Below, piece after piece: positions 1 through 64,000 of a DNA stretch of 64,000 nt (within the stretch, counting starts at the first letter, position 1; each line of letters opens with the position of its first letter). The stretch spans positions 9,734,001 through 9,798,000 of the forward strand of contig OZ260661.1 in NCBI GenBank assembly GCA_965285935.1. Direction: 5' to 3'. Origin of the DNA: Ophelia neglecta (taxonomy: Eukaryota). Under the pieces are notes generated by a model, which was given only the letters and a program-made list of their open reading frames with translations, was not told where the DNA came from and did no database searches. A program made the translations under genes and the position numbers.

Positions 1-155
1 CTCTATATCTCAATGACATATGATGATTCGATGTAGATAAAATTATCGAAAAAGTAAACCCTAATGTTTAATCTCCGTTTTAATAAACCGTGAATGACGT
101 GGTCAATTGATTCATTAGAACTACTCAGTTAATGGAATTATGTCCGCATACTTAT

Positions 156-305
156 ACTAGGCCATGCCGATGTGGCCTTTGTGCTAGGCTTGCCAAGGTG
201 GCCTTTGTACTAAGGTGGTGTTTGTACTAGGCTTCCCGAGTTGGCCTTTGTACTAAGGTGGTGTTTTTACAAGGCTCTGTCGAGGTGGTCCCTGTGCTAG
301 GCTTT
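156..305. repeat. Degenerate ~20-bp minisatellite (GGTGGCCTTTGTACTAGG-like)
   Basis: Motif tgtactagg/gtgctagg preceded by ggtggcctt/ggtggtgtt recurs several times in tandem. Confidence 0.6.
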
Positions 306-2099
306 GTCAACAAAAGAATTTGGCGTCACCTGCATCACCGTATTTTTCCTCGTGCAACCTTATGTACCACACACTTGGTCTCAATACTGTGGGCATTAGG
401 TAGAGGCCTCTTATTAAAATTGCTCTTTATTTGTTGATATATATTTTTTGTTTTATGAATATGAAATCATACACAACTTACCATGTTTTGTTTTTTTAAT
501 TGAGTTGTATGATATCTAAATGTTGGAGGTAAGTTTATATAACCACGTCAGGGTGTTATCAGTATTCATTATGACTGGACTGGTTAACACAACTCATTAA
601 ATCTTTGGTTTTACAGTTTGCTTGGGAACAAACTGAGCGAAGAGTGTCAGTCTAGGCTGAAGAGGGAGTTCAGAGGGAGAATTTTGTTCTGATGAAATCC
701 GCCTTTCAAAATACCCCGACTCTGCCATCGTCAGTCGCCATTGAAACACCAAACACACCACCATACCACAATACAGTATTGTTATTACTAACTTCATGTC
801 GCATCCACCTCCAGTGCACATTAGTAGTAGAAGTGTATGTATTGGTGTACATTTTACTACTTGGTTGACGTGATTCCGCCTGTCAGTTGGCAGAAAATAC
901 AATTAGCATTTTGAAAATTATTAACTATTTGCTCAATACATTTTATGCCCCGATACATGTTACTTATAGAAACATAACTGTTTGTAATAATATTGTGTAG
1001 TTGTAAATCTAGTATTGATACGACGTCTGAATTGTTCGATCCCTCTCACAAAGTATTTGACTGGAATTGTGTATATATTTCCTATACAAAAATTGTGGAC
1101 AAATACGATGCACACAGTTTCCTTTGGTAAAGTATGTAATAATTACCAAAGATGGGCTTGAATTTGGTATTATATGGCTTAACATAAAAATATAATGGTC
1201 TCAGCCCGCGAAGAGCTTGGTTCATGGAATCTTGATTAAAATAACGTCTACTTGGCAAGTTTTGTAAGATAAAGACCTCGTAAATAATAGAAGCTATTCA
1301 GAAATCCATGTAAGCAAATGATCTTTTCGGAAGTATTATCACATTTAACCAAAGAACATAAATTAATGTTATCGATATTTATTCATATGTATCGTTTTCA
1401 ATAAGAAGACATACTGTTAGTTGTGTGATATATATTTGTATATTTTAATATGTGAGCTCCAAAATTAAGTCACATAATTGATGTTACGTATTTATATTAT
1501 TGTGCTAAAACAGCGAATATCCCTAGCATACGACGTATACGAGCGCTTCCAAAACACAACCAGGTTCACTGCTAATCCAAAACTGATTATTTATGACATG
1601 TAATGGGAAATATAGTATCGCCAAAGCAAACATTGCTAACAAATGAAGTTATCGATATATTGGGTTGGCAGTTTCATATACTACTATTATCTGATATGCA
1701 TGAAAACTACTTGTAATCAAATCATCACTATATATGAAAATCGAAGTTGCTATCTTTAACAATGACTTGTTTAATTATCGTATCTATTTATTTAAAAAAG
1801 TCCATACTTATGTTTGCGTAGACCCCAATACTTGGAACACACAATATAAGTGTGTCTTGTAGTACATAGTGAATAAATGCTTTCGTACATTAATTGGACA
1901 TTGGTATATTTCTCTTTTTCAAGTTAACTTGATAAACCTAATCAAACCTTATAAGCAAATGTGCAGATTATCATGTTATCTCCTTACATTGTCAGTAGAA
2001 TGACAGTCGAGTGACACCGTATACAAGTAGTAGCAGGACAGTGGGATTGATATGGACGGCATCAACATCTACTTAGATAGATCGATTGAACAAAACATA

Positions 2100-2296
2100 G
2101 TAACTGAATGTAGAATAAGATGACCAAATACATAAACATTTGGGATACTGAGAATGAATTGCCGAATAATTAATTGACTCGGTTAGACATATTGCAGTAA
2201 ATGAACGTAGAATAAGATGACCAAATACAATAACATTTGGGATATTAAAAAAGGAATGGCGGAAAAACTAATTGACTTGGCTAGACATAATGCAGA
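2100..2296. repeat. Two-copy ~98-bp degenerate tandem duplication
   Basis: gtagaataagatgaccaaatac...acatttgggata...taattgact...tagacata..gcag occurs twice in tandem. Confidence 0.7.
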
Positions 2297-4873
2297 GCTC
2301 GATGAAATTCGAGAAATATAGTTTATTGTATCGATAAAATAATTTATATTATTGTGTTAATATTTCAAAAACTCTTTGAACATGGTATTGTCGTTGAAGT
2401 AACAGTCTCCGGTGAGTCTCCAATGAGAAGTAATCACCAGTTTTCCATGATGCGGGGCAAGAACCAAAAATAAGAGTCAGTAGTCAACCTAGGACAGAGA
2501 TGAAATATGCCCTTGGAGAATCTATAATGGTCTACGCTGTTGTCTAAATGTCTAAGTTAATGAAAAAATAATGATCTTGTGTTGCGCACACTCGGTAAAA
2601 AGACTAACTACTTTCATGAATTTTGCCTTATTCACCAGTGCACCAAGTCTAATATAGGCCAATAGACGTATAACTGCTGGGAAGCAATCAGATGCATCTT
2701 TCGAATAAAGCCATCAATTTTTAATATGTTGTATAAAAATATAATTGAAATTGAAATCGAAAATTCAGATAAAACCAACAGAAATTGGGGAGTTAATCAT
2801 TACAAAAAATGTTCATATGTCTGTCGGAAGATCAGTTGAACGCAGTTTTTAAATACTCGGTAGGGTTTTAACTGAAATTTCAGTATTGAAAGTAGGAACT
2901 TGTATCTTAGTAGTTATCAGAGCTTCACCTTGAATGGAATAAGTACTCTAACGGCAGGTAAAACTGATCGCACTACATTTGAATTATTTCCCTAATATAC
3001 CGTATCGGGTGTCTTATTTGTCTACATTTTAATCCATACTAGGAAAACGTGCCCACCTTATATAGATTCAGATAATATTTATTCAGTCATATGGCAATAC
3101 ACATTGATAGAAATATAATAGTATATGAAGTCGATATTGTTAACAATAAAAGTTGAAACTTTAACAAAATAATACAATTATTTGAACTGGGAGACTCTCA
3201 CTAAGTATCAATTAGATATGCTAGTGTGAAAGCCATCCTTTGGAAGGTGTTGTAGCTTTTTAGATTAAAACAGGGAATGTAATACGATATACATCTAGAT
3301 GACAAAAAAAGGAAAAAGTGATTTTCATCCGTTTTAGGAAAACGTGTCCATCTTATATAGTACATATATATATATGCATCCGTACATGCCTTGCTGTAGG
3401 CATTACACATATTTTTACTCCTTGTCCTATAATAGTAATCATTTTATTCAAGAACATAGACATTGTTACAGAGATATAACAAAAATATAAAGAAAACGAC
3501 ACCGAGAAGCAGACTCTGCTTATATTGGTCTCTTTAAGAAAAAATATCAATGCTACTGATATAGTAAATGTATAGTGAATAATTAAATAATAAAATTATA
3601 GATCGAGATGCTGAAGCAGGAGAGACCTGCAAGTGCACATATGTACAACTGACACATAAAAGGAAATGCTGGAATAATTTGAAAATCAGATTTTTTTTAA
3701 TTTGAATTTTGTGGAATGGTGAAATAGATTTTTAACAGATTCTTTGAACATATGAATTGAACAGTTGAATGTAATCAACTCCTTGAAATTATTGTGCGAT
3801 GTGATACATTGGTAGATGATGTTACGCTTCATAATATTAGTTTTTACATTGGGCAAGTGCAGATCATTAGAATGTCTAGTATTGTTATTGTGAATTTCGT
3901 AACTAAACCTAAATAAATTTGAAACGACTGCTGGTAAGGGTCCATTCATGAGTTTAATAACAAGGTTTGTAATTTATATTGATATATAAAATCATTAGAC
4001 AAACAAATTACCTCTGTGAATAAAGGGCTGAGTGGGAATATTTCCCCCTCCCACAAAATAAACGATGCGCCCTCTTTCGAATAATAAACAATGGTTCAAT
4101 GTACGTTTTGCAGGTACCCCCCTATATCTCAATAAAGTAGTCAAGATATGGATATAAGAATGAATAATACAGAGATTTTAAAGAACCTTCAGTATGTAGT
4201 TTCCGTGTTCTTGTTATCACTCCCAATCCCCTAGATAGTTCCCCTTAATATAACGATTATGTTCCCTCCATTTAAGACTGCCATCAAGCATAACTCCCAG
4301 AAATTTTGTCGAGTTGACAATTTCGATTTATTGACCTGTAATAGAAAGGTCAATATTATGTTTAATGTTAGCTCCTTTGTTTCTGAATATCATATAATGA
4401 GTTTTGCTAATATTTAAAGTAAGTTTGTTGGTATTTAGCCAAATAATGTCAGCAATATAAGTATTAGCCGACTCAATAAGAGTGTCCAAGTTCTTGCCTG
4501 TTATAAGGAAATTTGAAACGTCGGCAAATAAGAGAGTAAAGAGACGAGAAGAAACATTGGATATGTCATTAATGTATAAAAGAAAAAGGAACGCCACATG
4601 AACTATTCATGACAGCTGAATATGTGCCCTCAAAGTCAACACATTTATATCGATTTTCTAAGTAACTTGCAATCTAATCCAGGGCCAATCCCCTAATTCC
4701 ATAAATATTTAGTGTAGAAAGAAGAATTTGATGATTGACAGTGTCGAAAGCTTTGGAAAGATCTATAATAAGACCTAGTGCATATTCACTGTTGTCAAGA
4801 GCCTAGGTAATTGTACTAGTTAGGATGGTGATTGCATTACTGATAGAATGGCTTTGACAAAAGCCAAACTGGT

Positions 4874-7220
4874 TTAGTTTAGTTTATTAGCTCTTGGCCT
4901 CAAAGAGGCATGGAGCACAGAGAAACATACATAGGTACATACAAGCTTAATCAGTACAATTAACATGTGCAATATATTTACATGCAATGAAATGAAAGAA
5001 TTTTTCTGATATATATTGAGAGCTTGCGTGACAATTTAGCATCAGTCATTAGTGTAATAAATTTAAACATACTTGGCCGTTCACAAAAGTGAGGGGGCAG
5101 GTATTGGCTCCTGAGCTTCACAATTACATCATTATTACATTCGAGCAACGCATGGTATTCGTCGCACAAGCAGTTTCTATTACATACTGTACAGAGCCGT
5201 TCGAGACGAGGGGTGCGTTTGTACCTTCCAGTCTCGATGGGCAAGCAATGATTGCTTGAGCGGAATCTACATAATTGAATGGCCAAATTATGAGGCAATT
5301 CGTCCAGATAGCTTTCAAATTTAAACATTGTCTTGTAGGCAGAGTATGATAAACAATATGACCTTGACGAGATATCACTATGCCAACCTTGTATAAAAAG
5401 ATCCATCAATTTCCTGTTTAGGTGCAGTTTGAGCCAAACTGGATTGACGTATGTCGCTTGTGAGATGAACAGATTAGGACAGCCGCAGCTTTCAAAGATA
5501 GACTTAACAAAAAGTAACCATGGTTGCGAGTACATGTCGAGATTAAATAATTGATATACGTACCTATAGAGTGTGCTGCTTAGTTTACTTTGCTTGCCGG
5601 TGGCGAGCTTTACCCAGAAACCAGCCATTCTAGTTTTAATAGATACTTCAAGTGGGTACCGACCACTTTCTCCATATACCATAGCAGAGCAGGTGGAAGC
5701 CCTCAGACCCAGAACATATTTACAATATTTAAGGTGTAACCTTTCTATCACAGTTATATTAGTGTGACCCCAAACTTCACAGCCATAGGTGAGTATAGGC
5801 AATATCATGGTGTCAAATAAATCTAGGCGAGTTTTAATAGGTAATTTTAAAGCATTACACCTGCTCAGTACAGAGAACATAGCACGCTGAGCCTGCTCAA
5901 CAAGATATAGTTTACATTTTGCAAAATTGCCAGTACTAGCAAAGAGAATACCAAGGTATTTGAATTCGTTAACAACTTCAACTGGACGATTATCATACAC
6001 AAAATTGAAAATAACACCACGGGATTGTCGCTTCCCAAATACACACACTTTGGTTTTATCGGCGTTAACACACAGATGCCATTGACGACAATACTCGGCA
6101 AGATCATCGAGACCCTTCTGTAGTTTAGCTTCAGTATTTGCAAGAATGGCAGTGTCATCAGCATACAAAATTAGCAAAATAGTTATAACACTTTCAGCAT
6201 CGACAAAAACTCCTTCATTTCCTTTACTAAACAGGTAAGATTCCAAGTCGTTGACAAAGAAAGAGAACAATAATGGAGATAAGTTTTCACCTTGTCTTAC
6301 ACCAGTAGAGCACAGAAAGTAATCACTGAACCTGCCATTTTTACACACACAAGATTTAACATTTGCGTAAATACTTTTAACAACTCCTATTAGTTTACTA
6401 TTAGAGCTAAGACCTTGGCTATGTAGCTTCCACCACAATGCATCACGCCATACCATGTCAAACGCCTTGGAATAATCGACAAAAGCACAAAACACTTTTT
6501 CTTTTCGAAAGAGCATAATGTCAATGATACATTTGAGAGAAAATATTTGATCAATTGTGCTATAGCCTTTACGAAAGCCAGCCTGATTTTCTTTAATTAG
6601 GTTGAGATTCACAAAATTCATTTAAACGGTTATTTATAAGGCTGGTGAACATTTTCCCCATACATGATAAGAGCGTAATTCCCCGATAATTCGTCGGGTT
6701 GCGCTTGTCTCCTTTTTTAAATATTGGCACGATCATACCATTGCTCCAAGCCTCCGGGAACTGCCCAGATTCCATGATAGCATTAAACAACAGCACATAA
6801 ATTGGCAAAAAGACATCTTTTGTACTTATAATGAATTCATTGATTATTCCATCTAGACCACATGCCTTGGCACGTTTAAGTTTTGTAATAGCTATAGATA
6901 TTTCGTCGGCAGTAAAAGGTATGTCAAGAGGTTCGAAATCAATACCGGGGTCATTTTCAGGAGCTGTTAGTTCCCGATTATCATCTAAACGGTCAGATTG
7001 TGTTTGCCCTAAATCTCTAAAGTGCTGGAAAAGGTCTGCCAATGCGGCTTGTATATCGTTTCCTTTCTTTTTAATGTTGAGCAATCTCCAATATTCTTTA
7101 GAGTTATTTCTTTTGAGGTCATTAAGTTTTGATCTCAGAGCACGCGATGCATCAGTCTCTGCCTTACGACGTTCACGTTTTAGGGCACGACTTTTACGGA
7201 CAAGGTCCGTGCCAGTCCTC
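4874..7220 (-). mobile_element. 5'-truncated younger LINE (RTE-X-like) nested in the CR1-group LINE
   Basis: Near-intact RT ORFs 6593-7084 and 4978-6621 joined by one frameshift. 3' end has a short stem-loop, AATAAA and a (TAAAC)n tail at ~4874-4888. Removing the insert restores host NNLYDY-QFGF; GGT is present at both junctions. Confidence 0.85.
4978..6621 (-). CDS. LINE ORF2 reverse transcriptase and C-terminal Cys/His domain (partial, 547 aa)
   Basis: Motifs QAGFR, FVDYSKAFD, GVRQGENLSPLLF, LYADD, FKYLG and C-terminal CTVC...DEYHALLEC. Confidence 0.9.
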   Translation of the reverse strand: MNFVNLNLIKENQAGFRKGYSTIDQIFSLKCIIDIMLFRKEKVFCAFVDYSKAFDMVWRDALWWKLHSQGLSSNSKLIGVVKSIYANVKSCVCKNGRFSDYFLCSTGVRQGENLSPLLFSFFVNDLESYLFSKGNEGVFVDAESVITILLILYADDTAILANTEAKLQKGLDDLAEYCRQWHLCVNADKTKVCVFGKRQSRGVIFNFVYDNRPVEVVNEFKYLGILFASTGNFAKCKLYLVEQAQRAMFSVLSRCNALKLPIKTRLDLFDTMILPILTYGCEVWGHTNITVIERLHLKYCKYVLGLRASTCSAMVYGESGRYPLEVSIKTRMAGFWVKLATGKQSKLSSTLYRYVYQLFNLDMYSQPWLLFVKSIFESCGCPNLFISQATYVNPVWLKLHLNRKLMDLFIQGWHSDISSRSYCLSYSAYKTMFKFESYLDELPHNLAIQLCRFRSSNHCLPIETGRYKRTPRLERLCTVCNRNCLCDEYHALLECNNDVIVKLRSQYLPPHFCERPSMFKFITLMTDAKLSRKLSIYIRKILSFHCM

Positions 7221-8518
7221 GGTAATCATATAAATTATTGTGTTTATTTATAAAATAGTTCAGCCTTGCATACATAAGTTTTTCGAGTATTTTAGAAAAA
7301 ATAGGCAAAACCGAAACAGGTCTATAATAAGTAAACAATGTAGGATCCGCACTTATTAAAATTGGAGAAGCCTTAGCAATCTTGAACTTCTCAGGGAAAT
7401 GTCCTAGTAGAAATGAGAGTTCAATAATATTAAGTAGTGGGTCAATACAAATATTGGCAGAATTTTTAACAACAATAGAAGATATTGCATCCCAACCTGG
7501 ACTGCCTTCTTTTATTTGTTTTATTATTGTCAGGATTTTCTCCGTGGACACTGGTTCTAGAAAATTGACTGTTTTTAGATAATCAGTAGGTTAGGTACTT
7601 GAGTTAAGTATTAGCAATCAAGCTTTTATCACTTGTCACTTATCACTTGCCTTATCACTTTTATCACTTATCACATTTTCTTAAATTTTGTCTATGTTCT
7701 TTATACGTGACTGAATATGGTCTCTTTCGGCTACCAGGCTAGGAAGCCTGTTATTAAATTCATTATACTGTTTTTAAGAGAAGTGTTACGCTGTGATCTA
7801 AAATAAAGTTTATTTTTTATACTGATAGACTTTTTAAGACCATCAGTCAGCCAAGGCTCACGTTGTAGACTGGCGTAGATATTGTAATAGGAAATGCCTC
7901 ATTATAGTGTTTACAAAATATACTATGAAAAGAAGTATGACAACCATGATTAGATAATACTTCATCCGATTCCTATCCATTTAATAATGTATTGAATCGA
8001 TCCATATTTTGATTGGAGAAAATTCTTCTCTTTACTAGACGAGGTGTATCAATTAAATGCTTGGAGTAATCAATGAAAAACACTGGAAAGTGATTGGTTA
8101 CGGTGGAGCATAAAATACCCTGAAAAGACCGTAAGTCAGCGGAGGGAATGCCTGAAAAAAAAGGTTATCTATTAATGTGGACGACTAAGTCACCCTCGAC
8201 GGTTTAGTAACAAGTGGAATCATGGAATATGACATCATAAGATCAACATATTCATTTGTAGGAACATGGTGATCTGCATAAAGCAGATTTATGTTGAAAG
8301 GAAATAATGACATTTGTTTTCAGTTTTAGATTTACCAAAGTACCTGCATAGAATTATTAAATTCGATAATATCCGTGTAAGGTGGACGATATATTACTCC
8401 TATAATTAAATTTCTATATGGCTTAAATTGGGATTTATCAATTTCAATTAATAATGATTCTATATTATGACTAAATATATTCAAGTCCTCACGGACGAAG
8501 AAATCTATTCTATTAAGA

Positions 8519-8762
8519 GGCATACTGGAAAACCTGATACAAAATACGAAGGAAATACGAGATACACAGATACGAAAAATTAAGATTGAGTTGGATTATG
8601 ACAGGGTAAGGGGTAGGGTTAAGCTAGCAACCTAACTAAACCATAACTTACTTTATCCTTCACCCTAACCCTAACCTAGTCCATATGGCTACGTTTTAAA
8701 CACCTCGTATCTCGTATCTGCATCACGTATCTGGTATTTCGTATCAGCTTTTCCAGTATGCC
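8519..8762. mobile_element. Mutator-like MITE, copy 1
   Basis: TIRs GGCATACTGGAAAAcCTGATAC...GTATCAGcTTTTCCAGTATGCC; 9-bp TSD CTATTAAGA (8510-8518, 8763-8771); inserted in the LINE endonuclease region. Confidence 0.85.
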
Positions 8763-10307
8763 CTATTAAGAATAAGACACATCCGCCACTCCGGCCTCCG
8801 GGTGTCTCTGCACCTATTGATAGATGTCATTCATAGTCATTCATGTTGTACAGATCAGCATTTTCACTAGTCAGCCATGTCACACTGAGGGCTATTATCT
8901 TGAATTTGGGATTTTAGAATATCTTGATAGTATACGATTGCTTTTTAGATTATGTGGGACACTTCTTACATTGAATTGAATCCTTGACATTTCATTACCG
9001 TTAATGGGAAAACTATGACATTTTTTTAAAAGCATCATCAAAATAATAGTCACAGGTTAGAAGGGATTTATACTGCTGTTATGTATAAAAATTATTATCA
9101 GGATCGACATTTGACAGAGGAAAACAATGTTCACTGTCGGTAAATTAAAGAGGGTAAAAGAGTTTTGTATAAAGATTTAATAATGACATTTGAGTCAGTT
9201 TCGCCGTTATTTAAGTCAGCTTTCAGTGGAGAAGAAGCACCTACTGACTCTGCTGGATCTGATGAAGATTGTGATGATCTGGTAAAGTACGCCATATGAT
9301 AATATGCACGATGTTTTATGTTTTTTGATGTCCTGGTTCTCACTGTTGTTGTTATTGTTCTTCATTAGTAGCAGGCCGAGACCATCATAGAGACAATCGA
9401 TCCACTATCAGGACATCATAACTAAGTTATGTTAGTTTACAATGTTTCGCTGGTAATGCTTCACACTCTTGATTACTCCTCAAAGGAGCGTAGCGCTAGG
9501 TACACTGCAGGGCAGTAAGAGTATTGTCCACCACTGCTGAGCGCCCATGGACGGCTGCCTCAAAAGATATTCATTATGGAAGTTCACTTCAACTAAAATC
9601 TCTTACTTGTGAATGAGGAATGATTCTTCTCTTTAATATAATCGACATAATGTATTGTTTCCAGGTAATAAATAATAATGTAATACAAGCTAAAGTATAC
9701 ATGATCAAAAAATTAACTCTTGATACTGATAAATGATAACTTGGACTTTTATTTTTAACGTATGTATTCATGATGACTATAACTGGTGAGATTGTTAGAC
9801 ACCGTTAATGAGAAAGTAATACTTAATAACATTCACTTATATAAACAAGCCTTGACATTTGGGACACTTTAACAAATATATGAGGGCATTATAAGCAATG
9901 CATGTTTACTTCGTCACACAAACCATATCAGGTACTGGCATAATCAACCAGACTAACCTACAGACTCAATGATCAGACATATCAACTTATAAAGCTGACA
10001 TTTGTTAAATTTAAAATGTTACTATAAAATAGCTAATATGTTTTCCAATGTACATAATGTTAATCCTCACGTTAGACAGGGTCCGAAGACGATTTGTTGA
10101 CAATTCTTATCCATGATGGTGATAGTGGGATAGAATACCTATTTCAAAAAAATATAGCATACTCCCGCATGGGGTACCAAACGCCATATCGTCAATGTTA
10201 ATTGCGGTTTTAAGTTGGTCGTTTACTCGACGGACGAGGTACCATAGAGTTGATTGTAGCTCGGGGTTTAAACTAAACCAACTCTGGTCTTATTATATTC
10301 CGCATTA

Positions 10308-10590
10308 GGGACGGACCATTAGATATCTAGGGGGGGGGGCCAGAAAAAAATGAAAATAAATTTTCTGGCTTTGATTTTCTCAAAAATAAATAATCTGCCA
10401 GGAAAATATATGAAAAAAAAAAAATCTGCCTATTATTTTTAAGTATAAAATAATATTATATAAAGAAAATAAATAATCTGGCAGATACCGTGGTGAAAAA
10501 AAATTTTCTGTCAACTTTATTCATGAAAAAAAATTTCCTGACTAGAGCCAAGTTCTCTGGCCCCCCCCTAGATATCTAATGGTCCGTCCC
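10308..10590. mobile_element. PIF/Harbinger-like MITE
   Basis: ~30-bp TIRs GGGACGGACCATTAGATATCTAGGGGGG / CCCCCCTAGATATCTAATGGTCCGTCCC with TTA on both flanks (10305-10307, 10591-10593), the Harbinger-type 3-bp TSD; AT-rich interior. Confidence 0.8.
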
Positions 10591-13482
10591 TTAGGTAGTT
10601 TCAAATTGGACAATAGGCAATGGCCCGTTTTATGCTTAATGAAGAACTACAAACACTTACTGCATTAAATAGAATAGCCCTTAATGTCAAGAAATGTCTA
10701 GGTTGTTTGTCCCTATCGAAGGTCACAAGGGTCATGTTATCGCTGTACAGGTAGAAGGAATAACGGTTGGTTTGTTGAAACAGGTCCATAGTTTAACCTA
10801 GACGCCGGACTACTTTCGCTGCTAGTTCTTGCTTCCAGGTACAGGGTTTACTTTTTTCGCCGTCAAAAGAGGCCTGCTTCTTTTACTCCTTATTCAAAAT
10901 ATGATTATGCGTGAAAAAAACAAGCATAAATGTATTTTATATAATATGTGCATCTCTTGTGGCTATTCATACCTGTGATGGTATTCATACCTGTGATGCT
11001 GATTTATACCAGTTTTGTTTTTACTTCTATAAGTCAAATGGACTTCAATGCAATAAATTTTATGTTATCTTTATTCCTCACGGCTTTCCACTTCACTAAA
11101 ACACAGACATAAAATGTTCAGTCAGTTTCCATTGAATAATCGACCCCCTTCGATGCACGCACCGATTAATAAACATTGGTATCGAATTAGCGCTAAATCG
11201 AGTGTGGAATAACACTAAAATAGGAACCCCTATCTAGAAGTGCAGCACCCTGGTGGATTTCGTCATAACAAAGTTTTTCAGAACCCGGAATAAACAAACC
11301 CAGCGCCAATTGAACCCAATGAGATTAAAACAAATTTCCTAAACAGACAATCCTGTGGAGTTGGGTCGAGCGGGCCGATGGGGTATGGGGAAGATGGGCG
11401 ATTATGGGGGGTGAAGGGGGGGGGGGGGGCAGAGTGTGGAGGGCAGGGTGTAGTGACTGTGATGGATCATATGAGGTTGATAAAAAGGATGGGTGGGTGG
11501 ACTGTTGGGGTAAGGTATAGGCTGAATGGCAATAAGCAGTAGGGTGCGGTTGGAGACCGAGTGGGGAATGAGGAGGATTTATTCAGTATTATGACAATAT
11601 GATTTATTAATTCGACTTCATCCTATGCTGAAAGGTTATTTACGACCGTTAGGATCACCCTTTTTAAATGTACCTGAACCGGGAATTTATGGTTTAATTT
11701 TTTTCGTGATGATTTGCAAATTGTCAACGAATCGGGTTTATTATATAAACCCCTCTATCATTCATATAAAACTTACTGCCATCTGGGGGAGTACTCCTGG
11801 CATGAAAAATGCACATTATAATTAATTGTCCTTGATTCTGGATTAATATGGCAAATTTTTCAAACTGGGAACTTGGAAAGGGGACCCCCCTTAAGCCTCC
11901 CCTCTTTGGTCTGTACAAGGCAACCAACCACAAAACTATCGAGGGTTTTGCCTCTGAGATAGACATTTTAATGAACGAGTGATGGTTGTAGCTGGTGTGG
12001 ACATATTCAATTAAAGTTCCGCCTGCTTTCGGCAGAAGGGTAATACAGTGAAAATGTGAGAAGAGCATTAACCTCTGCTACGAAGGGTATTCATCTGTAG
12101 ACACTCTAACAATTACTACGAAGGGCTGCAATATTATGAGCGATTACATCGGATTATTAGCCTATCCCATAAAGTATGAGGACACTGGAATTAAAGTGAA
12201 ACGCTTTTCGAATTATTAGAAATAGCGAGAAAGAAGAAAACATGGATTCCAATCAAATAAATTATTCTGAAAAAAATGTTTCCATTTTATTTTTTCAATT
12301 TCCTTAACTAATCCATGAGTGCTTTTTTCATGGCCTGTTTATATATTAAATTTAAGCTGCAAAAAACTAACATTAGTACCGTACCTGGATACAATTCATC
12401 CGCATTTTTTTGAATTTTCATATCAATTGCATCCCCGTCTTGCGGCTTATTGTGTCAGCCTGACGTGGGGGCTTCGCCCATGCAACTTATTAAATAGTAA
12501 ACCTTTTCATTGATAAATACGACGAATGGATCATTTATGTATTAATGTCCCTTAGAGAAGATAACAATAAATTGCTTTGGACCACAATGCATATTAGTAC
12601 ACACAGAAACATATATACACGTTTATAGTTCTTCATTACAAGAATAACATTGAGCTAGAAATAGACTGTTACTATTTTAATGATCCCCCATTCGAAATTT
12701 ACTTATATTAACTTGACCGATTGACAAAACATAACCAGTGTGATACATATTTTAATTTTCGGTGATATTCCGTGACCTGTCTTTGCATAACAACTTTTGC
12801 CACACCTTGCTCAAATTAGTAAATACGGTTCCTTCTGCTTTCCACTGCACGATTGGTTGTAACTTACATTGTATGAAGCCCGTCTTTACAAAATCGATGC
12901 ACTTGGGCAGAGGATGGGGACAACTGACAATTGCTTGGCAGAACAGAGAGATAAACCCGTGCGAAGTGAGAGGCAAGAAGTTTTCAAAGTGTCAGGCAAT
13001 CCATGTATATACTTTTTTCGTGCACGGGTACAAGGCACCAAATGTGGTAAACGTGGAGTTGAAGTTAAGTAGAGGGGGCCGTAAATATTTACCAATATGT
13101 GCAGAGTACACAGGATTATGTGACGCTGTATACGTAATATTCTGCCTTTAAAAGGCGAGGGTGAGAGGCTTCAAACTGAGGGTAGGAGGGAGCATCTCCA
13201 GAAATTATTTTGTTTTTTTATATCGCACGCTCTCTCTTTATATCGTTTATATAAAATATATTTATATTTATAGCGTCATTTATTTAGCCTTCTATCTAAA
13301 CGAGACATAAATGAGACTGAAATTCCATATCACCCACAATGATTATATTATAAATATGTTAGGATATTGTGCCTGTAAGATGAACCAAAACCACTGTTTT
13401 AGTGTGTTGCATTTTTCTGTACCATTGTCAAAAGTACAATGTTTTAAGTGACCAAGACCTAATCACTCACTAGGTATCGCTC

Positions 13483-13686
13483 TTACATCTTGTAGCTAGG
13501 ATGTCTTCCCATGCTGCTGAGGAGGTCTATAGGCACGGGGAATATAATTGTGGAGTTCTTCTCAGCTGAGATGGTGTTTAAGGTCTGTAGGTATCTCAAC
13601 TGAAGAGCGGAGGGCGACTCGTTGATGACGTCAGCGGCCTCTTTCAGTGCCCGAGAAGCTTTCTGCTCTCCCTCCGCAGCAATCAC
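13483..13686 (-). CDS. Stomatin-like gene exon 8 (last coding exon)
   Basis: [18 protein letters not shown]...[12 protein letters not shown] then TAA; tttccag acceptor. Confidence 0.95.
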
Positions 13687-16600
13687 CTGGAAATAGGATA
13701 TACCTGGATATAGAACGGCCAGATATCATTCAGATACCACTGAGGACTAATCGTAGGCCGGGAAAGAGAGATAGCCACAACATGGAGAAGAATGGAGAGA
13801 GTGATGGAAACGTAGACATGTGACTCCTACGCATCACTGCCTGGCCTAGATTTGTAGTTGGATATTTGGGGGTTTTGGGCCATGTTGGGATTGGCTAGAT
13901 ACCATACCACTGAGGAGTAATCGCAGATCAGGAAAAGGAGGTAGTTATAACGTGGAGAATTATAATGAAGAAATAGGAATGGGACTCGTACCTTGGCCCG
14001 GGCCTCCCTAGAGGCCTCCGCCTCGGCGGCCATGGCTCTCTGCATCTGCTGCGGAAGGCGGACGTCCTTACTGGAAAAAGCAAAGGCAAAAGTACAAAAT
14101 AATGTATGATACTCAGTCAAAAATACTCATAAACACTAGTAGAAAATGTTATAATATTTTGAGGTCATTTTGAACTTTCTTTTTATCCCTGACTGATGAT
14201 TCTGTTTTACTTACACTTCTACTCTCTCGACTTTCACTCCCCATGGGTCAGTCCCCTGGTCAAGAACTTGCTGAAAAAGAAACGACCATGTATGTAAAGA
14301 TGTAGTTCAGATGGTGTGTTTGAATGGGTGAGAATCAGCGTTATATATCGTAAGCAGAATGATCGAATGATGAATCCTTACAGTGACCAATCCCGCCAGA
14401 TATGTCGCACTACAGTCTTAACATCAGTCACCAAATAAATACCTTAATATAGAAGCAATGAAAGTAATAATTGAAATTTAGTTGGTTGTTTAGCCACTGG
14501 GATTCTTTTTTTATATTTCAAAGTTATGTAATCTTATTAAAATGAGTTCTGTAACGCAACCATTAGAAAATCAATATAGAATGTGTATAGTTCTCACGTC
14601 TATACTTCTAAAGTGTATCCTAAAGGTAGAAGACTAGTTTTTAGTTAACAACTTCGTCTTCTATAATATCGGAAAAAATTTCTGGTATTTAGCAGTAAAT
14701 GAAAAAAGGTGAAATAAGTTTTCTCTCTTTATACATATCTCTTGCACGTCTATTGAACGTTACAAAATGTGCTTTATTTCTACCTCTACTACTATAACAA
14801 TAATCATACCTCAAGGAAAGGCTGGTGACTCCTTAATTTACTTTTTCTTAAATTGTGTTATGTGGTTGACTGGCTTAGTATGAATATACTCTAGTTGCTT
14901 TTATCATTAGTATTTTTTGACCGTAATATATTGATCAAACCTGAATTTAGCTGATTTCATCTCATTGAGAGAGGATCTCGCTCATTTTAAACATGCTCGG
15001 TGTATTGCGGAGTCCTAAATATATATACCAACCTGCATATTCTGGCTGATTTCATCTCTCTGAGAGAGGATCTCGCTCAGTGTCTTCATGCCGAGTGTGT
15101 TACGGAGAGTGGTCTGAGCAAGCAGCTTGGTGGACGTCGAGGCGTTCTCCACGTTGATTACTGACGTCATGGGGTCGTTTATCCGGAAGTACACCACAGC
15201 GTCTACAGCAACTGTCACGCTGTCCTTGGTTAAAATCTAAAGTTCAAATAGAAACAAATCAAAGTCAAAAACATGCCACGGCCCCGGTCTATGGCAAGTG
15301 TGAACACGGTTAGTTGAAATCTGATGACCAAATACAAAAGAACGTCAAAACTTCACAGGTCAAATAACATGTGCCAAAGTAAATATGTCCTTAACCACGA
15401 GGAGGGCCGTCAAGGTTCCCTGTCTTTTGTAATCTAAATGGTCAAAGTCAAAAGTTTCAGTCCAAAGTGCAGACGACCAAATAACATATACATTTACTGC
15501 TTTTATATATTCAAAATATAATTTTGTATTAAAGACATAAATAATCGATATATTCCTACTCTGATAAGATACTTTATTACTATTATTGTATTGAAATAGT
15601 CCAGTGAACAGGATTTTGGGGCATTTAAATAACGGTAAGATTACAGCTAAAATACTACAAAAGTGGTTTCCAGATCAAATAATTTAGGCATAATGCTGAC
15701 TAATAAGTTCTGACCTCTTGTGGGGGAACGTCAAATGAAACCGTCCTCAGATCAACTCGAACAAAGTTGTCAGTGCAGGGCAGCACAAAAAACAAACCTG
15801 GGGAACAAAAAAAACAATGTGTCTCATTTGTCTCAGATACATGACATTTGTCCCATGTATTGGAGGTCTAATACGCAGACTTGTCTACTGTATTGAAGGC
15901 CAAGCAATGACACGACTCAGGAGATGAATGTCAAACAGTAACCTATGTTGCAGGTGTTGAATGCCAAACAATGAAACTTGTTACTGGGAATGAAAATCAA
16001 ACATTGAGACTTGACTCAGGTATTGAAGGTCTAAACAATGATAATCTTCCTAGGTTATGAAGGTTAAACAATGAGACTTGTCTTATGCATTGAAGGTCAA
16101 ACAAAAAGTCAGGAAGCAAGTTATATACTACACAAGGTTATAGAAATGGCCATAACACATAGTAACGATATTTGCAATCGGTTCTTTGAATAAGAACTGC
16201 TAGGAGTCATGGTTACCAAGAAAATCGATTCACTAACCTGGACCCTTGGGTTCCGGCAGAGCTCTTCCCAATCGAAATATAATGGCCCTCTCATACTCTT
16301 GGACAATCTGGAAGAAACAAAATAACTCTCATAGACTTTATGTTTTTGTCATTAGCAGAACGACGCATAGATACGTTAATATTACCTATAAAAATGATGA
16401 CCGCACGTAGTGTCAACAAAATATAACATGGTGCGTAATACACAGATAGGGTGGAAGATCGAGCAACCAGCGAGATTTTGTTTTGGGAGGGGGGGGGGGG
16501 GGGAGGTATTAGGATTTATATTTTGGATATGTCATGGGGTTTGTTGAGATTGGTGCTAAGGTCAACCTACTATAATCCTATTTGGTAGGGATGTGTCTTA

Positions 16601-19600
16601 TGTGTCAGAATGGGTGTTTTCAACCACCTACATTTAAACCCATTGGGTGGCTGGTATAGGATGGGGTTTGTTTGGATGGTTGCCTACTTTAAAAAAATTA
16701 CTGTAGGCGGAAATGGGTGGTTACAAATAACTATACATTTAAACCCGCAGGTTAGACGGGTATAAGATTAGGTTGCCGGGATGGGTGTATTGGTCGACTT
16801 ACCTTTAAACACAGGCTATGCGCGAATAGGGTGGGGTTTGGTGGGACGTGTCCCTACAGCTAGGTCTACTTACCTTCAATCCCATACAGAGCGCGAAGGG
16901 AAAGAGGCAGACACAGAGGATCCAGGAGAATACGACCAGACAACTCCCACAACAGCCTGAACTCTCATCCGAGTCTGATTGCCTGGTGTAACCCCCTCCC
17001 ACTGACCGTGGCGCTGTAAAAAAAAAAGGAGAAACACATTTATGTTTATCACATGACTGGGCTATTTTCAGTTTTGTTTACCTTGCTAATATTACACTAC
17101 TTAGCTGTTATGAATATGATTGAAATACAATTTTAATACTTAATTAAACGAGATATTTTTCCTACGTTTGTGGGATTGGATTAAAAGGTTAACGACACAT
17201 ACATTTCATATATATTAATACACTTTACTGGGTCCCAATTTTGGCTAACTGCGATTTGGTGCACTTAAGTGTCCAGTATTACAACTCCGGAAAAAATATT
17301 AATTAACAGCAGAAGCACAGTTAAGGAGGTCAAGGAGCTTTTTTTCTTTAAATGTATGGAAAAATATATTTAGTTACAACTTTCATGGGTTACATCAAGG
17401 ATTTGGATTTTTGGGGCTTAATGACACATAAGCACCATGTGGGCCATTTCGTGTCTTAAGTTAGGTATAGGTTATATATTATCTATTGTACTGTCTATGC
17501 TATTTACATGGGGATAATAGTAAGACAAAAGTAGTTATTGAACTATTTCATAAAAATCTTCTAGGTGGATGGCTCATGTTTTTTTTTACTAAAATATGTT
17601 AGTAAAGGAAGATAAAAAGTTAGTTGACATCGTCATATAAGGTTTTGAGGCTGTCAACTTTATTAAAACGGTTTCTAGCCTCGACGAAATCGCTACATTC
17701 TAACAGAATATGTTGGATTAACTGGCATTGGCACTTTTCACAAAAAGTTCGATCCTCTAGTCTCAGATGATGAGTGTGTGAGAAATGACCAAGTTTTCCC
17801 TCCGGGAGGCAACAGGCTGTTGTAAGGATTTTGGTATGGTGGGGCAGACCGAGTGCATTTTGTTTTCCATAGCCTTGTCCCAGGCGCTCTGCCATTGTTT
17901 CCAGCCATTTCATGATTCTTATATATGTTAATATATAATAACATTTATATTAATATAAAACATATAGAAAACACAAATTTGGGGGTCCCCGTGATGGTCA
18001 TACGTGGTGACCAAAATGGGGAGCATTTCTTACTAAGAAATGCCCACTTTGCACTATAAATAGCCAATAGTTTATTACTTTTAAGCAGATCTGCAATATA
18101 GATTGTAAATTAAATGGCTAAGTCCATAAATTGAAAAATTCATCATAATCTGACACCAAAATTGACACATATTATCCAAAATAAATTATTTCAAAATGAA
18201 CAAAATACAAAGCATGCATGATTAAACGGTAAACTGTGTCGAAAATATTTGAAGAAAACACCCTAAGGAAATTAAATTAAATGTTTGGGTTTTAACGTCC
18301 CTTTCACACTCACATACAACAACAACGAAAACACAATCTTCGCCAAGTATATCAGGACATGTATAATTATAGTGTGCTTTCTGTTATCTGACCGAATCAT
18401 ATGATCCCAATCAGCTCTGGGTTTATGGCCACTGTTAGCGTACAAGGCGATTTATTCACTGCTTGCCGAAGGGGGAGGGGGTGAAGAGAACTATTTAAAA
18501 TTCAAATGAAACGTTAACTCGGATCGCCACTGGCTAACTATCGGTTTGTTTTTTATATACACACATTGAGGGAAAAATAAGGTGTTGGATGGTCATCTGG
18601 CACTGACAGCCGACGCAAATTGTTGTGTCCTCTCTTCTGAAGTTAAGAGTGTGCCAAATAGGAGTGGCCAATTGGCAGGCGAGTTATAATTAAGTCGTCT
18701 CTTTGTGAAGCGGGGAAAAACAAAGATAAAGGTTACATTTCTCCAGGGGGGGGGGGGGGTCACTGCCATATACACTTTCTTTGTGTGTGAGATGGACTCA
18801 CTGCCAATTCCATCCATTCTGATCATGTGCCGCCAGAAACCGTAACAAGGTAGGGAATTAACGCTTGCTAAGAGTCTGTTTTGCAGAAAATGCCTTAGAT
18901 AAAGGTGCATTTTTTTTTGGGAAATAGCTAGATATTGGGACATTTTGACAGTTGCCCGATTGGAAACCATGAAAACAATATTTTAATGTAGTAATTAAGA
19001 TCGTCTAATGGTCATGTATTGCTCCCTATTGATAAATTGATAAGGAAGTGTTAGCTGGAAAAATCTAATTGGTAGTTATCGATTCGGTTTCTGGAGAAAT
19101 GCGCCATTTCCGTGATTCAGAACCTTCTGGACAATGTTTTACGAGTAAAAGGTCCTCCTTCTTCTGTCCTCCTTCACAACGTAAATTTGTTCATAAAAAA
19201 CTAATATTCATACAGGTGTTGCCACCTGGATCCCACCTATCGTCAGTCCGGTGATTCCGATGGGTTATATTAATATTTTATAGTAATAATACAAGTCGAT
19301 GAGCATAGGATGATACATGTTCTGACTGTAGTGTAAGGGCGCGTTTACTAGATATAGACCTTCGATGACTGTTACTATGAGCAGGTTTATCTGTCATCAA
19401 AAAACACCGACGCACATGAATGAACTGAGGTGATATCGACCACTAAATCTGGCCAATTAAGTAAAGAAGAAATGCTCTTTGGTGGGCCTAAACTACGTGC
19501 GGCGCTATCAAAATCAAACGGAACCCCCAAGGGAAATGCAACCAATTTGATATTGGCTGATGTCCCAGAACTTTGGCCTATTTGAGATTGAGATTGGCCT

Positions 19601-20451
19601 TGCCATAAACACAATCTTATCGGCACTTTCCTGGCTTGACCTTTGACCCACGCACAATAACTCGGTCATAAAGATAACGTTGTGCCCTTTTATGCCTAGG
19701 TCTAGTAGGTGCTCACAGTTACTAGTACATTTATTTGTTTTCATGGTCATATATGTTATAGATAGCCCAAATGTAGGCCATGGATTATACATAATATAGG
19801 TGAATGCATGGTTAATGAAAAAAAATTTTTATTTCTTGGGCCCCATTCAAAACATTTGTTTATTGAATACTGTCCTTTTTTAGACTGGTCAACGTTGTTA
19901 TTACATCAAATTTGGGTTTGGGTTTGTTTAATATGTAACACGAGCTGTTTCTATCATTAATGCTGACTATTTTAAAAGTACATGTAATTTGTTCGCGTTG
20001 ACCAGAGAATAAATCCAATTCAGTTGATCATTGATTTATGTTAGCGTGTTTGGCAGCTGATTGTTAATTGTTCGGTGTATGGTGGGGTAAAGGCGGCTGA
20101 CATATTTGGGGCTACTCATTTCTTCAGGGGGAGCTGTCGTAAAGTGTTGGTGGCGGTTGCATCATGGGAAATATGTTGACCATATAGTTACATCGCAGTA
20201 CCTTCGTTATATTAACATTCGTTGTGCCATTAATGCAGCATTTTCTCGACATAATAAGGAAGTCAATACATATTGAAATTTGACCCTTGTTTTGGGGATT
20301 ATGGGGGGGGGGGGGGGAGGTTGATGTGATAATCCTGTGTGGTCTTTACGAAAATAACAAATGCACCAAATGGTAGATACATCCTGATTTTTAGTCACGA
20401 TCATTATGTATGTCCTAAAGTAACCTTGTCACTGTGAGACGGGGATCGGCG

Positions 20452-20547
<96 letters not shown>

Positions 20548-20779
20548 GGGCGTGGGGGTGTCATTTTAGCTATGATTCATAGTTCGGGGTCCATTTCTAA
20601 TGTCACATTTGTTGGCAATGTATAACTGGGGATCTCCGTATATTCCTCTATATCTGACACTAGAAATGTATCTAAAGCTAGGAATCTTAGCTATATGGTG
20701 ATACTCAGATATAATGCATTATAACAAAAAACAACTTACGGCTGTCTACCTTAACTGTGAATCCTTCGTTACTAGACAT
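13483..20779 (-). CDS. Stomatin / band 7 (SPFH/PHB domain, mec-2-like) membrane protein; 8 coding exons, 291 aa
   Basis: Exons 20779-20740, 17013-16874, 16307-16238, 15797-15715, 15236-15033, 14270-14215, 14070-13992 and 13686-13483 total 876 nt, all GT-AG and phase-compatible. Translation contains [113 protein letters not shown]. Confidence 0.95.
13992..14070 (-). CDS. Stomatin-like gene exon 7
   Basis: [26 protein letters not shown]; ttttccag and GTACGA boundaries. Confidence 0.95.
14215..14270 (-). CDS. Stomatin-like gene exon 6
   Basis: [18 protein letters not shown](V); tttttcag and GTAAGT boundaries. Confidence 0.93.
14936..15013 (-). pseudogene. Decayed intronic duplicate of the 3' end of stomatin exon 5
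   Basis: gctgatttcatctc..tgagagaggatctcgctca....catgc..ggtgt.tt.cggag matches 15045-15110 with substitutions and indels. Confidence 0.75.
15033..15236 (-). CDS. Stomatin-like gene exon 5
   Basis: [19 protein letters not shown]...RDEISQNMQ; tttag and GTTGGT boundaries. Confidence 0.95.
15715..15797 (-). CDS. Stomatin-like gene exon 4
   Basis: [28 protein letters not shown]; ccccag and GTCAGA boundaries. Confidence 0.93.
15825..16110. repeat. Degenerate ~33-bp minisatellite in stomatin intron 3
   Basis: Recurring unit like tattgaaggtcaaacaatgagacttgtc. Confidence 0.65.
16238..16307 (-). CDS. Stomatin-like gene exon 3
   Basis: [23 protein letters not shown]; ttccag and GTTAGT boundaries; this frame is not in the ORF track. 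Confidence 0.93.
16874..17013 (-). CDS. Stomatin-like gene exon 2 (Cys-rich membrane hairpin)
   Basis: poly-T-ACAG acceptor, GTAAGT donor; encodes [28 protein letters not shown]. Confidence 0.9.
17400..17890 (-). mobile_element. 3' fragment of an I/Nimb-type LINE in stomatin intron 1
   Basis: ORF 17620-17913 carries LGH..H.L..EDR.FCEKC.CQL.QHILLEC.DF..ARNRF....LKTLYD, resembling the C-terminal CCHC region of I-group LINEs; tail-like sequence near 17400-17455. Confidence 0.65.
18277..18310 (-). mobile_element. SINE 3' tail remnant
   Basis: ttaaatgtttgggttttaacgtccctt is identical to the tail of the SINE at 49310-49506. Confidence 0.6.
20452..20543. repeat. (GA)n microsatellite
   Basis: ~90 bp of near-perfect GA repeat in stomatin intron 1. 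Confidence 0.98.
20740..20779 (-). CDS. Stomatin-like gene exon 1 ([13 protein letters not shown])
   Basis: ATG in gaaATG context and a GTAAGT donor; its phase 1 matches exon 2. Not conserved, so assigned by splice logic only. Confidence 0.7.
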
Positions 20780-23504
20780 TTCTGGGTGTATCCTCCGGTC
20801 TGCACGGTCGGCAGGGGCCTTCTCGTGTATGTCCGTTTTGACACAGTGAAAATAAGACCTCAATCGAACACTTCCAACAAACTTCCAATTGTATTATACA
20901 ATAACAAAACGACACCACAGTATTGGCCTGTTTCCCGATCTGAATAGAACTAGAACGAGGTGCTGGAATAAATGAAAACTGTTCACAATAACACTTGATT
21001 CTAGGCTTTTGGCGGTAATATAACTATAAATCACCTTGATAACGGGTGTTCGCTGGTTTAGGTATACTTGTTATCCAGACTGGTAGGTGTCCGACTACAA
21101 TCCGACTGTTAATAAAGGTTATCTACCTGTGCAGGGGCCTGGCTGATAAAGACCTATGACGCACGTGATTGTGACCAGGAGGCCAAATGACCGTAGTACG
21201 TCATGGCAAATATCACATGGGCCAAAAGAGAGAGGGAAGGGGGGGGGGGGCGGCGGCCTATATAGTAGGTGATAAGGTGCATGCCTATATTTTATTTAAG
21301 TGTGTATTAAGGGGCATTCCCATACCGTGGCTTGGCCAGAAAATATGCCATTGTAAATGTTGACATGGTCTTTGAGGTTGACACCCGCGAAATGGAATTC
21401 ACATTTAAAATTTCACAAATAAATATTTTCAAGCTGTATTTGCGATTCATTATTACGTGGGTACATTGTTAAATAAAATAAATAAAACACCCCTCCCCCC
21501 ATGCACAGACACGCTTCCACCGTCTGACCACAAGCAGTCAGTACCCCCGCCCCCCTTCCACCAGACACACACCTAAAATGCAAGTTATGTTTCTACTGCG
21601 TGTTTTCTCCAAGCAGCTACGTACCTACCAGCGCATTTAGGCCCCAAACCTCCGTCCCAACCCCACGCATACAAACCTGGCAGCCGATAGTCTTTGCCTC
21701 CACTTGCTCTTACACAAGCTTCCCGACCCCTATCACCCCCAGACAGTAGCCCCCTCCAATAAACTGATCCACCAGTGCGATAAGATCGTCTTACGACAAT
21801 GAATCGGTGCGAATCACGAGTACCTATACTGATACTGATAATCTGATTAATATCTAGGTTTAATTCCTAGATTTATGATTGACACGGACTCTTAGTCACT
21901 TATATTTTCATGAGGACAATAAGGATCGGGGGACGGGGATGAAAAAGGGGGGGGGGGGCAGCACCACTTGCATCCGTACTCGGTATGTGCCGCCAAAAAG
22001 ATTGTTTTGAGGGTCTGTTTCACAGGTTACCCCTAAGAGTGGTTTTTTTTCATTGAAAGTGCCTACATAACGGTGTTTTTCCTGCAATGTGTGGATGTTT
22101 GTTATTCTGATCATTTCGAGGAACTAAGATGTGTTTGTGTTCGTAGTGACCCCTAGTGAGTGCCATACAGCCCTACATACAGTAACGTTGGCTACAATGC
22201 AAATCAGGAAAACAAAATGCCCTTAAATAGATTACTTAAACCCAATGTTCATGTTTCCTCTCAAGCGTATAAAAAATGGAAGATTGTACATGACTGGTCA
22301 TATTGACCTCTGATGGTGAATTTTAAATGGGTTAAAATGCATCATGCTTCTCTAGGAAGTGTGAAGGTATTCTCGTTTAAATAGAACTTTAAAAGGTCAA
22401 AACTGTGGTCAAAAGGTTATATTGTTTCTGTAAGTAGTAGAGACATGCAGTCCTCATTTCTTATAGTTAATAGCCCTATTTTGATGTAATTGAGTGCCTA
22501 GTTAAAAAAACAGTTTGTGTTAAAATTGAAATGTTTTTACTATGTATTACAGTAAGGACTATCAGGATATTCTTTAAAAATGCTGAGCAGATGTTAGCAT
22601 ACTGCTTCTCCGTTCTGATCATTTCACATCCACATGAAAATTATATGGTAGCAAGCACATTAGTGCCAATCCCTATTTTCTGCATGAAAAATGTGCCATA
22701 CACCTGCAAATACAGGTTACCTTTTACTAGTCCAACAGAAGTTGTGCCATGTTGGAATTTTTATTTGCATTTTTCAGATAGTAAAGTGCCCAATCAAATG
22801 TGTTCAAAAGCATATGTTTGCGCTGAAAAATCTGCAATGCTAGGTTAACTTTTACTAGTTTCACAGAAGTTGTGCAATGCTGGAAGTTTTATTTAGATTT
22901 TTTATTATTATAATGGTTATTGAAGTTCATTATCTAGCCTTTTACAAGGACCAGTCAATGTCTTTCATTGCTTATTGTTGCCATAATATTTATTGTATTA
23001 TCATGATGCATTCTTGTTTCATATTTGGTATGAAACCCTCAGCATTTTATGCTTTTCTTCAAATACAGCGCAATTGTACGAGTTTTTTTAAAAGCAACAA
23101 ATAAATATTCTCGTTAGAAACAACAATCTGTCTGAACATAGCCTTTAATTATGGGCGCCAACATAATAATACGTATTATTTCGGGACATAGTGTACAAAG
23201 TTTAGGATGAATACCATAAGAACAACAAAGTACTCGCAACAAAGAAAAGTAGCTTGGCCAGAACAGCTTGCTTACAATGTCTAATTGAGAATGAAGTCGT
23301 GAAGAAGAATCCAATAACCTTAGACCAAAACCAAGCATCCTTAGACTAATAAGTTAGAAAAAGCCCCTATGTCATGCTACATCCTCAACATCTAGACCCC
23401 ACCTAGATCCGCCCATTTGGTATATTGACAACAGGATTAACTCCACACCATCCTGACTGATTGAATTAAAAATTTATATATGCGACTTTGAAGAAGCACT
23501 ATCA

Positions 23505-23648
23505 TTAGGACTTAGGCTTACTTTCTACACAGGATTCTCGACAACTCTGAAGATAGCTGATACAGACGGTTTTGACAACCCATTAATCACACGGAGGACT
23601 AATACAGGAATAGTGAGTACACTTTCCCATATTTACGGTTCCATAACA
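23505..23648 (+). repeat. Gypsy 5' LTR remnant (lacks the first ~105 bp)
   Basis: Near-identical to 30270-30423 except a substitution and a 10-bp duplication in the 3' copy; ends CCATAACA just before the PBS. Confidence 0.9.
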
Positions 23649-23649
23649 A

Positions 23650-23662
23650 TGGTGTCAGAAGT
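23650..23662 (+). promoter_or_regulatory. Primer-binding site (tRNA-Leu type)
   Basis: TGGTGTCAGAAGT 1 nt after the LTR, complementary to a tRNA 3' end ACTTCTGACACCA, as in tRNA-Leu(CAA). Confidence 0.8.
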
Positions 23663-25229
23663 AATGTCGAACTTCCACACCGATTAAAACTTATCGGGCC
23701 ATCTTTGAAGTTCACACACGTGTTTAGCACGCCCATGCGCTGTATGTTTCACACGCCTAAGTGTGTGGTCTATAGCCAAGGCTCGTGCATGTAATTGATA
23801 CTCTATAATGTCCACGTGGGGATTGTAAAATCGAGTGCCATCTTAGACTACTAAGCTGGTATATTTCATTCTGAATAAAAGCTATATAATACACGTGCGG
23901 ATTTTTGTTAGCAATTTAGAATTATCTGATGAAATAAATGAATTGTCAGACTTTTTCTCCGACAGTTCTCTAGTCACTGTAAAGACGGTGGCAGCCATAT
24001 TCGGAGATATAGACTGGCATATAGAGCCCATGTTAGTCAGTCATTAGATGCCTGACAGATATTGAATCTTAGCCTTAGATTCCTAAATTCTGATTTCTAG
24101 AAGTGAATTTAGAGAGGAAGTAATTAACTTTTGCTCTAAAGTTCTGAAAGTTATCCAAAAGTTGTAGTGTTTTTGGTTACAGTCAGGACTTAGAAAATTT
24201 CCTTAGACTATCTTTGGCTGTCAGATTGAAATAAATTCAGAGCTACAGAAATTCACTTGTTAGCAAAGTATAGTTGGTAATTAATTCAACTGTAGCTTAA
24301 TGAGTGTAAATGATGTGTGACTAATTGAAACGTGTTTTTCAGCACATTTAGGACACAACTCAGTTCCAGAGTGTGTAAGTGACTTTGGTAAAGGGTTTTT
24401 GATGGCTTAGTTGTGTTGAATTTGCTGGTTTTTGCTTTTTCCTTTGCATGCTTGCCTTTTCCCGCTTACACTAATACTTTTGCTTCATTTTGCTAATTCC
24501 GTTGCGTTGCTTCATTAATCTCTGCCGTTGTACGCTTGGTCTGGTAAATTGCGCTTGCCGTACACGCGGTACTATCTATATTTAGAACTTTGCTTTGTCT
24601 TTACCGTGTGGGTGAGGGTGTAGTGTAGCGCCGCTTTGGTTTTGTTGCACGCTGCAACGCATGGTTCTCGCTGTTCAGTTCGGTAAAAGTTAGACTAGTT
24701 TGCACGCCTGTTCTTTGCCGTTTCGTTGCTATTTTTAGTTGCGTGTAGAGATACTGTCGCTTGCCTAGCTGTGAGCGTTTGCGTGTTAAAGTAAAACAAG
24801 AAAAGTTGAGAGTAGCTTAATAGTTTGATTTAGCTGGAGTAAAAAACCAGCTAGTATTCAAAGTAAATTCTCGGGCAGACAGTGATCAGTCTGTTGAAGG
24901 AGTTTAACTAATTTCACCAAGTTTATACTGTAAATCACTCGACTAGCCGTAGTTGGTACGTGATCTGTGTTACTCGTGGGTCAATCGGTCTCCATGATCA
25001 GGTTGGCTAGCTTGTGACTAACAAACGTCATTCGTTTTACAGTAAACGAGCCTTCAGCGGTGGGAAGAAGACGGTATATCTTTCTACAGATCTAGCTACT
25101 GTATGACGTCAGTCCTTTGAGGATTGGTTATTAGGCTACTGATAGTTTAATAAATAGACTTTCTCAATAGTAGACTTTCTCAAGTAAAATTACAGTCACA
25201 GCTGATCAAATTGTATTTCTGTTAATAAA

Positions 25230-26225
25230 ATGTCAAATGAAATGAATGCAAACGACTTGACTTCTGAGCAACTCCAGACAATTCCAAGTGTAGGGAAGGT
25301 AACTGCTGGTAAAATAGTAACAGCCCAACAACAGGGAAGAATAACTCTCCCACACTTGCGTAATTTGTTTTCTAGTGAACCACATTTTTTGTCAGCTTGT
25401 GAGGCAGGTTTGACTGCTGATCACTTCGTCATGAGTGGTGGCCAGTTGGAGGGCAATGGGGAAGCTTTGGGGGGTCAAGAGGAAATGCAAATAAAGGCAG
25501 AACATGGCGAGCCATTGATTGGAAATTTGCTGTCAGCAGAATTAGACCAAGGGCAGGTTGGCATGACGGTGGAGCAAATGTTCTTAGCGTTGAATCAGAC
25601 TGTCACTGGTTTGGAGAATCGCATTGGTCAGTCGATGAATAAGTCGATGACTGGTATTGAGAGTAGGTTAGATAAATTAGATGAACTTAATCAGGATGTG
25701 AACAAAAAGCTAAAAAGTATGGATGAGGATTCAGCTCTCAGAATGGGTGATGTGAGGGAAGATGTGTCTTCAGTTCGTACGCAATTGGAGACTCATGTTA
25801 AGCAAGCGAAAACCGAGAGTACAAAAACAGCGTTGATGTTCGCAAGCATGCATGGTAACATTGATGGTCAAAGAGAGGAAATTTTGGGAATAAGTGATAG
25901 GATGAGGGCATTCGATTCCCGCGTAACCCTGTTGGCTAGTAAAATAAGTTCTAGGGAATCTAGCAAACGTGGGACTCCTAGCATTTCTGGGGGGTTTCGA
26001 CCAACTCCACAAAGGTTAGCTGCGGTGGCAGATGCGTTGGCGGCTGAAAACCAAACAAGAATGGGGGTCGATCCACGCATCGGTTATCCTGCTCAGTTGG
26101 ATAATGGGGGTCCGCTGATAATGCTGAAGGTACCCCTAAAACTACGGCCGAACAACGGGTATCGGACTCTGACGCAAGATTTAGGTTGGCATTTGAGGTG
26201 CAGCCTACACAACAAAGCAAGTTGA
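25230..26225 (+). CDS. Gypsy ORF1/gag N-terminal part: HhH-like motif followed by coiled coil
   Basis: 331-aa ORF after a ~1.6-kb leader. NANDLTSEQLQTIPSVGKVTAGKIV resembles a helix-hairpin-helix; heptad-rich middle; no recognisable capsid core or zinc knuckle. Confidence 0.7.
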   Translation: MSNEMNANDLTSEQLQTIPSVGKVTAGKIVTAQQQGRITLPHLRNLFSSEPHFLSACEAGLTADHFVMSGGQLEGNGEALGGQEEMQIKAEHGEPLIGNLLSAELDQGQVGMTVEQMFLALNQTVTGLENRIGQSMNKSMTGIESRLDKLDELNQDVNKKLKSMDEDSALRMGDVREDVSSVRTQLETHVKQAKTESTKTALMFASMHGNIDGQREEILGISDRMRAFDSRVTLLASKISSRESSKRGTPSISGGFRPTPQRLAAVADALAAENQTRMGVDPRIGYPAQLDNGGPLIMLKVPLKLRPNNGYRTLTQDLGWHLRCSLHNKAS

Positions 26226-26520
26226 ATGAGAGCAAAGCAGCGATTCTTGAATCGCGGCTCGACTCAAAAATCAATCCTAACGGGCAGATTAAAACTGAGC
26301 CTATCGGTTATCAATCGGTAGATCAATTCTCTCTGAGTTCTCCGTATTGCGAGACTGATAAGCTACCTGATAGTGAAGAAAACCAAGGTGACCGTCAGTT
26401 TAAGTCTGAACCGGGTGAGGTCATTAAACAAGCTCTAATTGCTCCGGGTAATCGTCCCACTGACCTACAATTTTCTGTTGACGAGCGCCCAGCCCAGATT
26501 CTGATCTAGCTTTCAAGAAT

Positions 26521-28318
26521 ATGATGGCTGGTGTTAATGAAACTATTGGGCGACAAAATATCAGAAATCCTTCTCCCGTGGAGAGTGGTCAGAAGAGTAG
26601 CTTAGACACAGGGAGTATTGGATCACTCAGTAATGAGAGTGGTCAAACTCGTAGGTTAGGTGTAGCTAAGGAAGGATCAGTCAGTAATGAGAGTGATCCG
26701 AAGGATAGTACCAATGTAGTTAGAGATGAATCATTCGGTAAAGTGAATGATGAACATGTAGATAGTTTAGATAAATCTGATAGTGAGATTAAGGCTTCAG
26801 TTAGGATAGGTAATAGTGAAAGAGATTGCCCTAGAGTCACCGAGGCGAGTAGCTCAGGCACCAGCCAGGAGAATCCCGGCATTGAAGTAAGACAATTAAA
26901 TCAAACCGATGTAGACAATGTTGGATGGTCAATGATCGTCCCAATAAAACTGAATAAAGACATCGTGGTGGAAGCAGTGATTGATACAGCGGCTACCACA
27001 TTCCTGGTTAGCTATGAAGTAGCCAAGAAACTAGGGTTTGACTTTCCCCAAGACAAGAGAGTAAGGGTTAAGGGGGCTCAAAGCGGCAACCAAGGGATGG
27101 TGTCCTATATCTGGGAACGTTTCCCTTTTGCGCTGAATGACCAAAATTACCGCCTGTTTGTTTGTGTAGCACCAATATCAGATGACTTTCTGCTTGGCTA
27201 CGACTTTCTAGGAAGGTTTGAAGGCGTAGTAGATTGTCACAAAAAATTTGTTGACGGTGGGAGGTAATGAGGTAGTAGCGACGGCCGTTAAGAAAAAGGG
27301 GGGAGAGAAGACGGTTGTCAATCGTGTATCAATGGCCAGAAGGGTGGTCGTGCCCCCTTTAACTAAAAAGGTTATTCAGGTGTCGTGTAATCAGTTGAAC
27401 GGCAAACTGGTTAATGAAAAAACTCAGGTGATACATCCGATGATGCCTAGGTTGGATGTCCCCTACTCTCTGGTCAATTGTGAAAATAGAACATATGTGA
27501 CAGTGAGAAACCCGACAGATAAATTTGTCACCTTGAAAAAGGGCATGTTGATAGGCAATAGCGTTGGGGTTGAACAAGTCTTAGAAGGTCCCGAAGGGGA
27601 ACCAACTGGTGTGTCTAGTCCGTGTGCCCGTTCGGTCGATTTGGTTAACCAAGCAGCCAACGGTGGTGCCGAGCCAGTGGGTCTTAGCTCGGAAGTTGAA
27701 CAGCTACTAAGAAGCTTGAACTTTGAGTACACGAGTGTAGACCAATTGCATGGGTTGGTTAAAGGGTTACCAGGGCACATGCGGGGGTTATTCCTTCGTT
27801 CCTGTGAGCATCTAAACGATGAGCAATCCGAGAAACTCGCAAGTTTGCTTCATGAGTTTGTTGACTCATTTTCAGCTCAAGAGCTGGATTTGGGTAATTT
27901 CTCTGAAGTTAAACATACAATTCAAACTCATCCGGGGACACCGGTAAAGTCGATACTTAGACGGGTTCCGTTAGGGTTTGAGGAGGAGGAGCGCCGCCAG
28001 TTGGATGCCATGCTGGAAAAGGGGGTTATCCAACCGTCGCAGTCAGAATGGGCCACGGCACCAGTGATGGTTCGAAAGAAATGCGGGGCAATGCGTTACT
28101 GCATAGATTACCGTGGGTTAAACGAAGTAACGGTAAAAGATACTTATCCGCTGCCGTTAATTCACGAGTGTCTAGATACCCTGCAGGGAACCGAGTGGTT
28201 TAGCACACTAGACTTGTCCTCTGGCTATTGGCAGATAGAGGTGCATGAACCGGACCGACACAAAATGGCATTTATCACCAAATATTGGTGGTTTCTCTCT
28301 TTTGTATTTTGCAGATGA
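26521..28318 (+). pseudogene. Gypsy pol fragment: aspartic protease, linker and N-terminal RT (frameshift ~27250, truncated ~28287)
   Basis: EAVIDTAATT...LLGYDFL (retropepsin); GVIQPSQSEWATAPVMVRKK..RYCIDYRGLN..KDTYPLP..FSTLDLSSGYWQI..AFIT (Gypsy RT); no YxDD downstream. Confidence 0.9.
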
Positions 28319-29773
28319 ACTACCAGGTCGTGAGGGATGAGAAACTCCGGCTTCGGCCACAGATTGAGATGGCCTTCATAGAACTAAGACGGGTTCCATT
28401 TATAGGCAGAGGGGCGGACGCGAGACTATACGCCTTTCAGTATGAAGATGACATCCCAAGACAGGTGCAGGCCAGATGGGCAACCTCCTATAAGGCTATA
28501 GCGGTGGACAAGACTCCGGCAGCGGTGGTGGTTAGCCATGTGGTGGTCCGGGGCCCGGGCCAATGGCTGGTTTTAGTACCAACTACCCCAGAGAAATATC
28601 CGCCTCCGTTGTTGTTCAAGGAGGAGTGACGAGTGTTAGAGGGATCCAGGTTTTGGGTAAAACCGTTAGCTATAGAACAGCTAATAAGAACCAGCCAACT
28701 GACCAACGTCCCGGAGGATGCGGTGGCCCCAAGGGAGATGTGGCCGAAGGGGATGGAAGACGTCATGGGAGTAGTTGGAGCGAAAGCGGTTCCTCCCCAG
28801 GTTCCATACCTGCAGGGAGACAGCTGGCATTACAGTCCGGTGGAAACCAATAAATTCGTCTCCTTGTATGGATTCGGAGAAAGGATGGTCCCAGGGACAC
28901 AGTCGGCAGCACCGTGCATGGCGGCGGACTGGGGAACGGTGACCGCTGTGGAGCCGTGGCCTCCGCTGCCATCCTTTGGGCCAGTACGGTCGTTGGGACG
29001 TGGGCGCAGCAGAACCCGTGCGACTCCGTGGGCTACTATGGTGGCTCGCGGGTCGGAAAGCTGGAAGGCGGGGAGTCCGTATCCGGTGATCGAACCCGAG
29101 GTTGGGTCACCAAGGGGGGAGAGGCAGGTCGCGCAAGCGTCAGCTGTGTCGGGCCTTCGACCGATCGAATCGGAGATTCGGTCAGGGGGGGCTGATACAG
29201 CGTCGTCAGTCTCGGGTGAGTCGGGGTTGGGAGGTGACAGAGCGAAGCGGCACAGAGTACCCAAAAAATGTTGTGTGTGTGGCATGACCTCAAGGGCGAT
29301 GAAGTCGCACATAAACAAGTTCCACTTGCCCTGGTATTATGGTGGGGAGGGCAGGGAAAAACCCGAGGGGCGCCCCAAGGTCAGTGTGCAGGTGAGGGGT
29401 GGCATGATTTTAGATTTTTTAAGGGAGGCGGCTACCCAGTTGCAGACAGACTTGTGCAACCTACCGCAGATGGTAAGTTAGAGTCAGTGTCGGCAAGAGT
29501 ATGGGGGGGGGGGAGGTTGGCATTGGGGAGGCCGAGCTTGAGACGGTTAGGGGGGTGGCGGTAACCATGGGTGTGGAGATCCCCACTGCGGGGGATATCC
29601 GTCGAATGACAGCAGTGCCCCATGTGGGCCACTGGAGAGCTATGGCTATAATCATCTCGTGTGGAAAGGACACACTTGCGGCAAGGAAACGGGATGACGA
29701 ATCCGCCAAGACCCGCGCCCTGGACACGTCCTTCGGCAAAGAGGGCCAGCTTTGCGAGGTGCTCCCGGCCTAG
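28315..29773 (+). pseudogene. Additional Gypsy ORF (~485 codons; two stops and one poly-G frameshift) with C2H2-like motif, function unknown
   Basis: ORFs 28285-28629 and 28633-29481 are in the same frame and 29501-29773 continues after a G run. A strong acceptor tttctctcttttgtattttgcAG lies directly before ATG 28315. Contains CCVCGMTSRAMKSHINKFHLPWY. Confidence 0.65.
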
Positions 29774-30155
29774 TAAGGCCAGAAGCGGGATCGAATCCGA
29801 GATTCGGTCCCAGACATTTTAGTTAAGGCAAAATAATAAAAATGATGTAGTTAATGATTTAGTTAAGTAGGTTATGGATTGGTGGTGGAGCCCGACCGAA
29901 GTTAGCTCGAGTGCTTCACCCAATCGACAGCTAAGCTGTAGCCTAAAGGTTAGTTTTGGGCAGATAGGCCTTTGTCATAAAACTAGAAAGTAAAAATTTA
30001 GATAGTATAGTCTATAGAGTAGGGATAAAGGTTTTGACAAGTAACTGGTGTTTTTTGTGCTTGCCCGCGGTGCTTCCTGTGGTCGGGAACTTCCTATGAA
30101 ACCTGTTCGAATCTCGATTCGGGAGGGCAATCCAGTGGGGGGAGTTTCTGAACAC

Positions 30156-30423
30156 GGGGGGAGAGTGTTGTGGGGAGCACAACGCTCCTACGGGGATTCC
30201 TTGGTGGGCGACGTCATGGGCGCCAAAGCGAGGCCCCCGAGTATATAAGCAGCGCAGGTTGCGCTGGGGTTAGGACCTAGGCTTACTTTCTACACTGTTC
30301 TACACAGGATTCTCGACAACTCTGAAGATAGCTGATACAGACGGTTTTGACAACCCATTAATCACACGGAGGACTAATACAGGAATAGTGAGTACACTTT
30401 CCCATATTTACGGTTCCATAACA
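30156..30423 (+). repeat. Gypsy polypurine tract (30156-30165) and 3' LTR (30166-30423) with TATA box
   Basis: GGGGGGAGAG, then TG...CA with terminal inverted repeat TGTTGTGG/CCATAACA; TATATAA at 30242-30248. Confidence 0.88.
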
Positions 30424-31883
30424 CTATTATAATAAATAATCTTCTCGCATTAACTTGTTGATAAATTAAAAAATAATTGTAGCCTAGCTCGCTATAACCC
30501 GCAGTGTAAAATTCAGACGACACTGTGTAACTATACGAGTGCCTGTCAATTGCTGTTCGCTATTTTTGAGATATTCTAGTTACCAAGTGTTCTTGTGACT
30601 TTTTGTATCGGCACGAATGGTAAAAAACAATAAAAAAATCCATGTAAAATGATAACTAGTTTATTCCTGCACGTGTGCTACCAAAACTCCTCCGACCTCC
30701 TCTTGCATAAATTATGATAAAACAAAACATGGCTGGTAAACTTTCTAAAATACGAAACCGGAAACAGGTAAGTGGTAAATAAATCTATATGAAGTAGTAT
30801 TCCAACTAATGGATTTTCCTTCAGAACATTCTCCCCCCTTGATATAACTATATCAAAGACAGGTAAAATACGAAACACTATGTATACATCTGACATACCA
30901 GAGGCGAAAGGGTTAATAACCGAAAACGAAGTGATCCTTACATTATTTTATACCAGTAATGACAGAGTATTACACATACGAAAATTTATACTTATTATAT
31001 AAGCCTACGAATACTGCATGCCTATAAACGTAACTGACGAACTTCTGTGCACATCGAAAATTAACGAAACATTACCACTTACTGCTCATGATAATACATG
31101 AAAAAACTAAACGTACAAAACCTTATCTTAAAAAAAATCAGTTTGCTACAAAGTACTCAAAAAAATTCTGAACCCTTAATAAGATGTTAATTAATAGTCA
31201 TGAATACAGATAACGAAAAAGGCCATAAGATATACGAATAGGAAATATACGAAATAACGAATAAGGGCAGTGGAAGCCTTACTAAAACTCAATACCTAGA
31301 TAATGGTACCAAAACAATCTAAGCAAATAAGTCTACAAATTACCAACTTTGTTATTGTTACTTTAACAATCTGCATTATGACAACATATGTAAATACTAC
31401 CTACTGAAAATCACGATATACCTCAAATAACAAGAAACTTCTTAGACACAGGGAAGTTTCTTTTTGAATCGGAAAACATATTAAAACCACAAATAATATA
31501 TTTTTTACTCCAACCGTACTAGAAAATTACATGATAAATGAGACCCAAGTAAGCAAACCAATACATATCAGAAAACTTTACCACTGTTTAAGCACAACAG
31601 AGTAATCATTACAAAAGACTTATACACACACAAAAAAACACACAGTCAATGTATGTTCTACCACACACACATGTTCTAAATATCATGGTATCTATTAATG
31701 TTTTTTAAAAACACAAAAACTATAGTCAGGTCTTTAACCAAAATAACCTCTGCTTTGTATCATGATGCACCTTAAAAATTCTAAATTCAAAAATGTTCAC
31801 ATGGTATTAAATATAATATCAAGCAAGATATAACCAATTTGAGTTGTATCTCTCAATGGCAACTGATTTTTACCAGTTGAATT

Positions 31884-34800
31884 TTAATCATCGTTACATT
31901 CCAATGGGCAAACGCGTGTGATTGGTCGAAAATACTCCTGATTATTCACTTGGACCTTCACGACGCGGACATGTCCATCATGCCCTGGGATTGTCTCCTT
32001 GACTCTCCCGAGAGGCCAGCTACCCCGTGGGGTTTCAGGAGTAACCATGAGAACAACTTCTCCTGGTTGAATATCACGAGCGGGAAGGAACCACTTTTTT
32101 CTTCCGCTTAATGACGGCAGCCATTCCCTCATCCAACGCGACCATACGTGACGGACTAGTTCTTGTACCCTGCGCCATCTCCGACGGGGGTCGAAGGCAT
32201 TCGAATCCACTGACGGAGTGAAGACTCCCCCCATTTGACCATGGAGAAAATGGTTTGGTGTCAGTGGTAGGATGTCCTTAGGATTGGCTGATTGATAGGT
32301 GATTGCTCTAGAATTAATCAGACCTTCGGCTCCGGTGATAGCGCTCACAAGCTCTTCATCAGTGATATCGGCCGCATTTAATATGGCATAAATGGCTTTT
32401 TTGGCTGATTTAATCATTGATTCATGAATTCCCCCAAAATGGGGCGCGAGAGGGGGGTTAAAATGCCATTTAACCATCTGATGGGCAGTTTTTTCCTGGA
32501 TTTTACTTTTGTCCAACTTCCGGTAGGGTTCGAGAAGCTCCTTTTTTCCTCCGACCAGGTTACTGTCATTGTCGCACCAGACTTCACGAGGCAGTCCCCT
32601 ACGCGATACCATCCTATAGAATGCATTTAGAAACGCGTCCGTAGTGAGAGAGTACGCCATTTCCAAATGCACAGCGCGAGTCGACATACATGTGAATAAA
32701 CACAAATATCGTTTGGTCCGGGTTTTTCCACGCCCCTGAACTGTTAGAAAAGGACCACCGAAATCAAGCGAACAATATTCGAAGGCACGAAGTGTAGGCT
32801 TGGAGCGAACAGCAGGAAGTGGAGCCATGATTTGCGATGCGGCAGGACACTTCCATCTACGACACTGTGAACACGACATCTCATACTCTCGAATTGCTTC
32901 ACGAGCAGCGACTACCCAGTAATGGGCTGATAATGATGCCAATATTTGATTGGTTCCTGACATGTGACCACCTTGATCATGGTAGTGCTTGACGATGAGT
33001 GTCGTCACCCAGCTCCGACGCGGAAGGATAACCGGAAACTTCACATCATATGACAAGAACTCCGCATACTTCAGCCTGCTATCAGATCTCAAAAGCCCGT
33101 CGTCATCTATGCGAGGGCTGAGATTACAAATACGACTACTTTTAGGAATGTCCTTCTTGCTGCTGAGGGCTTTGATTTCAACTGGAAACGCCTCCCTCTG
33201 AGATTCGACGATAATCTGAGTTTTTGCATTCTCTATTTCTTCTGGCTGCAGTTCACCACAGGATCTCTCTGATTTGGGTGTGCAACAGTTATTGATAAAT
33301 CTGTTTACCCATGCCTGCACGCGAGTCAGTCTTAACCAACTGGAGAACCGGGTTGGTTTAAGACGCCACTCACTGCTACTCGAATCAGTTTCATATGTCA
33401 CCAACATATGATTTTGCGTGTGTTTCGAATAGGCAATGTTTTGTTTTGATCTTTTTATTTCATGTTGAGAGTTTATTTTCTTTTCTACAATGTTTTCTGG
33501 CCATTCTAACATAGGTTTTTCCAAGAATGAAGGTCCATGCCACCACTCTGATTTTTCGGCAACCTGTCCGGCTGGTAAACCTCTTGTTAGAAAGTCTGCA
33601 GGGCTTTGATCGGTGGGTACATGGCGCCATTTGCCCGGGGATGTGGCGTCCTGGATCTCGCCCACCCGATTGGCAACGAATGGTTTAAATTCTCTGCTGT
33701 GACCACGGATCCACCACAACACATTCGAATTGTCAACCCAGAATACTGCAGTGTCCAACTTTAGTTCAATAACTGATGACACGACTTTTGCCAAACGGAG
33801 ACCTAATACAGCGCCCATCAATTCGACACGAGGAATACTGATCGATTTCAGCGGAGCGACTCGAGCGCGAGCAGCGACGAATCGGCAATTAACAGATCCA
33901 TCCACATAAGCAGAGCTTAGGTAAGTTATAGCGCCGTACGCGCTTTCGGACTTGTCCACAAATGTGTGCAATTGTTTGTCCGAGATCTCCTTATTTTCAC
34001 GTAAACACCTCGGCACTCTGATCTCAGTCAAATCACTTAACTCATCGCACCACTCCCTGATTTTGTCACTCAGATCACTTTTTAGGGGTTCATCCCAATC
34101 CTGGCCTGCAATCCATGCCTCTTGTACCATCATTTTTGCCCTAATTACAAATGGTGATAGGAAACCGAGGGGGTCGAATAATCTGGCAATGATACTCAAC
34201 AGGGTTCGTTTGGTTGGGTTAAAAGGAGAGGGTGGCGGACTGACATGGAAAGTGAACACATCATCAGTTGCCTACCACAAGACACCCAGTGTCTTTACAC
34301 AAGGAAACCCTTATCTAAGTCCACCTCAGATGCTCTATCTTCAGGGTTTACTGCTTGCAACACAGTAGGCGAATTTGACAGCCATTTTCTTGGATACATC
34401 CCGGCTTCACCCCACAAGGCTTTCAACTGTCTAACCAGCTCAACACCCACGCCATCATTGTCAACAGAATCCATGCTATCAATCATATATGTACTCTTTT
34501 GTACAGTTTCTGCAGCAAGTGGGTAGATATCGGCATGTAGCTCGGCATTCTTCTGAGAAACATACTGAGCTACAAATGGCGATGCATTTACACCAAACAC
34601 AACTCTCTTGAACTCCAGGATGCTTGGTTCCTGCGAAATGTCTCCATACCGCCATAAGAATCGATGGTATGGTCTGTCGGCAATCTGCAGATACATCTGG
34701 GCAATATCACACATCACAGCCACTGAGTTTCTTCTAAAACGTAAAAGTACATCAAACAAGTCTCTTTGTAATTTTGGCCCTTGATGTATCATGTCATTAA

Positions 34801-37272
34801 GTGACACACCTTCGTGAGTAGCGGAAGCATCGAACACCACTGTCACTTTTGTGGTGGATTTATCTGGCTTAATGACTGGAAAATGCGGATGATACCATCC
34901 ACCTTTGTCTTTCTCATCTAATGATACTGCTCTGATGTAGTCCTTTGTAACATATTCAGATATCACATCATTGTAGGTCTTGATAAGCTGAGGATCCTTC
35001 AACAGCCTCTTTTCAGTGTTTTCTAGCCTCTTTAAGGCTGTTTCATAATTCAATGGTAAATCAGGCCAACCATTGCGCCATGGGATACCAACTGTATATC
35101 TGGATTCTTGGCGGGATATTGATTGTTCAATTTGGGCTATTGCATGTTTTTCATCAGTGTTCAAGATATGAGGGCCATCCTCAAGTCCTGACTGTTCAAT
35201 TTCCCAAAAGTTTCTAACACTTTGTTCTAAATCGCTTGTGTAGAAGGAAAAGAAAGACTGATTTTCCCTAGGTTCGGCTACCCGACCTACACAAGTCCAC
35301 CCCAATGGTGTTAAACGAGCTATGGGGTCACCTAGCTTCCCATGTCGTTCTTCCAGCGACTGGTGTAATTCTACACAATCAATTCCAATGAGTACATCAA
35401 CAATTTTTCTAGAGCCTACACCAGGGAACTCAATGTTCCGTAGGTGAGTGTAACCATCTTTGTACTGTTTCCAGTCCACCATTTGCATGTTCCCGGTAAC
35501 CCTGTCCGTCGTCAAGGCATCAACGGTTACTTGGGTTTTTCGATCGATACTTAAAATATCTATTCTGACTTCTGTGCTAGATATTTGTTTCCTGCCATTT
35601 AGTACATTAACCGTGATATGTTTTTCGATACCATTCAGATCTTACCCGTCTACAATATCGTTGTTTACATATGTGTGACTGCTGGCGTCATCCAGCAAAG
35701 CATTTACTGTTACTTCTCGACCCTTATTTTTCAAAATAATTGGCACTGTGCGAAAAGAAAGGATTCCATCGTGGTTAGTGTAGTTCGAAGTGTGGTGGGA
35801 CCGTTCCTCTCCATTGGGCACACGATTTGAAACTGGCCCAGCAGGGTTTCTTGGGTCAGGTGTAGCCGGGGCTTGGAAGTTTCTTGCAACAGGGGTGTGT
35901 GAATTGTGTAAGAGGCGATTATGGTTTGATCTGCAGTTGTCCACTCCGCAAATCCTACTTCTCTTACAAGAATCCCCCCGGTGGTTGGATCCCAAACAGC
36001 GAAAACATAATTTTAGTTCCTTTGCTTTGTCCCACCTCTTGTCTATATTCAGCTCCTTAAATTTGTCACAGAGCCATATAGGATGCAGCCCCTGGCAAAC
36101 CTGGCATTTTCTTTCAGGTTTTTTCTCTGGTAATGTCTGTGTCACAAATGCCCCCGAGTTGCCAATTTTTCTATGACTGTCTCTTTTGTTATCCGTTTTG
36201 GAACTGTCCATCACCCCTCGTATTGTCTCTGAAGCTACTGTCTAAAATTCTGACTCTAAAATGACCCACCTCCGTAATGTCTCCACTGATTCTACTTCTT
36301 TTTTTCATGAACCCATCTATTGTATTGTGTGAGCATTGGTTGATTCATCTTTTGTTGAAGTCTCGCATACAAGGTTCCTGCTGACAGCTCCTCGTGCCTT
36401 TGTGAATCTTTTAAATTAATAACCACTATGTTCAACAGATCTGCAAACTTCTCCAAATCTTTGTGATTATTTGTTCTGATAGTCTGGAATTGTTCTATCT
36501 CCTCTAAGTAAAGTGCTATCTGCCTCCGCTTGCCCCCATATTTTCTATCCAATCTCTCTTTTGCAGCCGTGTAAGCTGCAGCTGAATGTCCTAAACTTCG
36601 TATGACCTGGAGGGCGTGTCCTGATAAGTATTGCCTGAGTTGCAACAGTTTGTATTCTGGAGTGGCTGGTGCCGCCTCCACACAAGCAATAAAGGAACTT
36701 TTCCACTGTTCATATTGCCTTTTATCTCCAGAAAATACTGGAATTGACACTCTCTTTAATTGTCGCCACAAGTCCTGGCCGATGGCAGTTTCATTGTTTC
36801 ATTGTTGAGGGGCTTCTCTTGTGGTATTTACAGGTACATTGTCAATATCGGGGTCTATAAATTGTTCATCAAAATCTAGTCTATTTACCAGCGGATCTGA
36901 CCTTTGACCTCTATCTTCATGGCGGTTACTCGAGACGCGCCTGACGGGAGTTTTCGGCACCATGCCGGTACTGGCTGATGGTCCTGATGTCGGCAAATGC
37001 TTTCTGATAATAGATCTGGTGTAGTACGAATCGAGAAGTTTTTGTTCATGTTCAATGGACTGTTCTAACCTGTTTATTTCATAGGTGATGTCGTCCTCTA
37101 TTTCCCTAAATTCCGCGTGTACAGGCTGAGATTCATCTCTAGCTCTCCGTATGTTGATTCTCAATGGATAAGACCACGTTTGATCGCCATCCTTAGCTGC
37201 GGCTGCACCAGCAGCTCTCGATACTGCGCCATATCTATTCATGTCCTTATCCATGATGAACTTGTTAACCAA
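31884..37272 (-). pseudogene. BEL/Pao gag-pol polyprotein broken into at least five ORFs
   Basis: IPVFSGD..YEQWKSSF (gag), three Cys/His knuckles, ALLDDAS (protease), VVFDAS...FGVNASPF (RT), FDPLG..APLK..SIPRVEL (Pao RNase H region), HHCC + DFGGPF..HLE..GGIHES (integrase), WPLGRV..GHDGHVRVV C-terminus. Confidence 0.95.
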
Positions 37273-37327
37273 AATACATATATAATCCGGTCACGACAAT
37301 TGACCATATTTCACCAATACAACTACG

Positions 37328-37338
37328 CTCTGCTACCA
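37328..37338 (-). promoter_or_regulatory. Primer-binding site (initiator tRNA-Met)
   Basis: TGGTAGCAGAG on the minus strand, 3 nt inside the 5' LTR boundary. Confidence 0.85.
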
Positions 37339-38338
37339 AAATGTTCTTGTGACTTTTTGTATCGGCACGAATGGTAAAAAACAATAAAAAAATCCATGTA
37401 AAATGATAACTAGTTTATTCCTGCACGTGTGCTACCAAAACTCCTCCGACCTCCTCTTGCATAAATTATGATAAAACAAAACATGGCTGGTAAACTTTCT
37501 AAAATACGAAACCGGAAACAGGTAAGTGGTAAATAAATCTATATGAAGTAGTGTTCCAACTAATGGATTTTCCTTCAGAACACCTAGTAAGATACATGTT
37601 TTGACATTTCAGCCCATGCAGATGGTCAAAGGAATAGTTGGACATGCTCTCATATACCTCAGAAATCTGCATAAAAATGCTGCTATGGTCAATTGAAAAA
37701 TGGAGGTGGGATAGATTGCATAAAAATGTTGATGCAGGTCCAAATTATACCAATCTCCCCCCCCCCCCCCCCCCTCCGATTTGTAATACGATAGAAGGTC
37801 CTACTCACATGTATAATGATGGTGAAAGATGAAAGCACCTTACATTTGATGACACTTAAAACTAAATGTTTCCTTCATTCTTATGCTACGCACAAGCCAC
37901 TTAACAAGCACATTTAATGTAAATAAAGACTCAATTCGTATTTATCTATCAGTGTTTTTAGCTGAATACAACATTCAGACAGGTATTCAATCCAAATTCT
38001 AAAAGTATATACCTAAAATGTTGACAACCCAGATGGCATTTCTGAAGGTGACAAACGAATAATGATAGTGAAATAACCAACATATTAATTAACTAACGTA
38101 GTAAAACACAAAACAATGAAATGCAACGACCTGACAATGAGTAAATTTTTCACAATTGGCATTATTTGGTAAGTGAACTTTAAAAGTTAGCAGCCGAAGT
38201 TAGTAATGTAATTATGTTATCACACTACATTAGAAAACTGCCTCATTCAAGTTATTGTCAGTGCTGGAATTAAGTACATGACCTCTGGTCCCAGGCGTGA
38301 GTAAACAATTATGTATGGAAAAATGGCAATGACTGAAT

Positions 38339-38583
38339 GGCATACTGGAAAACCTGATACGAAATACGAAGGAAATACGAGATACACAGATACGAAAAAA
38401 ATAAGATAGAGTTGGGTTATGACAGGGTTAGGGGTAGGGTTAAGCTAGCAACCTAACTAAATCATAACTTACTTAACCCTTCACCCTAACCCTAACCTAG
38501 TCCATATGGCTACGTTTTAAACACCTCGTATCTCGTATCTGCGTCTCGTATCTGGTATTTCGTATCAGCTTTTCCAGTATGCC
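38339..38583. mobile_element. Mutator-like MITE, copy 2
   Basis: Same TIRs and body as 8519-8762; 10-bp TSD ATGACTGAAT (38329-38338, 38584-38593). Confidence 0.88.
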
Positions 38584-38867
38584 ATGACTGAATGGGCGAA
38601 TAAGCCATTCTCAAGAGTTGCACAACTATTTATTCACAAATATATTATTATAATTAACAATAGATGTCATATAAGAAAACATCTACAGTACTCACTCTTT
38701 TGATAAATAAATGGCAACAGAGCAGCTGATGAAATGTGGAATAAAAAGTATCTGGGCTAGTGAGTTTTTCTATTTTTATTATTGGGGCTGAAGCTTGTAA
38801 ACTTATTTCCAACACAATGGTAAATTGAGAATTTTATGAACTAATATAAAATTGTAGATAGGCCTAC

Positions 38868-39065
38868 CTTTCTCTGTACAGTTCAATGACCTTTTCATCC
38901 AGTTTCTTTTGGTGGAGGCTTAGGTATAATCTCAGCTGCCTGTCATCCATTTTTGGCAAAGTCATGCCACCATGAACATCTTTATAATGTTTGTAGGCCG
39001 GCGTTGTCAAAGAATATTCCGGTTCTGGCTCTGTGCCACCTTTGTGGGAATCATTAAACCCCAAC
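38868..39065 (-). pseudogene. Orphan exon, probably from a DNA-transposon accessory gene
   Basis: Bounded by aaccAG and GTAGGC; open frame LGFNDSHKGG...YKDVHGGMTLPKMDDRQLRLYLSLHQKKLDEKVIELYRER. Resemblance to the region preceding SWIM/YqaJ domains is from memory only. Confidence 0.4.
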
Positions 39066-40224
39066 CTGGTTAAAAATAATAATTTAGGAGACAATTAAGC
39101 GAGGAAACATTAAAACTGGAATGTACAAATCATTATGTGGGCTTGCCTTTTTGGATAGGAAGTCTTCTAAAATCCAAAGCCTCAAAAAAAATGTCTCTTT
39201 CCTATGTATACTTTGACCAACCCTAAAAATGTTATTCTGCTTGTACAAAGAATCATAAAAGCCATAAACAGATAAATACATAAAAATCTAATATTAGTAA
39301 CATAAGAGTGAAAATGGTAGAGCAAAGCTCTTTATGTAAAATATAAAGTTCTCTTTATATAAATATAAGTTGTCAACTTGGTCATGCCTCCCCTACCCCC
39401 ACTCCCCACCCTTCATACCGGTTCCCACTCAAAATGTCAATGATTTGTCACAGGCACTCGAGACCATAGTCTGTATGTACAGATGTACCAGAACATGTAA
39501 TAGTACTAGTGCCTCCGGTCTTCCTTGACCGCAGCGCCGTCTGACGATGACGTCATAATAGAAACCCATTGCCGTTTGCTATTTTTGAGATATTCTAGTT
39601 ACCAAGTAACGATGACGTGGTGCTGCACACGATAGTAAATACTAGAGGATTAGGAGACGGCCCCCGTGCGGGGGGCGTGCGAGATGACCTAGTTGTGACG
39701 TCATACGCACCTCGCTCCAACGACTTTGACATAAACAGGATTAGGGCATCGTGCCGCATACGAGTTGGCTTCAATGGTAAGTGTGGTAGTTTTCACCAAA
39801 TTTCCTTTATAAATACCAAATATGATTATTGTAAATACGTCTCGTTTTAACCAGAATGTCTTCGGACATAAATCCAGCCATAGTCGGACCATTTGTCAGC
39901 GTATTTTGCCGCATAAACTGGACTGTAGCCGTGCAGTATACCTGGCTTGTTTATAAACACGATCTGACAGCTGTGTATCACATCTACTGTTTTCCTTCGG
40001 TGGATTTAGAATACATGCATTGACTAAATGTCTAGAGGCATCTAGTTTCGAGCCTGGGCCACTGTTTAATGACAAAATTATATTTTTTCCCATTCGCGGC
40101 CATTATACCTGTTACCTGGGGTAGGGTGGGGGTGAACCCAGATAAAATTGCCGTGGTTGGGAACAAATAGTCCAATGCCAGGGTAGGTATGCTCTGCTCT
40201 CAATGATATTTGTTTCACGGTTTT

Positions 40225-40460
40225 TTTCCCTATCAAATGGGATTTCTTGTTTATTGTTATTCTGTCAAATGGGTCCCTTTTTTTACAATTATACCTATCA
40301 AATTGGTCATCACATTTGTTTGTCAATCAAAAGGGTCTTATTTTCACAAGTTGCATCACAAATGGTAGCTTTTTGATGATTTCTTCTATCAAAAGGATCC
40401 ATTTTTAGACAAATTTCTAGCTAAAGGGTATCTTTTTGAAAATTTCTATCGAATGGGTAA
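40225..40460. repeat. Degenerate ~33-bp tandem repeat
   Basis: Recurring ctatcaaa(t/a)ggg..c.ttttt motif, flanked by G-rich (~40117) and C-rich (~40545) ends; possibly an old non-autonomous DNA element. Confidence 0.5.
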
Positions 40461-40585
40461 TTTATTTGAGCACTTTCCCTCATATTTACCCCATTTTCAA
40501 AGCTAAGGGGAGCACCTGCACCCTAAAATGTAGGAAGTACGCCGCCACCCCAAGACCTGCTAGCCTAAATAGCTAGAACTTGGAG

Positions 40586-40955
40586 CAATCCTGCAAAAGG
40601 TGGAAATAATAAAATGATGAAATAGCATTTTTCTTGTAAACCAGAGGCCACATATATGTGTTTGTATTTGTATCTATATTTTTTGGCACTGACACTTCCT
40701 TCTCAGGTTGTGCTTTCCAAATATAAATGTAAAGCTAATCTGGTTCAAACAAAAATCATTTCAAGCAATACAATCCTGCAAAAGGTGGAAATAATAAAAT
40801 GATGAAGTAGCATTTTTCTTGTAAACCAGACGCCACATATATGTGTTTGTATTTGTATCTATATTTTTTGGCACTGACACTTCCTTCTCAGGTTGTGCTT
40901 TCCAAATATAAATGTAAAGCTAATCTGGTTCAAACAAAAAACATTTCAAGCAATA
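40586..40955. repeat. Near-perfect 185-bp tandem duplication
   Basis: caatcctgcaaaaggtggaaataa...catttcaagcaata starts at 40586 and again at 40771 with few differences. Confidence 0.92.
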
Positions 40956-41160
40956 AATAGAGTATCTTTATTACAAAGGCAATATGACAGTAGGAATATC
41001 ATTTTCCCATATGTACATATATTTCATTTCATGCCAGTCTCATAATGCTGTACGTTTTTATTTCTTCAGGTAAATTTTTCTACAAATATAATATATCATT
41101 AAATGCAGTATCTTCTTTGAAAATTCTTATCCTAATATTACACAATGTTTACTTTTTCTT

Positions 41161-44100
41161 TTAGTTTTCAGGATGCCTCAAGGTGTGGTATCTTGCAAAG
41201 CATGGGGTCTTGCAAAGCGGCATATGGCACACACTGCACTCAGTGGTTATTCTGGTTCCCCTGTATTGGCCAGCAGCTCTGTTCCGAGAACCACATACTC
41301 CACACTGGCGTGATACCAGGTTATGATTGAGGGGTACAATTCGAGCTGGAACTGGTAAAGCAATTGGACGACCAACCCTCACCCTTTCAGCCCTATACTC
41401 CCCGATAAGACTCTGGCAGATGGCCTGATGGAATTTCAGCCTTGGCATTGGCCTCTCCCCTGCTCTGTCACAAACTTTCTGATAGACTATCTATGCATTG
41501 ACTGGAAATAAAAATAAATGAATCAATTGAATCCTGTTTTACAACTATAACAATAACTTGATATAGGGTGTTATTCTGGGGAAGGGGACACGAGCCCAGC
41601 ATAATGCCTGTGAAAATCCATTGATCACCATTATTTTGAGCTTCAAATTGAACAACATAATAAACAGGTTTATGTGGTTATAAAGATGTATGGTGTTTTT
41701 TTTTAACTGATTTAAGTCTGTTAAGAATTATACACAGACTTGATTTGTTCAGAGTTCAGAATCAGAATTAGTTAATTTTGACCAAAAACAGGAAACAATA
41801 ATAATTAATTGCAAAATATTATGAAACACAAATTGTATGCCATGACATACAAATCAAATATATCTCTGATATCAAATAAAAAATGGTCCTTACTAAGAAC
41901 TAAATTACTAAATTATTATAACATACCAGCAGCAGTGAGAAAAAGGCTGATTGTCACTTTTTTCCACATCTTGACTGACCTAAGATCTGGGTCATAGGTC
42001 AGTATCTTTTGATCAGCCAGATCCACTCCTCCCATGCAAGCATTGTAGTCAGCTACTACCGATGGAACCTCTTTGATTTCTCCTGAAGCATTTTGGTATT
42101 GAATAACCCTGTAACAAATTGTACCTCTGTAAAATAATGGTATGAAAGTCTTTTTTACACACATGAATCTTTAGCAAGTATAGTGTAAAATAATTCCTGT
42201 ATAATATTCAATTTCAACTATTATTAGATCAACAAAAAATGTGCAATTTTTTTTTCAATTAAAAGTACCTGCAATGTTCTGTTCTTGACAAGTAATTGGA
42301 AGCTCAGGGCCAGTAGTAGTTGATAAAAGTAGTTGAAATAGTAGATTAATAGTAAGTTGCCTGTCCTGAGGAGAAATGAATTACATGGGATATTTGAACT
42401 TTAATTTGTTTTAGTATACGTTTCTATTGTCACAAGTCAAGATTCTTTTGGGGAAGGTGGAAGGCAAATGTCTACTACAACATTATCAATAATGTTCTAG
42501 AAGATTATTGATAATGTTCAGCAGACGGTTGTCTAGACACTGTCTGGCTTGACCGTCTGGCACAATCTGTGACTGCATGACTGCATACCTGTGAATATGT
42601 ATAGCACAGGTCCCGATGGTGCTGTGCTACACAGTATATGGTTTTTCACCTGGTCTGACAGTTCTGCCTATTAGAAAGAGACAATCATTGCCAATAAATA
42701 GTAAGATATTATAGTCATATAATACAAATATTTATTTTTTTCTTGATATTAGCTTTTTCTTTAGTTTTATTTGGTATTGCCAGGTGCCTCAAGTTGGTTA
42801 GATCAACCGGGGGCTTCTCCTCAAATCTACTAGTACTAGCTTCTTGCTTCATAGGATCCTTCAAAACACAAAGTTACAATATCTGATTACTGTGTACTTA
42901 GTATTATTTCATAAAAAAATCGCCTAAAAACAGGACATATTTCTATCAATATTGTCCAACTGGTAAAATTGCTCAAGTTATTTACATCCTAGCCTTGAAA
43001 TATTACGATTATTCTGCCCTTGAAAGTATATTTATCATAATAATTGGCAAAATGCAAAGGGGAAAGAAGTGCTTATGTATCAAACTTACTATGGCTGTGT
43101 CACCTTTCAATTCCTTGCACATGTCAGACAGAAAATCGTCTGTAATGTTGAAGTTTGGTATATCCACATTGCACAATTCCTCCACCGGGATTTGACTTAA
43201 TTCTAATGAAGTCTCTTCGTCAAACAAATTGTTTTCTATGTTGCTACAAAATTGGCTAAACACTAAATCTGAGAGATCAGTATCCTCCATATTGCTGTCA
43301 TAAATTTCAACTGTATAGCCTATGGATATTGGGCCATGAGGCAAACCAAGTGAGGGCTAGCTAACCTAGGACATGCAGGTAAATCTATCAGGTGATTTGT
43401 GTTAATTAAATTCATGGCCAGGGCCCCGCCTGTTTGAAGCAGGACCATATCAAGCATACCTAGCCTTACTTGTGGACACAGGTTCACTGCTTAATTAATT
43501 TTGTAAATCAAATCACTAGGCCTGTATATCAGTCCATTTATTGCCAGACGAGTGTCCAGTGAATGACCAACTAGGGGCGGAGCAGATAGTGTCTGCAGCA
43601 CAGTCTAGGATTTTGGTCACATTGGCCAACTGTCTGGTTTATAATTATTCCAACAAAATCTATTTAAACGTTTATACTAAGTGAGAGCTGCGCCGTGTCG
43701 CACTTTATTACGAATAACCCTGGAGCCTCGAACACTATCTCTCACTTAAATTATTATAAAAGCGAATTCGGCATGTTAGAATTTGTCACAACCATTAAAA
43801 ACAAAGTGTGGCTACTATGAGGACAAGTGAAATGGTGAAACCAGTCTCGTACAGACAAATGCTACATTTCTTTAGTTGTAGATGCATGTCAAGTTAATTA
43901 ATTCCCAAAAAAAACAGAAGTGTGTATATTACCCTGGAGACCCATTTGTTGTCAGGAAGGTCACAACCCTCCTGTCATGGTACTTGATCGCAAGTAGAGC
44001 TTCCTGTGATCGTACAATGGTCTGTCCTCTTTCAGGCTGGTTGTGGCGAAAACTCAAGGGCATGCCCCTCCTGTTACATACAACTGTCCCTGTAAAGTGG

Positions 44101-45993
44101 GTCCCATTGTCAAACATGTGATGAGCCAAAGCAGGGTTTGTGAAAAATGAGCCAGTGTATGTCCCTTATTGTAGTGGGGCTGACACAGACTGTCCACTAC
44201 GGACATTCTATTGATGTGATATGCATATATTTAACTAATTGCTTTTTGCAGAATCTCATAGCTAGAAAATATTTGCAACAGAAGTTTGAAATAAATAGGA
44301 ACTATATTGTATCTTGTTGAACATACTTGTACTCTCGTGCAAATGACTGGTTGAAATGGTCAATGAGCGGTAGAACTTTGGCCATAGGGTCATACCCTTG
44401 GTGGTTTCTCGGTCGGGCAGCATCATTATCACTGGCCTGCAGAAAGCGAAGCAACAGCTGGAACCTATCTCTCTGCATAATTGAACTGTACGATGTTGTG
44501 TTTGTGAGCCATGAATCCTCAGATGTATTCCAGTAGCTCTCTATGCTGTGTTTTTTTTTACTAACCCCATACCAAAGAGCATACCAAAGAAGGCTCTCAT
44601 CTCCTGGCTGTCTGTATCTGTCCACTTCCGGGCCCGGGAGTTGGGTGGAAGAGTGTCAAAGGGGTGAGCAGCCAAGTACTGATGGGCATACCTAAAGAAA
44701 AAAAATATTAGCATAAAGAATTGTCACAGAATTGTGTAAAACATTTTCTTTTTATAATAGGCAATTAATATGAAGTATTCACTGACGGATCATAGAAGTG
44801 GAACTGTGAAGGAGGTTTGGGGTGCAGGTGATTGACAGATACTATACCCACCCACCCACGGCCATCACTATTCCTGAGTGAATTGATATGAATATTGTGA
44901 AAATAAGCAATCATTATATTTTACTTAATAATAAGCAGATAAAGAACATGCCCATTTTTGTGTTGACTGATTCATCACAACTTTGCCAGTAAGAAATAAT
45001 CAGCTGGTCCTATTTTATTTGATAAAATTGACCTATATTATAATATTTTTTGCTGAATGGAGACATAGTTAACAATAGCTGCCATCGGAGGACAGCGGTT
45101 CCTAAGATCAAGGCCTATTTAATTGATTCTATAGGTCTCGCCTATAGATGGATTAAATTTTATTAAATACAACTGAAATATCTACCTGTTCGTTTGTTCA
45201 GCGAGATGCTGAAAAACGTTGTTCCCCACGCTATCGTTACAAAACAAAGACATATAAGTTATGGGGATGGCGTCCACCGCTGGAGATGAAGTTGGGCCGA
45301 CTCTTCCCCCCTGGACACCACCGCTCGAGCAACCCAGTCTTCTGGCCTCACCATCAACGGCATCCAAGGCCCGTACCGTCCCCGCACCCGTTGGAGAGGG
45401 ACATCCAGCCGAGCAGGCTGCTGGTTTAAGTTCTGGTGGCTCTGAGGGCCAGGTGGCTGAGAAGGGGGTCGCAGTTCTTCGCCAGAGATGCTACCATCAC
45501 TGCTATACACGGCATCTGTCAAGTCTGACTCGCTGTCTTGGTCGGACATCTTGGCTGCTGATAGTTTGTTTGTACACAGACGACATGTGCACTTGCAATA
45601 AGCATATCTGGTCAATCTGAGTTCATGACCGCAGAATGGACCAAACGCAGGAGAGAATTATGTTACCTTAATGAAATAAAGTTGAGCGTATTTACGATGA
45701 AGGCACAAAACAGTTATGATATTCATATTTCAATTTTATCACTACACGGTATTGGAACTTTCCTAGTTAGGAATCAAAAAAACTATAGCATGCCATTACA
45801 TAATCACATGACCACAGGGAAAACAAACCGGGAAAAATGAAAGTACAAACTTTTGTAGCCAATTTTACAAGTGCGCGTTGACGTCAGAGCTAAGTTTGAT
45901 GTCATTACGTCATATATTCAAAAATAATTTCGTAATCACGTAATTATCAAATAACGGCCTGGCGACATAAATGTCGCTAGCGCAGCAACAGGG
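41161..45993 (-). mobile_element. Decayed piggyBac transposon with a spliced transposase gene; one terminus retained
   Basis: Exons ~45549-45186, 44691-44327, ~44205-43933, 42108-41927, 41501-41161. Motifs AEQTNRYA, EMRAFFG..MG, YW, MQRDRFQLLLRFL, GTV..NRRGMP, YNACMGGVDLADQ and C-terminal CxxC...CSVC..PLC..CF..YH. Terminus ...CAACAGGG-TTAA at 45993-45997. Confidence 0.88.
43091..43290 (-). pseudogene. Acidic orphan first-exon-like ORF inside a piggyBac intron
   Basis: MEDTDLSDLVFSQFCSNIENNLFDEETSLELSQIPVEEL...KGDTAI followed by a GTAAGT donor; likely the N-terminus of another nested element's gene. Confidence 0.35.
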
Positions 45994-46843
45994 TTAATTA
46001 ATATTAAACGGTTAAAATGTTGCGAAATGGTATTAGAACAAGTCTGAATGCCTTATCCCTGATCACTACACACAACTTGTTGCACTAGGTCTAGATCTAA
46101 TGTAACATGCCTACGTCGGTGTACATGTATCGGACAGATATACAATGTAGATATATTCTCATGGCATTAGATTTTAATGTCACATTGTCCTACTGGAAAT
46201 TATATATAGGCATAGCAAAATTAATGGTTTTTTATAAAGGCTTTTTTAATATTGAATGTATGCTTATTGTTAAAATACCTTCAAATGAACCTGGCCTTCC
46301 ATTGATTATATCTCACAATATTTATGAATAAGTAGGGTTTTGGTGTTATTCTTAGTTTAAGATCAAAAATCATTTTCGCTGCTTTTGTCATGGTTGCCCA
46401 ATTAACCAGCAAATAAGAGTAATAACAATCAGCAGGTAACACTAGGATTTATCATGTTTATTGGGTACCATTTTTGCTCAGCTATTATAAAATAGAATCA
46501 AGTTATGGTTATTCAGCATTACTGTCATATATACATGATATATGTTAAACATGTACTAGTAATTCTATAGAAAGAAAGTGGAGCTGAATGATACATTACA
46601 ATGACCAAGATCTGTTCATGCTGCCTTCAATATATTCAATATATTCATTACCAGTATATATAATGTAACTTATCCAATCAATTATTAAACCACATTAACA
46701 ATTGCTACAACACATCAGTTATTATCACCTGCATCCGGGGGTTTCTATGAGAAAATATGAAGGGGCACTTCTATTATATTGTAAAAGCAAGTAAGAACAA
46801 ATGGGGCAGTTTAGTTATTCCCGGGTTAGATCAATATGTTATG

Positions 46844-47576
46844 TTATTATACATCATTGAAAAATCCCGCCCTGTGATTGGCTGAATGGTGTTGGTTAGA
46901 ATCGCCTAGTGTCCCAGCCGTACGCTAGTTTCACGAACTAGTCCCGGGGACTAGTTCGTAAAACTAGCGCATGGCTAGCAGTGGCGGCCTCGTGTGGCTA
47001 ATTTATGCACTTCACTAACGAAACCACCATTTTTATTGTCGTATTAGTATTTTCCAAACAAACTACAGTCAATTGTTTCAGGTTTATAAAAAGTAAGATA
47101 ATAAATAAGAATATACATTATTCAAATATATTTGCACGTTTAAAATTGGACTATGTTGCCGAAAACGCGGGTTCAATAAATACGAAACCATGCGCATAGC
47201 TCTACTTCGAACGTAAAACAAACGCGGCGGGATCCCGGAACATCAATAACAGCTGAATAATCTGATAATGGCAAGGTTTGCAGCATGGTGTACATTTTTA
47301 TTGCAGTAATGGAACAATAGGTAAAACAATCTATAGATCTATCTAGAGCATAGAACCAATAGAGATGTTAAATGTGCAAAGATTTTTCAATGATGTATAA
47401 TAAAACAACTATGAAACTTGCCCCTCGGGGACTAGTCCAAACAATTTGCCCCTCGTGAGGTGACCAGTGAACTATTTCCCTCGACCTTCGGTCTCGGGAA
47501 ATAGTTCACTGGTCACCTCCCTCGGGGCAAATAGTTTGGACTAGTCCCCTCGGAGAAGTTTCTTAGTTGTATAATA
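46844..47576. mobile_element. Non-autonomous element with asymmetric inverted repeats and a long terminal hairpin (Crypton- or Helentron-like architecture)
   Basis: 23-bp IR ttattatacatcattgaaaaatc (46844-46866) / gatttttcaatgatgtataataa (47381-47403); internal palindrome ~46917-46975; ~82-bp-arm hairpin 47405-47570; no ORF. Confidence 0.7.
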
Positions 47577-48131
47577 AACCACTTATAACAGAGTACTAGT
47601 ACATGGCTTATACCCTCATGCAGTGTCCACGAAAGACTAGTAACTAGTTACAATACTTTACCATCTAAAATATCATATAAACAGATCTATTGATCTAGTA
47701 ACCATGCAACATGGATTAAGAATATGTCTTAATCATGTCTGGATTAAGAATATTATAATACTGCTAGTCAAAGTGGATGTCGACAAGATCTATTGTTGGA
47801 ATTATTCTGCCTGTAAGTCCAACAAATAAGGGAGCATTCATTATTTAGACTAGGGACGGGGGATCTCGGAAAATTGTCTTTAAAAATCCTCTCCCCTACA
47901 GAGTTAAGTATCTTATGATTTACTGGGCAGCGGGAAAAATTTGAAGATGGGACCGGGGCATGAAGGGGCAAAATATTTAGAGCTTTCAAAACAATGTGAC
48001 TTGCGTAATTGATACCCACCACCTGATTTTTTTTTGGAAAACTTGTACACCCAAACTGAGGCTAAACTGAACACTCCTTAATTAAATTCATGCAAAAGTC
48101 AATTAACAGCTTCAAAAAATAAATCTAATTG

Positions 48132-48560
48132 GGCATACTGGAAAACCTGATACGAAATACGAAGGAAATACGAGATACACAGATACGAAAAAGTAACGCC
48201 AGTATATTATAATGATTGGTCCATAACGTGGTAGCGCCTTAGGCGTCCCACACTACTTATGTCGTCCTTTCCGGCGCATCCATGTCTCACTCGATTTCCG
48301 TGTTATTGGGTACATAAAAATATACTTCACTTCCGGCTATATCAATGTGAGTCTTGGTGTTGTGATTCCTACTCTAATTTGCGTAAGATAGAGTTGGGTT
48401 ATGACAGGGTTAGGGGTAGGGTTAAGCTAGCAACCTAACTAAATCATAACTTACTTAACCCTTCACCCTAACCCTAACCTAGTCCATATGGCTACGTTTT
48501 ACACACATCTCGTATCTGCGTCTCGTATCTGGTATTTCGTATCAGCTTTTCCAGTATGCC
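48132..48560. mobile_element. Mutator-like MITE, copy 3 (longer variant, no TSD)
   Basis: Same TIRs as copies 1 and 2 plus ~190 bp extra interior (~48194-48384); flanks do not match each other. Confidence 0.85.
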
Positions 48561-48755
48561 GACGCATAAGGTCTAGTTGAGCACGCTGTATTTCGAACTG
48601 CCTGGTCTGTTCCTGGAGTCTAAGTTTCTGGCGTTCCAAATCAATCTGCTGTCTTTTGATTTCTACTTCCTCTTGGTTCAGCTGACTTTCTGAGCTTCTT
48701 GACTCTCTGAGGTGTTGAAACACTTCATCCTCTTTGCGTTTTCTTTTTGCTGCAA
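48561..48755 (-). pseudogene. Coiled-coil ORF fragment truncated by the MITE
   Basis: KRKRKEDEVFQHLRE...EEVEIKRQQIDLERQKLRLQEQ resembles the C-terminal coiled coil of Harbinger-associated Myb/SANT proteins (pattern recognition only). Confidence 0.4.
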
Positions 48756-49309
48756 AATATGTTACCCTCAATAGTGATTATTCAACGAAATGAGACGTTA
48801 GAATTAAAACTCTTCTGTTAAGTGTCTTTATCCTCAGACCAGCCAACTAAATTTGCCTCCATATAGGTCTACTGTAAAATCATTAGATTTTGCTATGAGA
48901 ATTTGCACCAGAATCACTTCTAGTTGTGTGACTTTCATGTTTCATTCAACGAGTTTTCAACCCCCTTGGACCTCCCGGCCTTACCAGCAGCGATGGGTGA
49001 GCTGCCGGCTCCAGCACCCTCGGCGAATAATGAAACGTGAACCGGGAGCTGCCAGTTCCTAGTTCATTATTCGCCGAGAAAATTTTGCCAAGGGTAATAA
49101 TGTTTTCTAGGCGTTTAACCCTCGGGGGATCATTACTAGACGGTCAATTTTGCACGCCTTTTCTCGAATTATCTACCCCCCTCGGACCTCCCGGCCTTAC
49201 CCGCAGCGCTGGGTGAGCTGCCGGCTCCAGCACCCTCGGCGAATAATAAACCGTGAACCGGGAGCTGCCAGTTCTTAGTTCATTATTCGCCGAGAAAATT
49301 TTGCCAAGG

Positions 49310-49506
49310 TTAAATGTTAAATGTTTGGGTTTTAACGTCCCTTACAACACTTGAGAGGTCATATCGGGAAAGATGAGGCGAAGGTCTGATGAATCACTCC
49401 CCCGACACAAGGTTAGGTTGAAAACAGCCCTCTCAAGCTGGGTTCGAACTCAGACCTTGGAGGTCGGAGGTCCAGCACGCTACCACTGAACCACGGAGAC
49501 TCCCAT
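49310..49506 (-). mobile_element. Full-length tRNA-derived SINE inserted in the left arm
   Basis: Minus strand has an A-box TGGTTCAGTGG, B-box GTTCGAACC, 3' gatatgacc...gttg...gggacgttaaaacccaaac and an ACATTTA tail; 13-bp TSD AATTTTGCCAAGG (49297-49309, 49507-49519). Confidence 0.92.
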
Positions 49507-49937
49507 AATTTTGCCAAGGGTAATAATGTTTTCTAGGCGTTAAACCCTCGGGGGATCATTACTAGATGGTCAATTTTGCACGCCTTTTCTCGAATTATCT
49601 ACAGAATTTACCATATAAACCAGATCTTCTCAGGCATTGGTTATATTTACCTTTTTATTGTTAATTTTTGTTAATTTACACAGGTAAATTTCCTTGTGGC
49701 CAAAAAAGCTTCTTATAAACAGTAATTCTGTACAGATGATGAAACCAAAAATAGGTCAAACTATCTGGAAGAGTTAATATACTCAAATAAATCACTAGAC
49801 TAAATATAATTTGAAAGTGGCATGGAAATAGTAGCAGCATAATGTATTTTATGTGTATTATGTGTATGTGTTTGCTGTCCTGAACCGTTTCGGAGCAGCT
49901 TGAAAGCTTTTAAAAGCATATATACAGTGGGTACGGG

Positions 49938-50228
49938 TTGCTGTTGTTGTTTGGGGTGTTTATGTGACTTTCAACACTTATATGGTCAGATTGCCACGGT
50001 GCCTACTTGTGACAGTGAGCCCAATGCTCTCTTTATAGTGCTGCCTCACTGGAGTACCTGCCAGACAGACACCAGACAGGGAACCCCACCCAGTCACATT
50101 ATACTGACACATGGCCTACCAGTTCTGATACTACTTTTGAAATGCCGAGTGCCAGGCAGTGGAGATATCAGTACCCTATTGTTATGTATTGGGTTTTTGA
50201 CCCGCCTGAGATTTGAACCCCTCGACCA
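49938..50228 (-). mobile_element. Second SINE family (Meta-SINE-like), 5' truncated
   Basis: B-box-like GGTTCAAATC on the minus strand near 50210, core cccagtcacattatactgacac...aatgccgagtgccaggca, (CAA)n-like tail; A-box missing. Confidence 0.7.
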
Positions 50229-50790
50229 CGTTTTGGTGGTTGGATACGGGAAAACAAAGGTTACATATTTAAATGCATGCATAATTACTTATACGTATAA
50301 TAAAACATGACATTTGAGAATGATCCATTCATTATGAAATTTATTGCCTTTAAAATTACACCAATTTACAGACATTTAAAATATTAAAAAGCTGTCAGGG
50401 GTGGGAACCTGAAATGAGATAACATTTTAGATAATTATTATGATAAAGACGGTGAAAGAGAGGATTCAAAAATCATTTTTCCTTTGTAAAATATTAAATA
50501 AATTAGATGACAAATTGAACCTTATATTTGGTTCTCCATATCGCATAAACGAGTTTAGTCCTACACAATTATCGATATTACTATCAAGAGGTGTATACAG
50601 CTAAACCTACATGTATATGCACACGAGACTCTCCAGCACTTATCTAACTTTGCGAAATTGAAATTGAAAAGGAGAACTCAAAACTGATCAAGTGATATAT
50701 AAGTTGCCAAAGTAATGAGCTTTGTATCTTGTGTCAGATAGTGATTTAAATGTGGTGTCAAAACTCATTAATATATATCTATAATATTGC

Positions 50791-52353
50791 CTAAAAACGT
50801 ATCAGAAGTGTTGGGGCAATGCCTAAGCATATGGCTGTTGCTATGAGCAACACAAAGACTCCACAGTCCGAGGAGTTTTTCTGGCGGAGCAATGGATCCT
50901 GTAATTTAATAAAACTATTATGTATCAATTTATCTTCCATAAAAAATGTATTTAGAAATTTGTAGTTGGTAAGCAGAACAGTACCTCATTTTTTGTTAAA
51001 GCAGATGCTCGGTAGTCTGCATTAACATGCGTAGCCATCATTCTTCTGAAAAAACATATCAATACAATTTTTATCTCTTACAATTCTGCCCATCACCCAA
51101 ATTGAAACTTTCAATACAAAAGAAACCTGGCAAAAAAGTAATTATTTAACCAATAAACTCAAATGTTATTTATTTGTCTAAACAATACATTTACTTATGG
51201 AAATACTTACCTAATAGTACGAAGCAGTTGATCATCTGACTCTCCTAGGGAGTCATAGAGAGTCATAATCTCTGCATTCCCAGCCTATGAAAAATTGTGT
51301 TTACATTTAAATTTTCAATTACAGGATAACCAAAATGACGATCCATTTATACAGTAGGGACTATCATCATAGTGAGACTGCATTTAATAAGTGATCATCA
51401 TAATCAAATATTGTACAGAATTGTTCTTTAGGATGATCAAGTAGTGTCAGGATAATTATTTTGGAGTTAAATGAATTTGGATACCTGGTATGTTGTATGG
51501 ACTGGAACTGATTTTATTTTTGTTAGGGAGTCATTAATGATTATCAAATCACTTTGGTTCAGGTTCACAAGAACAAGAATAGAACTGCATAACTCTATCA
51601 CCCAGAGAAGCAATATTTTCCATAAATTATTCCTTTCACTAGCTTGGTATGTTTGTCACTTTTAATTGCAACCTGCTAAAGTATTTTTCACGGTTACCTT
51701 GTACATTCCTGAAAATGATTTATTGCTTTACATCAGTTCAGAACCAGCCAGTGAATAGATTAATTGTAGTCTGCTAAAAGAACTAGGTTTTTTTTTTTAC
51801 CACTAATACCCAGTGTCCAGGTTTGTGCACAGGAAGGATGAAACTTGGTTTTAATTTACCCTTAAGCCATCTGTCCACACCTTTGACTCCATCCTTTGCT
51901 ATCGTACCCATCAGTTGGGACGGCAAAGCATCAAATGTACTATCCTTTGCTAACATGCCGATGTAGTTATCAATGACCTTAATAATTAAGCACAGGTCTC
52001 AATACTGTTTTATGTTAGTATAGCGGTATTCATATGTTTGATGACAGTATCATGATATTTTAAGTTATTTCTGGCCCAAGTATAAAATTAAAGTGTTAAA
52101 AACACCAGGCCAAGAACCATTTTGTTACATAATAAACAAATTCTTCACAGGTAATGACAATAGGTAAGGCCACTGCCTATTTACAGAACATCTGTCAATT
52201 TAAGATTGGGTCTTACCGAATCTACCAGCCATTCAGACTCGTCTGTTAAACACCTCAAATCTGTGAAACGAAGTTCAACCCCGTGGCGCTGAACTGCTAG
52301 AAGATGGGGTCGCTCATTCCTCACCCAGTTTGACAATATTTCCTTGTAAGTTT
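50791..52353 (-). pseudogene. Spliced Ulp1/SENP-like cysteine protease (peptidase C48) gene, decayed
   Basis: Exons 52353-52217 (..DLRCLTDESEWLVDS), 51977-51860 (VIDNYIGML..GVKGVDRWLK), 51284-51211 (..IMTLYDSLG..), 51045-50985 and 50898-50791 (RQKNSSDCGVFVL). All have AG acceptors, GT donors where internal, and compatible phases where adjacent. The catalytic-His exon is not intact. Confidence 0.8.
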
Positions 52354-53335
52354 CTGCCAGTATTAAGAAGATCAATTAACATAAAGATTTATATCTAAAA
52401 GCAAAGGTCTTGTGCACTTTAGGCATGTGGATTAAGAACATGATAAGTGATTATTATTAAGGAGAGATTCTTATTCAGGCCTTACTTACATATAGACAGA
52501 TATATTTTGCTGTTTATCTGAAAGTTTTCTTCTTGTAAAAGAAGTTTAGCTTGATCTATGACTGATTAGTTCTCTAATGGAAAGGAAAGCTTCTATTTAG
52601 GGGTCAAAAAGTAATAAAAATAAAGGTTTATAATACACAATAGTCAAAAACTGTATTGGCCAACTACAAGACTCGCCATCTTTATATATTAATAGATAAT
52701 TTACTGTAGCCAAAACTTTCTGGATTATAATTTATAAGTCCTAACAACATGTGGTGCCCATCCAGGGAAAGATATTATTTAAGCAGGAGCTGAATTCCTG
52801 AAGCTCGACACTCCTGATAATATATAAGGCCTTCAAAAAATTTTATTTGACATAATAGGTAGTTCTTATGTATTCCATATTACCAATAATGTTAACTTTC
52901 TTTTAAATATTTTACTCATGTTTGATCAATGTGTGTTAACACAAAACCATTTAAATTAGCATGCAAATCAAATCATTGGCAACTTATTTGGATATTAATG
53001 CATGGTATACATTTTAAACAAATTACATAGGGGATGCATTTTGTATACATTTTAAGCTGACTTATCCTACAAGGTTGTCAACGATAAACAAGTAAACTGT
53101 AAACAGAAACTTATCCTCTCATCAATCAAAGGCAGCAATTGTTTTTTTTATGCAATGCTAAACAAAACAAGGCAATAACAACTTTCATGCAAAACTGATT
53201 ATTTAAAAACATATTTGTTTGTATCTTGAAGAGTTCTCGAAAGTCTCTATTCCTTATAAACTCACTCTTTCCTTGTGTCTGTTCATGCTTGTAATGAAGC
53301 AAGTATGCAGAATTCTATTTTAAAGCACAGAAGAA

Positions 53336-54702
53336 GAGAAGATCTGGTTTATATGGTAAATTCTGTAGATAATTCGAGAAAAGGCGTGCAAAATTGACCG
53401 TCTAGTAATTATCCCCCGAGGGTTAAACGCCTAGAAAACATTATTACCCTTGGCAAAATTTTCTCGGCGAATAATGAACTAGGAACTGGCAGCAGCTCCC
53501 AGTTCACGGTTCATTATTTGCCGAGGGTGCTGGAGCCGGCAGCTCACCCAGCGCTGCCGGTAAGGCCGGGAGGTCCGAGGGGGGTAGATAATTCGAGAAA
53601 AGGCGTGCAAAATTGACCGTCTAGTATTGATCCCCCGAGGGTTAAACGCCTAGAAAACATTATTACCCTTGGCAAAATTTTCTCGGCGAATAATGAACTA
53701 GGAACTGGCAGCTCCCGGTTCACGGTTCCCACGGTTCATTATTCGCCGAGGGTGCTGGAGCCGGCAGCTCACCCAGCGCTGCCGGTAAGGCCGGGAGGTC
53801 CGAGGGGGGTAGATAATTCGAGAAAGGGCGTGCAAAATTGACCGTCTAGTATTGATCCCCCGAGGGTTAAACGCCTAGAAAACATTATTACCCTTGGCAA
53901 AATTTTCTCGGCGAATAATGAACTAGGAACTGGCAGCTCCCGGTTCACGGTTCCCACGGTTCATTATTCGCCGAGGGTGCTGGAGCCGGCAGCTCACCCA
54001 GCGCTGCCGGTAAGGCCGGGAGGTCCGAGGGGGGTAGATAATTCGAGAAAAGGCATGCAAAATTGACCGTCTAGTAATGATCCCCCGAGGGTTAAACGCA
54101 TAGAAAACATTATTACCCTTGGCAAAATTTTCTCGGCGAATAATGAACTAGGAACTGGCAGCTCCCGGTTCATGGTTCATTTTTCGCCGAGGGTGCTGGA
54201 GCCGGCAGCGCTGGGTGAGCTGCCGGTAAGTCCGGGAGATCCGAGGGGGTTAGATAGTTGCGAGGAAAAAAGTATAAAATTGATTGTGTAGATATGATTC
54301 CCGGAAGATAAAAGTCATAGAAAACACTGTTACCCGTGGCAAAATTTTCTCGGGGAATAATGAACTAGGAACTGGCAGCTCCCGGTTCACGGTTCATTAT
54401 TCGCCGAGGGTGCTGGAGCCGGCGGCTCAGCCAGCACTGCTGGTAAGGCCGGGAGGTCCGAAGGGGGTAGAAAACTCAGTGAATAACAAGGAGGCGGTCA
54501 AAAATTCGGGAAAAAAACTTGTAAATTAACCGTGTACAAATTATCTCCGGAAGGTAAAACGCCTAGAAAATGCTATAACCTGTAACAAAAATTTCATCGC
54601 GAATAATAAACTAGGAACTGGAATAATGGTCCAACTTTACACCCAGTTCCTTATTCAGCTAAAATCTGAATAATGAACCGGGAGCCAACTTTACGTTGCT
54701 CC
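53336..54702. repeat. Right arm: ~5 tandem 219-225-bp units plus a degenerate outer unit
   Basis: gtagataattcgagaa recurs at about 53365, 53584, 53809 and 54034, degenerating outward. Each unit holds the IR ctcggcgaataatgaac / gttcattattcgccgag. Confidence 0.95.
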
Positions 54703-56535
54703 AAAATAGTAGGTATTTTTATGGTCGCGAAAAATATAACTTAAATCAAATAAGCCTTATATAAATTTTATAGGTCGCAGTGATAGATGATTTTCCTGTA
54801 CCGTAATTATAGGCCCATAATGGTAGGCCCTATATGGAGAATGCTTTGAGTTCCGCGAACAACCACAGTGCACTGAGAGAATCAAGACCAAAAATAGGCC
54901 CAATTTCACGTTATCACATGTATATATAAAACCGTTCCTTGAACGATTGCAAACAAACTTCGACAATGAATGGTTCAATCTTTCGGCTTGATTTGTAAAT
55001 TTTCAAGTTGAATATAGACTATAACATCATAATGAACTTTTGTCCCGTATAGGTTCGCGTCCAAGGGTTCTAGGATGTGCGAACTTACCCGACTATAGCT
55101 TAGCACAAACCTCGATGCCCTGCAGGCCGCTTTCAACCCCCAAATAGACCACCCTCCACCGCACATGTCGCCATGTGTATTGCAAATTACATGAAAACAC
55201 ACTTAAAGATTTTTGACAAAAACTTATCAGCGTTCAAATAACAATGTTAGTCAAACTTTGAGAATGCTTTACTTACCGGAGGGTTCCTTTTATCTGACAT
55301 GTTCGATCCCTAAAAAGAGAATGTGTAATAGGCGCGGCTGTATGGGTCAGCGAGTAGGCCCATTGGTCAACTTATTGCCTTTCAGGAATGTCATTATTAA
55401 CATGTCTAATGGGGGCGGGGGGGGGGGGGAGTAAATTTTGAACCTATTTCGCGGAATCTCTCTTGCCTCCCTATTATCGCATTCTATCCCCCCCCCCCAT
55501 TTTCCTCCATTAAACATTGTGATTCGGCCCATAGAGGGGGGCAAAATTATCCGCCCTCCGAAATTTACCCCTTCCCCCGAATGGTATTTATGGACACTCC
55601 CTTTAGTGACCAGTTACTACTAGATCTAGCATCTCTTATTTTCAGCGTACAATTACTGAAAGCCTTAATGATTTAATCAAATTGAGAGACTTTTACAAAA
55701 TCGATCTAAATATACATGTTTTTACCAATCAGTCAGTCACAGGGGGGTTATAAAGTGCAATAACGGAGGTAATACTAAGGATAAGATATTCGTCTTTATG
55801 TTCGTGTCACATACAATAATGGAGACCTTAATTGTTTTATTAAAATAGTTATGCTGTAAAAGATGCTACCAAAATTTAGTCGTCAGTTGTTTATTAAATA
55901 TACATATTGAATAGCAACTTCTTAATTACAGTAAGACCAACGTGATTGTAATGTATTCTCAGATGGTCTGTACATCCATGTACTTTCAAGCAGTCAACTG
56001 TGCCAACACAGTCATATAGAACCAGGAATTTCCCTGAAGATATAAAAAGAGGAAGTCTAGGTAGGGGAAACTCTGCATTTATTTTGCTTTATTTTTATTT
56101 TGATTTATAAGAGACATGTTCCTAGCGTTTGTCAGAAGTCAGAGTTGTCAGAAAGTGTGTCATTACTAGTTTGCCTATTGGTTACTATCGCAGTATTTAG
56201 GTCAATTGATGTGTCTTTAGATTGGTTATTAACTATAGGCCTATAGTCATATCTCTTTTATTCTTTGCTTAATCTAAGGGATGATCTCAAATTATCCATG
56301 TTTTTCAAAAGACTAACAGTCAATTCGCTTCACGGTGGTGGTGGTGGCGGTGGTCGGGGTGGGGTGGTAAAGGCCCAAAATCTATTTTGTATGTGTTAGT
56401 TTCTCTACTTAAATTACTGATCACCGTTCATATATCACTTTGCCTTTCGTCTGTATATCTTATATACCTATCACAAAACGTAAACGCCTCTCTAGGCTGT
56501 CGCCATAGTATGGGCGCTCCTAGAGGTTCAATTAA

Positions 56536-59330
56536 AGAGTAGAGTTTATTCAACAATAGCCATGACAGGCTGTGAGTTGTACAACAACGATCTATAAATT
56601 GCACATGTGCGTTTGAACGGACAAAACCTTAAATAATAAACAATAGGGATGTATGAAAAGAGAATACAAATACAAATCCTTCTATTTATCTATGCATGTA
56701 GCTGCTTCTGATTAACATGGCTTTTCTAATATATATTGTTAAATTATTAAGTATTTTCACAGTTTCTGTTTTCATAAGGGCAATAAATTTAAACATGCTA
56801 GGCCTAACTATGTAATATCTCTGTATATCTTTTGCTCTTAATTCAAAGTATAGACAGCATTCTATGATAAAGTGGTATTCGTCTTCCAATACATTACAGA
56901 CGGGACACAATCTTTCTACAAATGGAATTTGCGGTTTATACCAAGCACCAGTTTCCACCTTAAGTTCATGGTTTCTTGTTCTAAACCTAGCCAAAATATA
57001 TATTTTATCAACAGATAGTTTGGAAATATAATAAGGTACATTGGTTATGTCCGCTATATTTACATATAAGTTGCCTTTGCTTGACACATCAAAATTAGCT
57101 CTCCAGGTCTGGATATAGCAGTCACAAATTCTTTGCTTGAAGATGCAAAGAAATGCATTAGCATTTCCCACCCCCTGATTGACCCAAACTTCCCCAAACC
57201 CATATCTAAGCAATAAGTTTTGTAACTCTGAGACCTATGTATTTCCACGTGTATGATCCCGTAGTAATGCATAACTTTTAATACACAATGTACCTTTTTC
57301 TTTCATAACAATAGCCAACAAAAATTTGACAATGCGAACATACCTATACAATATCAGTGGTTTTCGACCTGATTCGCCATACACAAATTCACTTTTGGTT
57401 GAACTTTTTAAATGCAATATTTTTTTACAGAATGCAAGGTGGACACGTTCAACATCAGTCGCTGGATGGAATCCCCATGCTTCACATGAGTAATTCAAAA
57501 TAGGGGATATTAATTTGTCAAAAAGACTGCACAAATGGTCTGGTTTTAAATTTACAAATTTGTAAGTATATTTATACAAGGCAAATACCGCTTTCTTTGA
57601 CTGCCCAGCAAGAGTTTCCTGTGCTAAATTCTATGAGCCAGATGAAGAATACACAATACCCAAATAGCTAAAATTCTCTACTATATTTATCACCTCCCCC
57701 TTATATGTCCATTGCTCACCCCTTGGAAGTCTCCCTCCCCTACGAAAAACAACTATTTTTGTCTTCTCAACATTAAGTACCAACTTCCAAGTATTACAGT
57801 AATTTTCAAGTACATTTAAACCATTTTGTAATTTTACAGCAGAGTCTGCAAGAATGACTGCATCGTCGGCAAACAACAATACAAATAGGTTCAACATGTG
57901 TGCAAAAATTCCTGTATTGCCGGAATTTGCTAATTCGCTTTCGATATCGTTTAAATACATGGCAAATAAAAATGGGCTAAGGCTTTCGCCTTGCCTGACA
58001 CAAAGTACACAATCAAAATTATCAGAGTAATTACCATACATGTCTCTCACACGCGATTTAATACTGGCGTACATACTTCTAATGATACCAAGTATGTGCC
58101 CCTTAACACCCAAATTAATTAATTTAAACCATAATCCATCTCTGTTAATATAATCAAACGCCTTCCGGAAGTCAATAAAGGCGCTATATAATTTGTGTTT
58201 TAATATGATCAATTACAGATTTTAACAAAAAAATATCGACTGTGCTAAACCCCTCCCTAAACCCCGCCTGACTTTCAATGTATATTGAATGCATATTAGC
58301 CCATTCATTCAATCTTGAATTTAACACCCAAGTGAAGAGCTTACCAAAAACACTTAGCAAAGTGATACCCCTATAATTGGAAACGTCATTTGGGTTACCC
58401 TTTTTATGCAGAGGGATAATAATACCTTCAGTCCACTGAGACGGAAAATATTCACTTTCAAATACAATATTAAATAGTCTGACGAGATGTGGTACAAGAA
58501 TGTCATTACCATGTTTAAACAATTCATTAATCATTAAATCTGGACCACATGCTTTTCTAGATTTTACATCATTTATTGCTTTTAAGATCTCATTTCAGTA
58601 ATAGGGCCATTTAATTCCTCGATTGCATTATCAATTTCACTGCTATTAAATTCACGAACAAAAGTTTTAATATTATCGGAAATATCAAAGTCTTCTAGGT
58701 TACTAGGATTATTAACTTCCTTAAAGAAATTGTAAAATGAGTCAATAGATATGTTAGGGTGTAATGTCTGGGAAGTAGCACGTAATAAACGCCAATACTT
58801 CTTGACATTATGCTTTCTTGCATGTAACAAATCTGATGTCTGGGAATTATTATAATTATTAAGGCATTTACGTGAATGGTTATGAAAAGCTCGCCTTGCA
58901 TTTATCATATCAGCTCTAGCTGAGTCGGACTTTGACAATCTATACAAATTAAGTTCCCTGAAAAATATGTTACGTTTTTCAATACATAAGGGACACATCC
59001 ACTTTTCAATGGGTTTTGTACGTTCTATACGAATAGATGAAAAATCTTTTCCAAATAAAGGTTCAGCACAACCCATACTTGCAGCTGAAAATGACTGGAC
59101 AACACCATCAACAGCAGTCTGGTCTAAAACAGAATTTACCATGAGTGTTTGTTCAAATATTCCATGGTAATTAGCATCCTGTAATAAAGAAATTTAGTTT
59201 TCGGACAAAGCCCCATCCCATACCAAGTTATGTAATTTATCATTACAGGCATACTGAAATTCTGGATATGTACCAGTCAAATCAAAATGAAGCGTGGTAT
59301 GATCAGACAAAAAGTGTACAGTGCCATTTG
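56536..59330 (-). mobile_element. Decayed 5'-truncated RTE-X-like LINE (same clade as 4874-7220, different family)
   Basis: ORF fragments with NYRGITLLS..GKLFT, QAGFR, FIDFRKAFD, VRQGESLSPFLF, LFADD, FSYLG, VYGESGR.PL, RFRTRNH.L.VETG, CPVC..LEDEYHF; AATAAA and short tail near 56536-56550. Confidence 0.9.
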
Positions 59331-60310
59331 CTAGCCTACTGAGCGTTGGATTCATGTGCCGTAATTGACCCACTGGCGAATTCGTCGGTTACCCTTGGCG
59401 TGGTAATCCATTATTAAATCACTGATTACAAATACTGATTTTTAGATATATATCTCCGATGAAATACTGCATCATTATCCAAAACCCTGCATAGTACTGA
59501 ATGTCTTTTTTTCGTCTTTTAGAGGGATGGGTGAGAGTTGGGTGGGGGGAAAAAAAGAAAAGACCAATATTCATTTTTGCTTAGAATCGATAATTTGAGA
59601 GCATCCCTAACTTAAAGAAATTTAAGAAATGGACACACTTTAACAAAGCTGACCCAAATATTTAAAGTTAACATTTTTTGGCAATCAGTCAGTTTCTTAT
59701 GCAACAGTCACACGGCCATGTTACGGACCTGCGGATGCTTGCGTATATTTGGATAATGCGTAATTTTTACCTCAAATAGCGGAAATATGAGCATATTGAG
59801 GGTTATAAAGTGCATTAAAGGAGATATTAACGGCCTCCCGCTATTTTAACGGACACCGCTACCGATTAAAATAGGGTATTTCCCGGGGATTCCCTTAGTA
59901 ACCTATGTAGCGGGCCCCCCATATACTTTTAAGAAAGGCCCGCAAAGTTTGCGGAGACGTTAAGATTTGGCAGGGTCTCCGCTAAGTTTTGCGGAAGAAA
60001 ATATGGCGGAAGCTTTGCGGAGGCTTTCGAGAAACGGTTTTTGCAAGGTTCCGTTATGAGTCCGCAATTTGCACGATTTAGCGGGGCTGCTTTTTTTACG
60101 GGTCCGTTGTTAAAGGAGCTTCGGGAAAGAGATACCAGGGACTTTTGGAAAACTAAGGGCATACAATAGTTAGTGAAATCCTTAATTTTCGCGGGCCTTT
60201 GATTTAAACATATTTTATTGCCAGTAACAAGCAATGGGTTTGACAACAAGTTATACAACTTAGAAATAGCCTCACCCTAGCATAAAAGAAAAATCTAAAC
60301 ATGGCAGTTA

Positions 60311-62510
60311 TCATTCACAACCAAGTGTACATGAAAAAATAAATGGAAAAAGTGAAGTTAGAAAAAAAAAACAAAGGAAAACATGCATAACACATTGACT
60401 AACATTAAGCGAGTTTGGTTGGTCCGTCCAATCGGAGGCGGAAGCAGGCAATGAAAAACACAGAGAACATTGCTTATGGTCAGTAAATTCAACCGGACTC
60501 CTTAATAAAAAGTTGCACACATTTAAACACAAGAGAACTTTTTAATATTTTCCTTTCATCACCGAACAATAAGGTATTTAGAGTAATGATCGTCACATCA
60601 TAGCGACGAAGATATTCTATTAGCTTTCGACGCTGAACGGAATATGCAGGACGTTCAAGAAAAAAATGTAACACAGTTTCAGATTCGCCACAATAACAAT
60701 CAGGACTAGATACAAGATGATTTTGGTACAAGTCAAAATTTAAATTACTGCAGCCATTTCTTAGTCTTGCGTGAATAACAGAAAATATCCTTGAACCACA
60801 GTAATAGTACTCCGGCACAGGGGTTGGGTTGCTTTGGATACACCGACGGAAAGTTGAGAGACACTGTGTCCACTTAATATTGTCTGAAAGATCATTCCAC
60901 AGTTGAATTGATGATGGAAAGAATGAGTTTTTAAACAGGTCTAATCGACAGAATGGGTGTACGAAATTCGAAATATTTCTTAAATTATAATTTGAAGTTT
61001 CCCCAACAAGAGGTGGTAGAAACTCCCTTAGGAAATCGGGAGCGAGCCCGTGGACAATTTTGAAGAAAGTTACCAATTTATGCTCCTTTCTACGTTTAGA
61101 AAGTGATATCCAACCCACCTCTCTATAAAGATATTCCAGTTTGACACTTCACAGTCAAAGTCACTGCAACCCCCCCAAACAACATCAGTATACTCCAAAG
61201 TTGGTCTCACAAATGAAATGTACATAGATTCTAAACACTTCCTAGAAATAGATAATTTTAATTTACGTAATATTCCCAGCATTCTAGTACTAGCTGTAAC
61301 AATAGCATCGATATGATGAAGCCATTTTCCATCACTTCTAAAACACAGACCTAAATGTTTATGATGATTTACAAAATCTAGGTGTTGTGCCTGAAAAAAC
61401 AGATTCGGAAATGTTTCAGCGAATCGATTGGTAAATAACATAACTTCAGTTTTGCTAGGATTGAATGTAAGAAGCCACTGCTTAGACCACTCTGCCAACT
61501 TATTAAGATCACTTTTTACATCAGTTTCAATTGATCTTAAATCCATTGATGCCTGAGATAAGGAACTATCGTCAGCAAAGAGTCTTGTCAGACTGTGGAG
61601 ATTGTCTGCAATATCATTAATAAATATTAAAAATAGAAGAGGGCCTAGCATGGAGCCCTGTGGAACACCCGCCCCAAGTTGCCCCAGTTCTGATGCATTA
61701 GAATTCAGAACGACCCTTTTTTTTCTATTAGTTGAGTAGCTCTCCAACCAAACAGAGAAATCTTCTCTAAAACCATAGGCGACACACTTGTGTAATAAAC
61801 CCCTGTGCCAGACCCTATCAAATGCTTTTGAAATATCACAAAATACCATACATAAATATTTACGATTGTCAATTGCTCTACATATTCGATCATAAATTTC
61901 TAAAAGCTGATACACTGTTGAATGCCCTGGCCTAAAACCAGACTGATGTTTAGAGATTAGTTTACGTTCATGAAGAAAATTGTACATGTGTCTTAATACA
62001 ATTCTTTCAAATATTTTTGCAACACAACTTAAAAGAGACACTGGTCTGTAATTTTTTGTAACATCTCTGTCACCCTTTTTAAATAGTGGTATTACATTTG
62101 CTTCCTTCCAACAGGAGGGGAAGGCATTTTTTGAAATTGACATATTATAGAGAATAGAAAGAGGGTATGATATAGTGTTCACCACACCCCTCAGTAATTT
62201 GTGACTGATTTCATCAGGACCGGAGGCTTTATTTATATGAAGAATTTTAATCACATCTTTAACATCATCTATTGTTATGTAGGGCATGAAGAATATATCT
62301 TCTGTCCTTGAGGGTATGTCAGGGAGAAGAGTTGAAGAATCATCAATTTTTGATATACCACAAAAATAGGTGTTGAGTAAATCAGCCTTATCATAATCAG
62401 TAAAACCAAAAAGTGGATTCCCAGTCGAATCATTTCTAACTAATGGTGGGATTAATGACGAAGTGGTACCCTTCATAAAAAACAGTTTTCCAAAATTATT
62501 TTTGATCATT
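60311..62510 (-). mobile_element. 5'-truncated CR1-type LINE with an internal deletion/frameshift near 61120
   Basis: ORF 61070-62509: KASGPD, NYRPVSLLS, QSGFR, DISKAFDRV, GVPQGSMLGPLLF, LFADD, HKHLG. ORF 60489-61118: SFFPSSI..WN, HARLR.GCS.LN..L, C.CG..ETV.HFF. Confidence 0.92.
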
Positions 62511-62894
62511 ATATTTTAATTCAGTGTTTTCTAGGCTTTAATACATTGGAACATAACGAGATAAATGAATTATGTTTTCTGATATAGCCTTTTACAGGTT
62601 AGAGAAAAAGGGGCTTACTGGACCTCAAATGTGCGTAAGAGATACCTGAAACAGGAGGAGAAGAAGACTGGGGGAGGCATACCGTCTGAACTGAGCATTA
62701 GTGGGTTGGACAGGGGGTTGTGGAAGTAATGGGTAAAGGGGCGTTGGAGGGTATCAAAGGCGGGTTACGTAAATTTGAAGGTTAGTCCGTACAATATATT
62801 ACTCACTACATATACATGTATTAGTATGATTGTTTTCATCTGGACGTATGCATGAATTGTACTTCTAATTAGTTGCTCTTACAAATTTAGGCAG

Positions 62895-63343
62895 TGCACT
62901 GAAGTATCAGATTTTCTGTTTTTAGTAGATGCAGGGAAAACCGGTGATGAGACAGGGAGCCAACATGGGGAGGATCAGCAGGACGAGGATTCTTCAATTT
63001 TTAATTGCAGAGGAGAATGTTAATACATTAAGTACCCGTGCAATTATTTTGTAGGACAAGCTGTCACTTACTTATAGCGACAACCTCTGTGGGTATTGTT
63101 TTTTTCTCATTTTCTCATTCTCTTTCTGCACTGAAGTATCAGATTTTCTGTTTTTAGTAGATGCAGAGAAAACCGGTGATGAGACAGGGAGCCAACATGG
63201 GGAGGACCAGCAGGACGAGGATCCTTCAATTTTTAATTGAAGAGGAGAATGTTAATACATTAAGTACCCGTGCAATTATTTTGTAGGACAAGCTGTCACT
63301 TACTTATAGCGACAACCTCGGTGGGTATTGTTTTTTTCTCATT
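62895..63343. repeat. Near-perfect ~232-bp tandem duplication
   Basis: tgcactgaagtatcagattttctg...gtgggtattgtttttttctcatt starts at 62895 and again at 63127. Confidence 0.92.
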
Positions 63344-64000
63344 GTCGGAATACATGCTGATAATATGGGAAAGAGGAACTTCTCGGTCAGACTACAGCAC
63401 CATTGTTGTAAGTGATAATCACGTAAGAAGGGAATATGTTGCAATAAATTTGATCTGATTCTATGATTTCAGATTTTATCCCCACAAGTTTGAAAACAAG
63501 TTGATGTTAATATTAGGCTTCTGGAAATTTTAGAACTGCTTTATATATTTATGCAATATGTAAACGAATGATGTTGCCTGGAGAAACCAAATATACACAT
63601 GGAAAGTGTTGTTCGCTGAACATATGTAGCCATTTATTAAACATATATCTATACTTCAGGTATGAACTGAGGATCGCAATACTACAAATCATACTTTTTA
63701 TTATAGGTATGCTTGTAAATATTGAGTTGTCCCCACTTCTGATTATTTTAATCAGAAGGGTACCATTATTGATTTACGAACGAAATATGAATAACTATAT
63801 ATATCATTTAAAATATAAACTATTCAGCATTCTCCGTGATGTGTATAAGACCAAACAATCATTTGATAACGAAACTTGTTATATGAAATATGTTAACAAA
63901 AGTACCCGAAGGACGAAATTGTTGTAATAATGAGACTACAGCTGGATTTGGCTTAATTTACTCAAGAGTAAAGAAACGTTAGATACAAAGGTTCTTATGT

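Follow-up and report, generated by a model that had tools for sequence, protein, structure and literature searches.

Sequence comparisons across the genome of Ophelia neglecta indicate that a third gene directly behind pol, which we call ORF3, is a standard part of one branch of Gypsy elements and is held under purifying selection, and we have very little doubt that it is a real gene. We met it as a broken copy in the window, that is, the whole stretch of 64,000 nucleotides analyzed here (contig OZ260661.1 of assembly GCA_965285935.1, positions 9,734,001 to 9,798,000). The initial annotation, made from the letters of this stretch, had proposed an accessory, non-env gene in the env slot, and both purifying selection and a conserved acceptor-like site now support that proposal. 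It had also held that the gene was retained here while pol was lost. That claim failed: ORF3 in the window is broken three times, private changes in its family are near-neutral, and sibling copies have deletions inside the gene. The copy in the window is a pseudogene, and an ordinary internal deletion removed its pol. Retention of ORF3 without pol does occur, in a sister family rather than in this copy.

The Gypsy element spans positions 23505 to 30423 of the window and consists, in order, of a cut 5' LTR, a primer site, a long leader, gag (from 25230), protease, a partial reverse transcriptase (RT), the third-gene frame, a polypurine tract, and a 3' LTR (Table 1). A search of the genome's own DNA found at least 10 other copies of the family at 92 to 97% identity, with whole LTRs of 257 to 258 bases. 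One of them has a 1504-aa pol in the order protease-RT-RNase H-integrase followed by the same third frame, and this order, together with the LTRs, primer-binding site, and polypurine tract, places the family in Ty3/Gypsy. The primer-binding site is presumably of the tRNA-Leu type; an ARAGORN scan of two loci was negative for tRNA genes. The helix-hairpin-helix match in gag is weak in the window's family (E 0.001), and that of the sister family passes the cut-off (E 2e-7). Since the two LTRs in the window differ at one of 126 aligned bases plus one indel, the insertion is young. Its two deletions, of ∼1.5 and ∼2.9 kb, are unique among the 11 copies, the other 10 being without them. RT homology, reported by the initial annotation to stop near 28287, does stop there, at ∼28285. 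We considered whether the RT-to-ORF3 deletion might be a copied splice product and ruled this out, because it ends ∼27 bases before the ATG at 28315 and not at the AG.

Table 1. Features of the Gypsy element in the window (positions are those of the window; +, forward strand)
Feature	Positions	Strand	Evidence or remark
5' LTR remnant, last ∼145 bases	23505..23648	+	Match to 3' LTR: 1 mismatch in 126 aligned bases, one 10-base indel
Candidate splice donor inside LTR, GTGAGT at 23613	23610..23618	+	Kept in 11/12 LTR copies of the family
Primer-binding site	23650..23662	+	After the LTR in several families
gag, 5' part, with N-terminal helix-hairpin-helix motif; frameshifted, 3' part deleted	25230..26596	+	
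First deletion joint, ∼1.5 kb (gag end and pol start)	26581..26596	.	Against copies L019, L021, L031
Aspartic protease	26941..27216	+	Pfam PF13975, E 5e-8
Reverse transcriptase, first part only	28070..28285	+	Pfam PF00078, positions 1-97 of 205
Second deletion joint, ∼2.9 kb (remaining RT, RNase H, integrase)	28285..28289	.	
Candidate splice acceptor (pyrimidine tract, CAG)	28290..28314	+	AG right before ATG
Third gene (ORF3), broken in this copy	28315..29773	+	
N-terminal alpha/beta domain, no known family, ∼175 aa; cut by TGA 28627-28629	28315..28840	+	Alignment; confident in homologue model
Basic patch before zinc finger, likely nuclear import signal	29233..29268	+	5-7 of 12 residues K/R in 8/9 families
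Zinc-finger-like motif CxxC-x9-H-x4-H-LPWY	29269..29337	+	
Helical part of C-terminal domain, HWR at 29630-29638; broken by TAG 29479-29481 and a frame change in a G-run, 29503-29513	29338..29700	+	
Polypurine tract	30156..30165	+	Sequence
3' LTR, TG...CA, 258 bases	30166..30423	+	

The third frame had been described as GC-rich and open for some 485 codons. It is GC-rich (0.53 to 0.55, against ∼0.37 around it), but it is not open, being interrupted by two in-frame stops and one frameshift. No copy among the 11 of the window's family holds ORF3 whole: the longest stop-free pieces run from 84 to 324 aa in nine copies, the remaining two copies are truncated, and deletions within the gene are found in other copies. 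Several of the breaks sit in G-runs, and some may reflect slippage or assembly error. Without any mending, one copy is open from the ATG for 290 aa, and a second copy has an open stretch of 324 aa running from mid-gene to its end, so the pieces make up one protein. Variants private to a single copy, which double as a neutral control for our counting, gave dN/dS values of 0.69 and 0.89; such near-neutrality is expected of decay after insertion.

Beyond this family, protein searches of the genome with ORF3 returned 22, 98, and 129 matches. Homologous frames lay behind pol at 19 of 20 other loci examined, and among 20 fetched loci the integrase was directly upstream on the same strand in 18, with a pol end lacking the integrase core at one and no pol hit at the other. 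At least 13 Gypsy families with pol in this genome carry ORF3 directly behind it. Natural open frames of ∼400 to 520 aa occur in eight families, with 25 to 50% identity between families. In trees restricted to families of this genome, which support pairs rather than deeper forks and are long-branched for the N-terminal domain, the pairs B+D and K+P recur strongly for RT, integrase, and ORF3, while C+E and F+G (integrase and ORF3) and A+J (RT and ORF3) recur more weakly. As the same pairs appear in pol and ORF3 trees, ORF3 likely descended together with pol.

Selection was estimated from Nei-Gojobori counts, excluding codons near indels. For variants shared by at least two copies of the window's family, dN/dS was 0.41 in the 5' part of ORF3 (10 synonymous and 12 nonsynonymous changes, p 0.03) and 0.18 toward the C terminus (10 and 6 changes, respectively, p 0.0008). 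The corresponding value for pol of the same family was 0.19. Of 17 ORF3 pairs from seven other families, 16 had values of 0.12 to 0.33, and one, with 17 changes, had 1.45. These results bear on whether ORF3 is a functionless captured passenger, or an insertion unique to the window copy, a reading to which we give next to no credence. The lack of a whole frame in the window's family, which the initial annotation had listed as a ground for doubt and which did turn out to be the case, fits such a passenger, as does one lineage that copies itself without ORF3 (described below). The two other grounds it had listed, an absence of purifying selection and an unrelated insertion confined to this copy, did not materialize. 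Against a passenger stand the 13 families at 25 to 50% identity, their open frames, dN/dS far below 1, and a tree that tracks pol.

ORF3 is probably made from a spliced message, judging by signals on both sides of gag-pol. The polypyrimidine tract and CAG noticed earlier right before the ATG are in place, as are the two donor candidates proposed with them, GTGAGT in the LTR and GTAAGT near 24375 in the leader, the latter present in two copies. An AG lies immediately 5' of the ATG in 9 of 10 copies, the tenth having no ATG. In all of the 14 families tested (the 13 above plus a type with a TatD domain), ORF3 starts with its own ATG behind the candidate acceptor, and in nearly every family the site is acceptor-like. 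The best acceptor score before the ORF3 start averaged 11.9, compared to 8.4 at 1857 other ATGs (P 5e-6). With a score set after the sequences had been viewed, the mean was 10.8 versus 4.9 ± 1.1 in composition-kept shuffles, and 0 of 10,000 shuffles reached it; a stricter acceptor motif was present in just 4 of 14 families (P 0.05).

On the donor side, the best site per LTR in 12 families averaged 6.5; dinucleotide shuffles gave 5.66 ± 0.29 (P 0.0013), and the antisense strand gave 5.9. The 60 bases before the donor were free of ATG in 11 of 12 families, and GTRAG fell within the last 110 bases of the LTR in just 5 of 13, one of these not being a true LTR. Four families have GCAGT(C/T), which we take to be initiator-like, 25 to 26 bases before the donor, a pattern noticed after the fact. 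Three contig sets from one sample, probably DNA given their flat cover, did not contain any joint linking a donor with position 28315 and thus speak neither for nor against splicing.

A structural model of a 423-aa natural homologue has two confident domains (residues ∼5 to 178 and 235 to 398) joined by a low-confidence linker, with a mean pLDDT of 78.9. The C-terminal domain of the window's family, modeled from a natural open piece (pLDDT 85.9, pTM 0.78), is predicted to form two short strands and a helix that bear the C, C, H, and H ligands, followed by a helical bundle with HWR. The initial annotation had read the motif as CxxC-x8-H-x4-H followed by LPWY; motif and LPWY are where it saw them, and the spacing is x9. 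The first three ligands are invariant in 18 of 18 domains and the last His is nearly so, which together with the predicted strands and helix makes this a C2H2-type finger. Classical zf-C2H2 fingers have 12 residues between the second Cys and the first His. With 9 residues at that place, the domain falls outside the classical Pfam family (best E 0.14, in 1 of 18 domains), and Pfam gave the C-terminal domain only weak C2H2 zinc-finger matches below the cut-off. A single finger with this spacing need not bind nucleic acid.

Searches for relatives of known identity gave little. The three pieces of ORF3 in the window and eight homologues matched no Pfam family, and no TatD hit was found in the window frames, as had been expected, or in those homologues. 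By sequence, the best matches to solved structures had E values of 1.5 and 0.22. Foldseek found no match at E ≤ 0.001 against the PDB or viral models, and neither a fusion-protein fold nor a G-protein fold was among the fold-search matches. VIA-align gave a best Z of 4.4 for the N-terminal domain (1zvp, rmsd 3.6, 82 aligned) and 3.7 for the C-terminal domain, below the level of unrelated models. Large protein searches returned none, one, and none. There were 4 hits among 1.84 billion protein representatives, which include one full-length relative (34% identity, E 1e-36), stemming from another source, and one fragment. Of 160 pattern matches in metagenome contigs, 0 were confirmed.

Together, position and splice signals resemble those of env, as would be expected if ORF3 were an env that has diverged, or some other protein serving spread between cells. 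The protein itself makes that identity very improbable: no signal peptide or membrane anchor was found in 13 natural frames (best 19-residue hydropathy 0.64 to 1.74), the absence of both noted earlier held for the three window pieces (best value 1.46), viral models gave no Foldseek match at the above threshold, and a zinc finger with a basic patch is a poor fit for an envelope protein.

We tentatively favor, at close to an even chance, a reading by analogy in which ORF3 is a nuclear, trans-acting helper made from a spliced message that acts on its element's own RNA, as CERV does for Cer1. In this scheme, a short first exon in the LTR would be joined to the acceptor before the ATG, and all of gag-pol would be one intron. 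The protein would enter the nucleus through its basic patch, and the zinc-finger/helical domain would bind nucleic acid or a host nuclear partner, whereby unspliced gag-pol RNA would be exported or protected. Should splicing connect the LTR donor with this acceptor, the whole of gag-pol would be intronic, and the element would depend on export of its unspliced RNA; a protein that is made from the spliced message, is nuclear, and acts in trans would suit that need. Export factors of the CERV or Rev kind are nuclear proteins that unspliced genomic RNA requires for its export, and in ORF3 the basic patch and the action in trans point in that direction.

The same C-terminal domain recurs in two other settings. 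At 6 of 24 TatD loci it lies directly upstream of TatD (E 1e-9 to 2e-6; profile match 96%), and all four TatD-type frames examined lie behind pol of another Gypsy family. Three such loci have LTRs of 219 to 220 bases that are 99 to 100% alike. Thus the link between HLPW motifs and TatD, which the initial annotation had mentioned for some mollusc retroelement proteins, is true in this genome. The TatD motifs DSHAH, GEVGLD, LHCR, HRHCF, and ESDAP, which we take to hold the metal ligands, are present. The second setting is a 3184-aa frame with ankyrin repeats, found at a single place, which contains the domain six times, and a 1554-aa frame, also at a single place, which contains it three times (profile match to these frames: probability 97.5%, E 5e-12). 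Two proteins from other sources, P0003 and P0004, likewise alternate the domain with ankyrin repeats. An Arg/Ser-rich start is common to the TatD-type third gene and the 3184-aa frame, and this company of the domain counts in favor of the nuclear-helper reading. From their single copy and conserved build, we infer that the ankyrin-type frames are host genes.

This distribution raises a second, somewhat unlikely explanation, namely that ORF3 is an anti-silencing factor: a nuclear ankyrin-repeat protein of the host would have been the source of its captured domain, which would serve as a decoy or recruiter shielding the chromatin of its family, in the manner of VANC. The six and three domain copies in the ankyrin-type frames, the two similarly built outside proteins, and the action of ORF3 in trans agree with it, and according to PMC13547354 VANC itself was likely captured from a chromatin regulator of the host. 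It is weakened by the basis on which host status is assigned to the ankyrin frames, and by a long-branched tree that gives no direction of transfer.

Young lineages that have lost pol offer a further view of the gene. In the sister family, gag is followed by ORF3 with no pol between them at 19 of 23 loci examined. Both LTRs are complete in 14 of these 19 and agree at 99.5% or better, and 4-base target duplications are frequent. Of 22 copies with the main type of pol-less joint, 14 have a fully open ORF3; 20 of the 22 were found via ORF3, a route that favors whole copies, and the other two, both truncated, came from a leader search. A second, independent joint was found in 3 copies, none with a whole ORF3. 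We asked if these joints were splice products and rejected the idea, as they lie more than 100 bases before the ATG and the acceptor is kept. Shared variants in the family gave dN/dS of 0.19 for ORF3 versus 0.49 for gag. Selection specific to the pol-less lineage was rejected as a demonstrated result: pol-less and pol-bearing copies are intermixed in both trees, and variants restricted to pol-less copies gave 0.42 (p 0.07), so recombination may bring the constraint in from full elements.

A third lineage, comprising 6 of 9 further loci, has complete gag and protease and lacks everything from RT to integrase, the acceptor, and all of ORF3 except its last 68 aa. Five of its six copies have LTRs 98.8 to 100% alike, implying that ORF3 is dispensable in cis. 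That copies without ORF3 are also without the acceptor is compatible with the export scheme. The lineages differ in gag as well: the zinc knuckle is missing from the most numerous pol-less lineage, which keeps ORF3, and is present in the lineage without ORF3. Such a pattern would be expected if ORF3 worked in the particle or in reverse transcription or integration, either as a chaperone for nucleic acid or as a factor for targeting, and could replace the knuckle; a sister element in which the C-terminal domain is fused to a TatD nuclease points the same way. We consider this role improbable, since full-length families have both knuckle and ORF3, a separate spliced message is an indirect route for loading a particle protein, and two lineages are too few to establish complementarity.

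Our export helper and the host-derived domain could be parts of a single, rather doubtful picture. A zinc-finger/helical module of no described family would be shared by long nuclear ankyrin-repeat proteins of the host and two Gypsy third genes, one joining it to a new alpha/beta domain and the other to a TatD nuclease, and would serve in trans as a tool against host control of RNA or chromatin. One family would then have split into pol-less lineages that complement each other, with ORF3 coming from one and complete gag and protease from the other, as in a virus whose genome is divided.

Third genes other than env have been described in LTR elements, but a function is known for only a few. ORF3 is old within its branch, is selected, has two domains with no known family or fold match, and is linked through sequence similarity to genes that likely belong to the host. 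It is a testable case of how an animal Gypsy element gets unspliced RNA past host control, or evades silencing, and a handle on an unnamed family of host proteins. Lineages with and without ORF3 in one genome provide a natural comparison that requires no engineering.

Several known systems share features with the elements described here. The TR-GAG elements of plants are nonautonomous, with LTRs and gag and without RT, RNase H, and integrase, as are the pol-less lineages of the sister family; unlike TR-GAG, the latter are animal Gypsy elements, and their main lineage keeps an open accessory gene. The env genes of errantiviruses are expressed by splicing and have an acceptor before the start, where ORF3 has its candidate acceptor. 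They also share with ORF3 the slot between pol and the 3' LTR (PMC13524379). In contrast to env, no signal peptide or membrane anchor was found for ORF3, and a fusion-protein fold was not among its fold-search matches. The errantivirus survey (PMC13524379) mentions neither TatD nor a third ORF in its main text; in the main text of PMC6238403, which surveys LTR elements of molluscs, the terms ORF, env, and envelope are absent, and an annelid survey mentions additional frames in general terms (PMC8220671). Our literature search, which mostly covered sources other than Repbase reports and subscription journals, turned up no study of TatD in Gypsy elements and no description of ORF3; two papers with TatD dealt with other subjects.

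The LTR elements Juno and Vesta of bdelloid rotifers have a non-env third frame behind pol, encoding a DEDDy exonuclease or a GDSL esterase (PMC5408684), and their 3'-5' nuclease cargo can be compared with the TatD-type gene of our sister family. Those proteins are known enzymes and specific to their families, whereas ORF3 is branch-wide, belongs to no known family, and has no evident catalytic motif. VANC, an anti-silencing protein of plant Mu-like transposons that is described along with other captured accessory domains (PMC13547354), is likewise an accessory protein, one of whose domains is also found in a probable host protein; it differs in belonging to DNA transposons and in having a demonstrated function. 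The nearest counterpart to the reading we favor is CERV of the Ty3/Gypsy element Cer1 in Caenorhabditis elegans, a 517-aa, non-env protein made from a spliced message with a demonstrated function (PMC10309623). As described there, CERV has five exons, of which three share the reading frame of gag, and its domains, designated H, M, and G, include a finger of the C4 type and a part resembling G proteins. ORF3, by comparison, appears to be encoded in a single exon that starts at an ATG of its own; its finger is of the C2H2 type, and the fold searches gave no match. Compared with that description, ORF3 is nonetheless a non-env Gypsy protein of similar size (∼400 to 520 aa) with folded domains and flexible linkers, a candidate import signal, and a metal-finger-like part, and it too would be made from a spliced message.

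Three separate lineages lacking pol occur within a single Gypsy family, a sister to the family of the window's copy (L115:3201-8278; L024/L023; L206-L211; L-numbers denote loci fetched from the species' own genome, G000). Two of these lineages retain ORF3, the third gene behind pol, and have the gag zinc knuckle cut off, and one retains the whole of gag and the protease and has lost ORF3. Together, the three outnumber the pol-bearing copies. The start of gag carries a helix-hairpin-helix motif both in the window (25230-25360) and at L115:4119-4240, and in the sister-family gag the Pfam models HHH and HHH_3 exceed the cut-off. One copy (L164:513-3911) holds an open ORF3 and just the first codons of gag; its LTRs are identical and a target duplication is present.

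Among copies of the window's family, three that lie within ~100 kb of one another (L033, L034, and L035; G000:C15:0.41-0.52 Mb) all lack nearly the same segment of ORF3 (~28570-29547 in window numbering), and the joint of this deletion is also present in a contig of one sequencing run. At locus L094 (3066-3096), a piece of LTR inside the element is followed by a primer site that extends over ~31 bases, resembling a tRNA end, and is longer than in other copies. Directly behind the window's Gypsy copy lies a BEL/Pao element whose repeats, at 30585 and 37339, are 99% identical.

The zinc-finger-like HLPW domain that ends ORF3 is also found in other settings. In a young Gypsy family found at six places in the genome, the third gene opens with an Arg/Ser-rich stretch, continues with the HLPW domain, and also contains a TatD nuclease, whose motifs are present. 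A second TatD type is multicopy and intronless, without the HLPW domain and with no Gypsy pol close by. HLPW domains also recur within two long single frames, the longer of which additionally contains ankyrin repeats and an Arg/Ser-rich start. Both frames are likely host genes, belonging to a family without a name.

Positions of TatD-type genes, long HLPW frames, and the neighboring element
Feature	Position	Strand	Place in G000
TatD-type third gene, copy 1	L148:6346-9163		C1:15.47 Mb
TatD-type third gene, copy 2	L145:6268-9061		C15:0.88 Mb
Second TatD type	L125		C8:0.87 Mb
Second TatD type	L132		C1:149.41 Mb
Second TatD type	L133		C12:71.80 Mb
BEL/Pao element	window 30585-37582	minus	
3184-aa frame, six HLPW domains	L110:3398 to L111:3048		C2:63.69 Mb
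1554-aa frame, three HLPW domains	L221-L223		C5:69.70 Mb

What the first reader, a model, noticed from the sequence alone, without database searches (positions are those of the whole stretch)
47405..47570. Long terminal hairpin with single-stranded-DNA features: cGAAg triloop and three tandem GA/GA mismatches
Seen: ~82-bp arms are complementary except for scattered differences and three recurring spots where both arms read CTCG on the plus strand. On the minus strand these become 5'-CGAG-3' opposite 5'-CGAG-3', and the loop is GACC-GAA-GGTC. Established: cGNAg triloops and tandem sheared G.A pairs in Py-GA-Pu context strongly stabilise DNA hairpins. Inference: repeating the same mismatch three times is unlikely to be decay. 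It suggests selection on a folded minus-strand ssDNA terminus of an element with an ssDNA intermediate (Crypton/Helentron-like or unclassified).
Basis: partly seen in the sequence, partly recalled or inferred. Interest (0 to 1): 0.75.

Follow-up and report, generated by a model that had tools for sequence, protein, structure and literature searches.

The report
Crypton transposon's strand-specific terminal hairpin
The long hairpin is the end-piece of a young jumping gene moved by a tyrosine recombinase (a Crypton), and its paired G-A mismatches recur in many related elements, which suggests these transposons work through a folded single DNA strand.

Summary
Window 47405-47570 is a 166-nt imperfect palindrome with three CTCG/CTCG spots. 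On the minus strand these are tandem G·A pairs, and the loop is C(GAA)G.

It is not decay. The three spots are in the family consensus (34 sequences).

The hairpin ends a 730-bp gene-less copy (46844-47573) of a Crypton DNA transposon. Full-length 2.4-kb copies elsewhere in the genome encode a 480-aa tyrosine recombinase with an intact catalytic set.

The far-end 23-nt repeat recurs, inverted, just inside the hairpin. In a head-to-tail dimer the joined ends extend the hairpin to about 216 nt.

Three other Crypton families of this genome (23-37% protein identity) and 17 hairpin clusters on metagenome contigs show the same design with unrelated stem letters. They share a long terminal hairpin and tandem G·A pairs, 89 of 94 in pyrimidine-GA-purine context. 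The G·A pairs always lie on the strand whose 5' end is the element's tip. A GNA triloop is often present.

Use as folded single-stranded DNA by the recombinase, as with integron attC sites, is inferred and not shown.

Papers describe animal Cryptons as lacking terminal repeats. Earlier notes of this scan reached the same reading on other copies.

The parts
46844..47573 (+). Gene-less (internally deleted) copy of a Crypton-type transposon. It equals the first 443 bp and last 289 bp of the 2.4-kb full-length element.
   Evidence: Searches give the boundaries in 29 other loci. One search aligns it to L067 233-675 and 2367-2650.
46844..46866 (+). Far-end 23-nt repeat TTATTATACATCATTGAAAAATC, beginning with the constant TTA.
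   Evidence: (I3), and (75 forward + 75 reverse exact copies in the genome).
46872..46885 (+). CCAAT-box-like motif (..TGATTGGCTGA..), a possible promoter element for the recombinase gene. L069 has a similar motif at the same place.
   Evidence: Sequence read. The NF-Y consensus is recalled and was not tested.
46916..46976 (.). Second, smaller palindrome (30-nt arms, 90% complementary) about 70 nt from the far end.
   Evidence: The L072 family has a counterpart 50 nt from its far end.
47268..47286 (+). Remnant of the recombinase ORF start (ATG plus 16 nt), up to the internal deletion breakpoint.
   Evidence: compare L067 657 onward.
47381..47403 (+). Sub-terminal inverted copy of the far-end repeat, lying just inside the hairpin.
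   Evidence: (I3, 93% over 29 nt).
47405..47570 (-). 166-nt terminal hairpin. The minus strand carries the G·A pairs and the GAA loop.
47487..47489 (-). Triloop: TTC on plus, GAA on minus, closed by C-G.
47481..47482 (-). Tandem mismatch site 1 (partner 47494-47495), 4 bp below the loop. T·C/C·T on plus; G·A/A·G in CGAG/CGAG on minus.
47453..47454 (-). Tandem mismatch site 2 (partner 47522-47523), 28 nt from site 1.
47425..47426 (-). Tandem mismatch site 3 (partner 47550-47551), 28 nt from site 2.
47456..47456 (+). Private substitution of this copy (T; family consensus G) that adds one extra mismatch.
47566..47573 (+). Last 8 nt of the element, GTTGTATA. The final TGTATA repeats the end of the sub-terminal repeat.
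47574..47576 (+). Flanking trinucleotide ATA (family pattern NTA), host-derived and not part of the element.
   Evidence: 21 ATA, 4 CTA, 2 TTA, 1 ATG, 1 TTG among 29 distinct ends. Empty sites.

Best explanation
SHOWN. The hairpin is the terminal cis-element of a young CryptonA-type DNA transposon that encodes only a tyrosine recombinase. The window holds a 730-bp internally deleted copy. Full-length 2.4-kb copies encode a 480-aa recombinase in which Arg, His-x-x-Arg, His and Tyr are conserved.

The layout is: constant TTA plus a 23-nt far-end repeat; body; an inverted copy of that repeat; the 166-nt hairpin; 4 nt; end. Insertion is next to a host NTA with no target duplication. When two ends are joined (head-to-tail dimers exist), the far-end repeat, the hairpin and the inner repeat fold into one hairpin of about 216 nt, with the joint inside one arm.

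The CTCG/CTCG spots are tandem G·A pairs in pyrimidine-GA-purine context, and the first lies 4 bp under a C(GNA)G triloop. This pattern, though not the stem letters, recurs in three other Crypton families of this genome and in 17 metagenome hairpin clusters. It is always on the strand whose 5' end is at the element's tip.

INFERRED. The structure works as folded single-stranded DNA of that one strand, either exposed at replication or as the favoured arm of an extruded cruciform. The same positions stabilise the G·A strand and weaken the complementary strand, where they are pyrimidine-pyrimidine 2x2 loops, so they select the strand. Folding also brings the recombinase-binding inner repeat next to the cleavage point at the tip. 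I think the recombinase then exchanges that single strand with a target NTA and replication finishes the job, as integron integrases do with attC sites.
For: Identity:
- Copies and boundaries.
- Full-length copy and ORF.
- Pfam DUF3504 and Phage_integrase in all four proteins, with R169, H291, R294, H317 and Y326 invariant.
- The consensus keeps the three sites.

Joint-completing hairpin: the tandem dimer in L018 folds at -99.2 kcal/mol with the helix running through the joint.

Same layout in other families:
- L069 (37% protein identity) has a far-end repeat, its inner inverted copy, and a hairpin with 68-nt arms.
- The L071 and L072 families start exactly at their hairpins.
- In L072 the sequence after the hairpin is an inverted copy of the far end.

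Strand-specific structure:
- On the four consensus hairpins the non-Watson-Crick oppositions are 19 G·A, 8 G·T, 3 T·T, 1 A·A, and no C·A or C·T.
- DNA folding energy favours the G·A strand in 4 of 4 (-77.4/-74.8, -76.4/-73.3, -31.7/-27.1, -45.1/-40.0).
- Arms are unrelated in sequence (z -1.2 to 2.8).

Other organisms:
- 18 of 40 metagenome loci with at least 1 kb downstream of the gene carry a downstream hairpin with tandem T·C on the sense strand.
- 15 of 15 downstream clusters have G·A on the antisense strand, and 2 of 3 upstream hairpins have it on the sense strand.
- 89 of 94 arm contexts are CGAG, CGAA, TGAG or TGAA. The first site is 1-6 bp from the loop in 17 of 21.

Chemistry: CGAG opposite CGAG forms sheared tandem G:A 'CGAG blocks' in DNA hairpins (PMC10085684, passages read). 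d(GNA) loops are very stable with a C-G closing pair (PMC3201870 and PMC13037366, abstract starts in the search listing).

Precedent: integron integrases recombine only the folded bottom strand of attC and need replicative resolution (PMC2727003 and PMC4792948, abstract starts in the listing).
Against: - No direct evidence of single-stranded DNA, circles or activity. The only runs were contigs of the same organism, which cannot show rare forms, and no RNA run was found.
- The 8:0 excess of G·T over C·A on the G·A strand in this genome is not repeated in the metagenome hairpins. Summing the table by hand gives 19 G·T against 16 C·A for the 15 downstream cluster representatives, and 6 against 6 for the two upstream ones.
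- GNA triloops closed by C-G occur in 13 of 21 hairpins, not in all.
- Not every relative has the hairpin. None was found in L070 (3.8 kb) or in 2 kb sampled around C5:44095776. 22 of 40 metagenome loci with enough flank lack one with tandem mismatches.
- One upstream hairpin (L215, at a contig edge) has the opposite polarity.
- Within each family the copies are nearly identical, so within-family covariation has no power.
- Classical tyrosine recombinases act on duplex sites with 6-8 bp staggered cuts.
Confidence: 0.6

Rival explanations
1. Duplex reading. The palindrome acts as double-stranded DNA, and the CGAG/CTCG spots are short directional protein-binding motifs (accessory sites for the recombinase or a host factor). 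They look like mismatches only because a directional motif sits in both arms.
For: CGAG is the commonest context, 50 of 94 arms. The window family has six same-strand copies spaced exactly 28 nt apart, and spacings elsewhere cluster at 19-21 and 26-30 nt, which looks like a protein-binding register.
Against: What is conserved is the geometry pyrimidine-GA-purine opposite itself (CGAA 18, TGAG 17, TGAA 4), not one word. A 4-nt degenerate word is too short for sequence-specific binding. This reading does not explain the C(GNA)G loops or the fixed polarity relative to the tip. It also does not explain the absence of C·A and C·T on that strand in this genome's four families.
Confidence: 0.15
2. 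Second-strand origin. The element leaves as a single-stranded circle, and the hairpin is a strand-specific priming site for synthesis of the complementary strand, like the single-strand origins of rolling-circle plasmids. It would not be the recombination site itself.
For: The same strand asymmetry and fixed orientation apply. Head-to-tail dimers exist. That single-strand origins are long, orientation-dependent imperfect palindromes is recalled knowledge.
Against: The hairpin always sits at the very tip and next to the inner copy of the end repeat. This fits a role in end recognition better than a role that could be served anywhere in the element. No polymerase or Rep is encoded.
Confidence: 0.12
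3. RNA hairpin. The structure is selected in a transcript (a regulatory antisense RNA or a small-RNA precursor), and the G·A and G·U pairs reflect RNA folding.
For: With RNA parameters the G·A strand is also the more stable in 4 of 4 (-135.6/-126.0, -125.2/-111.9, -64.6/-50.4, -83.1/-70.6). There are sub-threshold Rfam hits to generic miRNA-precursor models (50.8 bits against a gathering score of 110).
Against: No Rfam family reaches its threshold. The favoured strand is antisense to the gene in some families and sense in others, but it always starts at the element's tip. Such an RNA would have to begin outside the element. C(GNA)G triloops and pyrimidine-GA-purine tandems are hallmarks of DNA mini-hairpins (PMC3201870 and PMC13037366 in the listing; PMC10085684 passages). 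An 80-bp RNA hairpin would invite silencing of the element. No RNA run was available to test this.
Confidence: 0.08
4. Helentron-type (HLE2) non-autonomous element moved in trans by a Rep/helicase, with the recombinase gene as cargo.
For: The layout matches what is described for HLE2: short terminal inverted repeats with a stem-loop after the right repeat, and a 'reverse' variant with the stem-loop at the 5' end (PMC11417382, passages read). The genome holds many Helitron-like Rep genes, 86 matches, with open frames up to 2238 aa.
Against: No Rep is inside the elements. The largest copies are 2.4 kb, and the 100 listed occurrences of the end motif pair at no more than 2.24 kb. The two Rep elements fetched share nothing with it. 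Insertion is next to NTA and not between T and T; the empty site of L029 is ACTA|CTAG. Four diverged families and many metagenome relatives each keep an intact recombinase beside their own hairpin, as expected if the recombinase moves them.
Confidence: 0.04
5. An unrelated palindromic miniature element that happened to insert at the end of this transposon, so the direct TGTATAATA on both sides would be a target duplication and the mismatches would be decay.
For: The hairpin is flanked by direct copies of TGTATA(ATA) (D1).
Against: The same position and polarity are seen in families with 23-37% protein identity and in many metagenome relatives, each with a different hairpin sequence. L072 has no flanking duplication. 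The mismatches are in the consensus and are of one chemical kind.
Confidence: 0.02

Closest known systems
CryptonA elements (animal Cryptons; Kojima & Jurka 2011, PMC3212892)
   Same: A single ORF for a tyrosine recombinase related to DUF3504, with no other enzyme. There are abundant gene-less deletion derivatives, no classical target duplication, and short similar trinucleotides (TTA / NTA) at the two ends.
   Different: That paper states that no terminal repeats, direct or inverted, were found in animal Cryptons (passage read). [quoted passage not shown] Here there are an end repeat with an inner inverted copy, a 107-166-nt terminal hairpin, and a strand-specific G·A pattern.
Integron attC sites recombined by IntI (and, as recalled, CTX phage attP by XerCD)
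   Same: A tyrosine recombinase and an imperfect palindrome whose sequence is not conserved but whose unpaired features are. One strand is used, and the asymmetry serves strand choice (PMC2727003 and PMC4792948, abstract starts in the listing).
   Different: attC sites are bacterial and 60-140 nt long, and they use extrahelical bases and an unpaired central spacer, not tandem G·A pairs. Single-strand use is demonstrated for attC and only inferred here. No homology is claimed.
Helentron / HLE2 termini (PMC11417382)
   Same: An end repeat, its inverted copy, then a stem-loop at the very end. Both gene orientations relative to the stem-loop exist.
   Different: HLE2 elements encode Rep/helicase (HUH), insert between T and T, and have 12-16-nt repeats and short stem-loops. 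Here the enzyme is a tyrosine recombinase, insertion is next to NTA, the repeats are 17-33 nt and the hairpins 107-184 nt.
DIRS-like retrotransposons with an internal complementary region
   Same: A tyrosine recombinase, and an internal stretch complementary to the joined ends (PMC13465315, passage read, describes the inverted terminal repeats and internal complementary region).
   Different: DIRS elements carry reverse transcriptase and replicate through RNA. These elements have no RT.
DNA mini-hairpins d(GCGNAGC) and 'CGAG blocks'
   Same: The apical module C(GNA)G and 5'-CGAG-3' opposite 5'-CGAG-3' match the motifs shown by NMR to form sheared G:A pairs in stable DNA hairpins (PMC10085684 passages; PMC13037366 and PMC3201870 in the listing).
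   Different: Those are short oligonucleotide motifs or a human promoter repeat. Here they are spaced along an 80-bp stem at a transposon tip.
IS200/IS605 sub-terminal hairpins (recalled, no call)
   Same: Strand-specific imperfect hairpins at the ends, insertion next to a short fixed word, and no target duplication.
   Different: These are bacterial, use an HUH single-strand transposase, and have much shorter hairpins.

Membership tests
Crypton (tyrosine-recombinase DNA transposon), CryptonA group | Encodes a tyrosine recombinase with the R-H-R-Y catalytic set | tested here: met
   The L068 ORF of 480 aa is intact. R169, H291, R294, H317 and Y326 are invariant in four family proteins. Phage_integrase scores 27.9 bits against a cut-off of 27.1. 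The window copy itself has lost the gene.
Crypton (tyrosine-recombinase DNA transposon), CryptonA group | Recombinase related to DUF3504 (the animal Crypton lineage) | tested here: met
   PF12012 matches at E 2.3e-10, 4e-8, 3.3e-27 and 5.9e-27, all over the cut-off. The link between DUF3504 and CryptonA comes from PMC3212892 (passages read).
Crypton (tyrosine-recombinase DNA transposon), CryptonA group | No reverse transcriptase, DDE transposase or Rep in the element | tested here: met
   There is a single long ORF in the 2.4-kb element, and Pfam finds only recombinase-related domains.
Crypton (tyrosine-recombinase DNA transposon), CryptonA group | No target duplication; short similar words at the two ends as recombination substrates | tested here: met
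   TTA is constant at the far end and NTA is present at the hairpin end in 27 of 29 distinct ends. Empty sites agree. The word is 3 nt here, against the 4-6 nt described for fungal Cryptons.
Crypton (tyrosine-recombinase DNA transposon), CryptonA group | Mobility through a circular intermediate made by the recombinase | not testable with these tools
   Only head-to-tail dimers and contigs were available.
Helentron / HLE2 non-autonomous element | Autonomous partner encoding Rep/helicase with the same termini | tested here: not met
   Listed occurrences of the end motif pair at no more than 2.24 kb (50 of 150 not listed). There was no match in the 30 Rep loci or the two fetched Rep elements.
Helentron / HLE2 non-autonomous element | Insertion between T and T | tested here: not met
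   The base before the element is A 17, T 8, G 2, C 1, and the base after GTTGTATA is A in 22 of 29. The L029 empty site is ACTA|CTAG.
Helentron / HLE2 non-autonomous element | Short terminal inverted repeats with a stem-loop after the right repeat | tested here: met
   Searches show the layout. This is a resemblance of layout only.
Integron attC-type folded recombination site | Recombined as a folded single strand by a tyrosine recombinase | not testable with these tools
   Only indirect support: strand asymmetry and fixed polarity.
Integron attC-type folded recombination site | R''/L'' and L'/R' boxes with extrahelical bases | not tested
   No such boxes were looked for. The unpaired features here are tandem G·A pairs. 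This is an analogy, not membership.
Known RNA family (Rfam) | Score at or above the family's gathering score | tested here: not met
   The best match is MIR6217 at 50.8 bits against 110.

The most novel reading that the evidence does not exclude
A large clade of animal Cryptons transposes by strand-specific recombination of a folded single DNA strand. The terminal hairpin, with its tandem sheared G·A pairs and GNA triloop, is a eukaryotic counterpart of the integron attC site. The end repeat and its inner copy form the recombinase's duplex core site by intra-strand pairing. One strand is exchanged next to a target NTA, and replication resolves the product. This would be the first eukaryotic tyrosine recombinase shown to use folded ssDNA. 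It would also explain why Helentrons and these Cryptons arrived at the same end layout.
Probability: 0.35. Interest if true: 0.9.

Novelty: new variant of a known kind. Interest (0 to 1): 0.78.

Why it matters
How Cryptons move is essentially unknown. The circle model dates from 2003, and no cis-acting site has been defined for animal Cryptons, which the literature describes as lacking terminal repeats.

This finding gives a conserved and experimentally tractable end structure: a short recombinase gene, a 730-bp natural mini-element, and defined G·A sites that can be mutated or moved to the other strand.

If the folded-strand reading holds, it extends single-strand site-specific recombination from bacteria to animals. 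It would also offer a compact, strand-selective recombination system. Tyrosine recombinases of this lineage gave rise to animal genes such as ZMYM2-4, QRICH1 and KCTD1, so knowing what DNA form the ancestral enzyme bound may bear on those too.

Tried and rejected
Helentron reading. This was my first guess, at about 65%. I dropped it after the 2.4-kb copies showed a tyrosine-recombinase ORF and the Rep loci shared nothing with the element.

Nested-MITE reading. Dropped after the same layout appeared in other families.

Far end of the L071 family. A candidate inverted copy at L071 1943-1961 proved to lie inside the coding region, so it is a chance match. The far end was left undetermined.

Within-family covariation. 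There is no power, because the copies are nearly identical.

Control palindromes in the window. Only two other short-loop palindromes exist, one of them the element's own, so no local control set could be made.

Families without a hairpin. None was seen in L070 or in the pieces of C5:44095776.

Reads. Four runs were found, all contigs. Three are from one sample of the same organism, and one is a plankton metagenome with a single 151-nt piece. Depths fit about 3 full-length copies and some 35-70 ends. The 1688-nt deletion joint was seen. No back-joint and no RNA run were found.

Literature. Four searches on Cryptons found no description of a terminal hairpin in Cryptons. Repbase consensus sequences could not be checked; they may contain such hairpins without comment.

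Not run: the search for homologous proteins, the search of protein representatives, structure prediction, fold search, the protein-atlas search, build_rna_model.
Full report
1. The observation.

Window 47405-47570 is a 166-nt imperfect palindrome: left arm 47405-47486, loop TTC at 47487-47489, right arm 47490-47570. The repeat finder reports 60-nt inner arms at 90% complementarity with 3 nt between them. Both arms read CTCG on the plus strand at three places: 47424-27 with 47549-52, 47452-55 with 47521-24, and 47480-83 with 47493-96. The plus-strand fold therefore has tandem T·C/C·T mismatches. Folded as DNA, the minus strand gives -74.3 kcal/mol and the plus strand -70.0. Both are about 17 standard deviations below shuffles, and 0 of 200 shuffles fold as well.

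2. What it belongs to.

A search of the window's own 762-Mb genome returned 40 forward places at 96-100% identity. Comparing the window with 29 of these loci shows that the repeated unit is window 46844-47573, with internal-deletion variants. The exact 23-nt end motif occurs 75 times forward and 75 times reverse; the reversed-pattern control gives 0 and 0. Most pairs lie 170-860 bp apart, but three lie about 2.24 kb apart.

Two of these long copies were fetched. The window copy equals the first 443 bp and the last 289 bp of the 2.4-kb element. The long element has one gene. In L068 it is an intact 480-aa ORF; in L067 the frame is broken near the C-terminal catalytic region. Pfam finds DUF3504, Phage_integrase and a QRICH1-type domain.

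A protein search of the genome found 3 full-length copies of this family, two with an open 486-aa frame, and diverged relatives. An alignment with three of them shows invariant R169, H291, R294, H317 and Y326, which is the tyrosine-recombinase catalytic set. DUF3504 is the domesticated form of the animal Crypton recombinase (PMC3212892, passages read). The element is therefore a CryptonA-type transposon, and the window holds a gene-less derivative.

My first reading was a Helentron derivative, at about 65%. I abandoned it. The genome has 86 Helitron-like Rep matches, but the 30 Rep loci and two fetched Rep elements share nothing with this family.

3. Ends and insertion.

The element begins with TTA-TTATACATC... 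and ends ...GTTGTATA. Among 29 distinct 3' ends, the next three bases are ATA 21, CTA 4, TTA 2, ATG 1 and TTG 1 (L003 and L025 were dropped as duplicates of L002 and L018). Two insertions into tandem repeats give empty sites. The host sequence ACTA|CTAG (L029) and the host sequence ACGGTA-TTA-GGACACT (L022) both fit insertion of TTA...GTTGTATA just 5' of a host NTA, with no duplication. A diverged paralogous empty site in the window itself, near 49987, agrees.

Head-to-tail dimers exist in L018, which is the same place as L025. Their joint is GTTGTATA-TTA-TTATACATC.

4. Layout.

The 23 nt at the far end (46844-46866) recur as a perfect inverted copy at 47381-47403, just inside the hairpin. In the dimer, the inner copy, the hairpin and the next copy's far-end repeat fold as one structure of -99.2 kcal/mol, with the helix running through the joint. 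A second, 61-nt palindrome lies 72 nt from the far end at 46916-46976.

5. Are the mismatches selected?

Within the family this cannot be judged. In 34 sequences the hairpin is almost invariant. The consensus keeps all three sites and the loop, and differs from the window at one base, 47456. This does rule out private decay. The test therefore has to come from other families.

Four regions around diverged recombinase genes were fetched.

- L069 (37% protein identity) has the same layout. Its far-end repeat is TTATCATATACCTAACA, the inverted copy is at 2644-2660, and the hairpin at 2665-2803 has 68-nt arms, a TTC loop, and a tandem T·C/C·T 4 bp from the loop. Four more copies confirm the ends: TTA at the far end, and GTA, GTA, GTA, TTC after the hairpin end.
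- L071 and L072 (23% and 28% identity) have a hairpin of about 107 nt roughly 0.8-1 kb upstream of the gene. Here the G·A pairs are on the sense strand.

Genome searches show that copies of both families begin exactly at the outer foot of that hairpin. The three bases outside it are TA-N in 31 of 36 copies (L071 family) and 21 of 21 copies (L072 family). The L072 family ends ...CGTATACTAA, and the sequence just inside its hairpin, TTAGTATAAACGTTT, is the inverted copy of that end. So the repeat-plus-inner-copy layout holds there too, with the gene simply turned round.

In all four families the G·A strand is the one whose 5' end is at the tip.

On the four consensus hairpins the non-Watson-Crick oppositions on that strand are 19 G·A, 8 G·T, 3 T·T and 1 A·A, with no C·A and no C·T. 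The loops are C(GAA)G three times and C(GCA)G once. The DNA folding energy favours that strand in 4 of 4. The arms are not alike in sequence; alignment scores lie -1.2 to 2.8 standard deviations from shuffles.

6. Other organisms.

Earlier notes of this scan (read) said that relatives elsewhere share the design, so I tested this independently. A scan of metagenome contigs with the four-protein alignment gave 432 relatives, of which 80 loci were kept.

A self-complement search found 58 palindromic alignments of 50 nt or more in 41 loci, and 47 distinct palindromes from these were analysed. 24 downstream hairpins have at least one tandem T·C/C·T on the sense strand, against 1 with tandem G·A. 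Among upstream hairpins, 2 have tandem G·A on the sense strand and 1 (L215, at a contig edge) has the opposite.

The 26 long downstream hairpins taken forward fall into 17 clusters at 80% identity. 15 of these have tandem mismatches, and all 15 have G·A on the antisense strand. Several loci also show the far-end repeat with its inverted copy abutting the hairpin: L140 (33 nt), L159 (34 nt), L139 (23 nt) and L149 (19 nt).

I then took 21 hairpin families together: 4 from this genome, the 15 downstream clusters and 2 upstream ones.

- Of 94 arm contexts of tandem G·A sites, 50 are CGAG, 18 CGAA, 17 TGAG and 4 TGAA. That makes 89 of 94 pyrimidine-GA-purine.
- The site nearest the loop is 1-6 bp from it in 17 of 21, and exactly 4 bp in 10.
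- Spacings cluster at 19-21 and 26-30 nt.
- C-G-closed GNA triloops occur in 13 of 21.

Results against my reading:

- Only 18 of 40 loci with at least 1 kb downstream carry such a hairpin.
- L070 and the sampled pieces of another family in this genome show none.
- The excess of G·T over C·A on the G·A strand, 8:0 in this genome, is not seen in the single metagenome contigs. A hand sum of the table gives 19 against 16 for the downstream representatives and 6 against 6 for the two upstream ones.

7. Chemistry.

5'-CGAG-3' opposite 5'-CGAG-3' forms two sheared G:A pairs with cross-strand stacking in DNA hairpins. This is the 'CGAG block', in line with earlier work on pyrimidine-GA-purine tandems (PMC10085684, passages read). 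d(GNA) loops give very stable DNA hairpins when closed by C-G (PMC3201870 and PMC13037366, abstract starts seen in the search listing).

The same positions on the complementary strand are pyrimidine-pyrimidine 2x2 loops. One set of letters therefore stabilises one strand's hairpin and weakens the other's.

8. Mechanism.

Shown: the identity of the element, its layout, the joint-completing fold, the conserved strand-specific G·A pattern and polarity, and the insertion site.

Inferred: that the hairpin acts as folded single-stranded DNA of one strand, that the G·A sites serve strand choice and recognition, and that the recombinase exchanges that strand next to a target NTA with replicative resolution. 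Integron integrases act this way on the bottom strand of attC (PMC2727003 and PMC4792948, abstract starts in the listing).

Three facts fit this better than a duplex circle model. The inner copy of the end repeat can pair with the far end on the same strand. The junctions are precise and asymmetric: TTA is constant at one end and NTA is host-derived at the other, with no sign of a heteroduplex overlap among the 29 ends. The layout is shared with Helentrons, which use single-strand chemistry (PMC11417382, passages read).

None of this proves the model. I put the whole statement at 0.6, the attC-like mechanism alone at about 0.35, and the identity of the element near certainty.

9. Rivals.

The rivals are a duplex protein-binding register, a strand-specific origin for second-strand synthesis, an RNA hairpin, a Helentron derivative and a nested miniature element. 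They are set out with their evidence in the Rival explanations section. Rfam gives only sub-threshold matches to generic miRNA-precursor models.

Public runs were of no help on strand or expression. All four were contigs. Their depths fit about 3 full-length copies and some 35-70 ends, and the 1688-nt deletion joint was seen, but no back-joint was listed.

10. Novelty.

Kojima & Jurka (PMC3212892, passages read) state that no terminal repeats, direct or inverted, were found in animal Cryptons, including in 50 copies of one family. [quoted passage not shown] Four full-text searches on Cryptons found no description of such a hairpin.

Supplementary files and Repbase entries could not be seen and may bear on this.

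Earlier follow-ups of this scan, on other copies of the same family, reached the same reading. They are AI notes and not independent evidence. I formed my reading before seeing them and tested their cross-organism claim myself.

I file the finding as a new variant of a known kind.

Noticed in passing
window 46872-46885; L069 about 880-895: Both group-1 families carry a CCAAT-box-like word (..TGATTGG..) 28-40 nt from the far end, upstream of the recombinase gene. It may be the element's promoter. The consensus is recalled and was not tested.
   Followed up: no
window 48132-48560: 29-nt inverted repeats (97% complementary) lie 371 nt apart. Telomere-like CCCTAA repeats lie inside, around 48395-48486. 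This is another small element or fold-back that was not examined.
   Followed up: no
window 49936-50183: This stretch is a diverged paralogue of the DNA flanking the L013 copy. It serves as an approximate empty site for that insertion.
   Followed up: partly
G000 contig C19 (e.g. L034-L048, L061-L063): About 15 Helitron-like Rep genes with intact open frames of 2214-2238 aa recur every 27-30 kb along one 530-kb contig. Downstream of the ORF (L062 6330-6560) lies an array of short CCTGAC...GTCAGG mini-palindromes.
   Followed up: partly
L128 (G000:C1:19104456-19104736): In one copy of the L069 family the left arm of the hairpin is interrupted right before a GTA by the 5' end (TTATCATATACC...) of another copy. 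This looks like an insertion into an NTA site inside a hairpin, followed by a deletion.
   Followed up: partly
L071-family copies L089-L092, L105-L107: This sub-family shares only the hairpin and about 10 further nt with the gene-bearing element and then has different internal sequence. These are gene-less derivatives that keep the hairpin.
   Followed up: no
all 21 hairpin families: Tandem G·A sites are spaced regularly: 28 and 28 nt in the window family, and mostly 19-21 or 26-30 nt elsewhere. This hints at a protein-binding register along the stem.
   Followed up: partly
L215 1-184: This metagenome locus has a 184-nt hairpin 1.35 kb upstream of the gene with the opposite polarity (T·C on the sense strand). 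It lies at the contig edge and may be the end of a neighbouring copy.
   Followed up: no
run X4 on L068 2138-2288: A marine plankton metagenome run holds a 151-nt contig of this element with 2 differences, at depth 3.
   Followed up: no
L002 vs L003; L018 vs L025; L069 vs L134/L130: Some loci have identical flanks on different contigs or nearby places, through assembly duplicates or segmental duplications. Raw copy counts therefore slightly overstate independent insertions.
   Followed up: partly

Follow-up and report, generated by a model that had tools for sequence, protein, structure and literature searches.

Most foldback elements have been placed in the Mutator superfamily, and in one of them, Tetris of Drosophila, tandem repeats of ~220 bp are followed by an inner domain and then by the middle region, with the arm copy number varying among alleles by local duplication (PMC4079207). 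Ulp1 domains are known as cargo of Mutator, Ginger1, Helitron-like and CACTA elements (PMC2836005, PMC13317346, PMC11417382). The Ulp1-carrying Mutator-like elements comprise KAONASHI/VANDAL in Arabidopsis, MULEs of melon, rice and grapevine, and Mutator elements of hydra and lancelet (PMC13317346, PMC2836005). In Ginger1, reported from hydra, Aplysia, lancelet and aphid, the Ulp1 domain forms the C-terminus of an intron-containing transposase gene with up to four introns (PMC2836005), and C48 is among the domains captured by Helitron-like elements (PMC11417382). Finally, most short dispersed tandem arrays of bivalves are carried by Helentron-derived HINE or "pearl"-type elements (PMC7492417). 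Whether transposon-borne deSUMOylases target transposition or host silencing is left open in these studies (PMC13317346, PMC2836005, PMC11417382). The locus described here, located in a 64-kb stretch of DNA that was analysed as a whole (the window), forms a single composite structure built like a foldback transposon, with inverted arms around a 3.7-kb middle. Its features are collected in Table 1.

Table 1. Positions of repeat, SINE and exon features at the locus, numbered from the first letter of the window.
Feature	Position	Strand	Remarks
Left arm	48938-49631		units inverted relative to right arm; 92-98% identity to R1-R3
Left arm, outer remnant	48938-48964		26 bp of degenerate outer unit
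Left arm, full unit	48965-49180		
Left arm, second unit	49181-49309 + 49507-49602		split by SINE
tRNA-derived SINE within left arm	49310-49506	-	197 bp; read from sequence
Left arm, inner junction	49603-49631		29 bp, non-repetitive
Middle region	49632-53335		3,704 bp; C48 exons, AT-rich non-coding DNA, second SINE-like stretch
Second SINE-like stretch	about 49940-50250		
Exon 5	50791-50898	-	QKNSSDCGVFVL (oxyanion Gln, catalytic Cys), 20 residues, TAG stop 50791-50793
Exon 4	50985-51045	-	61 nt; linker from Asp box to Gln/Cys box
Exon 3	51211-51284	-	YDSL (Asp box); 2-nt split codon at end, then gtaagt donor
Exon 2	51801-51977	-	VIDNY..VDRWLK..GHWVLV, catalytic His box
Exon 1	52217-52353	-	AG acceptor, 2-nt split codon; ends WLVDS, then gtaag donor
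Sole candidate ATG first exon in phase	52705-52750	-	15 codons + 1 nt, GTAAAT donor; weak
Right arm, part collinear with left arm	53336-54488		junction 53336-53364, then R1-R5
Right arm, degenerate sixth unit	54489-54702 (to about 54700)		62-68% identity to other units

Repeat arms, middle region and outer ends

Both arrays are built from the same unit of 216-225 bp and are mutually inverted at a spacing of 3,704 bp, in agreement with the initial annotation, which had described arrays of a ~220-bp unit 3.7 kb apart. TRF returned a tandem array of period 225 at 53365-54471 (5.0 copies, 89% matches), and the repeat search paired 48954-49340 with 53336-54477 as inverted segments of 213-255 nt at 85-98% complementarity. 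Identity between the arms amounts to 92-98% over about 500 bp; the innermost stretches, 49507-49631 and 53336-53460, are 98% identical in inverted orientation. The last 29 bp of these stretches are non-repetitive and exact in both arms, so that the inner junction of ~30 bp noted earlier is likewise recovered. A BLAST query with one unit matched the two arrays alone within the window, with E-values down to 1e-116. As single-stranded DNA, the unit folds markedly better than its shuffles (z = -3.9), with a stem of 17+ bp.

The copy number of the arms is unequal, with about two units on the left and five to six on the right. As R2 and R3 are 99.6% identical and have a 9-bp duplication in common, this difference is attributed to local duplications. 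R4 carries the loop of a small hairpin in inverted form, and R5 is about 85% identical to the other units. The left counterpart of the sixth right unit consists of its first 26 bp alone. Since the left arm thus extends outwards for 26 bp of the sequence that corresponds to the next unit on the right, the arms represent collinear blocks and not random satellite patches. On the minus strand, the SINE in the left arm shows a head resembling a tRNA, with motifs similar to A and B boxes; its 3' tail, at the low-coordinate end, consists of a short octamer in tandem, and a 13-bp direct duplication lies on either side (49297-49309 and 49507-49519); ARAGORN and Rfam made no call on it. The unit register of the arm picks up again past the 13-bp duplication, and the SINE entered the left arm after the arm had formed.

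No second copy of the middle region is present in the window. The interior and ~2 kb of right flank (54622-56690) were scanned as 77 stop-free segments, each of no fewer than 30-35 aa. No transposase family, MULE and MuDR included, was matched at E ≤ 0.1 among them, nor was any rve or integrase-like segment, which agrees with the earlier statement that the locus has no transposase. The scan thus gave no transposase relative by which the locus could be placed in a superfamily.

Comparison of k-mers from 48880-48975 with those from 54440-54780 revealed no target-site duplication of at least 7 bp at the outer ends, and the one 6-mer in common was not located at the ends. A target-site duplication around either arm alone was not found. 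Moreover, the arms have no outermost terminal sequence in common, as the left homology stops at 48938 and the right array continues for 200+ bp to about 54700. The limits of arm homology read TGTT...AACA and are flanked by different 4-bp sequences, TTCA vs AGGA. The left terminus appears truncated, and a target-site duplication may possibly have been lost with it. The foldback-like architecture is supported, but the proposal that the arms behave as the TIRs of one element is not, given the absent target-site duplication and the lack, on the left, of the outer 200+ bp seen on the right.

Searches of the reachable collections for the unit, the unit ORF, the junction and the exons returned no further copy. 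These collections evidently do not include the source genome, given that the best match to a BEL/Pao ORF of the window is just 70% identical, and the absence of a second copy is therefore weak evidence. The window itself is dense with other transposons, the proteins of which have molluscan nearest relatives.

Exons of a C48-type protease

The five exons of the middle region are all encoded on the minus strand and separated by four GT-AG introns, with a GC content of 39-47% in exons vs 23-32% in introns. The order of C48 motifs reported in the initial annotation was found again: WLVDS|VIDNY, which straddles intron 1, is followed by VDRWLK, YDSL and QKNSSDCG. Exon 1 covers the N-terminal start of the domain, and exon 4 leaves the reading frame intact over both its junctions. 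The C48 catalytic core is complete, and its order His...Asp...Gln..Cys is represented by GHW in exon 2, YDSL in exon 3 and QKNSSDCG in exon 5; based on position and general knowledge of C48 proteases, we take YDSL to be the catalytic Asp box. The frame is intact over about 184 codons, which in a young copy would be no strong sign of selection.

When the exons were searched singly against Pfam, exon 2 matched PF02902 at profile positions 55-100 (E 0.097, 12.9 bits) and exon 5 at positions 161-183 (E 0.0035, 17.6 bits), both below the curated threshold of 20.7 bits. Still, C48 was the sole Pfam family with two matches among the 77 segments, and these lie on one strand and in profile order. In the PDB, exon 2 matched SENP2 only, over the RW.K...HW.LV block, and the best matches of exon 5 were SENP5, a fungal Ulp1-like protease, XopD/NopD-type effectors and SENP8 (best E-values for the two exons 0.09-1.6). 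Around the catalytic Cys, 11 of 13 residues of exon 5 align with SENP5 (QQKNDSDCG). Exon 1 alone has no match in Pfam or PDB, and exon 3, too short to yield one, has no database match. These weak but collinear similarities support the assignment, already made in the initial annotation, of the predicted exons to the catalytic domain of a divergent Ulp1/SENP-like (C48) cysteine protease. Relative to the Pfam model, the domain ends about 20 profile positions early.

Exon 1 lacks an ATG and opens at a splice acceptor. The donor of the only in-phase candidate for a first exon scores 4 of 7, and at the stricter donor threshold no candidate remained. With one weak first exon on offer, the earlier wording that the element "kept" its deSUMOylase over-reads the locus. 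Start-less exons could equally well be what remained of a transposase gene after its deletion, namely the exons for its C-terminal domain, which is where Ginger1 has its Ulp1 domain (PMC2836005).

Origin of the locus

We favour, with a probability of roughly 40%, the reading that the locus is a defective non-autonomous foldback-type element that retained protease exons. Arms made of a hairpin-bearing 225-bp tandem unit and a short unique inner domain, placed around a middle with C48 exons, would mark it as a defective copy within a family of cut-and-paste DNA transposons whose long arms contain subrepeats. The arms would once have served as transposase-binding terminal repeats, in which tandem units may have multiplied the binding sites, by analogy with what has been proposed for Galileo and Tetris, and an autonomous relative elsewhere would supply, or have supplied, the transposase. 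The protease exons may be the residue of a longer gene after internal deletion, this gene being either an accessory gene or one encoding a transposase with a C-terminal protease domain as in Ginger1. Later decay is seen in the SINE insertion within the left arm, the unequal copy number of the arms and the missing outer part on the left. As one terminus is truncated and a target-site duplication is absent, the present copy is probably no longer mobile.

An unlikely alternative is that two insertions of one array-bearing non-autonomous element (a Helentron-derived HINE or "pearl"-type element) occurred separately in opposite orientation, bracketing an unrelated C48 fragment by chance. In this case, the 29-bp junction would represent one of the termini of the inserted element. 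Oyster HINEs carry few-monomer arrays, insert in either orientation and leave no target-site duplication, and two oyster copies that are 99.7% identical lie 4.5 kb apart inside one gene (PMC7492417). Similarly, neither arm is flanked by a duplication here, the arrays have 2 and 5-6 units, and the transposon proteins of the window are nearest to molluscan ones. However, the hallmarks of HINEs were searched for at the arms and none was found (see below), and the unit is missing from the other 58 kb of the transposon-rich window, which argues against a very abundant family.

We regard as doubtful to the same degree a local rearrangement without any transposon, in which a template switch or the repair of a break, for instance, duplicated the array and 29 bp of flank in inverted orientation 3.7 kb away. 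The Ulp1-like gene or gene fragment in between would then be decaying or lineage-specific. The missing target-site duplication and the unequal arms are compatible with such an event, as are the occurrence of a single locus in all reachable data and the abrupt end of homology on the inner side, as at a duplication breakpoint. Conversely, a rearrangement leaves unexplained why the enclosed gene type recurs in transposons and why close host SENP relatives are lacking. The collinearity of the outer left part would moreover need a block of several units with graded divergence, which is possible but not predicted.

It is improbable that the exons belong to a stand-alone functional host gene of about 200 residues, either a domesticated transposon protease or a fast-evolving SENP paralogue. 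Such a gene would start at the candidate first exon, and the arrays beside it would be there by chance or serve as regulatory or hairpin-RNA-forming flanks. The catalytic residues and splice sites are all intact and an in-phase ATG mini-exon is present, but the donor of this mini-exon is mediocre and the exon is devoid of coding support, no orthologue or paralogue was seen at identity levels detectable with one exon, and the domain is incomplete at its end relative to the profile. The host enzymes SENP1/2/3/5 and SENP8 show the catalytic boxes in the same order as the exons at the locus, yet the latter are too divergent for an orthologue and comprise the catalytic domain only, devoid of an N-terminal targeting region. 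A conserved host SENP orthologue was rejected, as exon 2 retrieved no C48 protein at E ≤ 0.001 from 1.84 billion cluster representatives; the five matches obtained at this level are all repetitive non-C48 proteins, the weakest at 40.7 bits.

Least probable by far among the transposon readings is a mobile, undescribed, lineage-restricted foldback family with 225-bp hairpin-bearing satellite arms, a borrowed transposase and, as sole cargo, an active, expressed, intron-containing Ulp1-like deSUMOylase, kept because of its blunting effect in trans on the SUMO-dependent silencing of transposons. At present the structure amounts to one decayed locus within a transposon graveyard, and its value is mainly that of a lead. 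If a mobile family exists, it would provide an animal example of a transposase-less element keeping only a SUMO-protease domain, parallel to plant KAONASHI and to the Ulp1 and OTU domains of Ginger1, Mutator and Helitron-like elements. Such a family would also tie Ulp1 cargo to foldback arms able to seed satellite DNA, and with it the question of whether the deSUMOylases of transposons bear on transposition or on host silencing could be put to a concrete system.

Comparison with described elements

The oyster element Cg_HINE resembles the locus in its few-monomer arrays, the absence of a target-site duplication and the occurrence of copy pairs a few kb apart. Assignment as a Helentron HINE is not supported, since 10-12-bp subterminal inverted repeats, a terminal 3' palindrome and an array-adjacent microsatellite were sought at the arms and not found. 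The only inverted 10-mers at the arm ends (≤1 mismatch) are internal to the unit. The bases beside the junction are not TT (or A/T) either, at variance with a Helentron or Helitron target.

Ulp1-carrying Mutator-like elements have in common with the locus a C48 domain inside a DNA transposon and, in some copies, the loss of the transposase. Compared by description, the locus differs in having neither a 9-10-bp duplication nor a MURA-like sequence; KAONASHI elements, unlike the locus, are non-TIR MULEs with further genes. In the case of Ginger1, which has been found in a mollusc, an internal deletion would leave start-less C48 exons between inverted ends, as observed here. Ginger1 has inverted repeats of 44-270 bp devoid of tandem units and a 4-bp duplication, in both of which the locus differs. 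Its termini read TGT...ACA and its transposase is Gypsy-integrase-like. Membership in Ginger1 is not supported: TGTT/AACA limits are present, but their flanks do not match each other and the right array runs beyond its limit.

The closest likeness in architecture is to Tetris and the foldback elements FB and Galileo of Drosophila, which feature long inverted arms whose ~220-bp tandem repeats differ in number, a short inner domain, a transposase-less middle and mostly defective copies. Tetris additionally has an outer flanking domain at both ends and target-site duplications of 8-10 bp; both were sought at the locus and not found. The middle of Tetris has no coding capacity whereas that of the locus has C48 exons, and the two have no sequence relationship and reside in different host phyla. 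The suggestion that the family may be undescribed holds at the family level only, as Ulp1 cargo and foldback arms of ~220-bp repeats have each been described before.

Structure of the inverted arms

Tandem Repeats Finder identified a period-225 array at 53365–54471 in the right arm of the locus, and a repeat search paired 48954–49340 with it in inverted orientation, over stretches of up to 255 nt at 97–98%. BLAST with a single unit of the tandem repeat (~216–225 bp) as query returned matches confined to the two arms within the 64-kb window. Unit alignment resolved five units in the right arm, R1 to R5 from inner to outer. Units R1–R3 are mutually 98–99.6% identical, R4 drops to 92–93% and R5 to ~85%, and a degenerate sixth unit (~67% identity) extends to roughly 54700. 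The left arm holds two units with 92–98% identity to R1–R3; outward of these, homology continues for just 26 bp, corresponding to the beginning of the sixth unit, and stops at 48938. At the inner junction (49603–49631 and 53336–53364) the arms share 29 bp of non-repetitive sequence with 0 mismatches, inward of which they diverge completely. The initial annotation was thus correct in describing inverted arrays of one unit with an exact shared inner junction. Beyond that description, the arms are unequal, the left one being truncated and interrupted.

Each unit contains a palindrome of ~60 nt, and its fold as single-stranded DNA is better than that of any of 200 shuffles (z = -3.9). A 9-bp duplication is common to R2 and R3. 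In R4, the 19-bp core of a small hairpin runs opposite to that of every other unit, between its 8-bp stem arms (54202–54226 compared with 53536–53560). The arrangement suggests a loop flip inside a palindrome and shows that recombination has acted on the hairpin. Rfam gave no match at the gathering score and noise alone at E ≤ 1; a satellite-borne hammerhead ribozyme was checked and dismissed. A 62-aa ORF across a unit gave no record and no homologue.

The features of the locus and its surroundings are collected in the table. The window has 0 N runs, does not resemble human sequence and has a G+C content of 32–54% in 2-kb steps, and transposon remains crowd it around the locus. The LINE-type region nearest to the right arm ends ~2 kb from it and shares the strand of the protease exons; no connection between the two was found. 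The stretch at 28–30 kb is the richest in G+C of the window (54%) and its GC skew is strongly positive; ORFs at 28285–29481 gave no Pfam matches. The 791-aa ORF of the BEL/Pao element carries Peptidase_A17, an integrase zinc domain and DUF5641. The closest database entry to this ORF is a Tara Oceans metagenome contig (70% identity), followed at 50–56% by proteins from Haliotis, Dreissena, Mya, Mytilus, Mercenaria and the nemertean Lineus. A mollusc or other lophotrochozoan is therefore the probable source of the window; none of five window ORFs looked up had an exact counterpart on record. The piggyBac-type fragments are split among separate frames and are followed by a G+C-rich stretch (45259–45620) with overlapping ORFs on both strands. 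Shorter copies of the MITE-like element lie at 8519–8768 and 38339–38583 (92–100% identity over the common parts), both without the central ~190 bp of the copy beside the left arm. The tail region of the SINE in the left arm has a 35-bp match at 18277–18310, and its tRNA-like head was recognised by neither ARAGORN nor Rfam. The second SINE-like stretch bears a 136-aa chance ORF (49900–50310, plus strand) with 0 Pfam matches, and has no further copy in the window.

Features of the locus and of the surrounding window (window numbering)
Feature	Position	Strand	Remarks
Non-LTR (LINE-type) RT region	4978–7551	-	RT ORF 4978–6621
LTR-type element	25230–29481	+	gag-type aspartic protease and RT fragment, 26521–28318
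BEL/Pao LTR retrotransposon	31884–37272	-	791-aa ORF and DUF1759 gag-like ORF
piggyBac-type transposase fragments	43929–44625, possibly to ~45600	-	DDE_Tnp_1_7, E 4e-12 and 5e-6
MITE-like element	48132–48560		directly left of left arm; 29-bp terminal inverted repeats, 97% complementary
Left arm	48938–49631		
tRNA-derived SINE, 197 bp	49310–49506	-	13-bp target duplication; splits inner left unit
Second SINE-like stretch	~49940–50250		interior, downstream of protease stop
Exon E5	50791–50898	-	
Exon E4	50985–51045	-	
Exon E3	51211–51284	-	
Exon E2	51801–51977	-	
Exon E1	52217–52353	-	
Right arm (inverted)	53336–~54700		
Non-LTR (LINE-type) RT region	56686–59142	-	RT ORF 57631–58534
Non-LTR (LINE-type) RT region	60489–62509	-	RT ORF 61070–62509

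Protease exons between the arms

The coding signal of the interior is entirely on the minus strand, where five exons (E1–E5) of a Ulp1/SENP-like cysteine protease (peptidase C48, Pfam PF02902) are bounded by canonical splice sites. The four intron donors read gtaag, gtaaa, gtaagt and gtactg, the acceptors follow pyrimidine-rich stretches, and the phases are consistent, with the codon shared by E3 and E4 split 2+1. G+C content amounts to 39–47% in the exons versus 23–32% in the introns. The C48 motifs reported from first inspection were recovered on these exons in the order originally given.

The exons were compared with the databases one by one. In Pfam, E2 matched positions 55–100 of the Peptidase_C48 profile (E 0.097) and E5 positions 161–183 (E 0.0035), while E1, E3 and E4 are below scorable length. 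As an internal control, the scan took in every stop-free segment, 77 in total, from the interior and from the 2-kb stretch outward of the right arm. C48 was the sole family with two segments matched; three other families matched one segment each (E 0.003–0.035), and a single Pfam match is therefore at noise level. With 24,736 Pfam families, the chance expectation for a second match to the same family that also agrees in strand and in profile order is ~3e-4 by our own calculation (0.1/24,736 per segment × 76 segments). Among solved structures, E2 matched SENP2 alone, aligned over the RW.K...HW.LV block. For E5, SENP5 came first, agreeing at 11 of 13 positions around the catalytic Cys; next were a fungal Ulp1-like protease, XopD/NopD-type effectors and SENP8. 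We conclude that E1–E5 encode a C48 catalytic core, divergent but predicted to be complete, which spans ~184 residues and retains its Gln, Cys, His and Asp. The stop codon falls ~20 profile positions short of the end of the Pfam model.

Upstream, E1 starts at a splice acceptor, and no ATG lies within it. No coding-like segment or frame was found between E1 and the right arm (52354–53335, ~980 bp, 30% G+C), nor an in-phase ATG exon with a good donor on the minus strand up to 54750. A lax threshold gave one weak ATG-exon candidate of 15 codons at 52705–52750. The 2 kb beyond the right arm were free of Pfam matches, and the 77 segments of interior and right flank contained 0 transposase-related families, in agreement with the earlier statement that a transposase is lacking.

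A search of 1.84 billion cluster representatives with the His-box exon E2 yielded no C48 protein at E ≤ 0.001. On sequence grounds, a conserved orthologue of a host SENP can thus be excluded, and no close family member is annotated in that library. Five representative matches to E2 were spurious, belonging to repetitive, unrelated proteins. A search with E2 for homologous proteins in the length range 32–103 aa gave nothing, and viral contigs held no relatives either. Two apparent metagenome relatives (L001 1367–1483 and L002) proved to be bacterial asparagine-synthase genes sharing the word NRWLKGKLKP by chance; short-exon queries yield such word-level false positives.

Origin of the locus

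The arm–interior–arm architecture is that of a foldback element. We tentatively attribute the locus to one composite, now-dead non-autonomous element, a reading to which we assign a probability of about 0.4, somewhat short of even odds. The arms would be its former terminal repeats, in which tandem copies of the unit would have raised the number of sites for transposase binding, an argument made for Galileo and Tetris. The protease exons would be the remainder of a longer gene after an internal deletion. Ginger1 encodes its Ulp1 domain at the C-terminal end of a transposase whose gene has introns (PMC2836005), and a Ginger1-like origin would account for the start-less, domain-only exon set. 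The initial annotation had also proposed that the element kept a putative deSUMOylase. Retention as a means against silencing through SUMO may be considered, but nothing here provides support for it; ~184 intact codons and arms that differ by only 2–3% are compatible with neutral survival.

No target-site duplication was found for the whole structure, the outer flanks sharing no k-mer of at least 7 bp, nor around either arm alone, and the outer 200+ bp of the right arm are missing from the left. Metagenome, prokaryote-genome and viral contigs contained no match to the exact unit core, and no second copy of the protease exons appeared in the collections searched. As these collections do not include the source genome, the empty searches do not count against a multi-copy family.

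Two independent insertions of an array-bearing element, bracketing an unrelated C48 fragment, also fit the locus. Short dispersed arrays in oyster typically form the central repeats of non-autonomous Helentron elements (HINEs), which insert without target duplication, in either orientation, and form near-identical pairs a few kb apart (PMC7492417). However, the subterminal inverted repeats, 3' palindrome, microsatellite and TT target of HINEs are all absent at the arm ends. Alternatively, a local inverted duplication of the array with its 29-bp flank would explain both the missing target duplication and the single locus, but it leaves unexplained why the enclosed gene belongs to a type found repeatedly in transposons (Mutator, Ginger1, Helitron-like and CACTA). 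Finally, the exons may belong to a live stand-alone protease gene, although such a gene depends on one weak first exon.

Relation to known elements

The initial annotation names Zisupton among the transposons with an Ulp1 domain. Such domains are known from Mutator, Ginger1 (PMC2836005), Helitron-like (PMC11417382) and CACTA elements. Ulp1 domains carried by transposons have already been published, as have foldback elements whose arms resemble satellites. Their combination and the sequence family appear undescribed within the collections and literature searched; the locus itself is single and decayed, and its mobility is unproven. The closest published layout is that of Tetris from Drosophila virilis, with an outer domain, ~220-bp tandem repeats, an inner domain and a transposase-less middle; its repeat number differs among alleles, and defective copies make up the majority (PMC4079207).
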